A stretch of 64,000 nucleotides of DNA from a virus. How positions within the stretch are numbered: the stretch's first letter is position 1; every line of letters begins with the position of its first letter. The translations under genes and the position numbers were made by a program. The notes beneath the pieces are model-generated. The model saw nothing but the letters and a program-made list of their open reading frames with translations, ran no database searches and was not told the origin of the DNA. The DNA lies in the IMG/VR virus record IMGVR_UViG_3300042397_001844, positions 1 to 64,000 of that record, one strand, 5' to 3'. Positions 1-64,000 of this stretch are shown here, in pieces.

Positions 1-76
1 TTCTTTGTGGTGCTAATGATAAATCTTTCGTAGGGTCAAAGTTTGGAAACCCCTTCACTTCTTCTTGTTCTTCCAT
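1..76 (-). CDS. hypothetical protein, 5' part only (runs off window start)
   Basis: ATG at 76, reads MEEQEEVKGFPNFDPTKDLSLAPQR; ATACTTATA motif upstream; not in ORF track. Confidence 0.5.
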   Translation of the reverse strand, partial: MEEQEEVKGFPNFDPTKDLSLAPQR

Positions 77-139
77 AACTAAATTTGATACACTTTTTAT
101 GTTTCTATATATAAGTATATCAATTTTCTTTTTTCGTAA

Positions 140-565
140 CTACAATTTATTAATTTCTTTCAAGTGATGAATTAATTTTGTAAAAGATTGTGTTGAATTG
201 TCCGATGTTGTATCTAAATCAAAGAAGTTTTCGGTTGGTGGTTCATAACCATCAACTTTTGGCAAATCTTTACTTTTCTTACGATTACTATGTATATAAA
301 TTTCAAATATATTTTCACCTAAAATAGATTTAAATTCTTCTCTATGTTTTTTTGATATATCTGTCATAGCTACTACAACATCACAATTATTTTTCAATAA
401 AAAAGTTGAAATAATTTGCGCTTCTCCCAATTGAGAATGATGCGGAAAATCTATAAGGAAAACATCCTTACGCCAATTTCGTTTTTCGGTTTGTAAGAAA
501 TCTCTTAGCTTAGTAGCTAATACAGTTTTTCCCGAACCAGTTTGTCCTGTAAACCAATATATCAT
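140..565 (-). CDS. adenylylsulfate-kinase-like P-loop kinase (shortened)
   Basis: IYWFTGQTGSGKT Walker A and YEPP..LDT tail as in CysC; only 141 aa. Confidence 0.6.
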   Translation of the reverse strand: MIYWFTGQTGSGKTVLATKLRDFLQTEKRNWRKDVFLIDFPHHSQLGEAQIISTFLLKNNCDVVVAMTDISKKHREEFKSILGENIFEIYIHSNRKKSKDLPKVDGYEPPTENFFDLDTTSDNSTQSFTKLIHHLKEINKL

Positions 566-607
566 AACTTAGTTTTTTATAAGTATCTTTTTTTTAATTA
601 TTTGTAT

Positions 608-2392
608 TTAAGGTATCATTACAATAGATACATTAGCTCCCTTTTCTTTTTCTGGATATGTGGTAGAGAATATATGCTTTACCTTACCACCATTTAATAA
701 TGCTGAACTTTTATTTCCAGTTGTACAATCAGTCCAAAATATATATCCACCATTTGCTGCTCTACAAAAATATTCTACACAATCAGGCGGTGCTGCCGTT
801 GTTGTGGTTGTAGTTGATGTTGATGTAGTTGATGTTGAAGTTGAAGTAGTACTTGTTGATGTTGTTGTGGTAGTGGTTGATACTGCACTATAATTAGAGT
901 ATAGTATTTTTTGTGCACTGCCTAATAAACTTCTAGTGTTAGAATAATCCGTAGTATTTCCAGTTGTATATAAAACACTACCAGCCGTATTTAATAAAGA
1001 TGTTTTTATTTGTGCTGGCGTATATGTTGGATTTAATTGTAATACTAGTGCTGCCACACCTGCTACTTGAGGAGTTGCCATTGATGTACCACTAATATTT
1101 GTTTGTTTATATGATGCGTTTAAATAATAATTTTGAGAACCACCACCCCACTTATTTGTATTGGATGTTGCACTCATTATATCAGTACCAGGTGCCCATA
1201 TACTAACTCCCGGTCCAGTTTCACTATAAGTTGCTCTTTGGTCATTGGTAGCATCATAAGTAGTACTATCCATAGAACCAACCATAAGAGCATTATCACT
1301 ATATGGAGATGAACCTCTATGATAATAAATTGTATCAGTATCAGTAACTACAAAATTGTTATAATCAGTCCCACCGGATACATCTATTTTAGTTCCCCTA
1401 TTTCCAGCTGCTATACAAACAATAACACCTGCCGCAATTAATTCCTCAATATCAGTATCAACCGAACCAATTCTTACATTGGCAAGATATGTAGTTGTAC
1501 TTCCTGCTGATGAATTTAATCCGTAGTTTGTGTATCTATATGATGCGTTTCCTGTTGTTGATACATCCGTATATGATGTACCTCTATATGTTAAAGATGT
1601 TACTGTATTGTATCCTTGTCCATATCCCCAACTCATATTAACTATCGTTGGTCTAGCTCCTGCTTTAGAAGTATGCCATGTTTTAATAGCATCAAATGCG
1701 TAAGTAATACTAATACCAGTACCACTATCACCACTACCTTCTAATCCTGCTAATTTTTGAGAATATACTCTTGCTTCCTTTGCCCAACCATATGTTTTAC
1801 CACAAGCTATACCAGCACAATGTGTACCATGCCCATCGTAATCTCTATAATGATTTGCGTTTTGTGTGAAAGCTCCACCACTATAAGCACCCCAATTCAA
1901 TTGTTGAACTCTTGTATTACCACTACCATCTTGAAATTCTGGATGGTCTATTTGTAAACCACTATCTTGAATTACAACATCAACACCCGTACCATTTAAA
2001 GTATATGTATAATTTAATGCAGTTGTTGTACCAATACCATAAACGTTTGTTGCATTAGATGAACGAATCAATCCCCAGTTAAGGAATGCTCCACTATCAG
2101 AAGTTGTTTTTGTAAAATCCCCTGTTTGTGTTACGGTTGGCATCATTACGATATCCGTTCTAAACTCCGGTGGTATTTCTACACAAAATACTCTATCATC
2201 TTGTCTTAATAATTCAGCTTCTTCATCGGTAAGTAAATACCAACATTGACGTAACGATGCAGGTCTTTCGTTTGTAAATTCTACTGCTCTATTTGGAATA
2301 TAAAGTTTACCACCATCGGTATCACTTTCCATATCATTCCAAAAACCATCGTAGTCTATTCCCTCCTTAAGTGCAACGTTATATTGTTTCAT
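608..2392 (-). CDS. S8 subtilisin-like serine protease with C-terminal Thr-rich linker and Cys module
   Basis: VVIQDSG, HGTHCAG, AAGN and SGTSMATP catalytic motifs. Confidence 0.92.
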   Translation of the reverse strand: MKQYNVALKEGIDYDGFWNDMESDTDGGKLYIPNRAVEFTNERPASLRQCWYLLTDEEAELLRQDDRVFCVEIPPEFRTDIVMMPTVTQTGDFTKTTSDSGAFLNWGLIRSSNATNVYGIGTTTALNYTYTLNGTGVDVVIQDSGLQIDHPEFQDGSGNTRVQQLNWGAYSGGAFTQNANHYRDYDGHGTHCAGIACGKTYGWAKEARVYSQKLAGLEGSGDSGTGISITYAFDAIKTWHTSKAGARPTIVNMSWGYGQGYNTVTSLTYRGTSYTDVSTTGNASYRYTNYGLNSSAGSTTTYLANVRIGSVDTDIEELIAAGVIVCIAAGNRGTKIDVSGGTDYNNFVVTDTDTIYYHRGSSPYSDNALMVGSMDSTTYDATNDQRATYSETGPGVSIWAPGTDIMSATSNTNKWGGGSQNYYLNASYKQTNISGTSMATPQVAGVAALVLQLNPTYTPAQIKTSLLNTAGSVLYTTGNTTDYSNTRSLLGSAQKILYSNYSAVSTTTTTTSTSTTSTSTSTTSTSTTTTTTAAPPDCVEYFCRAANGGYIFWTDCTTGNKSSALLNGGKVKHIFSTTYPEKEKGANVSIVMIP

Positions 2393-2435
2393 TTATTTAC
2401 TTATAGTGTATTATTGATAAATATTCTATTTTAAA

Positions 2436-3224
2436 CTATTTGACGTATCTATTATAATATTCAACATTCAAATTGTCTAAATTATTGTTAATCCAAATAT
2501 AGTATTTTTCATATACTTCATGTAATTGTAATTTTGATAATTTTTGTAAAGGTCTCTTTGCGTAATCAGTTGATGCTAATTTATGATTTTCAAAATTATC
2601 AGGCGAACCAATTGCTCCACTTTGTTTATGGCCGGCAACTTCATGTGGGTCACTCCAATTAAAACAATAAGATGGAATATAATTATTATTCCATTCATCT
2701 AATTGCTTTTCATCTCTTAATTTAGTGTACCAACTCAATCCTTCATATCCAGTAATATCTGAACGGAATCCGATTTCTCTAATTCTATTCATCTTTACTA
2801 TTACACTTGCTTCTAATGTATTTTGGCACATCTCTATTTTAGTATGAGTTGCAAATAAACTTGCTCTAGGTTTCCAAGCATCAGTTCCTAATTCTTCAAT
2901 ACCTTCTACTGCCTGTTGTATGTGCCAAGGTAAATAAATGTCATCATCATCTGCTAACATAAAATAATCACCAGTAGCATGAGTAATCGCATCTCTACAT
3001 ATCTGTCCTCTATTCTCATACTCACATGCTGTCTGATAATTTATGTTGTTATTCACAATTATAATGCTATCATCTTCAAATCCCAATTCGTATGGATGTT
3101 CTTCATCGGTATTGAATATAATCAATTCTTTGTTTGGATATGTTTGTGCATGATATTGTGCTACTATCCTTTCAACACAAGTAAATCTACCATAGGTAGT
3201 ACATACGAAACTAACTTTTTTCAT
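2436..3224 (-). CDS. GT2-family glycosyltransferase
   Basis: VSFVCTTYGR, QTYPNKELII, DYFMLADDDD. Confidence 0.85.
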   Translation of the reverse strand: MKKVSFVCTTYGRFTCVERIVAQYHAQTYPNKELIIFNTDEEHPYELGFEDDSIIIVNNNINYQTACEYENRGQICRDAITHATGDYFMLADDDDIYLPWHIQQAVEGIEELGTDAWKPRASLFATHTKIEMCQNTLEASVIVKMNRIREIGFRSDITGYEGLSWYTKLRDEKQLDEWNNNYIPSYCFNWSDPHEVAGHKQSGAIGSPDNFENHKLASTDYAKRPLQKLSKLQLHEVYEKYYIWINNNLDNLNVEYYNRYVK

Positions 3225-3993
3225 TTAAGTATTTTTTATATTCTTTTAATCCTTTTTTCAAATTGAATTTTGGCTTCCAATTTGGCATCCATTTATTTTC
3301 TAAACTTAGTGTTTGAAACTGGTATCCTTTTGGTATTTTTGATTGATTGTGATATGTGTATTGTAATCCTAAATTATCAAATATTGTTTCAAATGTATTA
3401 CTCTCACCACTACCAACTTCGTACCAATTTCCTTTTAGTTTATCATAGTTTTCTAATGCGTATAAATTAGCATTTACAATATCATCAATATAAACAAAAT
3501 CTCTTTTTGGTTTACCTGGAAATAATTTAATTTCATTATTATTTAAATTCTGATAAATCATTGATGCCATTTTTCCTTTATGTTCTTCGCCCGGCCCATA
3601 CACATTAAAATATCTTAATGCAATACCACCTTTAGCAACAACATAATCTTCACCCATTAACTTTGACCAACCATATAAGTTAGAAGGTTTCTTACCATCA
3701 AACCCATATACAGCTGCTGATGATGCATATATTATTTTTTTATTGTTAGTAATACACCAATCAGTAATCCACTTTGTAGATAGATAATTTCTTTCCATAA
3801 CAAATCCAATATCAGTACAAAGAGTATCACTACATGCTCCGATATGAAATACTACATCTGGTTGATGTATATTTAAAAAGTTATTTATATAAGATTCATC
3901 ATATCTTTTATCTATACCAATTACTGATACAAATTCTTTGAATAGATTCTTACCAACAAATCCTTTATGTCCAGTTATTACTATCTTATCCAT
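3211..3993 (-). CDS. ADP-heptose 6-epimerase (HldD/RfaD)-like NAD-dependent epimerase
   Basis: TGHKGFVG, FHIGACSDT, YASSAAVYG, YGWSK, RYFNVYGPGEEHKGKMAS. Confidence 0.8.
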   Translation of the reverse strand: MDKIVITGHKGFVGKNLFKEFVSVIGIDKRYDESYINNFLNIHQPDVVFHIGACSDTLCTDIGFVMERNYLSTKWITDWCITNNKKIIYASSAAVYGFDGKKPSNLYGWSKLMGEDYVVAKGGIALRYFNVYGPGEEHKGKMASMIYQNLNNNEIKLFPGKPKRDFVYIDDIVNANLYALENYDKLKGNWYEVGSGESNTFETIFDNLGLQYTYHNQSKIPKGYQFQTLSLENKWMPNWKPKFNLKKGLKEYKKYLNEKS

Positions 3994-4625
3994 TTTTTAT
4001 ACATATCTCTGTATTGTTTTTCTCTTTTTATTTTACCTCCCCATAAATCACTTTCGAAATCATCATCTTGCCAAGCTAATAATTCCTTAGACATATAATA
4101 ATTGTTATCATACATACCCATATAAATTGTATCAATAATACCCATCGTATATGGTAAATTAATTACCTTATCATAAAACGATTCATTGATTACATATGCA
4201 TGAGTAGCGTACATACCAGCAGTACATTTAGCCAACGTATCACTTACACTATCACACCAACTACCCGGCTCACCCCCCATATAAAATATATCCCATTTTT
4301 TATCTTTCAGTTCCTCTATACATTCTTTAACCTTATCAACAAACCCATCTACAAATACGCAATCATCTTCAAATATTACACAATTTTTCCAACCTCTACG
4401 TTTTGCTTCTTTAATCATTTCAAAGTGAGAGTATGTGCATGATATCTTAATATGCCAATTATTTCCGTTGAATGGATTTGGCACATCTTCTTCTTTAAGT
4501 TGAATAGCTGAGAATCTTTCTATTTCAAATCCAGCTTCTTTACTTCTCTTTTCAAATGCCTCTTTCCTTTCAGTTCGTTTATCTAAGTTAAGATAAAATC
4601 CACCATCAAAATAATCAAATATCAT
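3981..4625 (-). CDS. GT25-family glycosyltransferase
   Basis: YLNLDKRTER, SCTYSH, IFEDD, THAYVI. Confidence 0.85.
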   Translation of the reverse strand: MIFDYFDGGFYLNLDKRTERKEAFEKRSKEAGFEIERFSAIQLKEEDVPNPFNGNNWHIKISCTYSHFEMIKEAKRRGWKNCVIFEDDCVFVDGFVDKVKECIEELKDKKWDIFYMGGEPGSWCDSVSDTLAKCTAGMYATHAYVINESFYDKVINLPYTMGIIDTIYMGMYDNNYYMSKELLAWQDDDFESDLWGGKIKREKQYRDMYKKWIR

Positions 4626-4626
4626 A

Positions 4627-5334
4627 TTACTTAGGTATTGCTATATAATCAACTAAATGGTCTGCATCAATAACTTTTTTATATGAATATCCCAATGAAT
4701 CTAATCTATTGAACACATCATTTTCATTCCAACCATATATTTGTAATTGTGGAAACTCAACTTCTATAAAGATTATTGGTTTATGTTTTTTAATCGTTTC
4801 TATTGCGCCATCTAATACTTTTGGTTCGTAACCCTGTACATCTATTTTCAATACCGCTACATCTTCAAACTCATAAGAATCCAAAGGTCTAACTTCTACA
4901 TCATTATAACCAGAACCATAGTAAGCATCTAAATGAGCATTACCAATATTGATTGTATCATCTGAATGATATTGTAGATTTTCCATTTTAAGATTTGTAT
5001 GTTCATCACTTAATGCTATATTGTGTGCAGTTATATTATCATATCCATTCAGTATTATATTTCCACATAATTGATAGTAAACTAACTTTTGTGGTTCAAA
5101 TGATATTACTTTACCATCATCAACTAAATCGGCAAATTCTAATGTATGAAATCCAAAGTTAGCACCAGCATCAATTATAGTCTTTCCTTTAATATCTACA
5201 TTATCTTTGATATAATCAAAAATATAGTGTTCATAGATACCACCCTTACGAGTCATATCAGTTACACCACAATCATTTTTAAATAGAATATACTCCTTAC
5301 GAGTCTTTACATATTCGATTGGTAATTTTTTCAT
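4627..5334 (-). CDS. FkbM-family SAM methyltransferase
   Basis: IDAGANFG, FEP, KIDVQGYE. Confidence 0.9.
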   Translation of the reverse strand: MKKLPIEYVKTRKEYILFKNDCGVTDMTRKGGIYEHYIFDYIKDNVDIKGKTIIDAGANFGFHTLEFADLVDDGKVISFEPQKLVYYQLCGNIILNGYDNITAHNIALSDEHTNLKMENLQYHSDDTINIGNAHLDAYYGSGYNDVEVRPLDSYEFEDVAVLKIDVQGYEPKVLDGAIETIKKHKPIIFIEVEFPQLQIYGWNENDVFNRLDSLGYSYKKVIDADHLVDYIAIPK

Positions 5335-6515
5335 ATTAATACTGATTTTTGTCCTACTTTTCTAACCCATTGATAATAATACCAACTAGCCGTTCCTTCC
5401 GTTATATTCAATATATCTCCATATGGCAATTTATCCATATATTGTGCTTTATAAAATTTACCAGTATCGCTACTTGTGATACCAGCATTGTGAAATATAT
5501 TCATTCTCTTATAATCATCTTCGTTTGATGTTGCCCAACTGAATTCCATATTAGGGTGGCATTCTGTGTGTGCTCTCATTTTCCAAGCGTTCCATAATAC
5601 AGCCCACATATCAGCACACCATATTTGTAATTCGTGATGTGTTGGGTCTAATTCTTTCTTTTGTTTATTTAACTGATTTATATCTTTGAAAAGTAATTCA
5701 GATTCTCTTTCAACTCTATCCCAATAGTAATGAGTTATACCCTTCATTATATATTGTGCACCTATTGCGTTTTTTTCATAAGCCCTAACAACTCCTTTAT
5801 TTATACCAACTATCTCACACATCTTAGTAAGTACATCATCTCCTTTAGATAAAATGTAATCATGTCCAATATACCAACGAGTATCTGAACCATACCACTT
5901 CTCATCATTAATCATTTCATCCGTAATCCATTCATTTATTGGCTTGGTAAATATGATATCACAATCATGATAGAATATCGTTTCATCTTTTAATTCAGGA
6001 TATTTTTCCCAATGCTGTTTTAGTATATTAGGTCTTATAGATGATATGTAATCTTTTGTTACTCTAGTATCATCATAAAAAAAGAAACGAGCAGCGTAAG
6101 CATTAGCTAATTTGGACCAAGCTTCAGGAATTGTACCATCTTCTTTCCAACATACGATATCAACATTATTTAAGTTGATACCCATTTCCATAAAATTGTT
6201 TAACATTACTTCTACCTGCCAAGTGTAATAAGGGATTGCAGGTTGTGCTGATACGAATCTTAGATTTTTCTTACTTTTGTATTTTACTAATTTGTCTTCA
6301 ACATATGCCCATCTGTTATCAGGACATTGTCCCATTTCTTGAGTAAATACTTTTGATTTCAACATACACCCACATAGTGAACATACATTTTTTACACCAT
6401 CAACTTCTTTTTTATTGGGGCACGAATTACAAACTTCAATTCGTTTGGATGCTAATTCATTTCTCTCATCATTTGGGTTGTAATCAATACCCCAAGATTT
6501 AAAAATTTCTTCCAT
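5331..6515 (-). CDS. GT-A glycosyltransferase resembling peptidyl-Ser/Hyp O-glycosyltransferases (GT96/GT95), with N-terminal Cys-rich domain
   Basis: YYTWQ, DYISSIRPN, YHDCDIIFTKPI (DxD), WCADMW, FHNAG; N-terminal CxxC..CxxCGC..CP..W. Confidence 0.65.
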   Translation of the reverse strand: MEEIFKSWGIDYNPNDERNELASKRIEVCNSCPNKKEVDGVKNVCSLCGCMLKSKVFTQEMGQCPDNRWAYVEDKLVKYKSKKNLRFVSAQPAIPYYTWQVEVMLNNFMEMGINLNNVDIVCWKEDGTIPEAWSKLANAYAARFFFYDDTRVTKDYISSIRPNILKQHWEKYPELKDETIFYHDCDIIFTKPINEWITDEMINDEKWYGSDTRWYIGHDYILSKGDDVLTKMCEIVGINKGVVRAYEKNAIGAQYIMKGITHYYWDRVERESELLFKDINQLNKQKKELDPTHHELQIWCADMWAVLWNAWKMRAHTECHPNMEFSWATSNEDDYKRMNIFHNAGITSSDTGKFYKAQYMDKLPYGDILNITEGTASWYYYQWVRKVGQKSVLI

Positions 6516-6561
6516 TTTGTGTATAACCTTTATTTAATATAATTATCAAATTTTTAATATT

Positions 6562-8334
6562 TTAACAAGTTCCATCAACACCACTTACATTTAATGCTGG
6601 GCTTGAAGTTCCATCTAAATATTGACCAGTAAATGTTAATGATTGTCCACTACCCACTCCTGCATTTTGACAACTGGTAGTATTGGTACTATCAGTTACC
6701 TCTACTTTCTGTCCACCAGTACTACATCCAAAATAAACAACCACATCGTATGTTCCAACTTTAGCAACAGTTCCATTAACATTTTCATTAACACCAATAA
6801 CAATTGGATATGATGATGAATTTAGTGTTACAGATACACCATCTACTGTTACATCGGTGATTGTTATATCCAATGATGGTTGTACACTTATAAATACTTC
6901 TGAACTTGTTGGTGCTGCCGTTGTTGTTGAAGTACTTGTAGATGTCGTTGAAGTACTGGTTGATGTTGATGACGTAGATGTTGTTGTAGCTGGACAACCA
7001 GTAGTTCCGGCCCCACCCACAGTAACAACATCAATTAAAGGTCCACCAGGATTTGATGTTAATTCAGCCAATACATACCAAAACGCTCCACCAAATGTAA
7101 CTCTTTCATTGATAGCAAATGTACCAATTGCTTTTTGTGTAGAGTTTTGAGTAGTACCATTTGTACAAGAATATAAAGAATACCAAGCGGGTGCTGATGT
7201 TGTAGTTGTAGTTGTTGGCGGCTCCGTTGTAGTTGTAGTTGTTGGCGGCTCCGTTGTTGTTGTAGTTGTAGTTGTTGGAGCTGCTGTTGTTGTGGTAGTT
7301 GTTGATGTAGTTACTCCAGTACAAGCAGTTTCATTTTGTAAATTACCAACACCAGCTGCCGTATTCCAATATTTTACACCATTTGAATAGTAGCCATTTG
7401 CTACTGGTGTGGTTAATGCAGATGTTGTATATAATATAGTGCCCGTTCCCAAAGTTGCACCAGGACCAGCATAATATACATTTCTATTAGTTGGAGTTGC
7501 ATAATCTGTACAAGCAACTTGCCCATCGGAATTACTGTATGTTAAACTGAATGGTGTGTAACTTAATGTAGTTGTGGTTGTTGTTGGTGCTGCCGTTGTA
7601 GTTGTAGTTGGTGCTTCTGTTGTTGTACTTGTACTTGTTGTTGATGTGGATGTTGATGTTGATGTTGAAGTACTTGTTGATGTTGAAGTAGTACTTGTCG
7701 ATGTTGAAGTAGTACTTGTCGATGTTGTTGTAGTTGTTGTTTGTGGACAAGGTGTACCATTTGAAAGAACACCACCACTTGCGGCAACATTAACTTCCCA
7801 ATAATCAACACCATTTGAATAAAATCCATCTGCTACAATATTTGTATATACACCATCTACATATAAAGTATTACCATCAGCAAGTGCACCGCCAGGTTGT
7901 AAATAATATGTTGCTGTGTCTGGAATTGGTGCTGTAAATTTATAACAAGCAGTTGGTCCATCCACATTACTATAAGCTAATGTAACCGGTATAGCTGCCA
8001 ACGTTGTTGTTGAAGTAGATGTTGAAGTTGATGTTGTTGATGTACTTGTAGTTGATGTTGTAGGTGCTGCCGTTGTTGAAGTAGATGTTGAAGTACTTGT
8101 AGTTGATGTTGTAATACCAGCTATGTTTATAACTAGCTGATTAGTACAAGCACCCGTTGATGTAACAAATATATTAGTTGCGCCATCGGGTGAAACAGTT
8201 ATAGATTTTCCAGCTATTAACTCACTTCTAGTTGCAGTATTGGGTGTAACAGTATGCCCACTATTTGAAGTAAGGTTAAAGTTAGGTCCTAAATTAGCTC
8301 CCATTCCAGAATCAAGTGTCAACAATATATCCAT
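6562..8334 (-). CDS. mucin-like Thr/Ser-rich modular protein, probably virion surface or fibre
   Basis: small beta-rich Cys-flanked modules separated by four poly-Thr/Ser linkers; no evident signal peptide. Confidence 0.7.
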   Translation of the reverse strand: MDILLTLDSGMGANLGPNFNLTSNSGHTVTPNTATRSELIAGKSITVSPDGATNIFVTSTGACTNQLVINIAGITTSTTSTSTSTSTTAAPTTSTTSTSTTSTSTSTSTTTLAAIPVTLAYSNVDGPTACYKFTAPIPDTATYYLQPGGALADGNTLYVDGVYTNIVADGFYSNGVDYWEVNVAASGGVLSNGTPCPQTTTTTTSTSTTSTSTSTTSTSTSTSTSTSTSTSTTSTSTTTEAPTTTTTAAPTTTTTTLSYTPFSLTYSNSDGQVACTDYATPTNRNVYYAGPGATLGTGTILYTTSALTTPVANGYYSNGVKYWNTAAGVGNLQNETACTGVTTSTTTTTTAAPTTTTTTTTEPPTTTTTTEPPTTTTTTSAPAWYSLYSCTNGTTQNSTQKAIGTFAINERVTFGGAFWYVLAELTSNPGGPLIDVVTVGGAGTTGCPATTTSTSSTSTSTSTTSTSTSTTTAAPTSSEVFISVQPSLDITITDVTVDGVSVTLNSSSYPIVIGVNENVNGTVAKVGTYDVVVYFGCSTGGQKVEVTDSTNTTSCQNAGVGSGQSLTFTGQYLDGTSSPALNVSGVDGTC

Positions 8335-8359
8335 ACTTTTAAATATTCTTTTTTATTTT

Positions 8360-9472
8360 TTATAAACAACTAAGTGTTCCATATTCTATTACTACCACAT
8401 CAGATGAAGTAAATGTTACGTTACTAAATGTATATGTACCACTTCCACCAACATATAAAGTTTCGATATCTATACTATTGACGGTTAAAGTCATACATTT
8501 AGCTGTGGTTACACCGGACAACTCAACATAAATTGGTCCATTAGTTATAGTAGCACCCCCACCACTTGCGTTTTGACCTATTGTGATTGGAAACGCTCCA
8601 ATATCAAAGAAATAAAAATATGCACCACCAGTAGTATTTACATCTTCTATTTGTCCATCCGATGCCGTATTTGTTACCGTAAAGCTTCCTCCTGGTGCTG
8701 CAGTTGTAGTTGTTGTAGTTGTTGTAGTTGTACTTGTTGTTGGTGGTTGCGTTGTCGATGTTGATGTACTTGTAGTTGATGTTGGTGGTTGCGTTGTCGA
8801 TGTTGATGTACTTGTAGTTGTTGTATATACCATTACCGCAGTACCTCCATTATAATTACAATTAACAGCCGCTGTGGTTGTTGATGTAGTTGATGTTGAT
8901 GTAGATGTAGTCGATGTAGTTGAAGTCGATGTTGTAGTTGTTGTATTTGTACAATTAACCGCAGTACTTTTTGTAGTCGATGCTCCACTACTATCTCTTA
9001 AAATTATAAACCAAGTTCCGTTAAATACACCAGTAAAACTATATGTACTAGCTCCACTCAATGCTATTGGTGTTGCCGATAATGCTGAACCTGCGGAATT
9101 ACCTATTGCTACACTCGTATATGTACCATTACCACCACTAAATCCATTGACAATTATTTTACCAGTACCATTAGTTCCACTACCCTCACAAGAAGGAGTT
9201 AGTGTAAAATCAACAGGAGGTATTGTTGTTGATGTCGTTGTAGTTTCTCCAATCAAATAACATCCAGTACAATCATCATTACAATATCCAATTATAGATA
9301 CCGTTGCTGCTGCGGATGCTGATACAGTATTGTTTTGTGCTTGGAAATCAATAGAAAGTAATCCATTGTGTAGGTATTGCGTAGGACCATAATAACCCTC
9401 ACACTCAATCCAGTCCACTTTTGAAAATGAACCCGCTGGTACTGCAACTCTATAAAGATTTATATTAGCCAT
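8360..9472 (-). CDS. mucin-like Thr/Ser-rich modular protein
   Basis: poly-Thr/Ser linkers between beta-rich modules; C-terminal module resembles that of 6562..8334. Confidence 0.7.
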   Translation of the reverse strand: MANINLYRVAVPAGSFSKVDWIECEGYYGPTQYLHNGLLSIDFQAQNNTVSASAAATVSIIGYCNDDCTGCYLIGETTTTSTTIPPVDFTLTPSCEGSGTNGTGKIIVNGFSGGNGTYTSVAIGNSAGSALSATPIALSGASTYSFTGVFNGTWFIILRDSSGASTTKSTAVNCTNTTTTTSTSTTSTTSTSTSTTSTTTAAVNCNYNGGTAVMVYTTTTSTSTSTTQPPTSTTSTSTSTTQPPTTSTTTTTTTTTTAAPGGSFTVTNTASDGQIEDVNTTGGAYFYFFDIGAFPITIGQNASGGGATITNGPIYVELSGVTTAKCMTLTVNSIDIETLYVGGSGTYTFSNVTFTSSDVVVIEYGTLSCL

Positions 9473-9519
9473 TGATTAATTAAATAGTGTCAATTACTAA
9501 TAAGTATCTATCCTTTAAA

Positions 9520-9762
9520 TTATGTGGTTACTAAAGAAGCTTGATATGCTGCTATCACTTCTTCTGTCCAAACTGCATTTGCGATAGCTTGAACTTTTGG
9601 GTCTTCGTTTACAATATTATCACCAGGTGCTAATACATGTCTATGAAATGTTCTTGCAATTTCAGTACCATCTTTTTCAATGATATTTGCAGTACGAACT
9701 TGGATGTGATTTGATTGTACAAGTTCTACTAAGTCTACGATTTGTTTTTCTATTAATGCCAT
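9520..9762 (-). CDS. small tail-fibre-associated protein
   Basis: IQVRTANIIEKDGTEIARTFHRHVLAPG..VQAIANAVWT; a type typically following DYEEGTFTP-domain fibres in aquatic phages. Confidence 0.65.
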   Translation of the reverse strand: MALIEKQIVDLVELVQSNHIQVRTANIIEKDGTEIARTFHRHVLAPGDNIVNEDPKVQAIANAVWTEEVIAAYQASLVTT

Positions 9763-9780
9763 TTTATATTAATTTTATGT

Positions 9781-12700
9781 TTATACGAAATATGTTAGTG
9801 TAGCTCTTATCACATTTCTATTACCCGTTACATCTGCCATATCATCTGTCTTAACCGCAACCGGGTCAGTTCCAGCACCAGTTGCGCCAGAATCTCTATA
9901 AAGAAGAATTTCAGTTACGTTTGGTTGGATAACACCATATTTTGGCGGGTTTGTACTCCACCTAGAAGAATCTCCTATAACTAATGCGTTTGTAGCTTGA
10001 GCTGTAGAATTTGATGTAAATGGAAGTCCGCCTATTTTAAGGTTTTCAGAACCAACTACAGTAATATCTTCCGTCATTAAACAAATTGTAACAGTTACCA
10101 AACGACCAACTTTAGTGTACCACCCAAATTGATTACCATAAGTAACAACAGTTAAATTCGTTCCAGTATATGTTGGTGTAAATGTTCCTTCTTCGTAATC
10201 ATTTAATAATTCGGAACCTGTTGTACCACTACCATTTGATGTTGCCGAGAAGTCTATACCTTTACCAGATGTACCCATTACTAAGTTACCGGCTTTGATA
10301 TTAACATCACCAGCAGCTGTCATAGATACTCTTGTAGTAGTTGATGGCAACGTTGCATTATCAGCTGATACTTGTACGTCCAATGTTCCCCAACCCTCAT
10401 AGTTTGGAATCAATCTCCAGTTTCTAGCACCTCCGTTAGCCTGTGCTAATTGTGTAAAGTTTAGAGTTGGTGAATCACCATTTGAGATGATTGAAATACC
10501 ACTAGCTCCAACAGAATTAACCGCCAAAGAGCCACTTATACTTTGATTACCTTTAAATATAGAATCACCATTAGTTACTAAAGACCTTTGTACAATTAAT
10601 TTACCTATATTAGCATCAGCAATTCCATCAACAAGAGAAACTTCTGAAATAGTTAATGTTATAGTTCCAGTTGTTGGGTATCCGGCAAAACCTATGTGAG
10701 TTGCGGATGCAGATGCTGTGAAGGTTACAGTATTATATACACCATTCGTTACTGATGGTAATGTTAATGTTTGAACTGTATTGGTTGCAAAGTTAGTACC
10801 ATTTGATGTTATTATATTTCCTAATGTACCATTCGTTTCAACTGATTTAAAAAATAATGTATAGGTATTTCCACTTACTATCGTTGCTGGAAAATACCCA
10901 TATCCTTGGTCTACTGCATCCACTCCAGTAAATGAAGTTGTAGTTCCAGTAAAACTACCATCAAATCCTCTATTACCACCACCAGTTCCATTAACAGCCG
11001 TTCCTAATTGTACGGATTTTAAGGTGCTACCAGTATTTGATATTGCTTTAATATCACCACTTATAGTTTGTGTACCATAAAATGTATTTGCCGATGCCGT
11101 TTCAGCGAACTTATAATAGTTTGTTATTTGTTGTGAAGATGATACAATTGCTGCTCCTTTTAAAGATGCCGTATATGCTTCAATACCACCTATCTCAGCT
11201 TTGATTGATGCGGTTTCAGCGTACAATTGATAAAGTTGTGCATCAGTTGCGTATGTTGAATCTAATGCCGCGGTAAACGCCATCAAACCATTTGTTATTC
11301 CAATAAGAGAACCCGTAGTTAATTCAATAGAACGAGTTGCCTGATATAGTTGGAATAATTGTACATCAGTTGCGTATGTCGAATCTAATGCTGCCGTAAA
11401 TGCCATCAATCCGTTTGTGATTCCTATTAGAGAACCAGTAGATGTATATAGATTAGAGTTTAATGCGAATACATCATAATTTTGAACCTGCGTTGATGAT
11501 GATACAATTGCTGCTGCTTTTAAAGATGCAGTATAAGATTCTATTCCAGCTACTTCCGCTTTTATAGAACCTGTACCATTATATAAGTTAGAGTTTAATG
11601 CGAATACATCGTAGTTCTGAATTTGTGTTGATGATGATACAATTGCTTGTCCTTTTAAAGATGCAGTATATGCTTCAATACCATCAACTTCACCTCTTAA
11701 ACCAGTATTCAAAGAAGTATTAGATGCCGTATATGCCATTAAACCATTTGTCACACCTATCATTGAACCACTATGTAATTCTAATGAACGAGTTGATTGA
11801 TATAATTGATAAAGTTGTGCATCAGTTGCGTATGTATTATCTAAAGCCGCAGTGAATGCCATCAAACCATTAGTTATTCCTATTAAAGAACCAGTTACAG
11901 TTGAGAGTGTTAAGTTTCTACTATCTTGCGATGCGGTAAATTGTTGTAAAGATGCGGTAGCTACATGTAATGATTGTGTTGTCTGATGTACTCTAGCTAA
12001 TGTATCTCTTACCGATGATGTATATGTACTAATTCCAACAATATGAGAATCAACCGATGCCGTATAAATTGAGTTACCTAAGTTTACTGCTAATTGAGAT
12101 GAAGTAAATGCACTAATACCAACAATATGTGCATCAGTTGAAGATGTATATTGTGATATTGTAAAGTTTCTACTATCTTGTGATGCGGTAAATGCGTTTA
12201 AAGATGCCGTAGCTACATGTAATGATTGAGTAGTTTGATATACTCTAGCCAACTCACTATTAGTACCAGCTACGAATGCAGTAATTGTTGTTGAATTGGA
12301 ACTACTAAATATAGTATTATAGCTTGAATTAGAACTACTGAATGTTGTATTGTAGCTTGAATTGGAACTACTTAATGCGGTTACATATGTTGCGTTTGAA
12401 CTACTAAATATAGTATTATAGCTTGAATTTGAACTACTTAATGCGGTTACATATGCTGCGTTTGAACTACTGAATGTGGTATTGTAGCTTGAATTGGAAC
12501 TACTAAATGTAGTGTTATATGTGGAATTTGATGAACTAAAGTTTGTAAATACCGTTGAGTTTGATGAACTATATAGTGTATAATCTTGTCCATTTATAAA
12601 TACCGAACCAGTAAAATTAGATGAACCTGTAAATTGTTGTTTGTCTATAAGTTCATTACCAAAAATGTTACCGCCCTCCGAATATATTATACTTGCGGTT

Positions 12701-12969
12701 TCATATGTAGCTACTAACTCATTTACTGTTAATTTTCCAGTAATAGTAACATTGTTATTAATAGTTTGAGGACCTGTAAATACGTTACCAGCAGAACCCG
12801 TATGTGCGTTGTATGCATTTACAAATACGCTAAAATTTTCTACACTAATTTGGTTGGTAGTTCCTTGCAGTCCACCCCCAATAACGATTGGTAATACACT
12901 CCCTCCTGCTACTTGTGAGCCGGATACCCTATTGACTAAAGGTAATTCTGATATCTTTTTGGTTGCCAT
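9781..12969 (-). CDS. long tail-fibre-like protein with internal repeats
   Basis: N-terminal KKISELP, coiled-coil-like repeats, C-terminal GIDFSAT..DYEEGTFTP..YTKVGRLV..LPF domain. Confidence 0.75.
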   Translation of the reverse strand: MATKKISELPLVNRVSGSQVAGGSVLPIVIGGGLQGTTNQISVENFSVFVNAYNAHTGSAGNVFTGPQTINNNVTITGKLTVNELVATYETASIIYSEGGNIFGNELIDKQQFTGSSNFTGSVFINGQDYTLYSSSNSTVFTNFSSSNSTYNTTFSSSNSSYNTTFSSSNAAYVTALSSSNSSYNTIFSSSNATYVTALSSSNSSYNTTFSSSNSSYNTIFSSSNSTTITAFVAGTNSELARVYQTTQSLHVATASLNAFTASQDSRNFTISQYTSSTDAHIVGISAFTSSQLAVNLGNSIYTASVDSHIVGISTYTSSVRDTLARVHQTTQSLHVATASLQQFTASQDSRNLTLSTVTGSLIGITNGLMAFTAALDNTYATDAQLYQLYQSTRSLELHSGSMIGVTNGLMAYTASNTSLNTGLRGEVDGIEAYTASLKGQAIVSSSTQIQNYDVFALNSNLYNGTGSIKAEVAGIESYTASLKAAAIVSSSTQVQNYDVFALNSNLYTSTGSLIGITNGLMAFTAALDSTYATDVQLFQLYQATRSIELTTGSLIGITNGLMAFTAALDSTYATDAQLYQLYAETASIKAEIGGIEAYTASLKGAAIVSSSQQITNYYKFAETASANTFYGTQTISGDIKAISNTGSTLKSVQLGTAVNGTGGGNRGFDGSFTGTTTSFTGVDAVDQGYGYFPATIVSGNTYTLFFKSVETNGTLGNIITSNGTNFATNTVQTLTLPSVTNGVYNTVTFTASASATHIGFAGYPTTGTITLTISEVSLVDGIADANIGKLIVQRSLVTNGDSIFKGNQSISGSLAVNSVGASGISIISNGDSPTLNFTQLAQANGGARNWRLIPNYEGWGTLDVQVSADNATLPSTTTRVSMTAAGDVNIKAGNLVMGTSGKGIDFSATSNGSGTTGSELLNDYEEGTFTPTYTGTNLTVVTYGNQFGWYTKVGRLVTVTICLMTEDITVVGSENLKIGGLPFTSNSTAQATNALVIGDSSRWSTNPPKYGVIQPNVTEILLYRDSGATGAGTDPVAVKTDDMADVTGNRNVIRATLTYFV
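11130..11900 (-). repeat. internal peptide repeats of fibre (TGSLIGITNGLMAFTAALDxTYATD x3; YTASLKxxAIVSSSxQ x3)
   Basis: visible in translation and nucleotide sequence; boundaries approximate. Confidence 0.85.
12290..12575 (-). repeat. 33-nt (11-aa) tandem repeat, SSSNSSYNTTF-type, about 8-9 copies
   Basis: visible in translation; boundaries approximate. Confidence 0.85.
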
Positions 12970-13044
12970 TCTTAAATATATTTATACACGTTGGTATTCA
13001 ACTCCTATAAATATTGAAAAAATGAAATAAACTACTACTACAAG

Positions 13045-13575
13045 TTAGAAGTGTTTAACTTGTTGTATTTTTTGCTTAATATTTGGATAATCTTTCAATC
13101 TCTTTCTAACTGCAGCTATATTCTTTTCTGAATCATCTACGAAGAAAACATCATCATACCCCTCTTTTACTCTATCCTCAATCCAATCTGCTTTCTTTTC
13201 AGGATTATTATCACCCAATGCAATTACCTTCACACCACCTATCCCCAAATCCTTAATGAATTGAGATACGGGCCTTTCAGCTGCTCTAGCCGTTAAGATA
13301 TAAACTTCTCTACTTCCACCACTATTAACCATTCTTCTCAATAATTCAACATATCCTTTTATAAGTTCGGGTCTTGTCACTTGCTGAAAATCTTTGAAAT
13401 CGAATTCATCACCATCTCTAGCATCATACTTTGCGTATTGACCAGGCGATAGTTTTGATTTCATTCCGTTTCTATGTGTAACATATATGAATGAGTTTGT
13501 TTTAACTAACGTATCATCAAAATCAAAAATACGCAGTTTTTTACTTTCTACAAACAATGTTCTTGCTATTGGCAT
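13045..13575 (-). CDS. HAD-superfamily phosphatase
   Basis: FDFDDTL, ILTAR, FVDD motifs. Confidence 0.8.
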   Translation of the reverse strand: MPIARTLFVESKKLRIFDFDDTLVKTNSFIYVTHRNGMKSKLSPGQYAKYDARDGDEFDFKDFQQVTRPELIKGYVELLRRMVNSGGSREVYILTARAAERPVSQFIKDLGIGGVKVIALGDNNPEKKADWIEDRVKEGYDDVFFVDDSEKNIAAVRKRLKDYPNIKQKIQQVKHF

Positions 13576-13576
13576 C

Positions 13577-13900
13577 CTATCCGTTTATTTGTCTCTTAGT
13601 CTTTGGGAGTGCTTTTTCTAACTTATCGTTCTCTTTTGTAAGGAATTCAACTTTAACACCCAATGCTGCCACTTCTTTTGTAAGTTCTAACACCATAGTA
13701 CGAAGTTCATCTTTCTCTTTTGAACTATTTTCTAATAAGGCTTCTAATTTAGAGATACGGTCTTTACAATCGTGTCTGATAAACTCATCATCTCTTTCTT
13801 TATTTAGTGCTCTCTTTTCATAATATCTCCAAGCACCCGTTCCACCCAATACGGTGATAGCTGTGATTAATACTGAATACATATTTTCCATACTTAACAA
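13577..13900 (-). CDS. membrane-anchored coiled-coil protein (holin-like architecture)
   Basis: one N-terminal hydrophobic helix followed by heptad coiled coil. Confidence 0.5.
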   Translation of the reverse strand: MLSMENMYSVLITAITVLGGTGAWRYYEKRALNKERDDEFIRHDCKDRISKLEALLENSSKEKDELRTMVLELTKEVAALGVKVEFLTKENDKLEKALPKTKRQING

Positions 13901-14931
13901 GTTTTACATTCTTTTATTGGTTCTTCTTCCGTTTGAGGTAACGCTGCAGCTACATGCTCCACTCCTTTATCATCAACGTATTCGTTTTTTGGTTTTTGTG
14001 TCATTCTAGCTGCTACCAATGAGATAACTGCAATTGTGAAAAATATAAAGAAAGCATACATTCCTAATTTACCATATATAGAACCTTCAGCTTGCCCAGC
14101 CCTTCCCAAATCTTGCATTACTTTCATTACTTCGGGTTCTGCTAATTTCTGAATTTCGGTGTAATACCATTTTGTGAATGATGAATCTAAATATTGTATC
14201 CAACCACCCATAGATACCAATGCGGTAATAATACTCAACATAGTAGCACCAGTTCCTAATTTAACTGCAATCTTATTAATTGTAGCTTTAAGGTCCTCAT
14301 CTAAATCGTTTTGTTGTAATAGTGCAGCTGTTGCTTTGTTCATAGCATCTTTACCATTGAAATCATCAGATGATGCTATGTTATCGATGTTGAGATGTGA
14401 TTTAGCTCTATCATATTTTATAGATGCCATCTTAATTGCCAAATTTCTAATCTTCTTTATAGAATCACCCAACCCTTCATTTAATGTAGATTCTTTTTTA
14501 ATACTATAATCTTTCTTTATATTAGAAAGTGTTTGTAATGCGTTTTTTAATCTATCTTGAAATAATTTCTTTTGTTCCGATGATTTAGTTGCCGATAGTT
14601 TATCTCTTAATGCTTTAATTCTATTATTAAGGTTTTGTATTCTTTCTCCAGCCGGAACTGCTGCTTCTTTTACTGATTCCAATTTCAACTTAAAATGGTC
14701 CATTACATCCCAAATTTCATTATATCCCATATCACCCAAGTCATCCAATATTTGATTTCTATTTGCATTTGTTTTGCCAGACACAAATATAGATACTGCC
14801 TTTTTAGTGCTATATGTACCTTTATCGTAGAATTTCATTATTTCCTTTACATGAATATCGTTTTTAGACATTTCATTCATAAAGTCTTCTCTTACTACTG
14901 AGCGGATTATTTCTTTAAGTTGCTTTTCCAT
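13894..14931 (-). CDS. hypothetical protein with two C-terminal hydrophobic segments
   Basis: 345-aa ORF with coiled coil and two TM-like stretches. Confidence 0.55.
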   Translation of the reverse strand: MEKQLKEIIRSVVREDFMNEMSKNDIHVKEIMKFYDKGTYSTKKAVSIFVSGKTNANRNQILDDLGDMGYNEIWDVMDHFKLKLESVKEAAVPAGERIQNLNNRIKALRDKLSATKSSEQKKLFQDRLKNALQTLSNIKKDYSIKKESTLNEGLGDSIKKIRNLAIKMASIKYDRAKSHLNIDNIASSDDFNGKDAMNKATAALLQQNDLDEDLKATINKIAVKLGTGATMLSIITALVSMGGWIQYLDSSFTKWYYTEIQKLAEPEVMKVMQDLGRAGQAEGSIYGKLGMYAFFIFFTIAVISLVAARMTQKPKNEYVDDKGVEHVAAALPQTEEEPIKECKTC

Positions 14932-14967
14932 TTATATATGTACCAATTTAGATATAAATATAAAGTT

Positions 14968-15864
14968 TTAAGGATTAGATTGTTTTTTAATCAATTCTTT
15001 GGCAAATTTGGTAACTTCTTCTTGTCCTAATGAATTAGCTTTATCATAAAACTCTTTTTTTCTATCAATCGGTTTAATTTTACCATCAAACGATGGGGTT
15101 CTATTTAAGTAATCTTCGGTAATATACACACCATCCATAACAAATTGCTTAATATCATAACCAATTTTTTTAGCTAATGTGGCTGCTGACATTCCATATG
15201 TATCTTCCGGCCCATATCCTCCAAATGATTCTGGGATTCCTACAAGTTCCCAAAATGATTTAGAATATAATGTATGCATACCACACCCAAATTTAATAGT
15301 ACGAACTTCTCTAGCATTAATTGCACCAATGGTTTGAGTATATGTACCTTCCATAACTTCTTTAGTATCTATTGCATAACCATATGGTTTATCAAAATAA
15401 TCAGAGTGACATAATTCATCCCAACTACTATCCCACCACTTTGCCAAAGATGGAGAAAGTATATAAGTACCATCTAATTGATATGATATATTTAATTGAT
15501 GTTTTAACATATGTTCATGAAACAAAATATCAGTATCACAAAATATGAATTGGTCATAATCCAATTTATAACTTTCTCTCTTTTGTTGAGTAGTTCCCCA
15601 ACAAGATGTATCCAATATTACTTCATTAATATTTTTTACACCATTAAATAATATTGCAAAACGAGATATAAAATGTCCGTTTTTCAATTCACTGTTTTCC
15701 CAATCGGTCAATTCTGGGTTTAGATTTAATGTTACTTTTAAGGTTACATCATCATTATCATCCAAATACATTAATGCTCTTTTCATTTGATGCATTAATC
15801 TTTCAAACATTTCAATCTCCGATGGCATAACGTGTATGCAAATAAGTGTTTTTTTCTTAGCCAT
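14968..15864 (-). CDS. putative GT-A glycosyltransferase
   Basis: FCDTDILF (DxD) and FGGYGPED motif. Confidence 0.6.
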   Translation of the reverse strand: MAKKKTLICIHVMPSEIEMFERLMHQMKRALMYLDDNDDVTLKVTLNLNPELTDWENSELKNGHFISRFAILFNGVKNINEVILDTSCWGTTQQKRESYKLDYDQFIFCDTDILFHEHMLKHQLNISYQLDGTYILSPSLAKWWDSSWDELCHSDYFDKPYGYAIDTKEVMEGTYTQTIGAINAREVRTIKFGCGMHTLYSKSFWELVGIPESFGGYGPEDTYGMSAATLAKKIGYDIKQFVMDGVYITEDYLNRTPSFDGKIKPIDRKKEFYDKANSLGQEEVTKFAKELIKKQSNP

Positions 15865-17096
15865 TAAAATACATTTTTAAAGAATGGTATAACCATATCT
15901 TTTGTTCTTAAATTAAATATGTGTAGTTGGAATATATCCCATTCAAAGCTACCAACAGAATCGGTTTGCTGAATTATGAATGGTATATTCTTTATGAATG
16001 ATGTAAAGTTTTCGTTTGTCAGCTTAGAACCATCAAACATTATTTGCACATCACCTTTCATCTCATCGCCAATTTCATGTATCTTATCGGATAAATCAAA
16101 CATAGTTTCTTTTTGTTCGTTATCTACATAACTTTGATATTCACAATCAACATACAATCTATCACACCAAGATTCTAATACGCCCAATAGTTGCGGATGG
16201 CAATTATGAACCACAAATGTAGTATCATATCTATTAGGTACAATTGGCATCATTAATTCATCATGCAATACATCAGTATGCCATTTTCTCCACCACTCTT
16301 TAAATTTGTTTTGTCTTAATTCCAAATATTCTTTTGAATCTTTAGGTTTATACCAAATAGTTCCATCCGGTAATGGTATCTCTCTTTCAATTTCAATACC
16401 ATCTTTGAATCTGCTACCTCTACAAGTCATATGATATACAAATGCATCTCTACTTTGAATTAATTTATAATCACATAAATGGAATCTATTGAATATATCA
16501 GAATCTTCCAACTCCATAGGTGCGAACAATTTATCGTGGCCTCCCATAGTTCTGAAATCTTCTTTGTATAACATCCAAGGTGCGAAAATACCATTTGTAT
16601 TAGTATCTTTATTTTCGGCTTGCTTAACTTCTACAAACTTTTCAAACTCATCAAATTGTAATTGGAATTCTTCAGGCTCCATACCAAAGTTCTTTACATA
16701 CTTTTCAGGACCAGGCGGATGTAATGGTGGTTCGATACGAGTAGCACTTACTACCGATAATGGAGTTAAGTTCTTTAACATATTTGAAACGTAATCTTTT
16801 GTAACAACCATATCCGAATGTAGAATTGTTACAATTGGAGTTTCTGCTAAACTAATACCAATATCATATAGTACAGTATGACCTACTCTATCAGGTCCTT
16901 CGTTTCTGTATGTTTTTATATGTGGTTTGTTTAACGAGCTAATCCACTGCCAAGTTCCATCGTTTGAAGCATCATCTAATATTACAATTTGATGATAATT
17001 GCTATAATAGTTTTCGATACTATTAACGGCTTGTTGTAGATATTTTAAATTATTTCTACAAGGTATAATAAAAGTAACCGATTGGTAATGTGCCAT
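15864..17096 (-). CDS. GT2-family glycosyltransferase
   Basis: FIIPCRN, LDDASNDGT, LHSDM, EDSD. Confidence 0.88.
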   Translation of the reverse strand: MAHYQSVTFIIPCRNNLKYLQQAVNSIENYYSNYHQIVILDDASNDGTWQWISSLNKPHIKTYRNEGPDRVGHTVLYDIGISLAETPIVTILHSDMVVTKDYVSNMLKNLTPLSVVSATRIEPPLHPPGPEKYVKNFGMEPEEFQLQFDEFEKFVEVKQAENKDTNTNGIFAPWMLYKEDFRTMGGHDKLFAPMELEDSDIFNRFHLCDYKLIQSRDAFVYHMTCRGSRFKDGIEIEREIPLPDGTIWYKPKDSKEYLELRQNKFKEWWRKWHTDVLHDELMMPIVPNRYDTTFVVHNCHPQLLGVLESWCDRLYVDCEYQSYVDNEQKETMFDLSDKIHEIGDEMKGDVQIMFDGSKLTNENFTSFIKNIPFIIQQTDSVGSFEWDIFQLHIFNLRTKDMVIPFFKNVF

Positions 17097-18460
17097 TATT
17101 TTTTATTTTCTAAGTAATATTTTAAATCCTCGGGTGTACCTAATCCCCACATCTTATCAATATTGAATGTTTTTATTTTCTTACAATCCGCAATTGCTTC
17201 ATTAAAAGTTGGACAAGTATAAAATTCACCATTAGTTCTGATGTTCTTACTAATCATTTGTTCTGCATACTTTACATAATCAGAACCTTTAGCCCAATAG
17301 TAAACACCAACCGTTGCTATGTCTGAAATTGGATTCTTTTCTGCTACTTCTGTCACATACCCATACTCATCCACTTTAGCGAATGACCATTTAGGATGCG
17401 TTGCTGTAAATGTAAGAATACCACCATCCACTTTTTGTTCAATCATCTTATACATAAACTCATTTGAATCCCACTCCACAAATTGGTCAGAGTTTGCCAT
17501 AACCAATGGAGAATCGTTATCAATATATTCTTTTGCTAATAGAGTTGTACACGCAGCTCCTTCAGTCAAACCATCAACTTCCACAATTTTACAATTGGGA
17601 GTTATTAGATTTAATAAAGTATCTAAATTGTACTTCTCTCTATGTTCCTTTTGTACAACATAAATGTATGTAGCTTCTATGTTTAAGTTATCCACTACAA
17701 CCTGAATCATTGGTTTTCCTTCCACATCGATTAGTGGTTTAGGGAATGTATATCCGGCAGCTTGAAATCTACTTCCTGCTCCAGCCATTGGGATAAGTAC
17801 ATTCATCTTACCACCTTGCCACTTTGGTATGCTCATAACTTTTTTAGTTTCCTCTAATTTACGAATAATTTTTGATATTACCAAATCTTTTGGGTTATCT
17901 ACTCTCAAAACATTTGCTCTACTTCTACTTGCTGCCAATAAACCATGCGGAGAATCCTCCACAATAAGAGTTTCTTCCGGCAACACACTCATCATACTCA
18001 TAGCCTTCCAATACATTTCAGGATGCGGTTTAGAGTTCTTTACGTCCTCATTAGAGATGATTAAATCCATATACTCAATTATACCTATCTTAGCTAACAT
18101 AACCAAGACAGACCTTCTAATTGAGTTTGAAGCACATGCTAACTTATATCCTCTATCTCTCAACTCTTTGAATAACTCAATCTTTTGTAAATCAGGTTGT
18201 AATTGTGAAATAGCTTCAATAGTTAGATGTTGCTTTCTATACCAAATATCATCATAGAATTCCGGATGTAATCCTTTGTTTTTACTAAGCATTTCAAGCT
18301 TTTGAGTTGTCTTTAATCCATCATATATAGATAGATGCTCCGATTCGGTAATTACATACTTCTCATCGATTTCTCTTAGAGCTTGATTTAGGGTATCGTA
18401 GTGTATTTGCTTAGCCTCTACCAATACACCATCCAAGTCAAAGATTATTAATTTTGTCAT
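17096..18460 (-). CDS. HAD phosphatase / sugar-phosphate nucleotidyltransferase fusion
   Basis: FDLDGVL..KPHP..EDS then IPMAGAGSRF..PKPL..LGTPEDL. Confidence 0.88.
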   Translation of the reverse strand: MTKLIIFDLDGVLVEAKQIHYDTLNQALREIDEKYVITESEHLSIYDGLKTTQKLEMLSKNKGLHPEFYDDIWYRKQHLTIEAISQLQPDLQKIELFKELRDRGYKLACASNSIRRSVLVMLAKIGIIEYMDLIISNEDVKNSKPHPEMYWKAMSMMSVLPEETLIVEDSPHGLLAASRSRANVLRVDNPKDLVISKIIRKLEETKKVMSIPKWQGGKMNVLIPMAGAGSRFQAAGYTFPKPLIDVEGKPMIQVVVDNLNIEATYIYVVQKEHREKYNLDTLLNLITPNCKIVEVDGLTEGAACTTLLAKEYIDNDSPLVMANSDQFVEWDSNEFMYKMIEQKVDGGILTFTATHPKWSFAKVDEYGYVTEVAEKNPISDIATVGVYYWAKGSDYVKYAEQMISKNIRTNGEFYTCPTFNEAIADCKKIKTFNIDKMWGLGTPEDLKYYLENKK

Positions 18461-19215
18461 TAATAGATTTTAATATGTTTACCAACCTTTGTTACTCCTT
18501 TATGCTGAACTGCTATTGTAGCACATTCGTTAGCATAAATGATAGATTTATCAATATCATTACTTCTACAATATTCTATTGTTAGTGCTGATATGAATGA
18601 ATCACCTGCTCCGCTATTATCTCTAACCTCTACCTCATCAACATTGAACTCCTTCTCCATATACTTACATCCCTTACCACTCATAGTTACAATTAATTTA
18701 TCGTAGAATTCTTTGAAGTATTGTCCAGCTGCTATATTGTTTTCATACTCATGTTCATTTATTTTAATGAACTTAGCACCTAACATTTTTTCATTCACAA
18801 TCTTTTTAGTATCAATGAATACCGTATCATGCTTTGAACAAATGTATTCAATATCATCGTATTCCAAAAAACCTTTGTTGTAATCTGATATAATAACTGC
18901 ACAATAATTTTGATATGGTATATGTTCCAATCCTTGTACTCTTTGTGATTTATTTGCATCAGAATCAACTCTGATAATTTGATGATTTGTTTTTTCTTCA
19001 ACATATCGTGTCTTTGTGATAGGTTCTGAATTTGTTATCAAATCAACTTCAACATTTAATGATTCTATATTCTCATATACATTAGCTGCCATTCCGCCTG
19101 TTTCAGTTTTTCTTTTAGGAATGAATACAGGCACAGGAGCTTCAGGACACAGCCTATTGGCTGTGCCATAAATGAATACATCTTTACAACTATCTCCTAT
19201 AACTAATATTTTCAT
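18460..19215 (-). CDS. PfkB-family sugar kinase, HldE (RfaE) kinase-domain-like
   Basis: RLCPEAPVPV, GGMAANV, SDYNKG, GAGDSF. Confidence 0.85.
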   Translation of the reverse strand: MKILVIGDSCKDVFIYGTANRLCPEAPVPVFIPKRKTETGGMAANVYENIESLNVEVDLITNSEPITKTRYVEEKTNHQIIRVDSDANKSQRVQGLEHIPYQNYCAVIISDYNKGFLEYDDIEYICSKHDTVFIDTKKIVNEKMLGAKFIKINEHEYENNIAAGQYFKEFYDKLIVTMSGKGCKYMEKEFNVDEVEVRDNSGAGDSFISALTIEYCRSNDIDKSIIYANECATIAVQHKGVTKVGKHIKIY

Positions 19216-19231
19216 AACTTTTGTTTTAATA

Positions 19232-19636
19232 TTACCAGCTTATCTCCCAATCTTTAAAATCAGCTGCTAAGCAATCAATTTTATAATCCTTTCTACCACC
19301 CATAACTTCTTGAATCTTATTTTTAGCTACGTTACGGATACCATTCAATCCATGTGTTAATTCTAAATTGTTACCATCTTTAATTCCTTTACGATAGTTT
19401 GATTCGTTGTGCCAAATATGTAAGTTCATTTGTGATAACACTACAATTGCTCTGATTGTTTCTGCTGTAATTGGTTCTTTACTCTCATCCAAATATAATT
19501 GAATATCATGCACAATTGCGTTAATTTCTTCCGCATATTCTTCTTTGTGTTCAGCGATAAACACCTCTTTCAATTGTACGATAGATAATCTGTCTACTAA
19601 TTCGCTTAATGTTGGTAAGTACTTTCTGTCTGCCAT
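19232..19636 (-). CDS. helical hypothetical protein in glycan cluster
   Basis: SELVDRLSIVQLK..NLHIWHNE; function unknown. Confidence 0.55.
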   Translation of the reverse strand: MADRKYLPTLSELVDRLSIVQLKEVFIAEHKEEYAEEINAIVHDIQLYLDESKEPITAETIRAIVVLSQMNLHIWHNESNYRKGIKDGNNLELTHGLNGIRNVAKNKIQEVMGGRKDYKIDCLAADFKDWEISW

Positions 19637-19638
19637 AA

Positions 19639-20574
19639 TTAAAGGTTTGTAAAATTTTGATTGTTTTTGTTTATTACGATTTTGTATGCTGACATCAATT
19701 GTTTGATTCCGTAATCTAAATCATAAATTGGTTTCCATCCTAATGCTTCTAACTTCTCATTTGATACGATATAATTTCTCTTATCAAAATCTTCTTTGAA
19801 ATCATCTTGCTTAATCACTAATGATGGTATGTGTGATTTTATTTTTTCTGCTAATTCTAATTTGCTTAAGTTAGCAGTTGATAAACCTACATTGAATGCA
19901 TGCCCTTTACACTTATCGTAGTTTTCAATAATAAATTGGAATGTACGAGCTATGTCTTGAACGTGAATGTAGTTTCTCTTAAAGTGCGCTTCAAATAATA
20001 CTAAGTATCCATCTACTACACTCTTATAAACGAAATCGTTTACCAATAAATCAGTTCTCATACGAGGTGATACACCAAATACAGTTGCTAATCTCAATGA
20101 TACACCATTTCCTTTTGCCAACATAGTGTTCTCTGCATCACACTTAGTTTTAGCGTAAAGTGATAACGGATTAAATGGCGATTCTTCGGTGATGATTGAA
20201 TCCGATGAACCATATTGTGAATTGGTATTAGGTAAGATTAATTTTTGGTCATCTCTTAACACTTCAACAATATCAGCTACTTGTTGATAGTTTACAGCTA
20301 CCGTTAATTCCGGATTAGCTTTACATGCAGGCATTCCTACAATTGCCGCCAATGGAATAATTACATCGTGCAATCCTACCAACTCCTGTAAAAGTTTTTT
20401 ATCTCTTACATCTCCTAATTCAAATTGAAATTTAGGATTACCAAATAAATGTAATAAAGTTACTTGGTCATACATTAAATTGTCCAATACCGTAACAGTG
20501 TAACCTGCTTCTAATAAATGTCTGGTTAAATTTGAACCTAAGTAACCAGCTCCTCCTGTAATTAATACTTTCAT
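19639..20574 (-). CDS. NAD-dependent sugar epimerase/dehydratase
   Basis: TGGAGYLG, YAKTK, RLATVFGVSPRMR. Confidence 0.88.
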   Translation of the reverse strand: MKVLITGGAGYLGSNLTRHLLEAGYTVTVLDNLMYDQVTLLHLFGNPKFQFELGDVRDKKLLQELVGLHDVIIPLAAIVGMPACKANPELTVAVNYQQVADIVEVLRDDQKLILPNTNSQYGSSDSIITEESPFNPLSLYAKTKCDAENTMLAKGNGVSLRLATVFGVSPRMRTDLLVNDFVYKSVVDGYLVLFEAHFKRNYIHVQDIARTFQFIIENYDKCKGHAFNVGLSTANLSKLELAEKIKSHIPSLVIKQDDFKEDFDKRNYIVSNEKLEALGWKPIYDLDYGIKQLMSAYKIVINKNNQNFTNL

Positions 20575-21545
20575 ACTCTTTGTTTTATATCGTTATATAC
20601 TATTGTTAATCCATCTCTTAAAGATGTTTGTGCTTCCCAACCTAATTCTTTTTTTGCTAAACTACAATCACACCATTGTCCCCAAATGACTGTGTTCTTT
20701 GTTGTATCCCATTCAATGTTAATATCCTTACCACTAATTTCTACAACAGTGTTTGCTATATCTTCAATGGTACATCTTTCACCCTTACCAACATTATATG
20801 GTCCAACGATTTGTTTCGTATCCATTGCTTCAATCATTTTATCAATACAATCTAATGCATCTTCAATGAAACAATAAGAACGTGTTTCCTTCCCAGTTCC
20901 CCATACACTAAATGGTACTTCAGGATATTTGATTGCTCTATGTGAAAATACAGGAATAACCGAACCACTCTCTAACTTAAAGTCCTGATTTGGTCCGTAG
21001 ATTCCAATGAATCTTGCTATTGCTACTTTCATCCAATCATTCTCAACTACTGCTGATTCAATAGCTTTCTCACCAATCAACTTTGCCCAACCATATGTTA
21101 GTTCGGGATTAGCTGGGTAAGCATCTGATTCTTTAATCATTGGAGAATCTGCTATTGTTTGTAACTCCTTTGGATAGATGTGTGCTGATGATGCGTAGAA
21201 ATATGTATCTATTTTATTTTCAATAATACCTCTCAATACATTACTATCCATTTTCATATTTGAGTTCATCACATCATATGGTTTGGATAGATATGTTCCA
21301 ATACCACCTACTTTAGATGCCAAATGAATTACCATATCTTTATCTTTGAACAAATGACTTACTTGCTCATAATTGGTTAAATCATAGTAAACTAATTTTA
21401 TGTTTGATTTAACTTCTTCTAAAAATTCAGCCTTACCTCTTTCCAAATTATCGATTACCGTAACTTCATATCCTTGCTTAACTAATCTCTTAACTAAATG
21501 AGAACCTATGAATCCAGCACCGCCTGTAACTAATATTTTTTTCAT
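20571..21545 (-). CDS. NAD-dependent epimerase, GDP-mannose 3,5-epimerase-like
   Basis: TGGAGFIG, HLASKVGGIG, YGWAK, VWGTGKETRSY. Confidence 0.8.
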   Translation of the reverse strand: MKKILVTGGAGFIGSHLVKRLVKQGYEVTVIDNLERGKAEFLEEVKSNIKLVYYDLTNYEQVSHLFKDKDMVIHLASKVGGIGTYLSKPYDVMNSNMKMDSNVLRGIIENKIDTYFYASSAHIYPKELQTIADSPMIKESDAYPANPELTYGWAKLIGEKAIESAVVENDWMKVAIARFIGIYGPNQDFKLESGSVIPVFSHRAIKYPEVPFSVWGTGKETRSYCFIEDALDCIDKMIEAMDTKQIVGPYNVGKGERCTIEDIANTVVEISGKDINIEWDTTKNTVIWGQWCDCSLAKKELGWEAQTSLRDGLTIVYNDIKQRV

Positions 21546-21550
21546 ATGTT

Positions 21551-22252
21551 TTATTTTGCGAAAAACATTCCGTAGTTTACACGTCTTTCTGGGTTAATTA
21601 ATTTATCCAATTCCAAATCTTCTAAAGTATAAAAGTTATTAGGATATTGTAAATATGGGTCTCCCTTATCGGAGAAAGTTACCTTTTCAAAAATATTACC
21701 TTCTTCAAAATATCCAATAACACCAAATTGATTGTATCCAATACTTTGTAAGTGTTCTAATATTTTATATAAGTTATCCTTTTCTTCTTCATGCCATTCA
21801 AAACAAATATCATTAGCTTTTTGTGTCAATCCACTTAATACATTATATTCATATCCCTCAACATCAATCTTAATTAAATCAGGCATACCATATCTTTCAA
21901 TCATAGCATCAAGCGTTGTTGATTGAACTTTAATAGGAGCTGCCCATTTAGTTGAATTTTCTTCAATATATTTACTACCTTTAGTAAATCTAGAGTTTTC
22001 CATAAATTGAGTTGATGCGGTAGAAATTCCAGATGCGTTTGGATTTATATAAAAATCCAATTGCTCACCGTCTCTATCCGAAACTAAATTATTAAGTAAG
22101 GAAAAGTTGTAGTTTGTAAAAAAATGTTGAGATACAGAATTAACCAAATTTGGATTTGCTTCCACAGCTATTACATTACAATCTTTGTATTTGTTGAAAC
22201 ATGTTTGTGTAAACTCCCCAACATTAAACCCGATATCAAATATTAAATTCAT
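21551..22252 (-). CDS. FkbM-family SAM methyltransferase
   Basis: FDIGFNVG, VEANP, KIDVEGYE. Confidence 0.88.
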   Translation of the reverse strand: MNLIFDIGFNVGEFTQTCFNKYKDCNVIAVEANPNLVNSVSQHFFTNYNFSLLNNLVSDRDGEQLDFYINPNASGISTASTQFMENSRFTKGSKYIEENSTKWAAPIKVQSTTLDAMIERYGMPDLIKIDVEGYEYNVLSGLTQKANDICFEWHEEEKDNLYKILEHLQSIGYNQFGVIGYFEEGNIFEKVTFSDKGDPYLQYPNNFYTLEDLELDKLINPERRVNYGMFFAK

Positions 22253-22263
22253 ATTTTTGTTTT

Positions 22264-23211
22264 TTATTTTCTAAAAGTGTTTTTATTTTGCTTAAACCAA
22301 TCTATTGTTATTTTTAAACCATCTATTAACGTAGTATCGGGAACATATCCATATGTTTCTTTGAACTTAGTCATATCATAGAATCTTCTTGGTTGTCCAT
22401 CGGGTCTATCCGAATTCCAAACTATGTTTCCATTATATTCAGTTAATTGAGCTATTGTTTCAACTAATTCTTTAACAGTCGATTCAACACCAGTTCCCAA
22501 ATTAAAAGGACCTGATTCTTTACAATCAACCGAATCTATAATTGCTTTCACTGCATCATCTACATAAAGAAATTCTCTAGTTGCTTTTCCTGTTCCCCAA
22601 ACTTCAACACTATCAGAATTATTATCTTTAGCTTCTATAAATTTTCTAATTAAAGCAGGTACAACATGAGATGCTTCTAAATTAAAATTATCTTCAGGTC
22701 CATATAAATTTGCTGGAAGTAATATTGTTGAATCAAATCCGTATTGCTCTCTATATGCCCAACTTTGTATGATTAAGTTTTTCTTAGCCAATGAATACCC
22801 ATATGAATTTTCATCAGGCAATCCATTCCAAAAACCTTCTTCGGTAAATGGTACAGGTAAGTTTTTAGGGTAACCGCATCCAGCTGCTAATGATACAAAC
22901 TTCTCAACACCGTTTAGGTATGAATTATGCATCAATAACACGCCCATCATTATATTCTCATAAAAGAATTCAGCCGGTTTAGCTTTATTAATTGCAACTC
23001 CACCAACCTTTCCAGCTAAGTGTAGTACTATTTCTGGTTTGTGTAATTGTAAAAATCCTTTTACATCTCCTTCTTTTGTTAAATTAACTTCCGTTGATGT
23101 TGGTGTTAATAAATTATCAGCTCCCATCTCTTTCAATGTTCTAACTAATGCTTTACCAACAAATCCATTAGCCCCAGTAATTAATATTTTTTTATTTATC
23201 CAATTTTTCAT
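22264..23211 (-). CDS. fcl: GDP-L-fucose synthase
   Basis: HLAGKVGG, NLYGPEDNF..SHVVPALIRKF, VWGTGKATREFLYVDD, PDGQPRR. Confidence 0.85.
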   Translation of the reverse strand: MKNWINKKILITGANGFVGKALVRTLKEMGADNLLTPTSTEVNLTKEGDVKGFLQLHKPEIVLHLAGKVGGVAINKAKPAEFFYENIMMGVLLMHNSYLNGVEKFVSLAAGCGYPKNLPVPFTEEGFWNGLPDENSYGYSLAKKNLIIQSWAYREQYGFDSTILLPANLYGPEDNFNLEASHVVPALIRKFIEAKDNNSDSVEVWGTGKATREFLYVDDAVKAIIDSVDCKESGPFNLGTGVESTVKELVETIAQLTEYNGNIVWNSDRPDGQPRRFYDMTKFKETYGYVPDTTLIDGLKITIDWFKQNKNTFRK

Positions 23212-23216
23212 TTTTG

Positions 23217-23846
23217 TTATTTTATTTTTTTAGATGTGAAATATAAAGAACCACCACATTCTCTTAACTTATTGTTAAAGCAATATGGTTCAAATGTTAA
23301 TCCATTTTCCTTAAATTTATCTTCCCAAAATTCATATGGAAACGCAGATGGGTGATGTTCAGATTGATGTGTAGAAATACTTCCTATAAAAATACCATCA
23401 TCACTTAAATGATTCATTGCATTGGTAAAATAGTTATTAAGATTATTTGGAAATATATGTTCAATATTTTCCCAAGTACTTATACAATCAAATTTAACAA
23501 TGATTTCTTCATCTGAAATGGTGTATGGTTCGCCAGCATCTGCCAAAAAGAAATTCTTATTATAATAAGATTTCCAATTATGATGTCCGGCTGCTGCTTC
23601 GTTAGTTAAAACGTGGTCTACTCCATCTATTCCATAAGCATTATGTCCTTTGGTAAAACAATCAACTATAAATTGTCCACCAGCACATCCTATATCTAAA
23701 ATGTACAATCCGTCTGTTCTATTAAAATATTTTTCAATTTCTTCTATTAAACCAGCGTTTGTATGATTATCAGCTACATTTCCAATTGGATTTGTATAAT
23801 CAAAGCTTTCATATACTATTTGTTTTTTTGTTTTTATTTTTATCAT
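23217..23846 (-). CDS. class I SAM methyltransferase
   Basis: ILDIGCAGG, ENIEHI. Confidence 0.85.
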   Translation of the reverse strand: MIKIKTKKQIVYESFDYTNPIGNVADNHTNAGLIEEIEKYFNRTDGLYILDIGCAGGQFIVDCFTKGHNAYGIDGVDHVLTNEAAAGHHNWKSYYNKNFFLADAGEPYTISDEEIIVKFDCISTWENIEHIFPNNLNNYFTNAMNHLSDDGIFIGSISTHQSEHHPSAFPYEFWEDKFKENGLTFEPYCFNNKLRECGGSLYFTSKKIK

Positions 23847-23851
23847 ATTTT

Positions 23852-24610
23852 TTATTTTTTTGTGAAGTAAAATGAAGGTTTGCCACCATCTTTACAATTT
23901 AAATTTATATCAAATTCATCCAATCCAGTTAAATTTAATTCTAGTTTATTCATAACAATAAATTCATTAACAGAATGATAGACACCTGGCCAATCGTTTA
24001 AATCATAATCATGTCCAGACAATATACCACCTATTTTTAATTTTTTATACCATGCATTTAAATCAGATTTTACAGAATTATAATCATGTGCACCATCAAT
24101 ATAAACAAAATCCAAACTAGCATCTTCAAACATCTCACTAGCGGATGGTGAATATGCCTTTATCATTTCACATCTTTCACCAAATGGTTCTAATATACTT
24201 TTACAAGTTTCGTATATTTCTTTAGCTAGCCAATCGTATTTTTTTAAAAATATATCAACTTTAGTATTATTAATATTTTTATAAATGTAATTATAAATAA
24301 ATGATGTAATTAATGAAGGTTTTGTTTGAATTGATAATACATATTCCATATCACTATCGGATAAGATATTTAAAAATCTTATAAAAAATACATTATTAGT
24401 TAAATTTTTTTCTAGTATTTCATCGATAGTAGCTCCCAATTCAGCGTTACGTTCCCAAGGGTCAATAGCGTATAGTTTTTTAATTGATGTATTATCTAAT
24501 ATAAATTTACTAAAATATCCATCTCTTACACCAACCTCAACGGCTAATTCAGCTTTAGTTTTATTAAGATGTAAAATTAATTCCCTTCTGTTTTTAAATT
24601 GTGCACTCAT
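23852..24610 (-). CDS. class I SAM methyltransferase (Methyltransf_24 type)
   Basis: VEVGVRDG, IDPW, DFVYIDGAHDY, GHDY. Confidence 0.85.
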   Translation of the reverse strand: MSAQFKNRRELILHLNKTKAELAVEVGVRDGYFSKFILDNTSIKKLYAIDPWERNAELGATIDEILEKNLTNNVFFIRFLNILSDSDMEYVLSIQTKPSLITSFIYNYIYKNINNTKVDIFLKKYDWLAKEIYETCKSILEPFGERCEMIKAYSPSASEMFEDASLDFVYIDGAHDYNSVKSDLNAWYKKLKIGGILSGHDYDLNDWPGVYHSVNEFIVMNKLELNLTGLDEFDINLNCKDGGKPSFYFTKK

Positions 24611-24611
24611 A

Positions 24612-25562
24612 CTATTTAATTAAATGTTTATTTTCGTTATACCAATCGATTGTTTTTCTAAGATTGTTTTCTAATGTATCAGGCATAATAGTATCCATCC
24701 ACCCAAATTTTTCTTTTGCCAAAGATATGTTTAATACCTTATGCTTAACACCTACAAATCTATTTGTATTATAGAATATATTTCCATCATATCCAACCAA
24801 CACTTTTATAGTTTCTGCTAAATCTCTAATTGTAGTTGTCGAACCAGTTCCTATATTAATCAAATCACCATCGTAATCAATAACTGCCAAAAGTGCTTTA
24901 ATTTGGTCTTCAATGTAAATTAATTCTCTAGTCTGAGTACCGTCTCCCCACACTTCAACTTCAGGTACGTTATTATCTTTAGCTTCAACAAACTTTCTAA
25001 CCAAAGCAGATACAACGTGAGCTTTTTCTCTATCAAATGAATCGTGTGGACCGTATAGTGTTGCAAACACTACCGTTGTTCCTTTCAATCCGTATTGGTC
25101 TTTATATGCACCAATTCCAGTTGTCATCACCTTCTTTGTTAATCCATACACATCAACCGATTCGTGCATAGGTCCGTTCCAATAATCACCTTCATGCAAT
25201 TCTTCAATTGCACCAGGATAAGAACAAGAACTACCAATACCAATAAACTTTGCCTGTGGTTGGTATTTATTCCAACATGCTAATGTATTTGCATGTATTT
25301 TACAATTTGTATCAAATTGTTCAGCTTTGTGCCTTAATGGCCAATCACCAGCACCCTGCAATACAGCTGCGTGTATTATATAATCATATGTTTTATTAAA
25401 ATCGGTGAATGCTCTTTCCGATTCTGATACAATTGATAAATCATATGAAGAACCAAAATAATCTGCTTCTCCACCATTATCAATAACATATTTAACTAAA
25501 TTCTTACCTAAAAATCCAGTTCCACCAGTTACTAAAAACTTTTTTCCTTTTACTATTTCCAT
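24612..25562 (-). CDS. GDP-fucose-synthase-like epimerase/reductase (second paralogue)
   Basis: GSSCSYP, YGLTK, LYGPHD..HVVSALVRKF, VWGDGTQTRE. Confidence 0.8.
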   Translation of the reverse strand: MEIVKGKKFLVTGGTGFLGKNLVKYVIDNGGEADYFGSSYDLSIVSESERAFTDFNKTYDYIIHAAVLQGAGDWPLRHKAEQFDTNCKIHANTLACWNKYQPQAKFIGIGSSCSYPGAIEELHEGDYWNGPMHESVDVYGLTKKVMTTGIGAYKDQYGLKGTTVVFATLYGPHDSFDREKAHVVSALVRKFVEAKDNNVPEVEVWGDGTQTRELIYIEDQIKALLAVIDYDGDLINIGTGSTTTIRDLAETIKVLVGYDGNIFYNTNRFVGVKHKVLNISLAKEKFGWMDTIMPDTLENNLRKTIDWYNENKHLIK

Positions 25563-26494
25563 TTTTTATTGTTTTTTATATGTTCGTATAAATTTTTTGA
25601 TTTATAATTTAAACTTTTGTTATAAGCGTTTTCAATCATCTGCTCATAATCTTTGTAGTTATGTAATATATCCCTAATCAAACCTTCTAATTCACTATTA
25701 TCATTGAAGTAAATAAAATCAACATTTGGTTCATAATAGTATTCTATTAAATTCCAATAATCTCTTTTACATAAAATCAAAGTCCTACTAAATGCTGATT
25801 CATGTACTCTTTGTTTAAATTGAGGTGCTCTACCCCAATCATCCATATACGCAAATGCCTCATTTTCCCACCACTTATCATATTGTTTAATACCATGTTG
25901 GTGATGCGGCTGAAAATGTAACATATTGTAACAAACTGATATTTTTGTTTTGGCAACTATATCTAATTTTTCTTTAAATGATACATTAAAATCGGTTGGT
26001 GCAAATGGAGGTGCATAATTTTGTTGTGATATAAATCTATAATTAAATTTACTTATTTGTTGTAAACACTCAGCATGGTCTATACCATGTATTCCACCAA
26101 AGTAAACAACATCATAAATTTTTTCTTGTCTTTCTGGAATTACATCATCACCAAACGGATAAAATATAGCTTCATGCTTTTCGTCACCAAGCATTGTATT
26201 CATCCATTTAGCCGAATATGGACATATTGTATATACTTTAGTAAAATACTTAGTTTGTTGTAATGCATCTTCTCCTATTTCATTTTGAGGAAATACAAAT
26301 TCACAAGGTTGCCATAGATTTAAAAGTTTTCTACTTTCAAAATCTTTGTATTTGTTTTGAATATCAAAATTCCAAGTGCAGTTTATTCCTTGCATCAATA
26401 CATCGTTTGTACTTGGTACTTCATGCTTATCTAAATTTAGATAAAAATTAACACCATCAGGAGTTTCACCTGCCATGTCTTTTACTATTAACAT
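25553..26494 (-). CDS. putative GT-B glycosyltransferase (CgeB-like C-terminus)
   Basis: YDVVYFGG, KQRVHESAFSRTLIL, YYEPNVDFIYF. Confidence 0.7.
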   Translation of the reverse strand: MLIVKDMAGETPDGVNFYLNLDKHEVPSTNDVLMQGINCTWNFDIQNKYKDFESRKLLNLWQPCEFVFPQNEIGEDALQQTKYFTKVYTICPYSAKWMNTMLGDEKHEAIFYPFGDDVIPERQEKIYDVVYFGGIHGIDHAECLQQISKFNYRFISQQNYAPPFAPTDFNVSFKEKLDIVAKTKISVCYNMLHFQPHHQHGIKQYDKWWENEAFAYMDDWGRAPQFKQRVHESAFSRTLILCKRDYWNLIEYYYEPNVDFIYFNDNSELEGLIRDILHNYKDYEQMIENAYNKSLNYKSKNLYEHIKNNKKWK

Positions 26495-27345
26495 AATATA
26501 AATTGTTTTGGATAAAATTTTTCTCTTTTTAAAGTTGGAGAATCCGGAGAATAATACTCAGGAGCAACTACTATTTTATTTTGATTTGGATTAACATATG
26601 CAGCCCACCATCCGAAACTACTAGCGTGCGAAAGTATGTTGTGGTCACATAACATAATTCTACAAAAATCATCTATTTGTGGTTGCCCTTCGGAAAACAA
26701 AAACTCATCTCCTTTAAAGAAGTTTTTACACCACTCCACATCAGTCGAGTTATCTTCGTTGAATCTCTGTCCACCAGTGAATACTAAAAACTTTACATTT
26801 TTACCCTCAAATACTTTTTTTGCTTTTGTAAAATATTGCTCATATAAACCACCAGGATTAAATGCTTCTATAAGTTCAGTTTGCCCATTAGTCATATTAT
26901 CACCTCTCCTAACGTGAACACTTACTATTTCACAATTATACTTATCTTTCAAAGATTGGATATATTGCTTACCATTATTTAGATATTCATCTTTAGGAGT
27001 CAGTTCTTTTTTAATTTGAGATTCAATATGTTCAAAATAAAATGTACTTTGAAAGAATCCCTCCAATGTTGTGTTATCTGGAACATTGAAGAAATTATCA
27101 TCATACTTTTGCCACGTTGGTTCTTCGTATAAATTTTGCAAAGTATTCATATCTTCTTGAGTTGCATATTCACATTCTATATTAAATTTATCTAATAATG
27201 AAACTTGCCCATGCCAACTCATTGTTTGTGGATTTGGTATCTTAGCTATGTATCCGTTTTTCAAAGCCAACCCTTTTAAAGCTGCGTATTGAAATAATTG
27301 ATTTCCCAATCTACCTAATTCTCCTAATTTATGAAATGTTATCAT
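26488..27345 (-). CDS. alpha-1,2-fucosyltransferase (GT11)
   Basis: GRLGNQLFQYA, GFFQS, HVRRGD, SSFGWWAAY. Confidence 0.92.
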   Translation of the reverse strand: MITFHKLGELGRLGNQLFQYAALKGLALKNGYIAKIPNPQTMSWHGQVSLLDKFNIECEYATQEDMNTLQNLYEEPTWQKYDDNFFNVPDNTTLEGFFQSTFYFEHIESQIKKELTPKDEYLNNGKQYIQSLKDKYNCEIVSVHVRRGDNMTNGQTELIEAFNPGGLYEQYFTKAKKVFEGKNVKFLVFTGGQRFNEDNSTDVEWCKNFFKGDEFLFSEGQPQIDDFCRIMLCDHNILSHASSFGWWAAYVNPNQNKIVVAPEYYSPDSPTLKREKFYPKQFILC

Positions 27346-29177
27346 TTTAAAAGTTTTTTAAAAAATTGATTATATTTAGTTACCACCATTTCTTCTGAAT
27401 TAAATTGCTTAACATACTCCAAATCCATATGATAGTTTTTATTGTAAAGAATATCATATAATTTAGATGCATATTCTTCTGTACCATCTACTATGTATCC
27501 ATTCTTTCCATCGTTTACCAAATCAGCGGCAATGTTAGTTGGAAATGAAACTAATGGTGTATTGTTTTTAATACATTCGGTAGCCATCATCGGCCCAGCA
27601 TCTGCTAAAGTTGTTAGAGCAAATACATCTACATTTTTGTAAACTTTAGATAACTCTTTTCTATTTGGAATTACTCCCAAATATTCAACCTCAAATTTAG
27701 TATCTATATTCGATTTAGGACCAATCGTCTTAATTAAAATATCATTTGGATTATCACACATTTTATAAAGCCAATCTAATATATTTTCAAAATACTCTTT
27801 TCCTTTCCTAGTAGTTTCAGGCTGCGTAGTTCCCCATAATATAGTTTTTCTACTTCCCGTTTGCTTTTCAGTATTATCTACTTCAATCTCATCAAATGGA
27901 AATGGTATAAATTCATATGGTATATTCGATAGCTTACTTTTTAAATGTACATTCAATGAATGAGTAGAACCAACTATAATATAAGATTCAACCGAATTGT
28001 ATAATTCCACACGCTTATCTATAAATACACCATCAAACAAACCATCTAATTCAGGATATTCTGATTTGTTACCATACATCCAATGTGTCATTGTTATGTT
28101 TACCAATTTACTATCATTGGTTTGACATATGTTTTTTATTAAATTTTCGGGTAAATCATTACCAGAAGCGATTAATATTTTATGCTTTGGTATTTCATTC
28201 AATAGATATGGTATATTTTGCTGACATGGTTCTATGTAAGATAGAAAATCAGTTTCATCAACTTTATTTTTACTTTTAGTAAAATCAAAAACAGGCAAAA
28301 CTTTAACTCTTACATTATCAAGCTTTTTTAATATCTTATAAAGAATATAGCTACCACTAACAGAATCTCCATAATCAATATCACCACATACATACAAAAC
28401 ATCACAATATGTTTCTTTTCTTATTTTCCTATATCCAATATACGAATGTAAAAATTTAAAGTCAAAGAAAGAATACAAATTTATTACAGGCAAATTATTT
28501 GAACTTATAAGAGCAGTTGCTGTAATTACATTTTTTTGCTTAAGAAACTGAAATATTCTATACCAAAAACTATATGATAGATGTGCGTATTTAGAATTAA
28601 CTCCTCCCAATTCTAAATTACAAGTGTTAGTAGTATCATCTATTTTGAATGCCATAAATGAGAATACAACACCATCAATTTCTCCAACAAATAAATTTGA
28701 TTTTTTCTTCAAATCATCAATCCAATTTGAGTTTCTTGATTTAGCCAAATCTTTTGATATTTTTGGGTCTTCAAAAAATCTACCATGATTAAAATTATTT
28801 GATGAAATATCCTTAATAGTATCGATATCATTATCAGTAGCCTCTCTTAAAATAAAATTAAACTTTTCAAGTATTTTATTTTCTTTTAAAGTTTTCAAAT
28901 TGTTTGAAACTAATAAACTACTTTCTATGTTTATATAGTTGGATGCTTCTAAAACTTGCTTTATCAAACTATCAGTTGGTTGTATTCTCAATGATGTATA
29001 TACTACATTATTTTCTTTACAATATAAATCAAATTTATCAATTAATTGTATTCCACTTTCTAAAGAATCTACGCATATTTCATAGATTTCATTAGTTTCA
29101 TTATTAAAAACTTTTGAATTCCAATCTGTCTTTTCAAAGAAAAGGTAATTATTATTATCTATCTCTATTTTTTGCAT
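27342..29177 (-). CDS. GNAT acyltransferase / GT4 glycosyltransferase fusion
   Basis: N-terminal WecD-like RFFEDP..NNLPVINLY; C-terminal DVFALTTLADAGPMMATEC..KNGYIV. Confidence 0.72.
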   Translation of the reverse strand: MQKIEIDNNNYLFFEKTDWNSKVFNNETNEIYEICVDSLESGIQLIDKFDLYCKENNVVYTSLRIQPTDSLIKQVLEASNYINIESSLLVSNNLKTLKENKILEKFNFILREATDNDIDTIKDISSNNFNHGRFFEDPKISKDLAKSRNSNWIDDLKKKSNLFVGEIDGVVFSFMAFKIDDTTNTCNLELGGVNSKYAHLSYSFWYRIFQFLKQKNVITATALISSNNLPVINLYSFFDFKFLHSYIGYRKIRKETYCDVLYVCGDIDYGDSVSGSYILYKILKKLDNVRVKVLPVFDFTKSKNKVDETDFLSYIEPCQQNIPYLLNEIPKHKILIASGNDLPENLIKNICQTNDSKLVNITMTHWMYGNKSEYPELDGLFDGVFIDKRVELYNSVESYIIVGSTHSLNVHLKSKLSNIPYEFIPFPFDEIEVDNTEKQTGSRKTILWGTTQPETTRKGKEYFENILDWLYKMCDNPNDILIKTIGPKSNIDTKFEVEYLGVIPNRKELSKVYKNVDVFALTTLADAGPMMATECIKNNTPLVSFPTNIAADLVNDGKNGYIVDGTEEYASKLYDILYNKNYHMDLEYVKQFNSEEMVVTKYNQFFKKLLK

Positions 29178-29183
29178 AATATA

Positions 29184-29900
29184 TTATATTGTACCAGAAT
29201 CTACGTTTATTAATTGACCTGTTATTGAATTAGAATTATCTGATATTAAAAACTCTATTGTGTTTGCTACCGATATCATGTCCGTTGGCTTTTTTAAAGA
29301 AGTTCTATTATAAATTCTATCTTTTTGCTCATTGGTTAATGTACTACTCATATCAGTTTCCATAAAACCGGCTACAATACAATTTGAACGAATTCCCTTT
29401 CTACCCCACTCTCTAGCAGTATTTTTTGAAAATGCTTCTAAAGAACCTTTTGTGGATGCGTACATTGATAATCCATTATATCCAGTGTGAACACTTATGC
29501 TAGATATGTGTACAATAGAACCCATAATTTTATTATATATCATATTTCTAATCACAAACTTTGTTATGATAAATGGAGAAAATACATTCACATCATACAT
29601 TAATTTTAGCTTATCAATATCCATATTAGTTATAATATCATCATATGCAATAGCTGCGTTATTTATGAATCCATGTAAAGGAATAGAGTTACCAATTTCA
29701 CTTTTTAACAAAGCTTCCACATCAGCACAATTTTGTAAATCTAATTCAATATGTTTAAAGTTTGGATAGTTTGCTAATTCAGTATGTGCAGTTCTACCAA
29801 TACCATATACATTATAACCACTATCTAATAAAATTTTAGCAGTTTTAAATCCCAACCCTCTGGATATGCCTGTTATTAATATATTTTTATTTTCTTTCAA
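29184..29900 (-). CDS. FabG-like SDR oxidoreductase
   Basis: TGISRGLG, NNAA, YASTK, GFMETDM. Confidence 0.9.
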   Translation of the reverse strand: MKENKNILITGISRGLGFKTAKILLDSGYNVYGIGRTAHTELANYPNFKHIELDLQNCADVEALLKSEIGNSIPLHGFINNAAIAYDDIITNMDIDKLKLMYDVNVFSPFIITKFVIRNMIYNKIMGSIVHISSISVHTGYNGLSMYASTKGSLEAFSKNTAREWGRKGIRSNCIVAGFMETDMSSTLTNEQKDRIYNRTSLKKPTDMISVANTIEFLISDNSNSITGQLINVDSGTI

Positions 29901-30993
29901 TTTTTCCGTTTTCAGTTATTTTAATTTCATCAACTATGTTTATCTTAGTTGGTACTTCGTAATCGTTCAATATTTTTTTAATATCTGATTTAATATCTAC
30001 CACATTTTTAGAATATTGAGATTTTATTACAACATCACATACAATTATAGTTCCAAGTATAGAATTACTTTTTGAATACACATTACATAACTTAATATAT
30101 TCTATACCACCAATTACATTTTCAATATAAATTGGATTTACCTGATAACCACCTATGTTTAATAAACTACCTTCTCTACCAACTATTTTAAATTTATCAT
30201 CGCCAACCATTTCAATTAAATCACCCGTATCATACCAATCCCCATCTATCTTTATATCATTTGATTTACCTACTAAACTTATATTAACTTTTAATTTACC
30301 ATCAGATAAATTTATTAATGATTTATATTTTTCAGGTATTATAAAGCTATCTCCATCAGTTGCAAATAAAGAACTAAGTTCAGTAGATGCATATATGTTT
30401 TTTACTTTAGCATTTGGAAATCTTTTTTTAATTTCAGATTGTAATTCTACAGTAGAACCCTCTCCGCCAAATGATATTTGCTTTACATTTGAATAATCAA
30501 TACCTTCCGATGTAAGTAATTTATAAAATGTAGGAGTTGCTGATATATGGCTGATTTCGTATTTTATAATTCTATCAGATGCTTCCTTAAAGTCACATTT
30601 AAATAAATTTACTAAAGTATTACCATTTAAAAGTGCCTGCAACAATACTTGATAACCTGCCATTTTATTTGGATTATAAGTAAATGCCCATATATCGTTA
30701 AATCTATTTTCTGATATTTTTATGTTTCTTGTTATAGATTCAAATGTATGAGTTATTGTTTTAGGAAAGCCTGTTGTTCCAGAAGTTTCCAATACTATAT
30801 TTTTATTTTTACTTTTTAAAGCGTCAATTAATTCAGAGTAGTTTAATACATTTCCATCTAATAGATTTTTTATCTTATCAACTATTAATGATTGAAATTC
30901 TGACAAATTTACTTCAATAGATTTGTTATTTACTAACAGAATCAAATCATTATAAGTTATAATTTCAGTATCTATCAAAAATGGCTTATGCAT
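29887..30993 (-). CDS. AMP-dependent acyl ligase (ANL family)
   Basis: TSGTTGFPK, YASTE, TGDL, GR, EVP, ENGKI. Confidence 0.88.
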   Translation of the reverse strand: MHKPFLIDTEIITYNDLILLVNNKSIEVNLSEFQSLIVDKIKNLLDGNVLNYSELIDALKSKNKNIVLETSGTTGFPKTITHTFESITRNIKISENRFNDIWAFTYNPNKMAGYQVLLQALLNGNTLVNLFKCDFKEASDRIIKYEISHISATPTFYKLLTSEGIDYSNVKQISFGGEGSTVELQSEIKKRFPNAKVKNIYASTELSSLFATDGDSFIIPEKYKSLINLSDGKLKVNISLVGKSNDIKIDGDWYDTGDLIEMVGDDKFKIVGREGSLLNIGGYQVNPIYIENVIGGIEYIKLCNVYSKSNSILGTIIVCDVVIKSQYSKNVVDIKSDIKKILNDYEVPTKINIVDEIKITENGKIERK

Positions 30994-31204
30994 TCAATTT
31001 CTTTTTAATATCACCAATTGTAAAAACAAGACTATCTTTAAAAATATCTATATTATACACTTCTTCAATTTCAACAGTCAATTCAGCTAACATAAAACTA
31101 TCATAACCAATATCATTTTTTAAATTCATATCATCAGTTATTTCTAAAACTTTAGAATATCCATTATTCTCTAATACCTTATTTACTATCTCTAACAATT
31201 CCAT
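30986..31204 (-). CDS. acyl carrier protein
   Basis: 72 aa, acidic, DIGYDSFMLAEL phosphopantetheine site. Confidence 0.85.
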   Translation of the reverse strand: MELLEIVNKVLENNGYSKVLEITDDMNLKNDIGYDSFMLAELTVEIEEVYNIDIFKDSLVFTIGDIKKKLNA

Positions 31205-31205
31205 A

Positions 31206-31838
31206 TTATTCTATTACTTTATTATTTTTAAAAACAGTAAATTCAGTTAAATCTCTATAACCATTTAATTCACCTTGGTCTGAATTGTGTATTGCTAAGT
31301 TTTGAAACATTGCCAATCCATGTGCTGCTTGTTGTGGAGTCATATACATATTCCATCCTAAGAATGTAATATCATCATCTTTATAATATTTCTCACTTCT
31401 ACCTTCATAACGAGCTTTTTTAAACCAATCAGCTGCTTCAGCGTTATCAGTTAAAATCATACCACCTTTCCAAATTGGAAGAATCTTTTTAATATGAAAT
31501 GATAATCCCATAAATTGACCTGGCATATACATATCCTTTGTTAATCTCTTAGCCGCATCCCAAATTGGATATGGTTTCAATTGATATGCACCTACCCAAT
31601 GGTTTGTTTCAGGTCTTTTATCAAAGATAACTTCACCACCCGCATGTATAATTGATTGTGGTACTGAAAGGTAAGTTTTAGATGGGATGGTTACCTCTTT
31701 AACTTCATTATATTTACAAATTAAGAATAGTGCATTAGTGCAACTATCAACTGAAATAGCATATGGTGCTCCCGTATAAGCTGCTATTTCTTCTTCGAAC
31801 ATTCGTACTACTTTGTACGGGTTGTGTAACATTGGCAT
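31206..31838 (-). CDS. compact DegT/DnrJ-family sugar aminotransferase
   Basis: FEEEIAAYTGAPYAISVDSCTNAL, DAA, SFHIKK..GGMILT; only 210 aa. Confidence 0.8.
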   Translation of the reverse strand: MPMLHNPYKVVRMFEEEIAAYTGAPYAISVDSCTNALFLICKYNEVKEVTIPSKTYLSVPQSIIHAGGEVIFDKRPETNHWVGAYQLKPYPIWDAAKRLTKDMYMPGQFMGLSFHIKKILPIWKGGMILTDNAEAADWFKKARYEGRSEKYYKDDDITFLGWNMYMTPQQAAHGLAMFQNLAIHNSDQGELNGYRDLTEFTVFKNNKVIE

Positions 31839-31840
31839 AA

Positions 31841-32071
31841 TTAATCTTTTTTGGTTTCGTCTTGTCCTATTATTTCAATACAAAGTATATTCTTATCATT
31901 AACCATTACCAATCTACCATCGCTTGTTTCAAACTTTGTAAATTGACCTTGCTTAATTGAATATGAATCAACTCCCTCAAAAGTTCGTTTTTCTCCATTA
32001 ATGAAGTGAAGTATTTGAGAAACATATCTTCCTTTTTTTGTTATTGATGATTTTAAATTTGGGTTTGTCAT
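31841..32071 (-). CDS. hypothetical protein
   Basis: 76-aa ORF tightly packed in operon. Confidence 0.6.
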   Translation of the reverse strand: MTNPNLKSSITKKGRYVSQILHFINGEKRTFEGVDSYSIKQGQFTKFETSDGRLVMVNDKNILCIEIIGQDETKKD

Positions 32072-32083
32072 TTTTTTATTTTA

Positions 32084-32863
32084 TTAATTCCATATACATA
32101 TTTTTTGTATATCCTGTCCACCTGTGTAATTCCAAAATGCTTTTAGATAACCTCTTTCAGTTGGCATGTTCATCATCGGAGTAAGGCACGTTCCAATATC
32201 AATATAGGAATTATTGGGAAAATCTCTGAATAATTCATATACTGCCAAATTTGTGAACGTTGAAGCTGAAAATAAGAATACGTGATTTGTGATGTTATTT
32301 TCTTTAATCCACTGTCTAATAATTTCAATTTTATCATAATCATTTATAAATGCGTTATATCCCACTCTAAAATCTTTTTTAATGAATGGTAGTTTAGATG
32401 TATCTGCTTTTTCATGTCCAACGAATACACAATCTTTACTATAAAAAATTGGAAGTGTATTCATTATAAATGCTGGGTAATTTCCATTAACCCATAAGTT
32501 TGCCCATGTTAAACTATCATCATCTCCACCATGCAAATCAATTTGCCAATCGAAGTTTTCTTTACCAACACAACAACTACAACTAATACCTTTGTAATAG
32601 TTTGATTGTCTATGTTTATAAGCCTCCACTAATTTTTTTTGAAATAATTGGTGTTGATTTGGGTCAAAGTGCTTAAAATCTAATGGTTGATAAAATCCAG
32701 ATTGCTTATGTTCTCCAATTTGAATTAAACCTTGGTCTAATTTTGATTCTTTATTTTGAAGAATGTACATTTCACCATCAGAATATCTAGCGAATGCAAA
32801 GTGTACATCGTTACGAATCATATCCGTAAACTTAGCAAAGTGTTCTCTAAAGTTTTTCTGCAT
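32084..32863 (-). CDS. GT-D fold (DUF1792-like) glycosyltransferase
   Basis: FARYSDGE (cf. RFGDGE) and LAVYEL..YIDIG. Confidence 0.65.
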   Translation of the reverse strand: MQKNFREHFAKFTDMIRNDVHFAFARYSDGEMYILQNKESKLDQGLIQIGEHKQSGFYQPLDFKHFDPNQHQLFQKKLVEAYKHRQSNYYKGISCSCCVGKENFDWQIDLHGGDDDSLTWANLWVNGNYPAFIMNTLPIFYSKDCVFVGHEKADTSKLPFIKKDFRVGYNAFINDYDKIEIIRQWIKENNITNHVFLFSASTFTNLAVYELFRDFPNNSYIDIGTCLTPMMNMPTERGYLKAFWNYTGGQDIQKICIWN

Positions 32864-33848
32864 CTAATATTTTTTTAATTTGTTTTGCTGCATACCCATC
32901 TCCATACGGACAAGGTTTACAAATATACGAATTTTTTTCCAAAGTAACAAATAAATCTTTTAATTTATCAGTAGTTTTACAAAGATGCAAATGCCCAGTA
33001 TAAATTGCTTCAGGTCTTTCCGTTACTTCTCTACATACAATTACCTTCTTATTAAGAAAAGATGCTTCTTCCTGTATCCCACCACTATCACTTATTACTA
33101 ACTTACATTCCAATAGGATAGCTATTAGTTCATCATGTGAAAGTGGTTCTACTATTTTAACGTTTGTTAGTAAGTTTCTATGAATTTGTACATTTGGATT
33201 TGGATGTATTGGTAATATAAATTCTAACTCTGGGTATTGTATTGCCAAATCATTTACTTCTTTAAACCACTCATGCATTATAGGATGATTCTCTCTACGA
33301 TGTAATGTAACCAATACTTTGTTTCCGTAAGTTGGCGTAGGTAAATCAACTAAGTTATCTAGCACAGTGTTACCAACTAACCAAGTATCACCTAAAGATT
33401 TTTCTTCAAATAGATTAACCATTGCCGTTTGAGTTGGTGCAAAATTTACATCGGAAATACGAGCTATCATTTGTCTGTAACCTTCCTCAGGAAAGGGGTG
33501 TTTTAGACTCTTACTTCGAAGGCCTGCTTCTAAGTAGTATATTCTCATTCCTCTATGATATGCTCCTAAAGCACATGCAAATGCTGATGCCGTATCACCT
33601 TGAACCATAACACCTCTAAACTCACCTTCCGGTAAATCTAAACATCCTTTTACAACTTCATCTAATCTATTAGAACCTTCTTTGATAGTTGCTTTATAAT
33701 CAACATCAACTTCTTTAAGTAAATCTTCATGCTGACCTGTAAAGAATAATTTATACTCACTACGGTCCATTATTTTAATTAAAGGCTTTATCTTTAGCCA
33801 TTCCGGTCTAGTTCCGAAACATATTAATATGGGTAATTTATTTTTCAT
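32847..33848 (-). CDS. wecB: UDP-N-acetylglucosamine 2-epimerase (non-hydrolysing)
   Basis: GTRPE, TGQH, QGDT, EAGLRS, FPEE, TLHRREN, DSGGIQEEA, TERPE. Confidence 0.93.
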   Translation of the reverse strand: MKNKLPILICFGTRPEWLKIKPLIKIMDRSEYKLFFTGQHEDLLKEVDVDYKATIKEGSNRLDEVVKGCLDLPEGEFRGVMVQGDTASAFACALGAYHRGMRIYYLEAGLRSKSLKHPFPEEGYRQMIARISDVNFAPTQTAMVNLFEEKSLGDTWLVGNTVLDNLVDLPTPTYGNKVLVTLHRRENHPIMHEWFKEVNDLAIQYPELEFILPIHPNPNVQIHRNLLTNVKIVEPLSHDELIAILLECKLVISDSGGIQEEASFLNKKVIVCREVTERPEAIYTGHLHLCKTTDKLKDLFVTLEKNSYICKPCPYGDGYAAKQIKKILDAEKL

Positions 33849-34608
33849 TTACTAATTTCCAACCTTTTTGTCTTTGTTCGTTAAAATATTGATTCATTAA
33901 TTGTTTGAATGGTACACCTTCTACACTTCTTTGATTTGATTCCCACAGTGAATTAGCATCGCCACCATAAGTTGCACCCTTAGTACTTCCCCACATTTCC
34001 ATATCAGAACGAGGATGAGGTGGTACATAAGTTTTAATACCAGCATACTTTTGTAACATATAGGAGAAGTGCATATCTTCACCACAGGTATTATATTTAG
34101 GGTCTGGTAATTCTCTAACCATAATAGGTAACCATTCTTTTTTAAAGAACCAACTATGCCCCACTAAATCAACTTCTACAGTCCTATCATTGTTACCTTG
34201 GTCAGGCCATCCGAATCTTAAGTAGTGTTCGTAGTATGAAGATTGTTGCGGAGGTAATGGATTCAAATACATCAATCCTACCGTTCCCAATAAACCTTCC
34301 TTCTCATTCATTGTGTTCATACAATTCTCTAACCATTTCTTACCAGGAATCGTATCATCATCAAATACACACACATAGGGATTCTTAGCGTTCATAGCAA
34401 AATAGAATCTTGCCCACACTCCGAAGTTGTAATTACAATAGGCAACAGGAACTTCCGTACCAATATCGTAATTAATCAAATCGTTATCGCCGGGGTTATT
34501 GTACCATACTAATATCTCATCCGGCGGTAATGTTTGATTTTTCAGAGCTTCTATTTGTTCATTTAGATTATCTCCTCTTTTGTAACCATTTAATATAACT
34601 GTTATCAT
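33838..34608 (-). CDS. GT-A glycosyltransferase
   Basis: VILNGYKR, VFDDD, GEDMHFS. Confidence 0.8.
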   Translation of the reverse strand: MITVILNGYKRGDNLNEQIEALKNQTLPPDEILVWYNNPGDNDLINYDIGTEVPVAYCNYNFGVWARFYFAMNAKNPYVCVFDDDTIPGKKWLENCMNTMNEKEGLLGTVGLMYLNPLPPQQSSYYEHYLRFGWPDQGNNDRTVEVDLVGHSWFFKKEWLPIMVRELPDPKYNTCGEDMHFSYMLQKYAGIKTYVPPHPRSDMEMWGSTKGATYGGDANSLWESNQRSVEGVPFKQLMNQYFNEQRQKGWKLVNEK

Positions 34609-35609
34609 TGTAAATAATTTTTAATTCGTTCTATCCAAACTTCTTGCGAAAAAAGTTCTTTATAATTTTCTTTTGCTGTCTTAGAGCATTTATCATAAAA
34701 CTCTTTATCTTCTCTTAACATAGTTGCCATCTCTCTTGCACTTTCCAAATCATTAACCATTACTGATGTATATGGGTGACATAACATTTGAGTATCTACA
34801 TCCATATTTCCAATACAAGGAATTCCAAAATATGCACAATTCAACGCAAATGTACCAGCTGCCACCGTTGGCATCATATGAACTGCATATTTGAATGTTG
34901 ATAAATTTTGCATCCATTCACTCCACATCATACGAGGTAAGTGATTTAAATTATCCACACTACCTTCATTCTCTCTCATAGCATGTGATGTTTGTGCCCA
35001 AATAGGAACTTCAAAATTGTTAGCTATAATGTAACTTTCAAATCCACCATACCATCTTGCAAAGTTACCACCTATAATTGCTTTATCTTCTTTTGTAGGT
35101 ACTATATCTTTGATTAGAGTATCAATCATCAATGTACCGATAGGTTGGATTGTTTTGTTAGGAAATAACCCCTTATAATACATTACATCGGAATCATTGT
35201 GAGTAAAGATTGAATCACATGATTGTAAAAAATTGAAGAAGTAAATTTGGTCTGCTATCTCATAATCGTTATACCACCAATGAGGTCCTTCTTGAATATA
35301 GTGAACCGAAGTATTACCTTTTTCTTTTATTCTACCAACAATATCTTGCTGAAGTAATTCTGAAAATGGATTAACTCCGTTTACCAATCTACTTCCTTCC
35401 GAACTTAAGAATGTTTTACCTTTTGGAAATATAACAAAGACATGGTCATAACCTGTCAAATTTTTATCTGCACCAAACAAATGAATATTAAAATGGTCAG
35501 CATCTAAAGCATGCATCCAAGCAAACTCCGTTCTCATATTTGGATGATTGGCTGGAACTTTCCCAACGAATCCCATTTCAGTAAGGAAAGCTATCTTAGA
35601 TTGTATCAT
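34605..35609 (-). CDS. putative GT-B glycosyltransferase
   Basis: C-terminal AAGTFALNCAYFGIPCIG; cluster context. Confidence 0.6.
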   Translation of the reverse strand: MIQSKIAFLTEMGFVGKVPANHPNMRTEFAWMHALDADHFNIHLFGADKNLTGYDHVFVIFPKGKTFLSSEGSRLVNGVNPFSELLQQDIVGRIKEKGNTSVHYIQEGPHWWYNDYEIADQIYFFNFLQSCDSIFTHNDSDVMYYKGLFPNKTIQPIGTLMIDTLIKDIVPTKEDKAIIGGNFARWYGGFESYIIANNFEVPIWAQTSHAMRENEGSVDNLNHLPRMMWSEWMQNLSTFKYAVHMMPTVAAGTFALNCAYFGIPCIGNMDVDTQMLCHPYTSVMVNDLESAREMATMLREDKEFYDKCSKTAKENYKELFSQEVWIERIKNYLQ

Positions 35610-36228
35610 AATAAGCGTTTTGTTTTTCTTGCCTATCTATTTGTTTATGATGATATAAACAATATATTTCTTCGTTTGGTAATATTGATAATGTATTATA
35701 TCCAACAATTCTTTCATGCACTTTACCAACCCATTCAATTTCAGATGTTCTACGATATATACGAGTTTGATAATCAGGAAAATTAACCCAACCGTTATCA
35801 TTTACATTCCACTTCCATTTTTTAATATGTGTTTTAGTTAAACCTTCAACGGTGTTAATTCTAGGAACAAAGAATAAATCAACATCTTTATTAAATTCAA
35901 TAAATTCTGATAAGTTTTCTACCAAATATTCTGATGGTATTTCATCTGCATCAATTTGAAAAATGAATATTCCGTTTGCATTATTCTTTATATTATTTTT
36001 AAATGATGCAAAATCATTATTAAGAGGATATCCAATTACTTTGATTGTATTTGTATGTAACTGTGATAAAATGGTTAAATAACTTTTAATAGGGTCTGTA
36101 ACCGATTCTTCATCATATTGAATTAAAATCTCATCATCCTTTTTAATTCTATCCTTTAGGAAGTCTACTAATTTTGTAATTTCTTCCAATTCATTGCAAA
36201 CAGTAATTGCGTAAGTAATATTAATCAT
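35596..36228 (-). CDS. GT2-family glycosyltransferase
   Basis: YAITVCNE, IDADE, DYQTRI, VHERI; start placed at ATG 36228, downstream of the promoter. Confidence 0.85.
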   Translation of the reverse strand: MINITYAITVCNELEEITKLVDFLKDRIKKDDEILIQYDEESVTDPIKSYLTILSQLHTNTIKVIGYPLNNDFASFKNNIKNNANGIFIFQIDADEIPSEYLVENLSEFIEFNKDVDLFFVPRINTVEGLTKTHIKKWKWNVNDNGWVNFPDYQTRIYRRTSEIEWVGKVHERIVGYNTLSILPNEEIYCLYHHKQIDRQEKQNAYYDTI

Positions 36229-36246
36229 AGTATTTTTATTTGAATA

Positions 36247-36278
36247 CAAATATACGAAAATTATATGAGATTAACAAA
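36247..36278 (-). promoter_or_regulatory. Bacteroidota-type promoter heading the glycan operon
   Basis: minus strand TTTG-N20-TATATTTG. Confidence 0.75.
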
Positions 36279-36333
36279 TATATCTTTGTATATGTATATA
36301 TAGATATAAATATACAATTTTCAAGTAAAGCAC

Positions 36334-36368
36334 AAAAAAATGGGTAACTTTTTTAAGATTACCCATTT
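36334..36368 (-). terminator. intrinsic terminator
   Basis: minus strand AAATGGGTAA..TTACCCATTT stem running into a T tract, after 36387..38468. Confidence 0.75.
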
Positions 36369-36386
36369 ATATTTTATTAAATCCTA

Positions 36387-38468
36387 TTAATACGTTGTAT
36401 TAACAGTTATCCAAGTACTACCATTATGGAACATTAACCAAGATTGTCCAGCTGAGCCAGATGAGTATAACATACCAGCCTGCCCAGTTGGTGCGAATTG
36501 ATTTGGTATTAAATGAATTCCAGAATACAAAGCAATAGAACCACTAACCGTTAATATTTTTTGAGTTGGTTCAAATCTTAAATCAGCTTCAACAGCACCT
36601 GCCGTTGTTACATTATTATATGTTATTATACCATCATTAGTAGTTCCTGTTAAAGTTAAAAATCCACTCACACCACTTGTACCACTTGTACCACTCACAC
36701 CACTTGAACCACCACCACCTGTCAATCCAGCTGAACCATTTGTACCAGAAGTACCGTTTGAACCAGAAGTACCATTTGTACCTTCTACCCCACTTACTCC
36801 AGAAGTTCCCGATGTACCTGAAGTTCCATTAGAACCATTAGAACCAAATCCATTACTTCCACTTATTCCACTTGTACCAGATGTACCATCCGTTCCAATT
36901 CCATCATTTCCAGAAGTTCCCGATGTACCACCTGGCCCTTGCGTTCCACTAGTACCCGATGAACCATTTGAACCAGCAGCGGATGAAATACCCGATGAAC
37001 CATTTGTACCAGAAGTTCCACTACTACCAGGAATACCATTAAATCCACTCACACCAGATGTTCCAGATGTACCACCACCACCGCCGCCTGTTATAGTAAC
37101 TTGTGCTGTTGAATTACCCAAATCAGTAACAGTTGCTCCAGTAAATGTTAATATAGAAACATTAGATACACTATTAGGATTTGAATCCTCAACAGTTAAT
37201 TTTAAAGAAGATGTTGGTGTCTGAGAATTACTTCTTCCACCCACGGCACCTACCCAAACATATCCTTGTCTTAAAGATGCTGTCATAGAACCTAATACAT
37301 CCAAAGAACCTGTTATTTGTATATTATTTGTAGTTGCTACAACAGAACCCGTTGCTCTAAATATACCATCAGTTGTTGCAGTTCCCCCACCACTTCCAAA
37401 TGATGAAGTAGCTACTAAAGATGTTATATTATTAGGTCCACCTACCCAAGCATAACCTTCTCTCAAAGATGCAGTTAATGTTGAACTAATATTTAACGAA
37501 CCAGTTATGCGTTGATTACCATAAAAAGTATTTGCAGATGATGTTTGTGCAAATAAATTATAGTTTTGTATTTGTGTAGATGAACTTACAATTGCTGCCC
37601 CTTTTAAAGATGCAGTATATGCCAATACATTATTTATTAAAGTTGTATCGATGGATGTTCCAGATGAACCACTTATTCCTGATGTACCACTTGTACCGCT
37701 ACTTCCACTTACTCCAGATGTACCACTTGTACCGCTACTTCCACTTACTCCAGAAGTTCCCGAAGTTCCAAAATTTGTACCATCTAATCCGCTTGTACCA
37801 CTTGTACCACTTGTACCAGAAGTTCCGCTTATACCAGATGTACCAGATGTTCCCGAAGTTCCAGAAGAACCAGAAGTTCCTGATGAACCACTTATTCCAC
37901 TTGTACCGCTTGTACCAGAAGTTCCTGATGTACCTGATGTACCACTACTACCAGAAGTACCCGAAGTACCACTACTACCAGATGTACCACTACTACCAGC
38001 TTGTCCCGTAGCACCTGCTGTATTTATAAACCAAGATGTAAATGGTCCTCCACTACCAACAACAGAACCAACATTAACAACAAATTGACCCGTACCACTA
38101 TTATATGATGTAACGGTAGCTGTCATATAATTGCTACCATCTTTAGATATAATTGTTTGTTGACCAGGTGTCCAAGAAAGACCCGTACCTATTGTGAAGG
38201 TTTTAGCTCCAATTGTTATTGATTCCGATGTTGATGAAATTGATGTGAATAAATCACCTTTTACGCCGGATGTTCCAGATGAACCAGACGAACCACCACT
38301 TCCAGCCGTACCATTTGTACCATTAATTCCAGAAGTACCAGCAAGACCTGATGTTCCACTTGTACCATTAGTACCTGCACTTATTATACCTTCTAAGTAT
38401 GTAAGATTATCATCCATCTCCACTGCGGTAAGTGGAGAACCCTTTGATAGACGTTTAGTTAATGCCAT
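36387..38468 (-). CDS. fibre-like structural protein with (Gly-Thr/Ser-Ser)n collagen-like repeats
   Basis: N-terminal KGSPLTAVEMDDNL; long GTS/GSS triplet tracts. Confidence 0.75.
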   Translation of the reverse strand: MALTKRLSKGSPLTAVEMDDNLTYLEGIISAGTNGTSGTSGLAGTSGINGTNGTAGSGGSSGSSGTSGVKGDLFTSISSTSESITIGAKTFTIGTGLSWTPGQQTIISKDGSNYMTATVTSYNSGTGQFVVNVGSVVGSGGPFTSWFINTAGATGQAGSSGTSGSSGTSGTSGSSGTSGTSGTSGTSGTSGISGSSGTSGSSGTSGTSGTSGISGTSGTSGTSGTSGLDGTNFGTSGTSGVSGSSGTSGTSGVSGSSGTSGTSGISGSSGTSIDTTLINNVLAYTASLKGAAIVSSSTQIQNYNLFAQTSSANTFYGNQRITGSLNISSTLTASLREGYAWVGGPNNITSLVATSSFGSGGGTATTDGIFRATGSVVATTNNIQITGSLDVLGSMTASLRQGYVWVGAVGGRSNSQTPTSSLKLTVEDSNPNSVSNVSILTFTGATVTDLGNSTAQVTITGGGGGGTSGTSGVSGFNGIPGSSGTSGTNGSSGISSAAGSNGSSGTSGTQGPGGTSGTSGNDGIGTDGTSGTSGISGSNGFGSNGSNGTSGTSGTSGVSGVEGTNGTSGSNGTSGTNGSAGLTGGGGSSGVSGTSGTSGVSGFLTLTGTTNDGIITYNNVTTAGAVEADLRFEPTQKILTVSGSIALYSGIHLIPNQFAPTGQAGMLYSSGSAGQSWLMFHNGSTWITVNTTY
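37655..38005 (-). repeat. 9-nt (Gly-Thr/Ser-Ser) tandem repeat; further tracts near 36670-37075 and 38265-38375
   Basis: gtaccactt/gttccagaa-type units; boundaries approximate. Confidence 0.85.
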
Positions 38469-38539
38469 GACTTATATTTTCCTATTATAATTGTAATTGT
38501 TATAACAGTAAATATAATTAATTCCCAAAATAGAGAATT

Positions 38540-39007
38540 CTAGTAGTAAGATTTTAGAATATCAGGCTTAATTCTGATTTCTTGTATTTGTTTTATCCCA
38601 GATATGTTGTAAGTTCTATATGCGGATGGGTCTTTTTTATATATTGTATTGGATTTGACAAACTGATTAAATATTTTACTTCCCTGCCTATCGCATAATA
38701 TTAATAATTGTCCAAGCTTTTGTTCAGTAGCGAAATCGGCATCTGTTAAACCTTTTCTAAATATTGGTTTTAACCATTGAAAAAACTTTTCAGGTTTAAT
38801 ATCACTTATTTTTATACAAGTTAATTTTTTATCTGTTGTAATTCCAATAACAAATACAAATGCTGTTTTTGTACCTGATAATGTTTTTGTTGTACCATCT
38901 ACATATTCGTAGGATGTAATTTTATATATGTTACGAGGAAGAATCTGCGATTTACTCACAGATTCCTCACTCAATATTAATGGTTTATATTGTAATGAAA
39001 ATGCCAT
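38540..39007 (-). CDS. hypothetical protein
   Basis: 155-aa basic ORF, translationally coupled to the upstream gene. Confidence 0.6.
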   Translation of the reverse strand: MAFSLQYKPLILSEESVSKSQILPRNIYKITSYEYVDGTTKTLSGTKTAFVFVIGITTDKKLTCIKISDIKPEKFFQWLKPIFRKGLTDADFATEQKLGQLLILCDRQGSKIFNQFVKSNTIYKKDPSAYRTYNISGIKQIQEIRIKPDILKSYY

Positions 39008-40299
39008 TAGTTAATTTTATTCAATTTAGGTATTTGCATTTTCGAGCTATTAACCTTTGGTAAATTAAACGGAACTAATTTTGGTTGTGCTTTTACATAA
39101 CTTTCCATTATTTCAATAAATTTATCATTCATCTTATCTAATGTAAAATTATTTAATGTATTAGTTCTCAACCCTTCAGATTTCTTTAAATAAATATCAT
39201 AGTTTTTATAAACATCATAGATTTTATTTGCGGCTGTAGAGTAATTTACACTAAACCATTGTGCTTCTTTCATAAGAAATTGGTCAGCTGCAGATTCATC
39301 TACCGATGTCAAACTACCTTCCAATAAAACAGAATGTTCTGGTGGTAGGAAATCCAATTGTCCACTCCAACCACTAGCTATAATCGGTTTACCGGTCAAA
39401 GTAAACTCAGCCATAGGTCTACCATATCCCTCACCCTTAGCGAATGAAATCATCGATTTAACTTTAGGATGGTGGTATAAGTTACTCATATCACTTTCTT
39501 CCATATCCCCATGTACTAAATAAATAGATGGGCATTTATCACCAAATGTTTTAACTACACTTTCTATTTTTTCACGAGTTGCTTCTCTATCAATTACAGA
39601 AAAACCTGCTGATGATGTTTTGATAATAAGACCAGGTCTTTTATCTTTAGGAGTATGTTGAAATACTGTGGCAAATGTTTTAATTGCCATACCAATATCT
39701 TTTCTATCTTGTCCTAAATTTCCTTTCAACCAATGCCCTACAATTAAGAAGTTAAAATCTTCTTTTACATTTTTTAATATATCCTTACCACTTCCTTTAG
39801 AAAATATATCAGTATCAACTCCTTCAAAAAGAACTTCAATTGGAGTAATTGTTTTAATCTCTCCAACAATCTGTCCACTATCATTATCTTTTTGCTGATA
39901 TACAGTTCCACCTAAATTTTGTTTTGTAAAATTAGATGGTACAATTATCAAATTCATTTTGTTAGAACCATCGATAAAATCCTTTGGTGCTATTGTAGTT
40001 TCAACACCAGCAGTTATACCAATATTATAGTGTCCTTTTGGTTCAAACTCATTTGCTACCGAAACTTGCATAAACACATCCGGCTTTTCAGTTATTTCAG
40101 TAATAACTCTTTCTAACATCCATCTACCAAATTCGCTCTCACCATCAACTTGGTTTTGTGGAGTATTACCCCATCTTAAAGGTATGATTTTAATATCATA
40201 TTTATCCATCTTGCGTAAAGATTTCATTAAATCTCTACAATGGTCACCGTAACCACTACGAGTGAATATAGGTCCTTGAAATACTAATGTTGGTTTCAT
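39007..40299 (-). CDS. GT4-like glycosyltransferase
   Basis: TRSGYG, RKDIG, GEGYGRPMAEF..GWSGQLDF. Confidence 0.88.
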   Translation of the reverse strand: MKPTLVFQGPIFTRSGYGDHCRDLMKSLRKMDKYDIKIIPLRWGNTPQNQVDGESEFGRWMLERVITEITEKPDVFMQVSVANEFEPKGHYNIGITAGVETTIAPKDFIDGSNKMNLIIVPSNFTKQNLGGTVYQQKDNDSGQIVGEIKTITPIEVLFEGVDTDIFSKGSGKDILKNVKEDFNFLIVGHWLKGNLGQDRKDIGMAIKTFATVFQHTPKDKRPGLIIKTSSAGFSVIDREATREKIESVVKTFGDKCPSIYLVHGDMEESDMSNLYHHPKVKSMISFAKGEGYGRPMAEFTLTGKPIIASGWSGQLDFLPPEHSVLLEGSLTSVDESAADQFLMKEAQWFSVNYSTAANKIYDVYKNYDIYLKKSEGLRTNTLNNFTLDKMNDKFIEIMESYVKAQPKLVPFNLPKVNSSKMQIPKLNKIN

Positions 40300-40308
40300 T
40301 TATATAAC

Positions 40309-41691
40309 TTATTTAATTTTAAATACTTCGAATCTTTCTCTTGGTTTCCAATTTTCAAAAACCGATTCGATTCCGTTTTCTAATTGTTGACACATATTCT
40401 TATGTGTTAAACCCATATCGCCCATAAATGCTTCTCTACCTATCAATCCATTTGCTTTACGAACTTCTTTTGGTGTGTTGTACATTTCCTCAATTGCTTC
40501 AGCAACTTCCTCCACATCAACTCTATCATCCCAAATATAAGGTGTTGGTACTGAACCTGCTAATGCTAATGCTCTACTCCATACAGGTTTAACCCAAGGA
40601 CCAGGTTTAGCTTTTTGTTCCCACTTCCTCCACTCATGTAAAGAACCAATTTTAATGTAATCTTCGTGTGTTAATAATTTACCATCAACTTCAAATCCAC
40701 ATTGGTCTTGCAATCCACCAGTTACGTTTACAATGATGGGAGTTCCCGTCATTACCGATTCTGCAGTTGCCAATCCAAATCCTTCGTTGTTAGCAATATT
40801 GATTGTTACATCTGCTATATTGTAAATAAGATTTAATTCTTCTTGAGGTCTTCTCTTTTCAGAAAATATGATATTACAATTAGGTGCTACTGCATCAATT
40901 ACTGCTGGTAAATCAGTTCCATTCTCATCAACAGGTTGTGTGTGCATTACTAATACACATTTATCTGCTTTCTCCTTACCAATCTTATCACAAAACTTTT
41001 GGAAAGCTACGATAACATCAGCTGGTTGTTTTCTACGGATATTTCTATTACTCCAATATAATACGAAGTCATATTCCTTATCACCTAAAATTTCTTTACG
41101 GAACTCAGCAGGTACTTCAGTTGGTTTGTATAAATTAAAATCAATACCATGTGGTACATAATCAATTTGCCAATCTGCTTTTGGTTTCCACGTTGGTTTA
41201 GTATCTAATGCTGATAATCTTTTAATGATACCATATGTTTGACGAGAGATACAACCAATCCAATCACAACTTTCATAGAAGTTACGATTATATAATGGGT
41301 CTGGTAAATCATCCCAAATTGCGTAGAATAAAAGTGGGACATTTTGTCTGATTTCATGTTCGATATCATACAACCATGTCCAATAACGAGGGTCAGTAAA
41401 ATGTACAATTGCATCCGGCTTCTCTGCATTGATTAATTGTCTAATCAAATCAGCGTTACCATACCCATTCCAAGGTAAAATCTTTACATTAGCATCAGCG
41501 ATACCATATCTTTCTTGGATATCTTGGCTAACATCTAAAACCTTTCCTGCTTCGGGGTGATTAATTGCGGCTCCTACTTGAAACCAATCATATTTGTGTG
41601 CAGTTCCCAATACTAATTCTTTGGAAACGGTGGCAATACCACTTGCCATTCTTAAGTCATCTGATAATAACAGAATTTTCTTTTTTGCCAT
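40309..41691 (-). CDS. GT4-like glycosyltransferase
   Basis: PHGID, NRNIRRKQ, NEGFGLATAES..TGGLQDQ. Confidence 0.9.
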   Translation of the reverse strand: MAKKKILLLSDDLRMASGIATVSKELVLGTAHKYDWFQVGAAINHPEAGKVLDVSQDIQERYGIADANVKILPWNGYGNADLIRQLINAEKPDAIVHFTDPRYWTWLYDIEHEIRQNVPLLFYAIWDDLPDPLYNRNFYESCDWIGCISRQTYGIIKRLSALDTKPTWKPKADWQIDYVPHGIDFNLYKPTEVPAEFRKEILGDKEYDFVLYWSNRNIRRKQPADVIVAFQKFCDKIGKEKADKCVLVMHTQPVDENGTDLPAVIDAVAPNCNIIFSEKRRPQEELNLIYNIADVTINIANNEGFGLATAESVMTGTPIIVNVTGGLQDQCGFEVDGKLLTHEDYIKIGSLHEWRKWEQKAKPGPWVKPVWSRALALAGSVPTPYIWDDRVDVEEVAEAIEEMYNTPKEVRKANGLIGREAFMGDMGLTHKNMCQQLENGIESVFENWKPRERFEVFKIK

Positions 41692-41706
41692 AACTTATTT
41701 GTGTTG

Positions 41707-41907
41707 TTAAAATTGTGAACCTGAAATTTGTAATTTTAAGTATTCGTTCATTGATTCCCTAAATTCGATATCTGTTACATATCTCTCCACAGTCCTATTA
41801 ACTAGCTTTTGAAGTGTAACATCCGAAGTAAAGGAAACCTTTTTGAAACTTGAATATACATCTTTAAGTATTTTCACAGTTGTCAATTTTGTGTTTTCTT
41901 GATTCAT
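41707..41907 (-). CDS. small ribbon-helix-helix-like protein
   Basis: KLTTVKI beta strand followed by two helices. Confidence 0.5.
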   Translation of the reverse strand: MNQENTKLTTVKILKDVYSSFKKVSFTSDVTLQKLVNRTVERYVTDIEFRESMNEYLKLQISGSQF

Positions 41908-41959
41908 TGTTTATATATTTATATATATAAGTATAATGATTTAAAAAAAACATAAATTT

Positions 41960-42832
41960 TTATTTTGTAGCTTTTTTATCACATATTCCCCTATTTCCAA
42001 ACTCACAAAACTTACAATTCTTTTTTGCTGCACCAGGTACTTTTGGGAATTCGATATCTTTAAACGTACCACCATCATCAAATACAGTATTGATAAATTC
42101 CATAAATTCATCATATACTTTTTTAACAGATGGAGAACCATGTGCTGGAATATGCTTAGATACATGTGGTACTGGAAATGCCGAATCTTCGGGCAATTTT
42201 CTACGAAGTATCTGATACTCTACTTTAATCTTTTGTAATGGAATATTAAATAACTCTGAATAATACTTTTTGTATAATAGTATTTGTGAGTTCTTCATCT
42301 TATCAGCTTTTTGATACTGATTCCATCCCATAGTGGATGTCTTTAAATCTATAATAATGATTTCGTTTGATGCCAAATCTCTAATAACAATATCGATAAA
42401 TCCAATAAAATGTACACCCTCTTTAATGGTTGCGTTTAATGGAATCTCAATACCCACTAATTCAAATCCACTCTTTGAGTAAAATTTGTGCATATGTTTA
42501 TCCAACCATTGTAGAATACGTCTACCATCACCATAAAATTCTTCTAATTGAATTTGAGTACAAGGAGTTCCTTCGCTCATTTTATCAGCTTCACTTTTAT
42601 AAGCTTCTCTCATTTTTTCCAATAAGAGCTTGTCTTTGTTGATTTCATCTGCTTGCTTTTTAGAAACACCATACATAACCGAAAGGTAATGTTGGATAGT
42701 TTCGTGCATAGCAGTTCCAAAGATTGTATGGATATTAGATGAACTTTCACCTAATTTATCTATGTAGTTTAATTTGTATTGATGTGGACATGAACTCCAC
42801 ATACTATATTGTGAAAATGATACTTTAGCCAT
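41960..42832 (-). CDS. PD-(D/E)XK (RecB/Cas4-like) nuclease
   Basis: SFSQ..CP, GTAMHE, GFIDIV, IDLKTS, QxxxY, C-terminal CKFCEF..C. Confidence 0.85.
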   Translation of the reverse strand: MAKVSFSQYSMWSSCPHQYKLNYIDKLGESSSNIHTIFGTAMHETIQHYLSVMYGVSKKQADEINKDKLLLEKMREAYKSEADKMSEGTPCTQIQLEEFYGDGRRILQWLDKHMHKFYSKSGFELVGIEIPLNATIKEGVHFIGFIDIVIRDLASNEIIIIDLKTSTMGWNQYQKADKMKNSQILLYKKYYSELFNIPLQKIKVEYQILRRKLPEDSAFPVPHVSKHIPAHGSPSVKKVYDEFMEFINTVFDDGGTFKDIEFPKVPGAAKKNCKFCEFGNRGICDKKATK

Positions 42833-42849
42833 TATGTTGTTTTATTGTA

Positions 42850-42881
42850 TAAAGATACGAAAAATACCCGAGTTTACCAAA
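42850..42881 (-). promoter_or_regulatory. Bacteroidota-type promoter
   Basis: TTTG-N20-TATCTTTA. Confidence 0.65.
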
Positions 42882-43331
42882 TTAAACTTTTAGTTTTAAC
42901 TTAGTTATTTGCTTTGGGTCAGTACCATAATTCTCTGCAATTTCCTTAATATGCATCTTACCGCTGGTGGTTTCGTAAAGGATTTTAAGATAATCCTCTG
43001 CTTCAGTTAAAGATACTTCGTATTGTCTTGCTACCAATTCAATAATCCAATCTTCATATTTTTCAGATGAAGCTGGTTTCATATATTTTAAAAATGCTCT
43101 TGTCTTTGGAATTAATCCTATCAAACATAAATACATCGCTTTAGGAGGTGCCTCCTGTATGTAAGGTTGTATATCTGCAATCAATTCTATCCATTCGGGT
43201 TTCATAGAAAGAAAACGGAGTATCATATAGTTACTCCATGTCTTTTTATCACTTTCATCAAGTGTGTCCCAATACTTTGGGTCTTTCTTATCCGTAATTG
43301 CGTTTAGATGGTCGAATAATGTTTTAGCCAT
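42882..43331 (-). CDS. clamp-loader small subunit (T4 gp62-like)
   Basis: LFDHLNAI..YMILRFLSM; close to the RFC-like ATPase. Confidence 0.65.
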   Translation of the reverse strand: MAKTLFDHLNAITDKKDPKYWDTLDESDKKTWSNYMILRFLSMKPEWIELIADIQPYIQEAPPKAMYLCLIGLIPKTRAFLKYMKPASSEKYEDWIIELVARQYEVSLTEAEDYLKILYETTSGKMHIKEIAENYGTDPKQITKLKLKV

Positions 43332-43332
43332 A

Positions 43333-43599
43333 TTATGCTTCTTCTTCTACTTTTAAACCCGGAGGTAATAATTCATTAAGTACTTCACCACAATCTCCAC
43401 AAAGGAATAGTTCAACCGGCAGTACTTCATCTTTTGGTTTACCAGTTAATAACTTTGAAATTCTACGGAATCCAAAACCTTGTACGAAAATCTCACCACC
43501 ACATTTCTTACATCCGATTGCTTCGGTTTTTTCTAATGAAACTGCTTTTTCTTCTTGTCCTCCGATTGGTTGCCCACCTGCTCCTAAAATGTTTGCCAT
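43333..43599 (-). CDS. small zinc-ribbon protein
   Basis: CKKCG..CGDCG. Confidence 0.65.
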   Translation of the reverse strand: MANILGAGGQPIGGQEEKAVSLEKTEAIGCKKCGGEIFVQGFGFRRISKLLTGKPKDEVLPVELFLCGDCGEVLNELLPPGLKVEEEA

Positions 43600-44540
43600 T
43601 ATATAATATTTAAAATTTGAATTAATGTAGCTGCTGCTGGAATTTCTTTATCAATTGCTACTGCTGATTTGTTTACTCCATCGCCTAATAGTAAGATTAC
43701 ATTTGCCGTATTTTCTCCTGCATACTCATCTACCTTATCATATAACATTGTATATAAATCGGTAAAGTCAGTAACTTTAGAATCAATAAGAGCCTGTCTT
43801 ACTTTCATATATTTGTTTCTCTTATCATCCGAAGATTTTAAGATATCAATAATTTTATTTCTATAATCATTCTCTAATAGATTTTGTACATCCACTTTCA
43901 ACTTACCTTTGTTGGAGTTCAATTGACAAGTATTAATAATCTTACGAATATCAGGATACGATGCGTCAATGATTGGAACTAAATCCTTAACTTCAAATTC
44001 AATCTCCTCATTCTTTAAGATTTTACTAATTTGCATAGCAACATCTTTTTTAGTTGGAGGTACGATTTGAAATGATTGACATCTACTTTGAATCGGGTCA
44101 ATTACTTTCTCAACATAGTTACAAGTTAATATGAAACGGCAATGTGCTGAAAATGTTTCCATTAAGTTTCTTAAGATAGCTTGTGCGTTGTGAGTCATAT
44201 AATCAAACTCATCCAATATAATAATCTTAAATGGTTTGAATCCCATTGAAGATGCAAAGTTAGTTACTTTGTTTCTTACGGTATCCACATTGTTCTCCGA
44301 AGATGCATTGATAATCATATAATCACATTCAATTGATTTTATAATTAACTTTGCTAATGTAGTTTTACCAGTACCGGCTTTTCCGTACAAAAGTAAATGT
44401 GGAATTTCGCCTGTTTCTAAGTAACCTTCTACTTTTGATTTTAGATGTTCATTACCTACATAATCAACAAGCTTTGTTGGGCGATACTTCTCTACCCACA
44501 AATTATTATTTACTTTTTCTTCCGATTGTTCTATAAACAT
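43599..44540 (-). CDS. clamp-loader ATPase (gp44/RFC-like)
   Basis: WVEKYRP, GKAGTGKT, LDEFD, SRC. Confidence 0.93.
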   Translation of the reverse strand: MFIEQSEEKVNNNLWVEKYRPTKLVDYVGNEHLKSKVEGYLETGEIPHLLLYGKAGTGKTTLAKLIIKSIECDYMIINASSENNVDTVRNKVTNFASSMGFKPFKIIILDEFDYMTHNAQAILRNLMETFSAHCRFILTCNYVEKVIDPIQSRCQSFQIVPPTKKDVAMQISKILKNEEIEFEVKDLVPIIDASYPDIRKIINTCQLNSNKGKLKVDVQNLLENDYRNKIIDILKSSDDKRNKYMKVRQALIDSKVTDFTDLYTMLYDKVDEYAGENTANVILLLGDGVNKSAVAIDKEIPAAATLIQILNII

Positions 44541-44550
44541 ATTTTATTTT

Positions 44551-44970
44551 TTATTTTCCAGTTGAACCAAATCCACCATCACCCCTTTCAGTATCCGATA
44601 ACTCAGCTACTTCATCAAACTCAATTGGAGGATGTGGAATAATCATAATTTGTGCACCTCTATCACCAACTTCATATTTAGGCCTAAATCCAGTTGTTTT
44701 AAAGGTAGCTTGTAATTCACCTCTATATCCACTATCAATTACACCAACTGAATTTGATAAAATTAAATCAGTTTTTCTAATAGATGAACGAGGGAATACT
44801 AATCCTACAAATCCATAAGGAATTTCAAGTGCAATACCAAATCCATAAGTAATATCTCCCTCACTTCTAGCAATGATAGATGTAATAACTAAATCCATTC
44901 CAGCATCACCATCTTTTGCATATGATGGGATTACTGCATTTTCATTAAGCTTCTTTATTCGTACTTTCAT
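44551..44970 (-). CDS. dut: dUTPase
   Basis: AGMDL, PRSS, GVIDSGYRGE, RGDGGFGSTG. Confidence 0.95.
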   Translation of the reverse strand: MKVRIKKLNENAVIPSYAKDGDAGMDLVITSIIARSEGDITYGFGIALEIPYGFVGLVFPRSSIRKTDLILSNSVGVIDSGYRGELQATFKTTGFRPKYEVGDRGAQIMIIPHPPIEFDEVAELSDTERGDGGFGSTGK

Positions 44971-45301
44971 TTTCTAAATTTTGTTTTACTAATTCAGCTT
45001 GCTTTGTTTGAAACTCTCTCATTTCTTTACCTTCTTTGGAAAGTTCTCTAGCAAATAATTTAAATTTCTTACCAGTTTCTCTGTTTGTAAACGAGATGTA
45101 AGCATCTTTTGTGTTACTAACCGTAAATGTAACTGTTGGGTCTTCATCTGTCATATCTTCACTAGTCCAAGCAAAGATTTGTGGTTCATCTTCATCAAAC
45201 TGAAATACCCATTCACATTGTTCTAACTTTTCAGGTGGTGTCATTTTTATTTCACCAATTGGTTCTAATTTTTCTTCTTTTGTTTTTTTAGCCTTTGCCA
45301 T
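44945..45301 (-). CDS. hypothetical protein
   Basis: 118-aa ORF in operon. Confidence 0.6.
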   Translation of the reverse strand: MAKAKKTKEEKLEPIGEIKMTPPEKLEQCEWVFQFDEDEPQIFAWTSEDMTDEDPTVTFTVSNTKDAYISFTNRETGKKFKLFARELSKEGKEMREFQTKQAELVKQNLENESTNKEA

Positions 45302-45318
45302 AATTTTTCTTTTTATTT

Positions 45319-46530
45319 TTATCTCCCTACTTCTGATAGGTATTTAGCTTTCATTTCTTCCCAACTAATTCCAATAGCATCTATATAGAATAAGTGTTCG
45401 GGTTTAATTCTTCCTTCATCGTGTAGTTTTGTATATCTACTGATTGCATGTTTCTTCCACCATTTGTTAATGTATTCAGTACCTTGCTTAAACTTATTTT
45501 TGATGATTAATTTATCTTCGGTAATTTCGTTACGAAGAAATTCATTTCCATTCTCATACATCATAGCTAAGTACACACCTCTTTTAAATCCGTGATGATA
45601 TTCAGTTGCCTTAATACCACACTCTTTGAATATCTTACCTAATATCTTTTGTTTGATACCACTAACAGGTCCGTTTCTTTCATAACCCATATTAGCTCCA
45701 TTACGGGCTCTTTCTTCGGTAATGTTTTCGGAATACCATTCTGCATGATTTTCTTTAATCCATTGATGCCACGGGTCATAGAATTTATCATCCGGCTTCA
45801 AACTAATCTTACCAGCCGATTCACCTAAAGTTTTGAATAAGGGGATACCATTATATTGAGAGTGAATACCATATAAAGATGTTGTACCTACTGCAATCAA
45901 TATATTCTTATACTTCTCTTTCCAATAGTTTCTAACTTCAGGTACAGTAGTCATCATAGCGATTAATTTACCACCTAAAAAGTTATAACCTAATGGTTGA
46001 GTACATACAATAGTAGAAGCAATAGTAGTGTTGTTTAACTTACCATCAACAAACTTATTATCTTTAGTCCAACCAATGAAGTTATCTCTAACTCCCATAG
46101 CGGTTACATCGGATGCTAATGAAATTTGTCCTAATAGTTTTCCACTCACTCTATCCTTTACATTAATCTTTACATTACGGCCAGGGTTTGCTGTAAAATC
46201 CATTGTGTGAATCATACGTCTTACCGCTGCCCATTTAGTAGATTCTTTTGGGTCATCCACAATCTCAACGTAAGGGTCTAACGATTCAATTTCTTTTATC
46301 GTTAGCTCCTTATTGTTGATATCAGTTGGTTTCCATTGAGAATCATAATAAGATGCTATTTGGGCTTTTGCTTGAATCATTGTAGGTTCTTGCAATTCTA
46401 CCCACTTCTTATACAAAGTTTGTTCTTGTACAGACATTGTCATAAGGTAATCCATATTTTCTATTAACTTTGATTTTTCAGATTCAAAGTCAAAGACAGG
46501 TTTTTGTGGTTCAGTATCCCAAAAGCTCAT
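45319..46530 (-). CDS. DUF4338/DruA-like protein
   Basis: PGRNVK..GKLLGQISLAS..RDNFIGW, PLGYNFLGGKLIAM, TTSLYG..SQYN..LGESAG. Confidence 0.65.
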   Translation of the reverse strand: MSFWDTEPQKPVFDFESEKSKLIENMDYLMTMSVQEQTLYKKWVELQEPTMIQAKAQIASYYDSQWKPTDINNKELTIKEIESLDPYVEIVDDPKESTKWAAVRRMIHTMDFTANPGRNVKINVKDRVSGKLLGQISLASDVTAMGVRDNFIGWTKDNKFVDGKLNNTTIASTIVCTQPLGYNFLGGKLIAMMTTVPEVRNYWKEKYKNILIAVGTTSLYGIHSQYNGIPLFKTLGESAGKISLKPDDKFYDPWHQWIKENHAEWYSENITEERARNGANMGYERNGPVSGIKQKILGKIFKECGIKATEYHHGFKRGVYLAMMYENGNEFLRNEITEDKLIIKNKFKQGTEYINKWWKKHAISRYTKLHDEGRIKPEHLFYIDAIGISWEEMKAKYLSEVGR

Positions 46531-46536
46531 ATTATA

Positions 46537-46716
46537 TTATTTTACGATTGCTCTAATTTGATTAGTTTCTATTGATGGTACATAAATGTATATCTCCTTA
46601 CCAGCATTTTCAATAAGAAATTTTTCTAAATTCAAATTCCATGTTTCAGTTTGATATAACTTACCATCTATTTCAAATACAGGTTCACTTATTAATTTAT
46701 AATGTTGGTTTGCCAT
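46537..46716 (-). CDS. 59-aa hypothetical protein (absent from ORF track)
   Basis: ATG 46716 to TAA, MANQHYKLISEPVFEIDG...; fills the gap between flanking genes almost exactly. Confidence 0.65.
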   Translation of the reverse strand: MANQHYKLISEPVFEIDGKLYQTETWNLNLEKFLIENAGKEIYIYVPSIETNQIRAIVK

Positions 46717-46717
46717 A

Positions 46718-47413
46718 TTACTTAATTTCTACTAAATAGTAATTTGAAGTGTAGTCACCATCAACGAATGCTACGTGCGATAATCCCTTAGATGAGATTT
46801 TCAATGAAGATGATTTAGAACCTTTGTTAGCCATTAAGATAGCTTTCAAATACTTTGCAGAAAATGCAATTGGTTCAATATCTTCTTTAGCAGTTGCTTC
46901 TACTGCAATTGAAATTCGGTTTGAGTTGATTGAAGAATATCCTAAGATAATTTCAGCTTTACCAGCCTTAACCGTAAATGTGAATGTATCTGAATCAGAT
47001 AATACACCTTTTGATTTGATGAACTTATTTACAAAGTCATCATCTAAGCTTACTTCCGTATCAAATGAAGGTAATGCTTTTAAATCAGGTACTGCAGGAA
47101 TCACCGATGGTGCTGCTAACATATATTGTACCTTTGTTTTCTTATCAGAAAACTTCAATGCTCCAGTAACTTCTTCTACTGCAATTGTGTCATCCAATAC
47201 ACTCAATAATCCTTTTAATTGAGATGTAGTGTAAATACCAAACTCACCGCTTGGAAATTCACCACCTACTACTGTAACATCACCTAATAAGGTTTTGTCA
47301 TCTGAAATCATTCTTACCGATAAGTTCTTGTCATCGGATTTTACCATAACGGATTCAATCTCACCACCTAAGTTGTAACGATTTACGAAACCATCAAATT
47401 TGCTTTTGTTCAT
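46718..47413 (-). CDS. sliding clamp (gp45-like)
   Basis: EFGIY, size of about 230 aa, next to PolB; start at ATG 47413 downstream of the promoter. Confidence 0.75.
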   Translation of the reverse strand: MNKSKFDGFVNRYNLGGEIESVMVKSDDKNLSVRMISDDKTLLGDVTVVGGEFPSGEFGIYTTSQLKGLLSVLDDTIAVEEVTGALKFSDKKTKVQYMLAAPSVIPAVPDLKALPSFDTEVSLDDDFVNKFIKSKGVLSDSDTFTFTVKAGKAEIILGYSSINSNRISIAVEATAKEDIEPIAFSAKYLKAILMANKGSKSSSLKISSKGLSHVAFVDGDYTSNYYLVEIK

Positions 47414-47449
47414 AATTGAAATTTTAAATTTATGTTTTAATTTGTTATA

Positions 47450-47481
47450 CAAATATACGAAAAATACCTGAAACTACCAAA
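47450..47481 (-). promoter_or_regulatory. Bacteroidota-type promoter
   Basis: TTTG-N20-TATATTTG. Confidence 0.75.
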
Positions 47482-47486
47482 TATTC

Positions 47487-50009
47487 TTAAAAAGAAAAGA
47501 ATTGTTCAGCGGTTTTTTGTGAAGAAAGTACTGCACCCCACCCTAAAGCCCCATAGAAGTCCTCTAATTTCTTCAATAATTCCCTTTCGAAGATTTTATC
47601 ATAATCGATATACGTCCTCACCAAGTCCATTATTTCATCAGGGTCATCATGTCCTTTGAATCCAACCGCATCCAATCCATATGGGTTTTGTTTCAAATAT
47701 ACCCACTTAATCTTATCACCATCTCTCATTGGAGCGTGCTTAGCTGCACATTTGAAGTGAACTAATAATTGGTTATGTGCAATTGCTGCTTTAACGTGCG
47801 CCGGAGTTCCACTATTAAATTGGAACATTGCTCTATTATCTTTCTTCTTTGGAATATATTTTGATAATTCTTTTACTGCTGAGTTTTTAGCAATTGAAGT
47901 TACATCCATATTAACCAAGTCCTTTTTGAAATCATATATCCTGTCAGTTAGAACCATTTCAGTTTCACCTTGTAGAATTGAAATAAGGATACCACTCATA
48001 AACTTACGGAATTGTGCGGGGTACGATGAACGAACCACATCCAATCCTTTAACTTGCAACGTATCACAAGGAATACCATTCTCCGCAATAATCCATTGAG
48101 CGTATCTTTTCTTAGCAATCCAAATACCACTTCTACTTACGAATTCTTTTTTGATTTGGAATCTATGTTTTGTTTTATCAACATTAAATACTTTCTCAGC
48201 CAATACATCATAAAACTTATTTAAAAAGTCTTGTGTTTCACCAGCAATAGCATCCACCTTTAATGCAATTTCTGCATCAGTCAAATTTCTCCAATCTTTA
48301 TAACGATGGTCTAAGATAGGTACTGCTGAAAAGAATACGGAATCCGTATCAATGTATATGTTAAAGTCTTGTCCGTTTGTTCCTAATTCTTTATTGTATT
48401 TAATGTTAGCCATATCAGCCGTAGATTTAATTACAGTCTGACCTGTTGTTGTTACAGCCTCAGCGTTGTCCACATCATAGAAACGGAAAGCCGGCAAACC
48501 TAACACACCATACAAAGAGTTCAATAAGATTTTTTGTACCAACTGTCTTTTTTTATAGAAAGCGTATTTCTCTTTGTCACCACTCTCACCATACTTCTTC
48601 TCTAATGCTCTAAACTCCACACGTTGTTTGAACCATAGGTCTAAGATATCAGGAATACAACCTACTTTATCAGTAGTGTAAAGAACTCCGTTAGATGATA
48701 TAGCGTATTTACTTTCATCCAACAATTTTTTAAGATTATCTTTTGTAATACTTTTATCTCCTAAAAAGAAAGTATCAATTTCACCCTTCATAAACTTTTG
48801 TGCATCCCAATTATCAATCTTACCAACTTTAGTTTCTGGTGAAATGTTAGTTGTCATAATGATTGAAGGATATAGTGAAGTTAAATCCAAGTCATATATC
48901 CATTCGTACTTACCAACGATAGGTGCCTTCACATATGCTCCAATGAATTTCTCTTGGTCATTATCTCTAAGTGCTTGCATTCTTTCTTGTCTATCCGCAG
49001 GTTTGTTAGGAGCTACAATGTTTCTTCTCTTAAGGTAACATAACAATGCACCCTCTAAGTATTTCGATGAATAAACAAAGTCCTCATATGGAACGTGTCC
49101 AGCGTGACAGATACCTCTAGCCGTATCAATGAATTGTAACTTCTTATCCATATCAGCTACTAACTGAACATCGACTAAGTTATACTCAATAAACTTTTCA
49201 ATATCATCTTTGAATAAATCATCTAAGTTACCAGAGTACTCAATCTTACCTCTACCCAATTCCTTCATCGCAATACTATCCAAACGATAGTTATCTAATT
49301 CCGAATAGGTGAAGTTTTTATATAAAGCTAGGTAATCTAAATAAGATACGCCGGCCATATAGAATCTCTTACGATATGGAGACCAAAAACATTCACCTAT
49401 TGGGCTTAATCTATTAGCGTGTTTAACACCTAATAGTCTTTTAATACGATTATATAAATAAGGAGTATCGAAGTTATCAATGTTCCAACCAGTTACGATT
49501 GTTGGATTGATGTATTCATACAATTCTAAATATTTCATACACATATCCCTCTCATCTTTGAAAGGAATTACAGTACGATTGCCGGTCTTCTTCTCACTCA
49601 TTTTACCAGCTTTGTCCATAATCAAAACCCAATAATGATTAGTAGCAGAATCATGCAAACCAATTGCCGTTAATTCATTTTCTGATTTTTCTACATCAGG
49701 CAAACCACTATCCATTTCACACTCAATATCATATGTAAGCGTAACGTGTCCTTCTGATGGTATATCTGAATCAGTATATGTATCAACCAAAACTCTAGTG
49801 GTTTCGGCTACATCGGATTCAAATAAATTCGGGTCATCTTTTGTGAATTTAAAAATCTTATCTAACTTATCTCCATACAAAGATGTGTATTGTCCTCTTT
49901 GTGCTTTTTCATAAGCATACCTAACATACGGAAAGGTTCTATATCCTAACTTATCATCCCAAATGTGTACTAAATTTCTTTCTCTCTGATAATAAATATT
50001 TTGATACAT
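47487..50009 (-). CDS. family B DNA polymerase
   Basis: DIE exonuclease, DLTSLYPS, KILLNSLYG, YIDTDS, KKRY. Confidence 0.97.
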   Translation of the reverse strand: MYQNIYYQRERNLVHIWDDKLGYRTFPYVRYAYEKAQRGQYTSLYGDKLDKIFKFTKDDPNLFESDVAETTRVLVDTYTDSDIPSEGHVTLTYDIECEMDSGLPDVEKSENELTAIGLHDSATNHYWVLIMDKAGKMSEKKTGNRTVIPFKDERDMCMKYLELYEYINPTIVTGWNIDNFDTPYLYNRIKRLLGVKHANRLSPIGECFWSPYRKRFYMAGVSYLDYLALYKNFTYSELDNYRLDSIAMKELGRGKIEYSGNLDDLFKDDIEKFIEYNLVDVQLVADMDKKLQFIDTARGICHAGHVPYEDFVYSSKYLEGALLCYLKRRNIVAPNKPADRQERMQALRDNDQEKFIGAYVKAPIVGKYEWIYDLDLTSLYPSIIMTTNISPETKVGKIDNWDAQKFMKGEIDTFFLGDKSITKDNLKKLLDESKYAISSNGVLYTTDKVGCIPDILDLWFKQRVEFRALEKKYGESGDKEKYAFYKKRQLVQKILLNSLYGVLGLPAFRFYDVDNAEAVTTTGQTVIKSTADMANIKYNKELGTNGQDFNIYIDTDSVFFSAVPILDHRYKDWRNLTDAEIALKVDAIAGETQDFLNKFYDVLAEKVFNVDKTKHRFQIKKEFVSRSGIWIAKKRYAQWIIAENGIPCDTLQVKGLDVVRSSYPAQFRKFMSGILISILQGETEMVLTDRIYDFKKDLVNMDVTSIAKNSAVKELSKYIPKKKDNRAMFQFNSGTPAHVKAAIAHNQLLVHFKCAAKHAPMRDGDKIKWVYLKQNPYGLDAVGFKGHDDPDEIMDLVRTYIDYDKIFERELLKKLEDFYGALGWGAVLSSQKTAEQFFSF

Positions 50010-51125
50010 CTATGCTTTTAATTTTATATTTAATTGTTGTAACATTCTACCTTCGTTTTCTGAAAGTTCTAATGCTCTTTCTATACTTTTAATCTCTCTA
50101 TCCTTTCTATAATTATCGTCATCCAATATTTTATCTAGCATTTCAAACAGGTCTTTTTTAAATTTAAAAAACAATCCGTTTGGTTCTATTTCCTGATAAC
50201 ATAAAGATTCTTGATATATCATTGGAGTACCATTCATCAAACAATCCGTTGCTGATACACTCCAACCATAATTCGTTTGCCTCATTTGAATACCGACTTT
50301 ACATTGTTGTAATCTACCATAGTATTCATGCTTTGGAAGTTTAGTTGAATCAATCCAGCTATGTTCCGGCGTTCCTTTTAATTGAGGCACCCATACACTA
50401 AAATCTTGTCTACGTTCTCTATATTCCTCCATCAATTTAATGAAAGTAGGGTATCCTTTATAAGCTGCTGCTCTATGATTGAATACTATAATATTTCGTT
50501 TTTCTTCTGATGCTGATTCAATTACATTTTGTTTTGGTAGTCCCAAATTCCATACCACCAAAATATCATCTAACTTTTTAACAAACTCATCATTGAACCA
50601 AATCTTAGCTTCTTCCAATACTCTATTCTTTTGGTCTTGTGTATTAAGGTAACAAGTTTCCATTTGAGATATACCTAATAGTTCAATAGGCATCCATCTC
50701 CATTTATTCTTTCTATCTTCCGCATTGCAGGTTTTCATTTCCCACCAATGGCAATATCCAATAATTTTTGTGTTGAAATCGTTTTTGTATCTACCAACTT
50801 GAGGCCAATCAGGCAAATGTGAGTAGATAACATCATACTCTAATGTTTCTAATAATCGATTGAAGTCGGGCGGATAGGTACGCATTTTAATCATATCGCC
50901 AGAGAAGGGTAAGATATGCTGCTTTACATTTAGTAAATTCAGTTTCCTAACCGGCTCTGGTAATATAATATTCCAAAAGTATTCACCGTGTTGCTCTAAA
51001 CCTTTTATGTGGTTGTAGATAACATCAACGAATGAATCCTTTTCTATATTAGCGGAATTGGTGATATTAGGTATCACCAAAACACGCCTTGCTTCTTTAC
51101 TTAATTGTCCTTCCCAAAATGTCAT
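50010..51125 (-). CDS. GT-B glycosyltransferase, possibly DNA-modifying
   Basis: VFNHRAAAYKG, WSVSATDCLMNGTP; abuts PolB. Confidence 0.65.
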   Translation of the reverse strand: MTFWEGQLSKEARRVLVIPNITNSANIEKDSFVDVIYNHIKGLEQHGEYFWNIILPEPVRKLNLLNVKQHILPFSGDMIKMRTYPPDFNRLLETLEYDVIYSHLPDWPQVGRYKNDFNTKIIGYCHWWEMKTCNAEDRKNKWRWMPIELLGISQMETCYLNTQDQKNRVLEEAKIWFNDEFVKKLDDILVVWNLGLPKQNVIESASEEKRNIIVFNHRAAAYKGYPTFIKLMEEYRERRQDFSVWVPQLKGTPEHSWIDSTKLPKHEYYGRLQQCKVGIQMRQTNYGWSVSATDCLMNGTPMIYQESLCYQEIEPNGLFFKFKKDLFEMLDKILDDDNYRKDREIKSIERALELSENEGRMLQQLNIKLKA

Positions 51126-51135
51126 TAATTATTAT

Positions 51136-52611
51136 TTAATTTAAAAGTGATTTGTACTCATCACCACTCATATTCAACTTTTTAAGATTATGAGATTTGC
51201 TAGTTACTACAAGATTATCATATTCAGTAACACCACCTTTTTTCTTTCCCCAACTTCTAGGAATATAATGGTCACCAACCAACTTCTTATTATCCAAAGG
51301 TTGTCCATCGTAGAAATCAATTCTACCTTGCTCTTCCCATTTTCTGATAATTTGGTCTCTAGTAAAATCACGATTATCAATTTCAATTACCCCAAAAGAA
51401 TCCATATTTTCTTTTAATTCCTTATCCAATATATAAGTGATTGTACCAATTGCTTTTGGATTTTTACCACCAAATAGTTTATTGAATGGCTCCATTTGCT
51501 CATCATCAGTACCAAACATTAATTCATCAGCATACAACTTACCACCAGTCTTTTTATCGGTATTACTCCATTTATCATATACTTCAAAAAACTTATTTAC
51601 ATAGGTTTCTATAATAAGCTTTCCGTATTTGTTTTTTAACTCATAACCATATAAAATTAACATTTGAGAAAACATTGGTACAAGTTTATATTTTCTATCA
51701 GATGCAACAGATGTAATGATATCATAAGAAAATTGAATTAGTGGTTCTAAAACCGATTCTTTATAATCTTCAAATTGTTCTTCGGTAGATAAGATACCAT
51801 TGGTGGCCTGAGCCTTTGTAATCCAATCGGTGTGTTTTCCTTGTGTAAGTCCATTACGATAACCATTATGTTGTAACATAATCATTTCGGAAACAAACTC
51901 ATCTACTTCCATACGGCCGTTGATTACGAACCCTTCGGAGAAATTAGATAATTTCCATTTTTTCTTCTTTCCACTATCAATTAATGTTCTATCAAATAGT
52001 TTATGCTTATTTTCAAATCTTGATATATTACGAATATATTCAGATAATCTACCACGAATAGCGTTTCTCTTTTCTTGTGGTTTCATTTCATTTGAATTAT
52101 TCAAAACATTAATGAATAAATCAGCCGTTTGAGAATCTGATAAGTTTTCGTACCACTTACAGCTAATTCTATAAGAAAGTATTGTTTGATATAAATTTGG
52201 TTCGTTTTGTCTAATCCAATCTATATTCTTTTCGCGCAAATCAATACCATTGATTATAAAAGAGTCATGTTTTGGTAAACAAAACTCACCATTTATAAAA
52301 TCCAAAATAGATGTTATTCTTTGCTGCCCGTCAATAAGTTCAAAGATAAAAGATTTTCCTTTCTTAACAACTCTAATATGAATTTCAGGAATCTTTTTAT
52401 ACGAATTGAGAATAACAGTTAGCATTATACCTTGTTTAAAGGTAAGAGATGCTACTTTTTCTCTTTGATACTCCCTAGCCCCAGTTTCAATTTTTGGAGT
52501 TTTAGAGTCTGTTAAATACGAAATACTAACATCTCCATCGTAAGATGTTGGTTTGTTTGTTTGGCCAAAGCTTTCTTCGGCGATTTCACAATAAATGAAA
52601 TTTTCAGTCAT
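51136..52611 (-). CDS. DUF262 (ParB/DGQQR) plus HNH nuclease, GmrSD-like
   Basis: EYQRE, IDGQQRITS, LF..LN; C-terminal DHYIPRS..GG..DNLVV..HN. Confidence 0.8.
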   Translation of the reverse strand: MTENFIYCEIAEESFGQTNKPTSYDGDVSISYLTDSKTPKIETGAREYQREKVASLTFKQGIMLTVILNSYKKIPEIHIRVVKKGKSFIFELIDGQQRITSILDFINGEFCLPKHDSFIINGIDLREKNIDWIRQNEPNLYQTILSYRISCKWYENLSDSQTADLFINVLNNSNEMKPQEKRNAIRGRLSEYIRNISRFENKHKLFDRTLIDSGKKKKWKLSNFSEGFVINGRMEVDEFVSEMIMLQHNGYRNGLTQGKHTDWITKAQATNGILSTEEQFEDYKESVLEPLIQFSYDIITSVASDRKYKLVPMFSQMLILYGYELKNKYGKLIIETYVNKFFEVYDKWSNTDKKTGGKLYADELMFGTDDEQMEPFNKLFGGKNPKAIGTITYILDKELKENMDSFGVIEIDNRDFTRDQIIRKWEEQGRIDFYDGQPLDNKKLVGDHYIPRSWGKKKGGVTEYDNLVVTSKSHNLKKLNMSGDEYKSLLN

Positions 52612-52700
52612 AGTTTAAAATTTGCGATAATATCTTAACCTCTAATTTATAATTTTTTTGGGTTTTTAGATATCATCAGTTTTATAAATTGTTTACTATG

Positions 52701-52732
52701 TAAAGGTACGAATAATTTGTGAATTCGCCAAA
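52701..52732 (-). promoter_or_regulatory. Bacteroidota-type promoter
   Basis: TTTG-N20-TACCTTTA. Confidence 0.6.
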
Positions 52733-52780
52733 TCTTTTTTACTATTTATTATAACTGATTGATTATCAATGAGTTATATA

Positions 52781-53581
52781 TTACCAAAAATTTTCAGTAC
52801 CTTCCGGTACTTCGTATGTAGTTAGATGATGTACCACTTCTGTGTTGTATGAAGCGGTATCTTTTGGATACGGCCTGATTTCGTGCTTTAATCGTTTCAT
52901 CAAATCCTTCTTTTCTTTTTTATCTTGCGCAAGTATTTGAACATATCTATGTTTTGGTGGTTCTTCCCTTCTCCAAAACTCTTTATATCCTTGCTTACCA
53001 ATTTCCATTTGTAAGTGTGCTAAGTTACCACTACCCCACATTGAAAATACAGTTCTACTATGAATCCATTGATACGGGTCTTTGTGTAATGATATACCCC
53101 AATTTGGCATCAATGCAATATCCGTAGATAATCCTTGATAAATCCAATTGGTAGCTTGGTATATTCCTCCCAAGTGAGCTTGTCCGTTATCAGCGTATGA
53201 AAGTAATACCTTAATATTCTTATCATGCTCTTTTAACCATTTGAAAGATTGTCCTAATGCAAATGATTCAATATTAGAACCATAACCATCATCACAATAT
53301 AAACGTGTCAATTCTAAAATGTTATCTTTGGTCAATCCTTCACAAATAGAAGTGGATGCTTTTGCTCCAACAGGAAACCCATAGATTAAACAACCTATAA
53401 GTTTATCACCATCAAAGGTATTAGCATCTTCTGATTTGTAATATATTCCAATTGCATATCTACAAGCTGTCCAAGCGTGAGTATAGTGCTTCTTAACAAT
53501 AATATCTTTAGCGATACTCTTTGCTATTGGAGCTACATATACTTTGGATGTATCACAATAATTTTTACCTTCTACCTTCAT
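52781..53581 (-). CDS. Mom-family (GNAT) DNA adenine-modification protein, paralogue 2
   Basis: HY, LELTRL, SYAD..HLGGIYQATNWIYQG, KHRY. Confidence 0.8.
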   Translation of the reverse strand: MKVEGKNYCDTSKVYVAPIAKSIAKDIIVKKHYTHAWTACRYAIGIYYKSEDANTFDGDKLIGCLIYGFPVGAKASTSICEGLTKDNILELTRLYCDDGYGSNIESFALGQSFKWLKEHDKNIKVLLSYADNGQAHLGGIYQATNWIYQGLSTDIALMPNWGISLHKDPYQWIHSRTVFSMWGSGNLAHLQMEIGKQGYKEFWRREEPPKHRYVQILAQDKKEKKDLMKRLKHEIRPYPKDTASYNTEVVHHLTTYEVPEGTENFW

Positions 53582-53819
53582 TCTTTTTTGCTTGTTTTGC
53601 TTTTTCTAAAATAGATAAACTTCTCTCAGCCTTTGCTAATTTTTGTCTTTGTTTCAAATCTTTTACATAACCAGCAGGATATTTGTTCTCTACTGATATA
53701 GGTCCATTTGGGAATTTATCCAAATCGTATTTCCAAATTGATTCACATCCATCATCATCTTTGTAGATATGTTCAAATTTACGTGGTTTATCCTTAGCGC
53801 TGGGTTCTACTCTTGCCAT
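53565..53819 (-). CDS. hypothetical protein
   Basis: 84-aa ORF with its own promoter. Confidence 0.6.
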   Translation of the reverse strand: MARVEPSAKDKPRKFEHIYKDDDGCESIWKYDLDKFPNGPISVENKYPAGYVKDLKQRQKLAKAERSLSILEKAKQAKKNEGRR

Positions 53820-53826
53820 AACATTA

Positions 53827-53858
53827 CAAATATACGAAATTAATCTGAAACTACCAAA
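53827..53858 (-). promoter_or_regulatory. Bacteroidota-type promoter
   Basis: TTTG-N20-TATATTTG. Confidence 0.7.
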
Positions 53859-54613
53859 TCTATCGGCTCCATTTTATGAACTTCATCGATAATATCCAAC
53901 TCTACCTTTGGATATGGGAATACCTCATGTTTAAGCGATTTTAAGAGGGCTTTACGTTCCTTTTTATCTTTGGTTAGAATATACACATAGCGATGCTTAC
54001 GGGGTTCTCTTTTAATCCAGAATGGGCTTGTAACCATTGTCTGAATTATCTTTGGGTCATTCGTTCCGTACTTCACATAGGATGTCCGAGAATGATGCCA
54101 TTCATCATCTTCACTCCATTTGAAACTCCAACTATCTGACCATCTGATTTTGTTACCTTGATATATCCAATTAGTAGCTTGATATACCGTTCCTAAGTGC
54201 CCAGCGTTTGGGTCTGAATAAGATATTAGGGCTTTGATACGAGGTACATTAGTTCTTAACCATTCAAAAGATTGTCCAACGAACCAACTCTCAATGTTAC
54301 TACCATATCCATCGAATACGAATAGTCGTGTTAATTCTAATACACCATCTCTAGGAAGTAATTCGGAAATTGATGCGCCGGCATTTCTACCAACCGGGTC
54401 ACCATAACAGGCAACTCCAACTAATTGTTCATTCACTCCACTAAAGAATGAATGTTCATCATCGGATATATAAAATAATCCAATGGCATAGGATACCTTT
54501 GTCCATATTCCACTATAATGGTTATTGACAATGATATCCTTTGCTATGTTCTTATTAATCTCTCTAATTGAAAATTTAGAGATATCGCAATATTGTTTAC
54601 CTTCTACTTTCAT
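53840..54613 (-). CDS. Mom-family (GNAT) DNA adenine-modification protein, paralogue 1
   Basis: HYS, LELTRL, SYSDP..HLGTVYQATNWIYQG, KHRY. Confidence 0.8.
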   Translation of the reverse strand: MKVEGKQYCDISKFSIREINKNIAKDIIVNNHYSGIWTKVSYAIGLFYISDDEHSFFSGVNEQLVGVACYGDPVGRNAGASISELLPRDGVLELTRLFVFDGYGSNIESWFVGQSFEWLRTNVPRIKALISYSDPNAGHLGTVYQATNWIYQGNKIRWSDSWSFKWSEDDEWHHSRTSYVKYGTNDPKIIQTMVTSPFWIKREPRKHRYVYILTKDKKERKALLKSLKHEVFPYPKVELDIIDEVHKMEPIDLVVSD

Positions 54614-54813
54614 AAGCTACCACTCCAAAAATGATTTAAATGAGTCCAAGTTTTACGTTGAATTATCTTCAATACATTTGATGGTGATACCTTATTGTTT
54701 TGGGCAATAACTTTAATATTACGATGACCCATTCTCCATAGGTCTCTAATGATTAAAACTTGTTCCTCTGTCAGTTTTGCTGACGGGTGTTGCTGCCCTC
54801 TTAAAATTGCCAT
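54610..54813 (-). CDS. small HTH protein resembling the C-terminal domain of HNH homing endonucleases
   Basis: RGQQHPSAKLTEEQV..IA..VS..I..RKTWTH. Confidence 0.7.
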   Translation of the reverse strand: MAILRGQQHPSAKLTEEQVLIIRDLWRMGHRNIKVIAQNNKVSPSNVLKIIQRKTWTHLNHFWSGSL

Positions 54814-54836
54814 AAATGTAACCTTTATTTTTTGTT

Positions 54837-55100
54837 CTACTTCAATCCTTCGTTGATAGCGTTTACATACGCCATCTTAGAAGACATTCCAGTAAATCTA
54901 TTTATTTCTACTCCATCTTTTACTATCACTACAGTTGGTACTGAACGTACTCCGTATTCAGTTGCTGCTTCATATGCCGTATCTACATCATAATCAGTAA
55001 ACTTAACATTTGTAAATTGTCCCTTAACTTCATTCATAATAGGAGCTAATGCTCTGCATGGGCCACACCACACTGCTGAAAATTTCTTTACTTCTAACAT
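54837..55100 (-). CDS. trxA: thioredoxin
   Basis: WCGPC, SVPT. Confidence 0.93.
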   Translation of the reverse strand: MLEVKKFSAVWCGPCRALAPIMNEVKGQFTNVKFTDYDVDTAYEAATEYGVRSVPTVVIVKDGVEINRFTGMSSKMAYVNAINEGLK

Positions 55101-55122
55101 CTTCTTTTTTTATTTTAATTGT

Positions 55123-56901
55123 TTATGCTTCACAACTTACACAGTCAGGGTTCATAGCTTGTTGAGCTATATCTCCTCTCAATACTGATTCAGTTCTCAT
55201 ATAATATAATGTTTTAACTCCTTGCTTCCAAGCTTCCAAATGTACCTGATTAATCCATTTAGGGTCAGCTATTGCTGGAAATGCTAAATTCAATGAAACC
55301 GCCTGGTCTATATATTGTTGTCTAACACCTGCTTGTCTTACCAAATCCAATTGATTAATTTCTTTGAATGTTTTGAATACATCTTTAACTGATGTACATT
55401 TATGTTTTGCTTCACCCTCTACTTCTTTACACTCCACAATCTTTCCATCTACATAACACCACTCATCTAAAAAATCCAATCCCATTACAGAACCACCATC
55501 TGCTAAAATCTTATCCCAAGTTTCTTTTGTATCAAATCCTATTTTCTTTAACACCTTTTTTAATTCAGGATTCTTTCTGATGAAAGTTCCTTTTGATGTT
55601 TGTTCGGTAAATACATTAGCTGCCCAAGGTTCAATACCACTACTTACGTTACCACTCAACTTAGAGTTTGATACCGTAGGTGCTACTGCTCTTAAATGTG
55701 TATTTCTCATACCACTTTCTTTACACCATAGTGGTTCACCATATTCAGTTGCTAACCATCTACTTGCTCTTTCAGATTCAATCTTTAATTGAGAGAAAAT
55801 CTTACGGGTTTCAAATTGAGCTTGTAAACCTTCAAATGGCAATCCTTTTTGTTGTAAATAAGTGTGCCATCCCAATACACCTAAACCCAATGCTCTACCT
55901 CTTTCTGCTGAACGTACTGAATTTTCAAATCCTTTTAAGTTTTTAGCTCTTTGGATAAATTCTTCCAATACACCATCTAAAAAGATAGTAGCTGTATAAA
56001 CTAAATCCGTATCTTTCCACTCATCGTACTTTGCTAAGTTTAGAGAACTTAAGCAACAAACAAATGAATGTTGTTCATCAGTATGTAATACGATTTCAGA
56101 ACATATATTAGTCATATGAACTTTCAAACCATTCTTTTTATACATTTCAGGATTTGCTTTGTTTACATTTCCTTTATACATAATGTATGGTTCACCAGTT
56201 GCTTTTCTTTTTTGTAATAATTTACCCCACTTTCTACGAGCATCAGGCTCACCTTCTTCTAACTTCTTCATAAATCTATCACTAATTACAACACATTGAT
56301 GTAAGTTAAGTGATTGACGATTTACATCTCCCTTTGGTTCTCTAATCTCTAAGAAATCTTCAAAATCTTTGTGTTCAATTTTAATGTTTACCGATGCTGC
56401 TCCTCTACGAACTGAACCCTGATTTGTAGCTAGAATAGTTGAATCATAGATTTTACAAAATGGAACTACACCATCTGATGTACCATTTCCAGTAATTTTA
56501 GTACCAGCCGGTCTAATCATATTAATACCAATACCAACACCACCGCCATGCTTTGCTAACAACATCAATTCTAAATTCTTAGAACCAATCTCATAGATAC
56601 TATCACCCACATCAATACCGAAGCATGAAATAGGTAATCCTCTATCAGTACCAGTATTTGCTAATACAGGTGTTGCTAAACATAACCAACCCTTCCACAT
56701 ATAATCAAAAAACTTTGTTGCTAATTGTGGTTTATCCAATCTCTTAGCAACTGCCGTAGCAACTCTCCAATATGCATCTTTAGGCTTTTCGCCTGATTGT
56801 AAATAAGTCTTTGATATAGTTTTTATATATATCTCATTGTTTCCCCAAGAAGGAAAATCAACATCTATTTCCCATCCATTTTCTTCTCCGTAATTTTTCA
56901 T
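55123..56901 (-). CDS. nrdA: class I ribonucleotide reductase alpha subunit (no ATP cone)
   Basis: TNICSEI, APTVSNS, KTLYY, C-terminal CVSC. Confidence 0.95.
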   Translation of the reverse strand: MKNYGEENGWEIDVDFPSWGNNEIYIKTISKTYLQSGEKPKDAYWRVATAVAKRLDKPQLATKFFDYMWKGWLCLATPVLANTGTDRGLPISCFGIDVGDSIYEIGSKNLELMLLAKHGGGVGIGINMIRPAGTKITGNGTSDGVVPFCKIYDSTILATNQGSVRRGAASVNIKIEHKDFEDFLEIREPKGDVNRQSLNLHQCVVISDRFMKKLEEGEPDARRKWGKLLQKRKATGEPYIMYKGNVNKANPEMYKKNGLKVHMTNICSEIVLHTDEQHSFVCCLSSLNLAKYDEWKDTDLVYTATIFLDGVLEEFIQRAKNLKGFENSVRSAERGRALGLGVLGWHTYLQQKGLPFEGLQAQFETRKIFSQLKIESERASRWLATEYGEPLWCKESGMRNTHLRAVAPTVSNSKLSGNVSSGIEPWAANVFTEQTSKGTFIRKNPELKKVLKKIGFDTKETWDKILADGGSVMGLDFLDEWCYVDGKIVECKEVEGEAKHKCTSVKDVFKTFKEINQLDLVRQAGVRQQYIDQAVSLNLAFPAIADPKWINQVHLEAWKQGVKTLYYMRTESVLRGDIAQQAMNPDCVSCEA

Positions 56902-56910
56902 AAACTTTTT

Positions 56911-57924
56911 TTAAAATATATCATCCCAATTTTCACCTTCACCAGCCTTACTATAATCAGTAGGTCTCATAGCGAAGAAATCCGTATGGGTTACTCCACC
57001 TGTAAGATGGTAGAACCAATCTAATTCAGATGCTTTCTTTTCGTTAAACTCAAAGTAGTCATCTCCACCTTTAATTGGGTTGTATCCTAATTCTCCTAAT
57101 TTCTCATTAACTCTTTTTGTAATGAATTCTTTTAAGTTATCTTTTTTAAGATTATCCAAATCACCCATTTCAAAAATTTTATCAATAAATTTATGTTCTA
57201 AATCTCTAATAATTAGTGCTGCCTCATAAATATCTTTTTTAGCTTCCTCTAATAATTCAGGAAACTCCTCACACATGTGTCTGAATAATTGACAACCCAT
57301 CTTTGAATGTAGGGATTCATCTCTTACACTCCACTTCATTTGTTGTCCGATTCCTTTTAATAGATTTCTCATTTGAAAAGAATACAATACAGCGAATGAT
57401 GAGTATAATGCTACACCTTCAGCAAATGCCGAAAAGATAGCAAGTGAACGAGCAACTTCAACTCTAGCCTGATGATTTGTTTGTAAATCTTTAGGAGTCC
57501 AATCTGCAGTTGTGTTTGTTAATAACTCAAATCTTTCCTTCATTGTTTCATCATGTAGGAAACCTGCGAAATCATCTAATCCCAATGTTTCATTAAGATA
57601 TGAATATGCAACTGAATGGATTGTTTCTTGCGAACCAAATGCCATCGCCATCTGTCTAATCTCATGCTTTGGAAACCATTTGGTAACCATACCTGTCCAA
57701 TAATCTGATACTGCACATTCCGTTTGAGCAAACCCCAAAAGAATATTTCCAACTAAATGTTTTTCTTCTTTTGTTAAATTCTCATTCCAATCCTTCACAT
57801 CTCCCTGCATTGGGATTTCAGTATGTAACCAAAATGCTTGCATTTGTTTCAACCAACCTTCATTGTAGTAGTCTGGGAATTCAAATGGTTTGTAGGGAAT
57901 CCTATCCGTAAATAATTTGCTCAT
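56911..57924 (-). CDS. nrdB: ribonucleotide reductase beta subunit
   Basis: ETIHSVAY, EGVALYSSF, RDESLH; start at ATG 57924. Confidence 0.95.
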   Translation of the reverse strand: MSKLFTDRIPYKPFEFPDYYNEGWLKQMQAFWLHTEIPMQGDVKDWNENLTKEEKHLVGNILLGFAQTECAVSDYWTGMVTKWFPKHEIRQMAMAFGSQETIHSVAYSYLNETLGLDDFAGFLHDETMKERFELLTNTTADWTPKDLQTNHQARVEVARSLAIFSAFAEGVALYSSFAVLYSFQMRNLLKGIGQQMKWSVRDESLHSKMGCQLFRHMCEEFPELLEEAKKDIYEAALIIRDLEHKFIDKIFEMGDLDNLKKDNLKEFITKRVNEKLGELGYNPIKGGDDYFEFNEKKASELDWFYHLTGGVTHTDFFAMRPTDYSKAGEGENWDDIF

Positions 57925-58056
57925 AGTGTAATCTAATTTTGTAAGTTCTTTGAGGGGTGAATATAAATACAATATATACTCATAAACCTTTCAGAATTCA
58001 CAACTATTTTTTAATATTTTTGTCTGTTCTTATTAATGTCTATTATAACATATAGT

Positions 58057-58078
58057 TAGGGGAGTGTTACCTCCCCTA
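58057..58078. terminator. perfect 8-bp hairpin after the Hc1-like gene (possible terminator or stabiliser)
   Basis: TAGGGGAG-tgttac-CTCCCCTA; no clear U tract. Confidence 0.45.
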
Positions 58079-58083
58079 TCATA

Positions 58084-58254
58084 TTATGCTTTTTGCTCTG
58101 CGGTAGATGCTTGTCTATACGCAGTAATCAATTTCTTCAAATCACCGATAGCTTTTCTAGCTCTTGATTTGTTTACTTTTTTAGTTCCGTTGTGCTCTGT
58201 TTCAAATTGTGTAAACAAAGTCTTCATTTGTTCGAATAGTTCTTGACTGTTCAT
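58084..58254 (-). CDS. histone H1-like (Hc1-type) small protein (absent from ORF track)
   Basis: 56 aa: MNSQELFEQMKTLFTQFETEHNGTKKVNKSRARKAIGDLKKLITAYRQASTAEQKA. Confidence 0.75.
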   Translation of the reverse strand: MNSQELFEQMKTLFTQFETEHNGTKKVNKSRARKAIGDLKKLITAYRQASTAEQKA

Positions 58255-58278
58255 AGTTTTTGTTTTTAATTGTTATTA

Positions 58279-59673
58279 TTAACCCAATCCAGATACCAGT
58301 GCCGGCTTTGCACCAGGCATTGTATCTAAATATTTTTTGTGTAACATTTGTTTTTCCATTTCAGCACCACTAGCACTTTCTTTTGATGCTATGATACCAT
58401 CGGATGAAGATGCTGCATATACTTCTATCGTTCCAGTATTAGTATCCATTTTAGAAGGGAAGGTCAAACCATCCGAACCAAAACGATTCTTCATAATGTG
58501 TACTCTAGCCGTATTGTTTATCTTATCTTTTGCCTTTCTACTTAAACTCATAATAAAGTCAGCGTTCATTACTTTAGCGTAACTATCTGCTATCTTATCT
58601 GCTTCAATAACCTCACTATCTATTGCTGAACGATTTGTTTGTGATGCTGTCCAAATTGGTATTTGTAACTCACCACTCATTCCTCTCAAATCGATATATA
58701 CACCACCTTGCTCAGCGTATGTACTATCAGTTTTATTTGAGTGTGATAATAACAAGTCGGCGTAATCCACAATAATTAAATCGGGCTTATTACCAGCTGC
58801 TATCATCTTCTCAATGTGAAGTTGAATTGTTTTTGATGATGCTCCTTTAGGTGGATAGTATTTAACTTTAAGTTTACCTGGCAATCTTTTAAGTTTACCA
58901 TATACTTCATCTTTCTTTTCTTTTAAATCAACAGATGGAATATGAGTAAACACAGTATCGTATCTTAATCCTACATAATGTTGTGAAAGTTCTAATGTAT
59001 AATGTACTACGGTCTTACCAGCTCTTACAGCTGCTGCTCCTAAACACGCCAACATCCAACTCTTACCAACACCAGAAGGTGCTACTACTACTCCCAATTC
59101 ACCCGGTCCTAAACCACCACCCATTAAATCATCAACACAATCCCATCCCGTTGCCACAGTCAACCTTCCAGTCTCACTAAATCTTTCCTCAAAATCTAAA
59201 AGGTAATCCATACCTAAATCTGATTCAACTCCAACCTTCATTGCCTTATCAACTAAGTCTTTGATTCTATCGTAGTTGCCTGATTTAAGTAAATCTACTG
59301 ATTGTAGAATTACGTTCTTCATATTCTGATTGATACAAAATGATGTGAATTCGTTTTTCACATATTCAAAATCATCTTGTCCAATTTGTGTGTAGACCGT
59401 TTTAAGTTGTTCTACTACTGATTTCTTTAGCGATGGATTATCTAGCTTTGATACTTGCCCTTTGAATACATCCAATGTAGGTTCTTTCTTATACTCATCG
59501 TAATAATCTTTAATCTCTTGTACTATCCATTTGTTAGCATCGGATTCGAAAAACTTCTTATCAATGATTTCGCACAATGTGTCCATCATTCTAACATCGG
59601 TAAGTAAAGCAGATATTACTTTAGCTTGAAACGATTGCCCATATTTAGAGAGTGTATCTACTTGCTCTGCCAT
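58279..59673 (-). CDS. replicative DnaB/gp41-like helicase
   Basis: APSGVGKS, TLEL, VDYADL, TASQTNR, KNRFG. Confidence 0.93.
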   Translation of the reverse strand: MAEQVDTLSKYGQSFQAKVISALLTDVRMMDTLCEIIDKKFFESDANKWIVQEIKDYYDEYKKEPTLDVFKGQVSKLDNPSLKKSVVEQLKTVYTQIGQDDFEYVKNEFTSFCINQNMKNVILQSVDLLKSGNYDRIKDLVDKAMKVGVESDLGMDYLLDFEERFSETGRLTVATGWDCVDDLMGGGLGPGELGVVVAPSGVGKSWMLACLGAAAVRAGKTVVHYTLELSQHYVGLRYDTVFTHIPSVDLKEKKDEVYGKLKRLPGKLKVKYYPPKGASSKTIQLHIEKMIAAGNKPDLIIVDYADLLLSHSNKTDSTYAEQGGVYIDLRGMSGELQIPIWTASQTNRSAIDSEVIEADKIADSYAKVMNADFIMSLSRKAKDKINNTARVHIMKNRFGSDGLTFPSKMDTNTGTIEVYAASSSDGIIASKESASGAEMEKQMLHKKYLDTMPGAKPALVSGLG

Positions 59674-60717
59674 CTATTTTACTATTATATTTGTATAAGT
59701 TGATTTCAACCAATCGTTTATATCTTTCCAGTTTTGTAGTATCTTATACTTCATTGCTGCCTTAATAAAATCAAACTTATCAAACTTTTTATTAGGTTCG
59801 TTAAAACGGTCTAATATTTTAAGAGTTTGGTTTGTATTGATATGTGCTTCTTCTAATTGCATCAGATGCCTATTTCTCAATACCTCATTTCTTTGAGAAA
59901 GGATATCAGCGTATATTTTAGCATCATCTTTTTTAGATTCACATATACCAAAGAATTCATCAAAGGTAATTAATCTATCTTCCTCTAATTCAGGAAATCT
60001 TTTCAGTACAGTCTTTAAACCACATCCTTTAACGCCAGGAATATTATCTGAATTATCACCATCCAATGTTCTGAATAGTAAAAGGTTTTGTGGGTACATT
60101 CCCCATTCTGCTTTTACCATCTCTCTATCATAAAGTTTCTTTTTAGTTGGTGAATAAACTTTCGTCTTATCATCTACTAATTGTAAGAAATCTTTATCAG
60201 TTGATACAATAATACATTCTTCATCTTCACCTAATATTTGTCTAGCTATGTTAGCTATTACATCATCAGCTTCGATTCCATCATATATCATTGTTGTAAT
60301 TGGAAGTGAATCTAACAAATCAACTAACCAAACGAATTGGCGTTTCATTGAAAGTTGTTCTTCTTCCTGTGACATCATTTCAGGATATTGTCTATTAACT
60401 CTAAAACGATTTTTACCTCTATCAGCTTTGTATCCTTCAAACACTTCCTTTCTACCTTTAGAACCACCCTTACCATCAAAGATAAGAACTACTCTAGTCG
60501 GATTGAATTGGCGTATTTGAGAACCAATTGAATTTAATGAACCAATAACTCCACCCGTATGGTCACCATCCTCATTCATTGTAGGGTTGGTAGTCCAACT
60601 ACGGATGAAGGTATTAAGTCCATCAATGACAAGAACTCTACTATTACGCACTCTTAAGTGTGATGTCTCATGTTCTGATTCTACTTCGTTAAGAAGCTTT
60701 TTGTATAAGTCTTTCAT
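59674..60717 (-). CDS. 5'-3' exonuclease / flap endonuclease (T4 RNase H-like)
   Basis: IDGLN, FDG, YKADR, EADD, STDKDFLQL, GDNSDNIPGV. Confidence 0.93.
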   Translation of the reverse strand: MKDLYKKLLNEVESEHETSHLRVRNSRVLVIDGLNTFIRSWTTNPTMNEDGDHTGGVIGSLNSIGSQIRQFNPTRVVLIFDGKGGSKGRKEVFEGYKADRGKNRFRVNRQYPEMMSQEEEQLSMKRQFVWLVDLLDSLPITTMIYDGIEADDVIANIARQILGEDEECIIVSTDKDFLQLVDDKTKVYSPTKKKLYDREMVKAEWGMYPQNLLLFRTLDGDNSDNIPGVKGCGLKTVLKRFPELEEDRLITFDEFFGICESKKDDAKIYADILSQRNEVLRNRHLMQLEEAHINTNQTLKILDRFNEPNKKFDKFDFIKAAMKYKILQNWKDINDWLKSTYTNIIVK

Positions 60718-60737
60718 TTGTTTTGTAACCTTTTATT

Positions 60738-61859
60738 TTAATCCCCAATTACTTCTGAATCTACAACTAAGTTATCAGAGTCTAGTGAATCTTTTTTGTA
60801 TTGTAAAATTGTAGATTCGCAAATTCTTTTATAAATCTGCTCTTTAACTTCCGTATTGTTTTCCAATGTAGAAGGAAAATCTTTCGCCTGAAACTTAATG
60901 ATTTCACCAGTATCAATATCAGTATATTCATACCATGCACCACTTTGTTTTACGATTCCATTTTCTTTCATCATTCCCAACCATGCTCCGTAGTTATCAA
61001 TACCTCTATCAAAGAAGATATCGAAATCTGCTGAACGTAATGGTGGTCCCATACGATTCTTTACAACCTGGCATCTTACTTTGATACCAACAATTCTATC
61101 GTTACCATTTTCTTTTGCCTTAATCGTTCCCATACTCTTTAATCTTAAACGAACCGATGCATGGAAAGCAATTGCTTTACCACCAGAAGTTGTCCAAGGG
61201 TCAGAGAATGGCATTGCGTTCATCTTCTGTCTTAATTGGTTTGTGAAAACTAGAGTGATTTTCTGTCTACCAATAAGATTTGTGATTTTACGCATTGCTT
61301 TGGAAATGATAATTGCTTTATCCGTAGCGTAACCATCCTTACCATAATCAGCTTCCATCTCCTTTTCAGTTGATGCTGCTGCTACTGAATCCACAACGAT
61401 TGTTACATACTTATCTTTCGATGAAACTCTCACCTTTTCGATAATTGTTTCCGTATATTCAAAACATTGTTCAACAGTCTCAGCTGCTACATAAAGTAAT
61501 TTGGTTGTATCTACTCCAATGGCTTCTAAGAATTCTCTACTTACGGCGTTCTCCGTGTCAATCAATACAGCGATACCACCTAACTTTTGTGTTTCGGCAA
61601 GTAAGTGAGCTGATACTAATGATTTACCACTTTGTTCTAATCCCGTAATTTCGGTAATTCTACCAACAGGCAAACCTCCATAAGGTCTATTAGAGATTGC
61701 CACATCCAACATTGATGCTCCGGTTGATACCCAACCTTCTACGTTTGTAGGGGAGTCATTGTTGTCCAAAAAGAATGCTACCTTTTGGTCTTTTGCTTGT
61801 TTGTTTAGGGAGTCCGCTAGCACTTCTGCTAAGTCTACCTCTTTCGTTGCTTTCGCCAT
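60738..61859 (-). CDS. recA: RecA/UvsX recombinase
   Basis: GLEQSGKS, IDTE, VDSVAA, NQLR, SGGKAIAFHASVRL, KNR. Confidence 0.93.
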   Translation of the reverse strand: MAKATKEVDLAEVLADSLNKQAKDQKVAFFLDNNDSPTNVEGWVSTGASMLDVAISNRPYGGLPVGRITEITGLEQSGKSLVSAHLLAETQKLGGIAVLIDTENAVSREFLEAIGVDTTKLLYVAAETVEQCFEYTETIIEKVRVSSKDKYVTIVVDSVAAASTEKEMEADYGKDGYATDKAIIISKAMRKITNLIGRQKITLVFTNQLRQKMNAMPFSDPWTTSGGKAIAFHASVRLRLKSMGTIKAKENGNDRIVGIKVRCQVVKNRMGPPLRSADFDIFFDRGIDNYGAWLGMMKENGIVKQSGAWYEYTDIDTGEIIKFQAKDFPSTLENNTEVKEQIYKRICESTILQYKKDSLDSDNLVVDSEVIGD

Positions 61860-61874
61860 GTTGTTACTTATTTA

Positions 61875-62696
61875 CTATGAATTGAAAAGGTCATCAAATG
61901 CTGATGCTACATCATCGATTTTCTTCGGTGATTCTTTTGGTGCTGATTTTGCGTCATCAACATCAAATGGTGCTTCATCATTTTTTGCGGTAGATGCTAA
62001 CGTCTCTGCTGCTGCAGTAGATGTATCTTCATCACCATTAGCGGATGGGTTTAACCAACCTTCTAATACATTTTTCAATTCCGAATAAGTCAACTCTTGG
62101 TAAAGGTCTGTGATTTCGGTTTGTCCATTGATAAACTTATCAGTTTCTTCTTTAGTTGCTGCTAAAGGAGTTTCCTTTGGTTTAACACGGATTGTTGTTA
62201 CAGGGTAAGAAGTACCACTGTCTTCAGCTGATACTACTTCAACAGTAATATCTCTACCTTCATTTGGGTCAGTAATATCACCATAATCAGGATCTGCGAT
62301 GTAACCAAGAATTTCTTGATATACAGTTTTTCCAAAGCCCCAGAATCTTACACCTTCACCTTCTTCACCTCTTACCAATACTGGTACGAATGTTCTAAGT
62401 TTCGGCTCCATTTTCTTGGCAGCTTTCCAATCTTCTTTATCACCCATTCTTTTCAACTTATCAGCGAACTCAACGATAGGGTCAGGTCTGCCAAAAGAAG
62501 ATGGAGATAGATAAGATTTGTTGTTAATGTTGTAGTGAAAGAATAATTCAATAAAAGGATTCTCTTTGTTGAATTTGTAAGGGACTAAACGAATAGTGTG
62601 TTTGCCCGGAGCTGGTTTCCAAAGTTCTACTTTCTTTGAAGTTGTGCTTTGTAGTTTGTTCAGTCTACCTCTGATTGCGTCTAAGTTAATAGCCAT
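61875..62696 (-). CDS. single-stranded DNA-binding protein (gp32-like)
   Basis: WKP..IRLVP, WGFGKTVY, DITDPNEGRD, acidic tail FDDLF; start at ATG 62696. Confidence 0.85.
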   Translation of the reverse strand: MAINLDAIRGRLNKLQSTTSKKVELWKPAPGKHTIRLVPYKFNKENPFIELFFHYNINNKSYLSPSSFGRPDPIVEFADKLKRMGDKEDWKAAKKMEPKLRTFVPVLVRGEEGEGVRFWGFGKTVYQEILGYIADPDYGDITDPNEGRDITVEVVSAEDSGTSYPVTTIRVKPKETPLAATKEETDKFINGQTEITDLYQELTYSELKNVLEGWLNPSANGDEDTSTAAAETLASTAKNDEAPFDVDDAKSAPKESPKKIDDVASAFDDLFNS

Positions 62697-62782
62697 TTTT
62701 TTACGTTTTAAGAGTTTATGTTTTATGGTTTTATTTAGGTGAGTGTCCTTCACCCTCTATGTATATAAATATTAAGAGATTA

Positions 62783-62814
62783 CAAATATACGACAAATTA
62801 TCGGACTTTCCAAA
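62783..62814 (-). promoter_or_regulatory. Bacteroidota-type promoter
   Basis: TTTG-N20-TATATTTG. Confidence 0.75.
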
Positions 62815-62872
62815 TCTTTTTTGAAGTATATTTTTAACCCATTTAAGCATGTATATATGTTTGAGATTTACT

Positions 62873-62904
62873 CAAAGATACGAAAAATATACGAAACTAC
62901 CAAA
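62873..62904 (-). promoter_or_regulatory. Bacteroidota-type promoter (tandem copy)
   Basis: TTTG-N20-TATCTTTG. Confidence 0.75.
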
Positions 62905-62905
62905 T

Positions 62906-62930
62906 AAAAAAGGGGATTAATTTTCCCCTT
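62906..62930 (-). terminator. intrinsic terminator overlapping the ART stop codon
   Basis: minus strand AAGGGGA-aaattaa-TCCCCTT followed by T tract. Confidence 0.65.
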
Positions 62931-64000
62931 CTTTTGTATATAATAATGATGTTCTGTTTGGATATTGTAGATGTTTCTTTAAAATGTCCTTTTCGTTATC
63001 ATCTATAAACTCTCTTAACTTAATTTCGTTTTTAGTTCCCGCTTGTTCTAATGTTATAATAGTAAAATTACGGCCTTTTTCCATTTTTGTAGATTCGGTT
63101 TTCACAACTTTATATTTATTGTTTGATGGTAAAAGTACTTCATGTTGGCCAGACCAATCACCAAAATCATTACCAAACATTTTATCTTTATTTTTAGCAG
63201 ATACATTACCTACATTTGCATTCATACAAAATCCATTGAATGTATTTTTTGAATTTACTACTTTGATTATTATGGATTGATTATTTGATTCATTTACCAA
63301 TGAATTTGCGTTACCAACATTATTAGCAAATTCAGTAGCTGTTGTTGCATCAAATGAAAATGAAGATATTGGTAAATCAATATTACCACCTTCCTTAAAA
63401 GATTTCATAAATTTAGAATAATCAAAAGAATTCATAGCCATACCCCTATACAAAGCGTTTGTTTGTACTGGAGGTGGTGGTTCTGATTTCAACATCTCAT
63501 CAATTCTATTTAATGCATCTTTGTTAATCATTGATTGATATGAAATCATATCATTTATATAATTTGGATTCTTTTTAGCTTGCTGCTTAACCCATTTAGA
63601 TTGATTTTTATCATTAGCTTCCGAAATACCTACAAAAGAATTATCCTTATCATCTCCCCTTTCCTTTTTAATAAAGTTACGAAGTCCACCATCCACAGTT
63701 GTTGGGTTCTCTAACTCATTCTGCATTGTCTTATTCCACTCATCATCTGAAAGTGTTTTATATTTTAGTGGATATGCTAATTGTAAATTTGATAAATCAT
63801 CCATAGCATCAGTCTCATTATCTTTTCCAAAATAAATGGTATTCCCCATTTTAACTAAAGCATACTCTGATAAACTTTTATAACCCCAAGCTTTTAAATC
63901 TTCTTTATTTGGAGTAAATCCGGATATATCAAAATACATTTCAGGATGTTGTAATATTCTATTTACATCTATTTTATATTTGTTAGCCACTTTAGCAACA
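62917..64000 (-). CDS. protein with C-terminal R-S-E ADP-ribosyltransferase domain (probably 5'-truncated by window)
   Basis: LYRGM, SSFS, QHEVLLP; frame stays open to the window end. Confidence 0.75.
   Translation of the reverse strand, partial: VAKVANKYKIDVNRILQHPEMYFDISGFTPNKEDLKAWGYKSLSEYALVKMGNTIYFGKDNETDAMDDLSNLQLAYPLKYKTLSDDEWNKTMQNELENPTTVDGGLRNFIKKERGDDKDNSFVGISEANDKNQSKWVKQQAKKNPNYINDMISYQSMINKDALNRIDEMLKSEPPPPVQTNALYRGMAMNSFDYSKFMKSFKEGGNIDLPISSFSFDATTATEFANNVGNANSLVNESNNQSIIIKVVNSKNTFNGFCMNANVGNVSAKNKDKMFGNDFGDWSGQHEVLLPSNNKYKVVKTESTKMEKGRNFTIITLEQAGTKNEIKLREFIDDNEKDILKKHLQYPNRTSLLYTKEGEN

Follow-up and report, generated by a model that had tools for sequence, protein, structure and literature searches.

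Which protein, if any, is modified by a 394-aa enzyme whose gene lies directly behind genes for Thr/Ser-rich proteins, and does that enzyme place the first sugar? The question arises from a viral DNA stretch of 64,000 nucleotides (positions 1 to 64,000 of IMG/VR record IMGVR_UViG_3300042397_001844; hereafter the window). We lean toward the answer that the protein is an initiating O-glycosyltransferase for virion proteins. The anatomy of the protein, its DxD motif, the fusions of its relatives, the pairing of its gene with Thr/Ser-tract genes and the presence or absence of Thr tails can be read directly, and from these we infer the fold class, the acceptor and the initiating role.

A two-module protein with conserved motifs

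The gene and the parts of its product are as follows.

5331..6515, minus strand: candidate O-glycosyltransferase for virion proteins, two-module; ATG-started open ORF, 394 aa
6273..6515, minus strand: Cys-rich N-module, aa 1-81; pattern CxxC...CxxCxC...CPxxKW
5331..6272, minus strand: predicted core catalytic domain, aa 82-394, ~310 aa; AlphaFold2 pLDDT 90-99
5958..5966, minus strand: candidate metal/nucleotide-sugar-binding DxD (D184-C185-D186 codons); D184 and D186 in 75/75 alignment rows, directly after strand E179-183
5490..5492, minus strand: H342 codon, candidate third metal ligand; 75/75 rows, within strand E340-342 of the model

The initial annotation had this gene start 46 nt past the gene richest in Thr/Ser, and the ORF map agrees: 46 nt separate the stop of the gene at 6562-8334 from the ATG of the gene at 5331-6515, and with a T+S fraction of 0.40 the 590-aa product of the former exceeds all other window ORFs with dense tracts. 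A promoter/terminator scan found no terminator-like site in the gap, in a scan whose site count was below that of shuffled sequence. The seven ordered motifs reported earlier are all present, namely YYTWQ (aa 96-100), DYISSIRPN (155-163), YHDCDIIFTKPI (182-193), YIGHD (215-219), GAQYIM (252-257), WCADMW (299-304) and FHNAG (341-345), and they coincide with the most conserved columns of the enzyme family. In an alignment of 75 rows, the 74 relatives, from contigs of bacterial genomes, agreed with the window residue at a mean identity of 0.61 over the 48 motif positions versus 0.29 over the other 265, so the motifs are not chance strings. Eleven residues (W99, Y156, D184, D186, Y215, G252, Q254, W299, M303, W304 and H342) are invariant in all 75 rows.

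The core is a full-length match to PHROG phrog_4417 (aa 86-387 against profile positions 2-291 of 293, E 7.2e-63, 213 bits), a family of unknown function that carries no annotation and covers the core only, the N-module falling in the separate phrog_13558 (aa 5-69, E 6.5e-10). Profile scans gave the enzyme no Pfam or NCBIfam family match, and PDB sequence searches with the enzyme and both profiles returned nothing real. The phrog_4417 family is large, uncharacterised and mostly phage-borne: a search of 1.84 billion cluster representatives gave 1025 relatives at E <= 1e-3, a collection of 5.8 billion proteins contains at least 3291 members, IMG/VR has at least 594 loci, and 77 phage records match the enzyme, with cultured hosts including Enterococcus, Lactobacillus, Staphylococcus, Lactococcus and Clostridium. 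A literature search, which most subscription journals fell outside, turned up nothing published on the family or on phage proteins with poly-Thr tails. The Cys6 N-module is probably zinc-ribbon-like and zinc-binding and possibly docks the substrate; its six Cys are kept in the 20 copies found among viral loci. The window and five other loci (L085, L005, L036, L039, L049) encode it joined to the core, and other loci as a separate ORF ~2.4 kb downstream. AlphaFold2 predicted this module with low confidence (pLDDT 53-77), and Pfam DUF6171 was matched by two of 50 relatives of the enzyme (E 1.9e-5).

Four beta-alpha units with a DxD directly after strand 4 constitute the GT-A arrangement. The AlphaFold2 model of the enzyme (mean pLDDT 90.7, pTM 0.83) orders its elements as E85-92, H95-110, E118-123, H131-139, E143-147, H157-177 and E179-183, followed by the DxD, which thus sits where strand 4 of the N-terminal, Rossmann-like beta-alpha half ends. 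This secondary-structure order, together with the DxD, suggests a GT-A-like core, in which H342 may supply a third metal ligand.

Relatives fused to glycosyltransferase domains

Relatives of the enzyme are joined to GT2, GT6, GT32-like and GT7C domains. Two of ten long representatives scanned carry GT2 together with PF04488 and one carries GT6; GT2 is present in all 11 of the longer proteins found (794-2265 aa), eight of which also contain PF04488; and among nine chromosomal fusions scanned, Glyco_transf_7C occurs in two and GT2 in one. Alignment of the family profile by hhalign to the fused GT2 and GT32-like domains gave probabilities < 1% from only nine sequences each (Neff 1.4-1.7), and when it was aligned to the C-terminal domains taken from 37 chromosomal fusions, the sole signal was an artefact of sequence ends that overlap; neither comparison is informative.

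The invariant DxD and H342, the fold order of the model, the glycosyltransferase-domain fusions and the sugar genes nearby make the 394-aa protein very probably a glycosyltransferase. We think it improbable that it instead transfers something else to the tails in a nucleotide-dependent way, such as sugar-phosphate or phosphoryl groups, or that it lacks catalytic activity and helps to assemble the tail-bearing virion proteins. In favor of such a role, no recognized glycosyltransferase model matches the enzyme, and one of 50 relatives weakly matched Stealth_CR2 (E 0.17); against it stand the invariant DxD and His, the beta-alpha Rossmann half, the repeated fusions, and the fact that the nearest named family in the ESM Atlas is a glycosyltransferase family. 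The eleven invariant residues over 75 rows also favor catalysis rather than scaffolding.

The same fusions bear on the choice of acceptor. Chromosomal copies from Bacteroidota form a well-supported clade of 53, of which 51 have no tract neighbor, and copies of this clade are fused to a second glycosyltransferase domain, so a sugar acceptor would fit them too. It is therefore conceivable, though we consider it unlikely, that the window enzyme works in this virion-glycan pathway at a later step, with a sugar as its acceptor, and that a GT2, GT25, glycan-island or host enzyme supplies the first sugar. Two-domain relatives lacking tract neighbors are what polysaccharide synthesis would look like, and the triple fusions with GT2 and PF04488 resemble glycan assembly lines. 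The evidence that speaks against a later step comes from gene neighborhoods in other phages, considered below.

A same-strand cluster of tract-bearing proteins and sugar enzymes

In the window, the enzyme gene shares a same-strand run with the following genes.

9781..12969, minus strand: 1062-aa repeat-rich fibre-like protein, heading the same-strand run; phrog_17970 (unknown function) at aa 820-996, E 5.4e-19
8360..9472, minus strand: 370-aa protein with four Thr/Ser tracts (aa 177-257), proposed acceptor; tract scan
6562..8334, minus strand: 590-aa protein with six dense Thr/Ser tracts between small globular repeats, proposed acceptor; tract scan
4627..5334, minus strand: FkbM-family methyltransferase, candidate sugar O-methyltransferase; PF05050 1.2e-17, TIGR01444 3.4e-28
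3981..4625, minus strand: GT25-family glycosyltransferase, candidate chain extender; PF01755 9.4e-11
3211..3993, minus strand: SDR nucleotide-sugar epimerase, heptose-6-epimerase-like; PF01370 7.8e-32, and TIGR02197 1.3e-50, below its cut-off
2436..3224, minus strand: GT2-family glycosyltransferase, candidate chain extender; PF00535 1.8e-07
608..2392, minus strand: subtilase with a 28-residue Thr/Ser linker (aa 505-532), then a Cys-rich C-terminal domain; PF00082 4.3e-36

The tracts of the 590-aa protein include aa 75-111, 199-239, 342-361 and 450-472. This protein matched no Pfam, PHROG or NCBIfam family, had no PDB relatives beyond low-complexity matches and found no match among GenBank phages; 8 of 80 viral loci encode a relative of it upstream of the enzyme. 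The 370-aa protein likewise had no match in Pfam, PHROG or NCBIfam, and the subtilase is the third tract-bearing protein of the gene cluster. Neither the enzyme nor the proposed acceptors contain a signal peptide or transmembrane segment, so the modification would be cytoplasmic; the highest 19-residue Kyte-Doolittle mean in the enzyme is 0.74, and it has no hydrophobic segment.

The FkbM gene overlaps the stop of the enzyme gene by 4 nt. A glycan island of roughly 28 kb lies elsewhere in the window, and a megablast search of window positions 1-20000 against GenBank phages gave no match. The window encodes at least eight other glycosyltransferases, so the first step is not assignable here by elimination, and this abundance is a further point for a later-sugar role.

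Pairing with Thr/Ser tracts across phages

Dense tracts were defined as at least 12 T/S in 15 residues over at least three windows, and loci were considered assessable if they held >=600 nt of upstream sequence. A dense-tract ORF ends <=300 nt upstream of the enzyme gene on the same strand in 53 of 75 assessable IMG/VR loci, and none starts <=300 nt downstream of it in 77 loci; elsewhere in these loci, 15 of 343 ORFs of >=200 aa carry dense tracts. The 80 viral loci represent the closest relatives of the enzyme (46-67% identity) and are not independent samples; when enzymes were clustered at 70% identity, the pairing was kept in 20 of 26 assessable clusters.

The pairing recurs at 28-36% identity in phages and prophages of Enterococcus, Lactobacillus, Chryseobacterium and Bacillaceae. 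In Enterococcus phage phiFL1A, the enzyme gene begins right at the stop of the gene for the major tail protein, whose C-terminus is a poly-T/S tail; in Lactobacillus phages iLp84 and Iacchus, a poly-Thr protein of 126-129 aa is encoded directly upstream of the enzyme gene; and in Chryseobacterium phage MA9V-3, two tract-bearing ORFs precede it. Among 13 Bacillota prophage loci, at least ten have an upstream ORF with a terminal poly-T tail. Eight upstream proteins were scanned, two of which matched phrog_14478 (virion structural protein) and one the major tail protein phrog_1407. The enzyme gene is thereby linked to virion structural genes that bear the proposed acceptor tracts. A run of eight Thr codons was absent from the complete 65-kb enzyme-bearing record G411, a pattern that mixed Thr/Ser runs would escape.

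The tails themselves follow the enzyme gene. The capsid and tail-tube proteins of phiFL1A, R3.3 and iLp84, which have the enzyme, end in poly-Thr, whereas the homologous proteins of Javan47, 315.6, phiJL-1, ATCC8014 and SPP1, which do not, are without a tail (best T/S in 15, <=7). Poly-Thr tails on homologous proteins were thus confined to the phages with the gene (three with, five without), and as a control the family profile matched five of five enzyme-bearing records and none of five records from phages without the gene. The initial annotation had proposed a glycosyltransferase acting on the upstream Thr/Ser-rich proteins, and that part of its proposal is strengthened by the 53 of 75 loci, by the distant phages and by the presence or absence of tails. 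As judged from these protein and gene sequences, the acceptor is probably the Thr/Ser tracts.

T4-type glucosyltransferases modify phage DNA bases, and a comparable role, or modification of host envelope glycans in lysogenic conversion, would make the tract adjacency a hitch-hiking cassette. According to a portion of PMC12619734, it is for these two roles that phage glycosyltransferases are best known. The enzyme/tract pair of phage Iacchus lies near replication genes, and an adjacent tract gene is absent in 22 of the 75 assessable viral loci. We nevertheless find this reading very improbable: in phiFL1A, iLp84, R3.3 and Bacillaceae prophages the gene belongs to the head-tail morphogenesis operon, where it is flanked by the tail-tube gene and the tail chaperones, outside lysogeny and replication modules, and hitch-hiking leaves unexplained why both the capsid and the tail-tube protein, separate and each essential, bear tails only in gene-bearing phages.

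The variable neighbors return us to the order of the steps. Across the 80 viral loci, a GT2 homologue lies downstream in 13, and GT25, FkbM and the epimerase in none, so that this enzyme is the one that keeps its place next to the tract gene, with GT2, GT25 and FkbM variably present. Small complete temperate phages point the same way: the phiFL1A record, with 61 features, annotates no other glycosyltransferase, an annotation that may miss an unrecognised one. Together with the co-variation of poly-Thr tails with the enzyme gene alone, these patterns argue against a later-sugar role. The constancy of the enzyme core next to the tract gene, amid a changing set of accessory genes, fits an initiating role, and the occurrence of the family in many unrelated phages, right after virion genes with Thr/Ser tails, makes addition of the first sugar to those tails the most likely function.

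Kinship with plant GT95 and GT96

The initial annotation had also likened the enzyme to plant SERGT1 (GT96) and HPAT (GT95), a resemblance that our searches did not establish. The SERGT1 and HPAT strings set beside the motifs of the enzyme are presumed counterparts. The Pfam HPAT model PF23452 (gathering cut-off 23.9 bits) did not match the 394-aa enzyme at E <= 1, and it had no match in the window's own 72.9-kb record, in five related viral records or in 401 Bacteroidota genomes. Among relatives of the enzyme, it weakly matched two of 50 below the cut-off (best E 0.046), none of 75 and none of 10, and no protein with a precomputed HPAT domain was listed in protein-collection searches with the enzyme family. 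The sole match of the genome-level PF23452 searches, which also covered five bacterial genomes (L165, E 0.02), was a fatty-acid-hydroxylase-like membrane protein and was discarded. In the ESM Atlas, PF23452 is assigned to 10-58% of members in 21 of the 30 nearest named clusters, which by the Atlas's own account is a lead; PF23741 (DUF7164), the second family it names, had no match in the window's record. None of the 11 relatives of 794-2265 aa is named or SGT1-shaped, an absence that is weak evidence. GT95/GT96 kinship of the enzyme is thus only a lead.

Passages of PMC8012813 describe GT95 and GT96 as related families and the plant HPAT/SGT1 enzymes as Golgi type II membrane proteins, and a passage of PMC8476585 gives GT95 as predicted to be GT-A-like. 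The likeness to HPAT1-3 (GT95; PF23452) and SGT1 (GT96, peptidyl-serine alpha-galactosyltransferase) would be one of function, since these plant enzymes place the initiating sugar on the hydroxy-amino acids of extensins, structural proteins that are repetitive and extended. The plant enzymes are membrane-anchored, whereas the phage enzyme is soluble and carries the Cys6 N-module, and the plant acceptors are Hyp or Ser-Hyp4, whereas the proposed phage acceptors are Thr/Ser runs.

Proposed mechanism and significance

We propose that the soluble, cytoplasmic, metal-dependent (DxD) phrog_4417 enzyme would act on hydroxyls of dense Thr/Ser tracts, in the window those of the upstream 590-aa and 370-aa products and perhaps of the subtilase linker, adding the first sugar. 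The GT25, GT2 and FkbM methyltransferase would then extend and methylate the chain, fed by the epimerase and the roughly 28-kb glycan island, and the outcome would be a mucin-like glycan brush over exposed parts of the particle. We speculate more tentatively, and at somewhat less than even odds, that phrog_4417 is an unrecognised and very large peptide O-glycosyltransferase family, anciently kin to GT95/GT96, that moves as a two-part module among phages whose hosts are Bacillota, Bacteroidota and aquatic bacteria. One part would be a poly-Thr/Ser tail added to a capsid, tail-tube, decoration or fibre protein and the other the enzyme that sugars it, and one branch of the family would have been taken into Bacteroidota chromosomes as two-domain enzymes. 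In that case mucin-like glycan coats would be common on phages beyond those of mycobacteria.

Similar divisions of labor are known elsewhere. In streptococci and staphylococci, GtfA/GtfB is the cytoplasmic initiating O-glycosyltransferase for serine-rich repeat adhesins, with variable extenders encoded beside the substrate; these are GT-B-fold (GT4) bacterial proteins and their substrates are exported adhesins. The phage system would share the cytoplasmic initiating step on Ser/Thr-rich stretches and the variable extenders, but its enzyme looks GT-A-like and its substrates would be virion proteins. Animal GT27 polypeptide GalNAc-transferases, which have a GT-A fold and a metal site, start O-glycans on dense Thr/Ser tracts and so make mucin domains; the phage enzyme, in contrast, matches no Pfam glycosyltransferase model, has no lectin domain and would be cytoplasmic rather than Golgi-resident. 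The nearest phage precedent is in mycobacteriophages (Che8 gp110, Corndog gp38, Myrna), whose own glycosyltransferases are described, in portions of PMC12619734 and PMC12363180, as modifying their capsid and tail-tube subunits at the C-termini. The likeness would lie in phage-encoded enzymes acting on C-termini of their own virion proteins; the mycobacteriophage enzymes belong to another family, and the 77 phage records matching the enzyme studied here include none from Mycobacterium. The same portions of these two papers (PMC12619734, PMC12363180) document virion glycosylation by phage enzymes mainly in mycobacteriophages and report antibody shielding.

If our reading is correct, a tail together with an enzyme gene would be a simple sequence signature that predicts glycosylated virions across much of the phage world. 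This would bear on phage stability, on adhesion to mucus and surfaces, on immune recognition in phage therapy and on the determinants of host range. The enzyme, soluble and bacterially expressible, could also be of use for making mucin-like glycopeptides, and the family would represent a prokaryotic-virus relative of plant enzyme families for which neither fold nor origin has been settled.

Results

Enzyme gene
5331-6515, minus strand: ORF with an ATG start, 394 aa

The enzyme ATG lies 46 nt past the stop of the gene for a 590-aa product (6562-8334) in which Thr and Ser make up 40% of residues, confirming the spacing reported in the initial annotation. The seven enzyme motifs listed there were all located (aa 96-100, 155-163, 182-193, 215-219, 252-257, 299-304, and 341-345). 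Mean identity to the window residue across 74 relatives is 0.61 within the motifs versus 0.29 outside them, and eleven motif residues, D184, D186, and H342 among them, are invariant in 75/75 rows; the seven motifs are the conserved core of a family of proteins. The enzyme comprises two modules, phrog_13558 at residues 5-69 (E 6.5e-10) and phrog_4417 at 86-387 (E 7.2e-63), both PHROGs being annotated as function unknown, and searches of Pfam, NCBIfam, and PDB sequences returned no match for the enzyme or for profiles of its relatives. The N-terminal module (aa 1-81) carries six conserved Cys (CxxC...CxxCxC...CPxxKW) and is joined with the core in the window protein and at five loci. Elsewhere an independent small ORF ~2.4 kb downstream from the enzyme gene encodes it, as in L031, L034, L037, L038, L040-L042, L044, L046, L047, and L080, loci of a subclade without an adjoining Thr/Ser gene.

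The enzyme is very probably a glycosyltransferase on the basis of its DxD motif, fusions, gene neighbors, and ESM Atlas matches. AlphaFold2, given a 50-row alignment of the window protein and 49 of 150 listed representatives picked as stand-alone forms, produced a model with a mean pLDDT of 90.7 (core 90-99, N-module 53-77) and a pTM of 0.83. In the model, four beta-alpha units open the core (strands 85-92, 118-123, 143-147, and 179-183), and the invariant D184-C-D186 directly follows strand 4. A DxD immediately after strand 4 of the beta-alpha half is the GT-A arrangement in glycosyltransferases, and the modeled core is of predicted GT-A type. Among 10 long representatives scanned, two add GT2 and GT32-like PF04488 domains, one GT6, one radical-SAM/SPASM, one a methyltransferase, and five no recognizable domain; all 11 proteins found in the 794- to 2265-aa range contain GT2, eight of them with PF04488 as well. 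Nine chromosomal fusions gave Glyco_transf_7C in two, GT2 in one, and nothing in six. Downstream of the enzyme gene, on the same strand, lie genes for an FkbM methyltransferase, a GT25, an SDR epimerase, and a GT2, and the closest named family in the ESM Atlas is a glycosyltransferase family. The radical-SAM/SPASM layout is typical of peptide-modifying maturases, and the fusion of an enzyme relative to these domains in P0013 (658 aa) hints that the family may handle peptide substrates.

A remote relation to the plant HPAT family (GT95), part of the likeness drawn in the initial annotation, is plausible. PF23452, the Pfam HPAT model, occurs in 21 of the 30 nearest named ESM Atlas clusters, on 10-58% of members with scores of 0.96-0.97, and DUF7164 occurs in six of the nearest named clusters. 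The same Pfam model had no match in the enzyme, which falls below Pfam's own threshold for membership, and found weak matches in 2/50 relatives (best E 0.046) and none in further sets of 75 and 10, in 401 Bacteroidota genomes, or in five related viral records. No SGT1-like long protein was among the proteins found at 794-2265 aa. Plant HPAT/SGT1 enzymes have a membrane anchor, whereas the phage enzyme does not; a hydrophobic segment is absent from every protein of the window cluster. A section of PMC8012813 describes GT95 as related to GT96.

IMG/VR holds at least 594 relatives of the enzyme, of which the closest 80 (46-67% identity) were analyzed for dense tracts, scored where three or more windows of 15 residues each held at least 12 Thr/Ser. 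In 53 of the 75 loci whose upstream sequence was long enough, an ORF with such a tract ends within 300 nt upstream of the enzyme gene on the same strand; none starts within 300 nt downstream in 77 loci, and just 15/343 other ORFs of at least 200 aa at these loci contain tracts. Pairing was kept in 20/26 assessable clusters when enzymes were clustered at 70% identity. Within the 64-kb window, dense tracts are confined to three ORFs, all inside the enzyme cluster, and runs of eight Thr codons occur in the whole 72.9-kb record only in the two genes upstream of the enzyme. Farther afield, in Enterococcus phage phiFL1A, the major tail protein has a C-terminal Thr/Ser-rich stretch of ~25 residues and the major head protein a poly-Thr end; the enzyme gene (gp51) begins right at the stop of the tail protein gene. 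Lactobacillus phages iLp84 and Iacchus encode a mostly poly-Thr protein of 126-129 aa immediately upstream of the enzyme, Chryseobacterium phage MA9V-3 has two ORFs with tracts ahead of it, and the upstream ORF has a poly-Thr end in at least 10/13 Bacillota prophage loci. In a tree of 166 enzyme copies, labeled more loosely (8 Thr/Ser in 10 residues, ORF ending within 400 nt upstream), pairing falls to either side of the midpoint root, in 17/22 rows of a mostly Bacillota phage/prophage clade and 60/89 of an environmental-phage clade. Pairing persists across great divergence.

Where they can be named, the upstream tract proteins are virion parts. Among eight chosen from paired loci for length and diversity, two match phrog_14478 ("virion structural protein"), one has a major-tail-protein N-domain, and five are unknown or without match. 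In the L052 record (37,557 bases, rated 100% complete), a major tail protein (phrog_1407 over the first 207 aa) is lengthened to 656 aa by Thr/Ser-rich sequence, and the enzyme gene lies 19 nt downstream.

Tail-tube and capsid proteins homologous to those of phiFL1A were compared across eight phages, a small, hand-chosen sample drawn from phages matching the enzyme and from 76 records in which a tail-tube homologue occurs. phiFL1A (L003), iLp84 (L004), and R3.3 (L172) encode the enzyme and have poly-Thr ends on both proteins. A profile from an alignment of enzyme relatives (A2), which recovered the gene in 5/5 records known to carry it, found it in none of Javan47, 315.6, phiJL-1, ATCC8014, and SPP1 (L167-L171), and here both proteins stop at the equivalent point with no tail. 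Among the Firmicutes siphoviruses compared, C-terminal poly-Thr occurs on capsid and tail-tube proteins only where a family member is encoded.

Genes for a family-B-type DNA polymerase, a DnaB-like helicase, a ribonucleotide reductase, and a collagen-like fiber are present in the source record, which has 72,886 bases and an estimated completeness of 38%. At 14968-41691 (minus strand), an island of ~28 kb for glycan synthesis provides a sugar toolkit unusually large for a phage. The subtilase gene is the last of the glycosylation cluster, and its product may be a third acceptor.

Other features of the window (all minus strand)
608-2392: subtilase (Peptidase_S8), 28-residue Thr/Ser linker between catalytic part and Cys-rich C-terminal domain
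9781-12969: fiber-like protein, 1062 aa, many SSSNS-YNT-F-type repeat copies
15864-17096: GT2, glycan island
18460-19215: PfkB sugar kinase, glycan island
19639-20574, 20571-21545, 22264-23211, 24612-25562: four SDR epimerase/dehydratases, glycan island
25553-26494: GT1-like protein, glycan island
27342-29177, 39007-40299, 40309-41691: three phrog_2170 glycosyltransferases, glycan island
29887-30993: AMP-binding enzyme, glycan island
32847-33848: UDP-GlcNAc 2-epimerase, glycan island
36387-38468: fiber-like protein, 693 aa, matching collagen-like minor tail and tail fiber PHROGs

For the cluster as a whole, the nearest relative is L085, an 8,974-base contig with the same gene order (identity to the window 78% for the enzyme, 92% for FkbM, 86% for GT25, 90% for the epimerase, and 89% for GT2) and probably a piece of a sister-phage genome. 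It is binned with a Chitinophagaceae genome, a weak hint, and the sole one, at the host.

Discussion

The initial annotation cast the enzyme as the initiating peptide-O-glycosyltransferase. Accessory genes vary among the 80 viral loci, with a GT2 homologue in 13 and GT25, FkbM, or the epimerase beside the enzyme in none, two close genome-contig relatives being the exception; the core is the tract gene's constant partner. We infer that this is the pattern expected of an enzyme that would recognize the peptide first, after which lineage-specific extender enzymes would act. In the complete phiFL1A genome, no further glycosyltransferase is annotated among 61 features. The enzyme may alternatively act at a later step, on a sugar acceptor, because of unpaired loci and chromosomal fusions. 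Pairing is missing in 22/75 viral loci, and the complete record behind L037 has no run of eight Thr codons; in L018, an unpaired, complete 67-kb record, tract genes lie ~20 kb away and include a homologue of the window 590-aa protein. In a strongly supported clade of 53 copies from Bacteroidota chromosomes (Chitinophaga, Pedobacter, Sphingobacterium, and Mucilaginibacter), 51 have no tract neighbor, and the copies are fused to a second glycosyltransferase domain. The chromosomal copies (L093-L154, bacterial genome contigs), Elizabethkingia included, form one clade; most are fusions of 450-845 aa with a second glycosyltransferase-like domain, and some of these genomes carry more than one copy. 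Modification of DNA or the host envelope fits poorly, because the enzyme gene sits within head-tail operons.

Virion glycosylation by phage-encoded enzymes is described for mycobacteriophages in sections of PMC12619734 and PMC12363180. That system uses enzymes other than the phrog_4417 family, since the 77 records matching the enzyme include no Mycobacterium phage. A full-text literature search, covering few subscription journals, found neither the phrog_4417 family nor poly-Thr-tailed structural proteins of phages described. The comparative evidence for the Thr/Ser tracts as the probable acceptor is our main result. The family is uncharacterized and very widespread, with a recognizable substrate signature.

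Follow-up and report, generated by a model that had tools for sequence, protein, structure and literature searches.

Do the acyltransferase-like, glycosyltransferase, nuclease and DruA-like genes that lie around the DNA polymerase gene of an uncultured, aquatic, T4-like phage constitute a single pathway of DNA hypermodification? This was proposed for the window analysed here (64,000 nucleotides, positions 1 to 64,000 of the IMG/VR record IMGVR_UViG_3300042397_001844), in which all the genes of the putative module are open reading frames of the minus strand, found where the original prediction had placed them. In our opinion the region is rather probably a mosaic of three units (s67–Mom1–s84–Mom2, a cargo slot and a DruA-like/GT371 pair) set within a conserved T4-type replisome block (Table 1).

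Table 1. Features of the region around the polymerase gene.
Feature	Position	Strand	Product and basis of assignment
s67	54610..54813	-	67 aa, small helix-turn-helix-like protein; sequence and conserved position
Mom1	53840..54613	-	257 aa, Mom-family GNAT; PF25680, PDB 8bv8 match, residues kept
s84	53565..53819	-	Small basic protein between Mom1 and Mom2
Mom2	52781..53581	-	266 aa, second Mom-family GNAT; PF25680
Exchangeable cargo cassette	51144..52751	-	Breakpoints against near-identical phages
DUF262-HNH	51136-52611	-	491 aa, GmrSD-like nuclease gene inside the cassette
GT371	50010..51125	-	371 aa, clade-specific GT-B (GT4-like) glycosyltransferase; AlphaFold fold
PolB	47487..50009	-	T4 gp43-like family B DNA polymerase; PF00136 1e-38, PF03104 9e-22; context gene, not a modification enzyme
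Sliding clamp	46718..47452	-	244 aa, gp45-like; phrog_223 7e-13; context gene
s59	46537..46716	-	Small ORF between the clamp and DruA-like genes
DruA-like	45319..46530	-	403 aa, DUF4338 GNAT-fold protein; PF14236, model

The PolB of this phage is 52% identical to that of the Microcystis phage Mel-JY01. Left unnamed in the original prediction, the 244-aa product encoded between PolB and the DruA-like gene is the sliding clamp. The scores behind the gene assignments exceed by far what chance would give. For s84 and s59 no family match was obtained in Pfam, PHROG and further profile searches; the former is restricted to the gene arrangement of the window type and conserved in loci L004–L020 and L074, and the latter is found in few close relatives only.

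Mom-Family Proteins

Both Mom-like GNATs were correctly recognised in the original prediction, and both copies are intact. Mom1 and Mom2 match PF25680 with 149.5 and 152.6 bits, respectively (cut-off 27.1), and phrog_1384 at 2e-47 and 1e-46; Mom matches were also recovered by a separate search of the genomes, and Mom1 matches Mu Mom (PDB 8bv8) at 4.6e-11. In Mu Mom, R111 and S124 are reported to be essential, and mutation of W48, H58, Y59, Y159 or W181 to cause a drastic drop of the activity (PMC13219725). We aligned Mu Mom with the two Moms of the window and 65 distinct ORFs of related loci (n = 68). The equivalents of R111 and S124 are kept in Mom1 and Mom2, and each of them in 68/68 sequences; those of H58, Y59, Y159 and W181 are also retained in both window proteins and occur in 65/68, 65/68, 68/68 and 60/68 sequences. 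The likeness to Mu Mom consists of the family match of about 150 bits, these six residues and residues across the helical insertion region. It does not extend to W48, which is replaced by N in Mom1 and S in Mom2 and is a tryptophan only in Mu itself (1/68). The window also differs from Mu in having two tandem paralogues with distinct C-terminal motifs, located inside the replication module of a lytic T4-like phage. Mom1 and Mom2 are 49% identical, their helical insertions differ, and Mom2 bears a conserved acidic tail with the [FY]W end shared by all 43/43 Mom2-type ORFs.

The s67 gene shares 4 nt with the start of Mom1, and at nearly every related locus it stands ahead of one or both Mom genes. 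It yields weak profile matches to MarR (0.007) and phrog_20467 (2.4e-4), and its product may be a regulator. The gene resembles the com gene of Mu in position only, as a small gene likewise overlapping the Mom start; Com is a zinc-finger protein, whereas s67 is helix-turn-helix-like.

Modification of adenine N6 in the phage DNA in a tRNA-dependent manner is the predicted function of Mom1 and Mom2, and the prediction is well supported because their scores are far above the Pfam cut-off and the two essential residues of Mu Mom are kept. Of the base acylation originally proposed, the modification itself stands, the Mom pair almost certainly, to judge from its sequences, acting on adenine; the notion that Mom uses acyl-CoA as its donor is outdated, as Mu Mom is reported to use Gly-tRNA(Gly) and to transfer glycine (PMC13219725). 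Most likely Mom1 and Mom2 are active enzymes and do as Mu Mom does: a charged tRNA would supply the aminoacyl group (glycine in Mu), which the enzymes would pass to N6 of adenine in the double-stranded phage DNA, where the adduct would rearrange to N6-carbamoylmethyl-adenine. With their limited identity and different insertions and tails, the two enzymes probably serve different sequence contexts or donors. Mom is present in 5/5 near-complete relatives, one of which (G004, 100% complete) carries 23 tRNA genes, two of them for tRNA-Gly.

The Cargo Slot

The call of a DUF262-HNH nuclease holds as well. The protein scores 31.6 bits with GmrSD_N, slightly below the cut-off of 33.2, and its HNH part is matched by phrog_1035 (5e-5) and, at 2.6e-5, by the HNH portion of a Cas9d model. 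It contains a DGQQR stretch and, towards the C-terminus, the pattern D-H...N...H-N, and we take the two to be the DUF262 and HNH motifs. Its slot homologues in L064 and L075 score high enough for GmrSD_N and also contain Pfam HNH domains. GmrSD/BrxU-type type IV restriction enzymes share with it the order DUF262-then-HNH and the DGQQR stretch, the difference being that the window gene is phage-encoded, sits in an exchangeable slot and falls just short of the family score.

The gene is an exchangeable cassette and no member of a pathway. In nucleotide comparison with the near-identical loci L004, L009 and L006 the similarity ends at about 52752, 52778 and 52689 and restarts at about 51143, 51137 and 51141, respectively; these breakpoints are sharp, in contigs that are 95–98% identical. 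Among 73 loci the slot holds a DruA gene in 30, a 415–440 aa family in 17, DUF262-HNH in 13, a 393–404 aa family in five, Mom2 in one and singletons in seven, and some slot genes encode a GHKL ATPase or a lone HNH domain (Pfam search of 10 slot proteins). The slot directly upstream of GT371 carries different genes in otherwise near-identical phages, and the nuclease most likely serves to attack foreign (differently modified) DNA, or else is a selfish endonuclease, rather than performing a biosynthetic step.

The DruA-Like Protein and GT371

The assignment of the DruA-like protein to DUF4338 was borne out by PF14236 (69.6 bits, cut-off 27) and the PADLOC DruA profile PDLC00002 (1.2e-15), so it belongs to the family of the type I Druantia DruA. 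In the PADLOC scan Druantia hits were absent from five other proteins (four of the region and one cargo protein of L004), and none of DruB–DruE is found at the locus, which is not a type I Druantia system. The window gene differs from its Druantia counterpart in being phage-borne amid replisome genes (those around it encode the clamp, PolB, dUTPase and clamp loader), in lacking DruB–E and in being paired with a glycosyltransferase gene.

The predicted structure (pLDDT 93.9) has a GNAT acyltransferase fold. Compared with 48,161 PDB representatives, it comes closest to Mu Mom (8bv8_B; Z 10.0, rmsd 3.6, 164 residues aligned), the next GNAT having Z 8.8; 19 chains have Z of at least 8 in VIA, and among the matches listed almost all belong to the GNAT superfamily. 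Foldseek alone gave E values of 2e-3 or above only. The protein has no sequence similarity to Mom profiles (hhalign probability 0.2), and the Mom-essential residues are not evidently retained. DUF4338 has been described as a GNAT (PMC10853773), and a cyanophage homologue, which is our tblastn match H95, has independently been reported to resemble Mom in its structure (PMC12801897). The search for DruA-like proteins gave 963 representative clusters at E <= 0.001. Among 23 longer homologues, eight carry an N-terminal ParB_N domain, one a UDG domain and one a GIY-YIG/NUMOD3 endonuclease domain; one ParB_N-DruA gene adjoins a DnaJ+DUF5906 helicase-like gene.

The claim of a GT-B enzyme abutting PolB was also confirmed: the stop codon of GT371 and the start codon of PolB are contiguous (50010/50009), and the AlphaFold model (pLDDT 83) shows the full GT-B fold (Foldseek E 8.5e-12). 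The Pfam matches to Glyco_transf_4 and Glycos_transf_1 are sub-threshold (19.6 vs 28.5 and 18.4 vs 26.4 bits), so the sequence places GT371 in neither family; the model makes it a two-Rossmann-domain, GT4-like glycosyltransferase. In VIA 880/998 chains have Z of at least 8, the best being a mannosyltransferase (7qsg_A; Z 26.7, rmsd 3.5, 330/371 residues), with BshA, MshA and PimB' at Z of about 24. R218, K223 and D294 are invariant across homologues, and R218...K223 with D294 presumably form the GT4 donor-binding motif. The Glu positions of the EX7E motif, as we assume it to be placed, are occupied by Y286 and D294 (aligned by eye), so the motif is absent. GT371 was found on 123 viral contigs, and 603 homologues were recovered; no match was found among 50,697 isolate phage genomes. 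GT371 is more conserved than PolB (65–80% identity where PolB has 54–62%).

The proposed glycosylation of DNA by this enzyme was not borne out. The T4 α- and β-glucosyltransferases, which act on 5-hydroxymethylcytosine in DNA, share with GT371 the GT-B fold, a T4-like phage and a gene position amid replication genes. T4 AGT (1xv5) is only a middling match, however (Foldseek rank 19, TM 0.50, outside the VIA top 50), and "DNA alpha-glucosyltransferase" comes only at rank 15 in BFVD; GT371 resembles GT4 retaining enzymes, and its model shows no preference for DNA glycosyltransferases. Neither a hydroxymethyl-pyrimidine route nor dCMP/dUMP hydroxymethylase was found in the relatives examined, or TGT/DpdA in 5/5 near-complete ones. 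It is these two lines together, and not the structure by itself, that keep GT371 from being assigned to the T4 AGT/BGT type. Four of these five have one thymidylate-synthase-family gene each, and the fifth (G004) has ThyX; in the one relative tested the PF00303 match is a ThyA equivalog (348.7 bits, cut-off 325).

Co-Inheritance of the DruA-Like and GT371 Genes

The neighbourhood analysis called for by the original prediction gave a new result for these two genes. The related viral loci number 80, of which 53 could be judged, and 52 of the latter carry both GT371 and a complete DruA-like gene. The two are directly adjacent in 26 loci (frequently within the order Mom–Mom–DruA–GT–PolB), split by one cargo gene in seven and arranged as GT371-PolB-clamp-DruA in 19; they also occupy a second position (PolB-clamp-DruA-GT371-clamp loader), both shifting as a unit. 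As had been claimed, the pair lies apart from the glycan region and within the replication block, the latter always across the judged relatives. A fused DruA–GT protein was searched for and none was found. The DruA-like genes of Pelagibacter phages have no GT neighbour.

One Pathway or Several

Of the idea of a single module, the linkage of the DruA-like and GT371 genes to each other is supported, as is their contiguity with the Mom genes upstream of PolB in many relatives; the inclusion of the nuclease is not. It seems unlikely to us that a single replication-coupled pathway operates here, in which Mom and/or the DruA-like protein would (amino)acylate a base, GT371 would glycosylate it into an undescribed base and the nuclease would destroy unmodified DNA. 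The contiguity of Mom1-Mom2-DruA-GT371-PolB in many relatives speaks for it, as do the constant replisome location of the pair, the structural match of DruA to Mom and the fusion of DruA domains to ParB_N or UDG elsewhere; the acidic [FY]W tail of the Mom2 type could dock on a replisome protein, and the T4 DNA α-glucosyltransferase gene is similarly situated among replication genes. On the other hand, the nuclease occupies only 13/73 slots, the known Mom product (glycyl rearranged to carbamoylmethyl) has no hydroxyl for glycosylation and the fold of GT371 shows no leaning to DNA. Moreover, a more distant clade has DruA and Mom genes and lacks GT371, and in some genomes (e.g., G003) the Mom genes are about 10 kb away from the pair.

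A somewhat better case, though still a doubtful one, can be made for a pair that spares DNA and acylates and glycosylates a protein (e.g., of the replisome or virion), a glycan or a small molecule. Such a role would be natural for a further glycosyltransferase because the window contains a 39-kb glycan-synthesis island, an indication of heavy investment in glycan synthesis. The DNA acceptor route was not found in the relatives examined, BFVD matches include actinophage glycosyltransferases, and the proximity to thioredoxin and ribonucleotide reductase genes recalls the GT4 and GNAT steps of thiol synthesis (MshA/MshD, BshA), BshA and MshA being, with other small-molecule GT4 enzymes, among the top neighbours of GT371. 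The Z differences among these are below 3, however, and therefore carry no specificity information; neither the region nor the first 90 kb of G004 showed the cysteine ligase or deacetylase that thiol pathways require. The pair also stays away from the glycan island, amid PolB, clamp and clamp loader, and the fusion partners of DruA domains are DNA-binding or DNA-repair domains. Quite improbable is an anti-defence decoy or mimic of the type I Druantia subunit DruA, with GT371 as an unrelated neighbour. The protein is a true family member and defence-protein homologues are common in phages, DruA-like genes being noted in Synechococcus phages (Phold preprint, 10.1101/2025.08.05.668817). Yet it is 63–100% identical across phages whose PolB is only 48–62% identical, its family is large and its position fixed, its near-invariant basic and aromatic residues and glycine-rich loop are typical of enzymes, and its linkage to GT371 is tight.

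We therefore return to the mosaic of three units, in which donors, acceptors and any coupling of the Mom unit to the DruA-like/GT371 pair are inferred. The new result is the pair itself, conserved and co-inherited among replication genes. The DruA-like protein and GT371 most likely make a second modification, acyl plus glycosyl and added in two steps, on a substrate that they would encounter at replication or close to it. The foremost candidate for this substrate is DNA, which is plausible because DruA domains are fused elsewhere to ParB or UDG domains; a new acyl-plus-glycosyl base is possible. For the phage, the modification by Mom1 and Mom2 would provide protection from restriction.

Genome setting of the candidate modification genes

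The region belongs to a 72.9-kb IMG/VR viral record estimated to be about 38% complete, the window covering its first 64 kb, and all genes of the region lie on the minus strand. The surroundings form a T4-type replication module comprising a gp32-like protein, RecA/UvsX, 5'-3' exonuclease, DnaB helicase, ribonucleotide reductase, thioredoxin, PolB, clamp, clamp loader, dUTPase and a PD-(D/E)XK nuclease, with the sliding clamp as the gene that separates PolB from the DruA-like gene. Among named phages the closest is Microcystis phage Mel-JY01 (PolB 52% identical), whose corresponding block has the order thioredoxin – two small genes – PolB – clamp – clamp loader and is devoid of Mom, GT371 and DruA-like genes; in the window, therefore, these genes supplement a conserved backbone. 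A megablast search of 50,697 phage records had no match to the region, no tRNA genes were found within the window, and promoter and terminator scans did not rise above shuffled sequence (44 against 53.8 expected and 3 against 3.8, respectively). The five gene identifications of the original prediction (two Mom proteins, a DruA-like protein, a DUF262-HNH nuclease and a GT-B glycosyltransferase) hold on the basis of profile scores and of the GT371 fold.

Features of the window and their profile matches
Feature	Coordinates	Strand	Profile match
Mom1	53840-54613	minus	PF25680, 149.5 bits (cut-off 27.1)
Mom2	52781-53581	minus	PF25680, 152.6 bits (cut-off 27.1)
DUF262-HNH protein, 491 aa	51136-52611	minus	GmrSD_N/DUF262, 31.6 bits, just below the cut-off of 33.2
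GT371, GT-B glycosyltransferase, 371 aa	50010-51125	minus	Pfam glycosyltransferase matches below threshold only
DruA-like protein	45319-46530	minus	PF14236, 69.6 bits; PADLOC DruA model, 1.2e-15
GT4-type glycosyltransferase adjoining the PD-(D/E)XK nuclease	40309-41691		PF20706 'GT4 in conflict systems', 26.9 bits (cut-off 26)
Protein with collagen triple-helix repeats, 693 aa	36387-38468		PF01391, 8e-31
Glycan-synthesis island, ~39 kb	2436-41691		
Subtilase, 594 aa	608-2392		PF00082, 4e-36

Downstream of the replication module lies a glycan-synthesis island, unusually large for a phage, which encodes many GT2/GT4/GT11/GT25 glycosyltransferases, NAD-dependent epimerases/dehydratases, FkbM and other methyltransferases, a HAD-nucleotidyltransferase fusion, a PfkB kinase, a UDP-GlcNAc 2-epimerase, an AMP-ligase and a short-chain reductase. 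The collagen-repeat protein and the subtilase are located within or beside it, and the GT4-type gene is kept in the relatives and in Mel-JY01, its copy in the 100%-complete relative G004 scoring 29.3 bits on PF20706.

G004 also encodes an S-adenosylmethionine lyase, a GroEL-type chaperonin, ThyX, a non-specific endonuclease and a 1089-aa outer-membrane beta-barrel protein with carboxypeptidase-regulatory-like domains (contigs L109-L111), and a radical-SAM protein adjoins its clamp loader. The barrel protein we take to be of the SusC/TonB-receptor type that is typical of Bacteroidota. The best isolate match of Mom1 is in a Polaribacter phage (44% identity) and, together with the G004 gene set, it hints at a Bacteroidota host.

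The Mom paralogues

As described in the main text of PMC13219725 (2026), where the use of charged tRNA by Mom for DNA decoration was first shown, Mu Mom moves glycine from Gly-tRNA(Gly) onto adenine N6 in double-stranded DNA, an on-base rearrangement following the glycyl transfer. The same source reports R111 and S124 as essential, the helical insertion as indispensable, and drastically lower activity for H58A, Y59A, W48A, Y159A and W181A. In an alignment of 68 sequences (Mu Mom, Mom1, Mom2 and 65 distinct Mom-family ORFs of related contigs), R111, S124 and Y159 are conserved throughout, H58 and Y59 in 65 sequences with gaps in the other three, and W181 in 60, while W48 is found in Mu Mom only. 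With all of these residues except W48 kept in both, Mom1 and Mom2 look active. Adenine modification by the two paralogues is well founded, with about 150 bits on PF25680 for each protein and R111/S124 present in 68/68 sequences.

Mom1 and Mom2 share 49% identity, with the helical insertion as the region of greatest divergence. Across Mom2 and its homologues in L004-L083, all 43 Mom2-type ORFs have a C-terminus made of an acidic stretch and a final [FY]W, which resembles the acidic tails with an aromatic end that SSB-type proteins use for docking on replisome partners; Mom1-type proteins carry instead a K-[LM]-[ED]-P-I motif near the C-terminal end. Mom genes are present in all five near-complete relatives, four of which have two copies, and in nearly all loci a small HTH-like ORF (s67), overlapping the start of Mom1, lies upstream of them. 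The tRNA array of G004 (L109:128-9780) contains 23 genes for 19 amino acids (none for Gln) with two tRNA-Gly, a set that fits a tRNA-dependent Mom and is of a kind also common in large phages; a tmRNA-like gene is found near the array. The word 'paralog' does not occur in the main text of PMC13219725, the supplementary homologue list or network of which may include this clade or tandem paralogues.

The DruA-like protein and GT371

Searches of NCBIfam gave no match for Mom1, Mom2, GT371 or the DruA-like protein. The AlphaFold model of GT371 (pLDDT 83.1) has a full GT-B fold (Foldseek E 8.5e-12) and aligns with 7qsg_A over 330 residues (VIA Z 26.7, rmsd 3.5), so that GT371 is, judging from the model, a GT4-like retaining-type GT-B enzyme. 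R218, K223 and D294 are invariant, and we take them, on a reading of the motif by eye, to be the donor-binding residues; invariant His/Trp clusters occupy the N-terminal, acceptor-side domain. Structurally it lies nearest to generic enzymes (a mannosyltransferase, BshA, MshA, PimB' and PglA, Z 24-27), with T4 AGT at Foldseek rank 19 and a 'DNA alpha-glucosyltransferase' at BFVD rank 15. No route to hydroxymethyl-pyrimidines was seen in the relatives, where the one PF00303 match tested is a ThyA equivalog and G004 has ThyX, and TGT/DpdA was not found in any of the five relatives.

For the DruA-like protein the predicted model (pLDDT 93.9) was compared with 48,161 PDB representatives by VIA-align in wide mode, and the top match was phage Mu Mom (8bv8_B, Z 10.0, rmsd 3.6, 164 residues), with GNAT acetyltransferases of the ordinary kind at Z 8.8 or less. 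This is a modest lead (1.2 Z units), which leaves the GNAT fold of the model firm and Mom as its closest kin tentative. Foldseek returned nothing for this model against the PDB at E <= 1e-3, and hhalign against Mom profiles gave no signal (probability 0.2), so that the proposed kinship is one of structure only. A GNAT domain is what DUF4338 is called in a passage of PMC10853773, and a passage of PMC12801897 describes a cyanophage protein as resembling Mu Mom in structure; this same protein (H95) proved in our tblastn search to be a DruA-like homologue. The Phold preprint remarks on DruA-like genes in six Synechococcus phages, and the Koonin-lab YprA preprint makes no statement about DruA.

The search with the DruA-like protein yielded 963 representative clusters at E <= 0.001. 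Among 23 longer members scanned, eight bear ParB_N at the N-terminus, a UDG domain, a GIY-YIG/NUMOD3 endonuclease and DUF3102 occur in one each, and a DnaJ+DUF5906 helicase-like gene adjoins one of the ParB_N-DruA genes. The query protein P0249 had no loci in viral contigs and 11 in metagenome contigs, the whole fusion being present in L098 only, and the query protein P0243 had 8 related loci. The domain fusions among the longer members point to DNA as the place of action, without proving it.

Homologues of GT371 were found in 123 viral contigs and as 603 proteins in a large protein collection, and tblastn against 50,697 isolate phage genomes gave no match. In the best 80 of the 123 contigs, 53 loci were long enough to be judged for linkage, and 52 of them contain a full DruA-like gene; the sole other judgeable locus (L074:14302-14850) has only the first 181 residues (45%), which may reflect truncation of the gene or faulty assembly. 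Of the 53 loci, 26 have the two genes side by side, 7 have one cargo gene between them and 19 show the window order GT371-PolB-clamp-DruA, and one sub-clade keeps the pair together elsewhere, in the order PolB-clamp-DruA-GT371-clamp loader. In the same best 80 contigs, PolB comes next after GT371, within 60 nt, in 65 loci, the clamp loader does so in 11 and another gene in one, the contig end lying too near GT371 for judgement in the remaining three. Across more distant relatives GT371 is 65-80% identical, against 54-62% for PolB. Locus L037 has the pair as separate genes (373 aa and 370 aa), and a search for longer, fused forms of GT371 found none, which is weak evidence. In a phage clade further removed (DruA 43-45% identical), the order is clamp-DruA-clamp loader, two Mom-family genes lie close by and GT371 is absent, and Pelagibacter phages have a DruA-like gene with no glycosyltransferase neighbour.

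The conserved linkage of the DruA-like gene with GT371 is a new result of this work, and the pair is a real, conserved, previously undescribed module; among the papers listed as naming DruA or DUF4338 we found none on a DruA-glycosyltransferase pair.

The cargo slot upstream of GT371

Three contigs with flanks 90-98% identical to the window lose all similarity right after the Mom2 stop codon (~52752) and regain it just before the GT371 start codon (~51143), the intervening 1.6 kb being unrelated DNA. In 73 of the best 80 of the 123 contigs an ORF ends just upstream of GT371. This ORF is the DruA-like gene in 30 of the 73 loci, a member of a 415-440 aa family of no known identity in 17, a DUF262-HNH variant in 13, a member of a 393-404 aa family in 5, Mom2 in one and a different singleton in each of 7. 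Pfam matches on ten slot proteins were one GHKL ATPase, one lone HNH and two GmrSD_N+HNH, with six proteins lacking a match. The slot is hypervariable.

The 415-440 aa family (L015:8724-10001 and 16 more loci), the most frequent non-DruA occupant, is without a Pfam match. The cassette of a phage with 95-98% identity to the window (L004:1151-2359) carries not DUF262-HNH but a 402-aa protein with no match in Pfam, NCBIfam or PADLOC, the N-terminus of which looks ParB-like by eye only. Another contig, 91-94% identical to the window over the rest of its length, has a second insertion, about 2.2 kb long, between Mom1 and s84, the small ORF preceding Mom2 (L006:3416-5610); this suggests a further cargo slot within the Mom unit.

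Discussion

The original prediction joined all five genes in a single pathway of replication-coupled base acylation and glycosylation. The nuclease has to be taken out of this scheme. Its C-terminal HNH module is recognisable (phrog_1035, 5e-5; Cas9d HNH region, 2.6e-5), but the gene sits in an exchangeable slot with sharp breakpoints, and it is best read as cargo, a conflict or selfish gene, and not as a pathway member. The gene neighbourhoods thus sustain the DruA-like/GT371 association while showing the nuclease to be swappable. The prediction is thus supported in part: of the remaining scheme, adenine modification by Mom and the DruA-like/GT371 pair stand, but none of the results indicates that the pair builds on the Mom adduct, and a new base that is both acylated and glycosylated appears unlikely. 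DNA as the target of the pair we put at near even odds.

It is similarly improbable, in our estimate, that the Mom1-Mom2-DruA-GT371 block upstream of PolB carries out a two-layer, so far undescribed DNA hypermodification. In such a scheme a Mom-type or DruA-type GNAT would add an (amino)acyl group to the base, the donor possibly being a hydroxy-amino-acyl-tRNA from the phage's own tRNA set, and the GT4-like enzyme would then glycosylate the acylated base at the replication fork. If this were true, the DruA of type I Druantia would itself, by extension, be a DNA-marking enzyme.

The cargo slot provides a clean example of nuclease-gene cassettes exchanged between near-identical phages, and the tandem diverged Mom paralogues give, in an abundant lineage of uncultured phages, a natural test for the evolution of donor and site specificity. 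The DruA-like protein and GT371, a strongly conserved and uncharacterised pair, are encoded within the replisome block in hundreds of contigs from environmental phages. The substrate of the pair, once found, would give either a new modification of DNA (or of the replisome) or the first biochemical role for the DruA family, and would also bear on the mechanism of type I Druantia.
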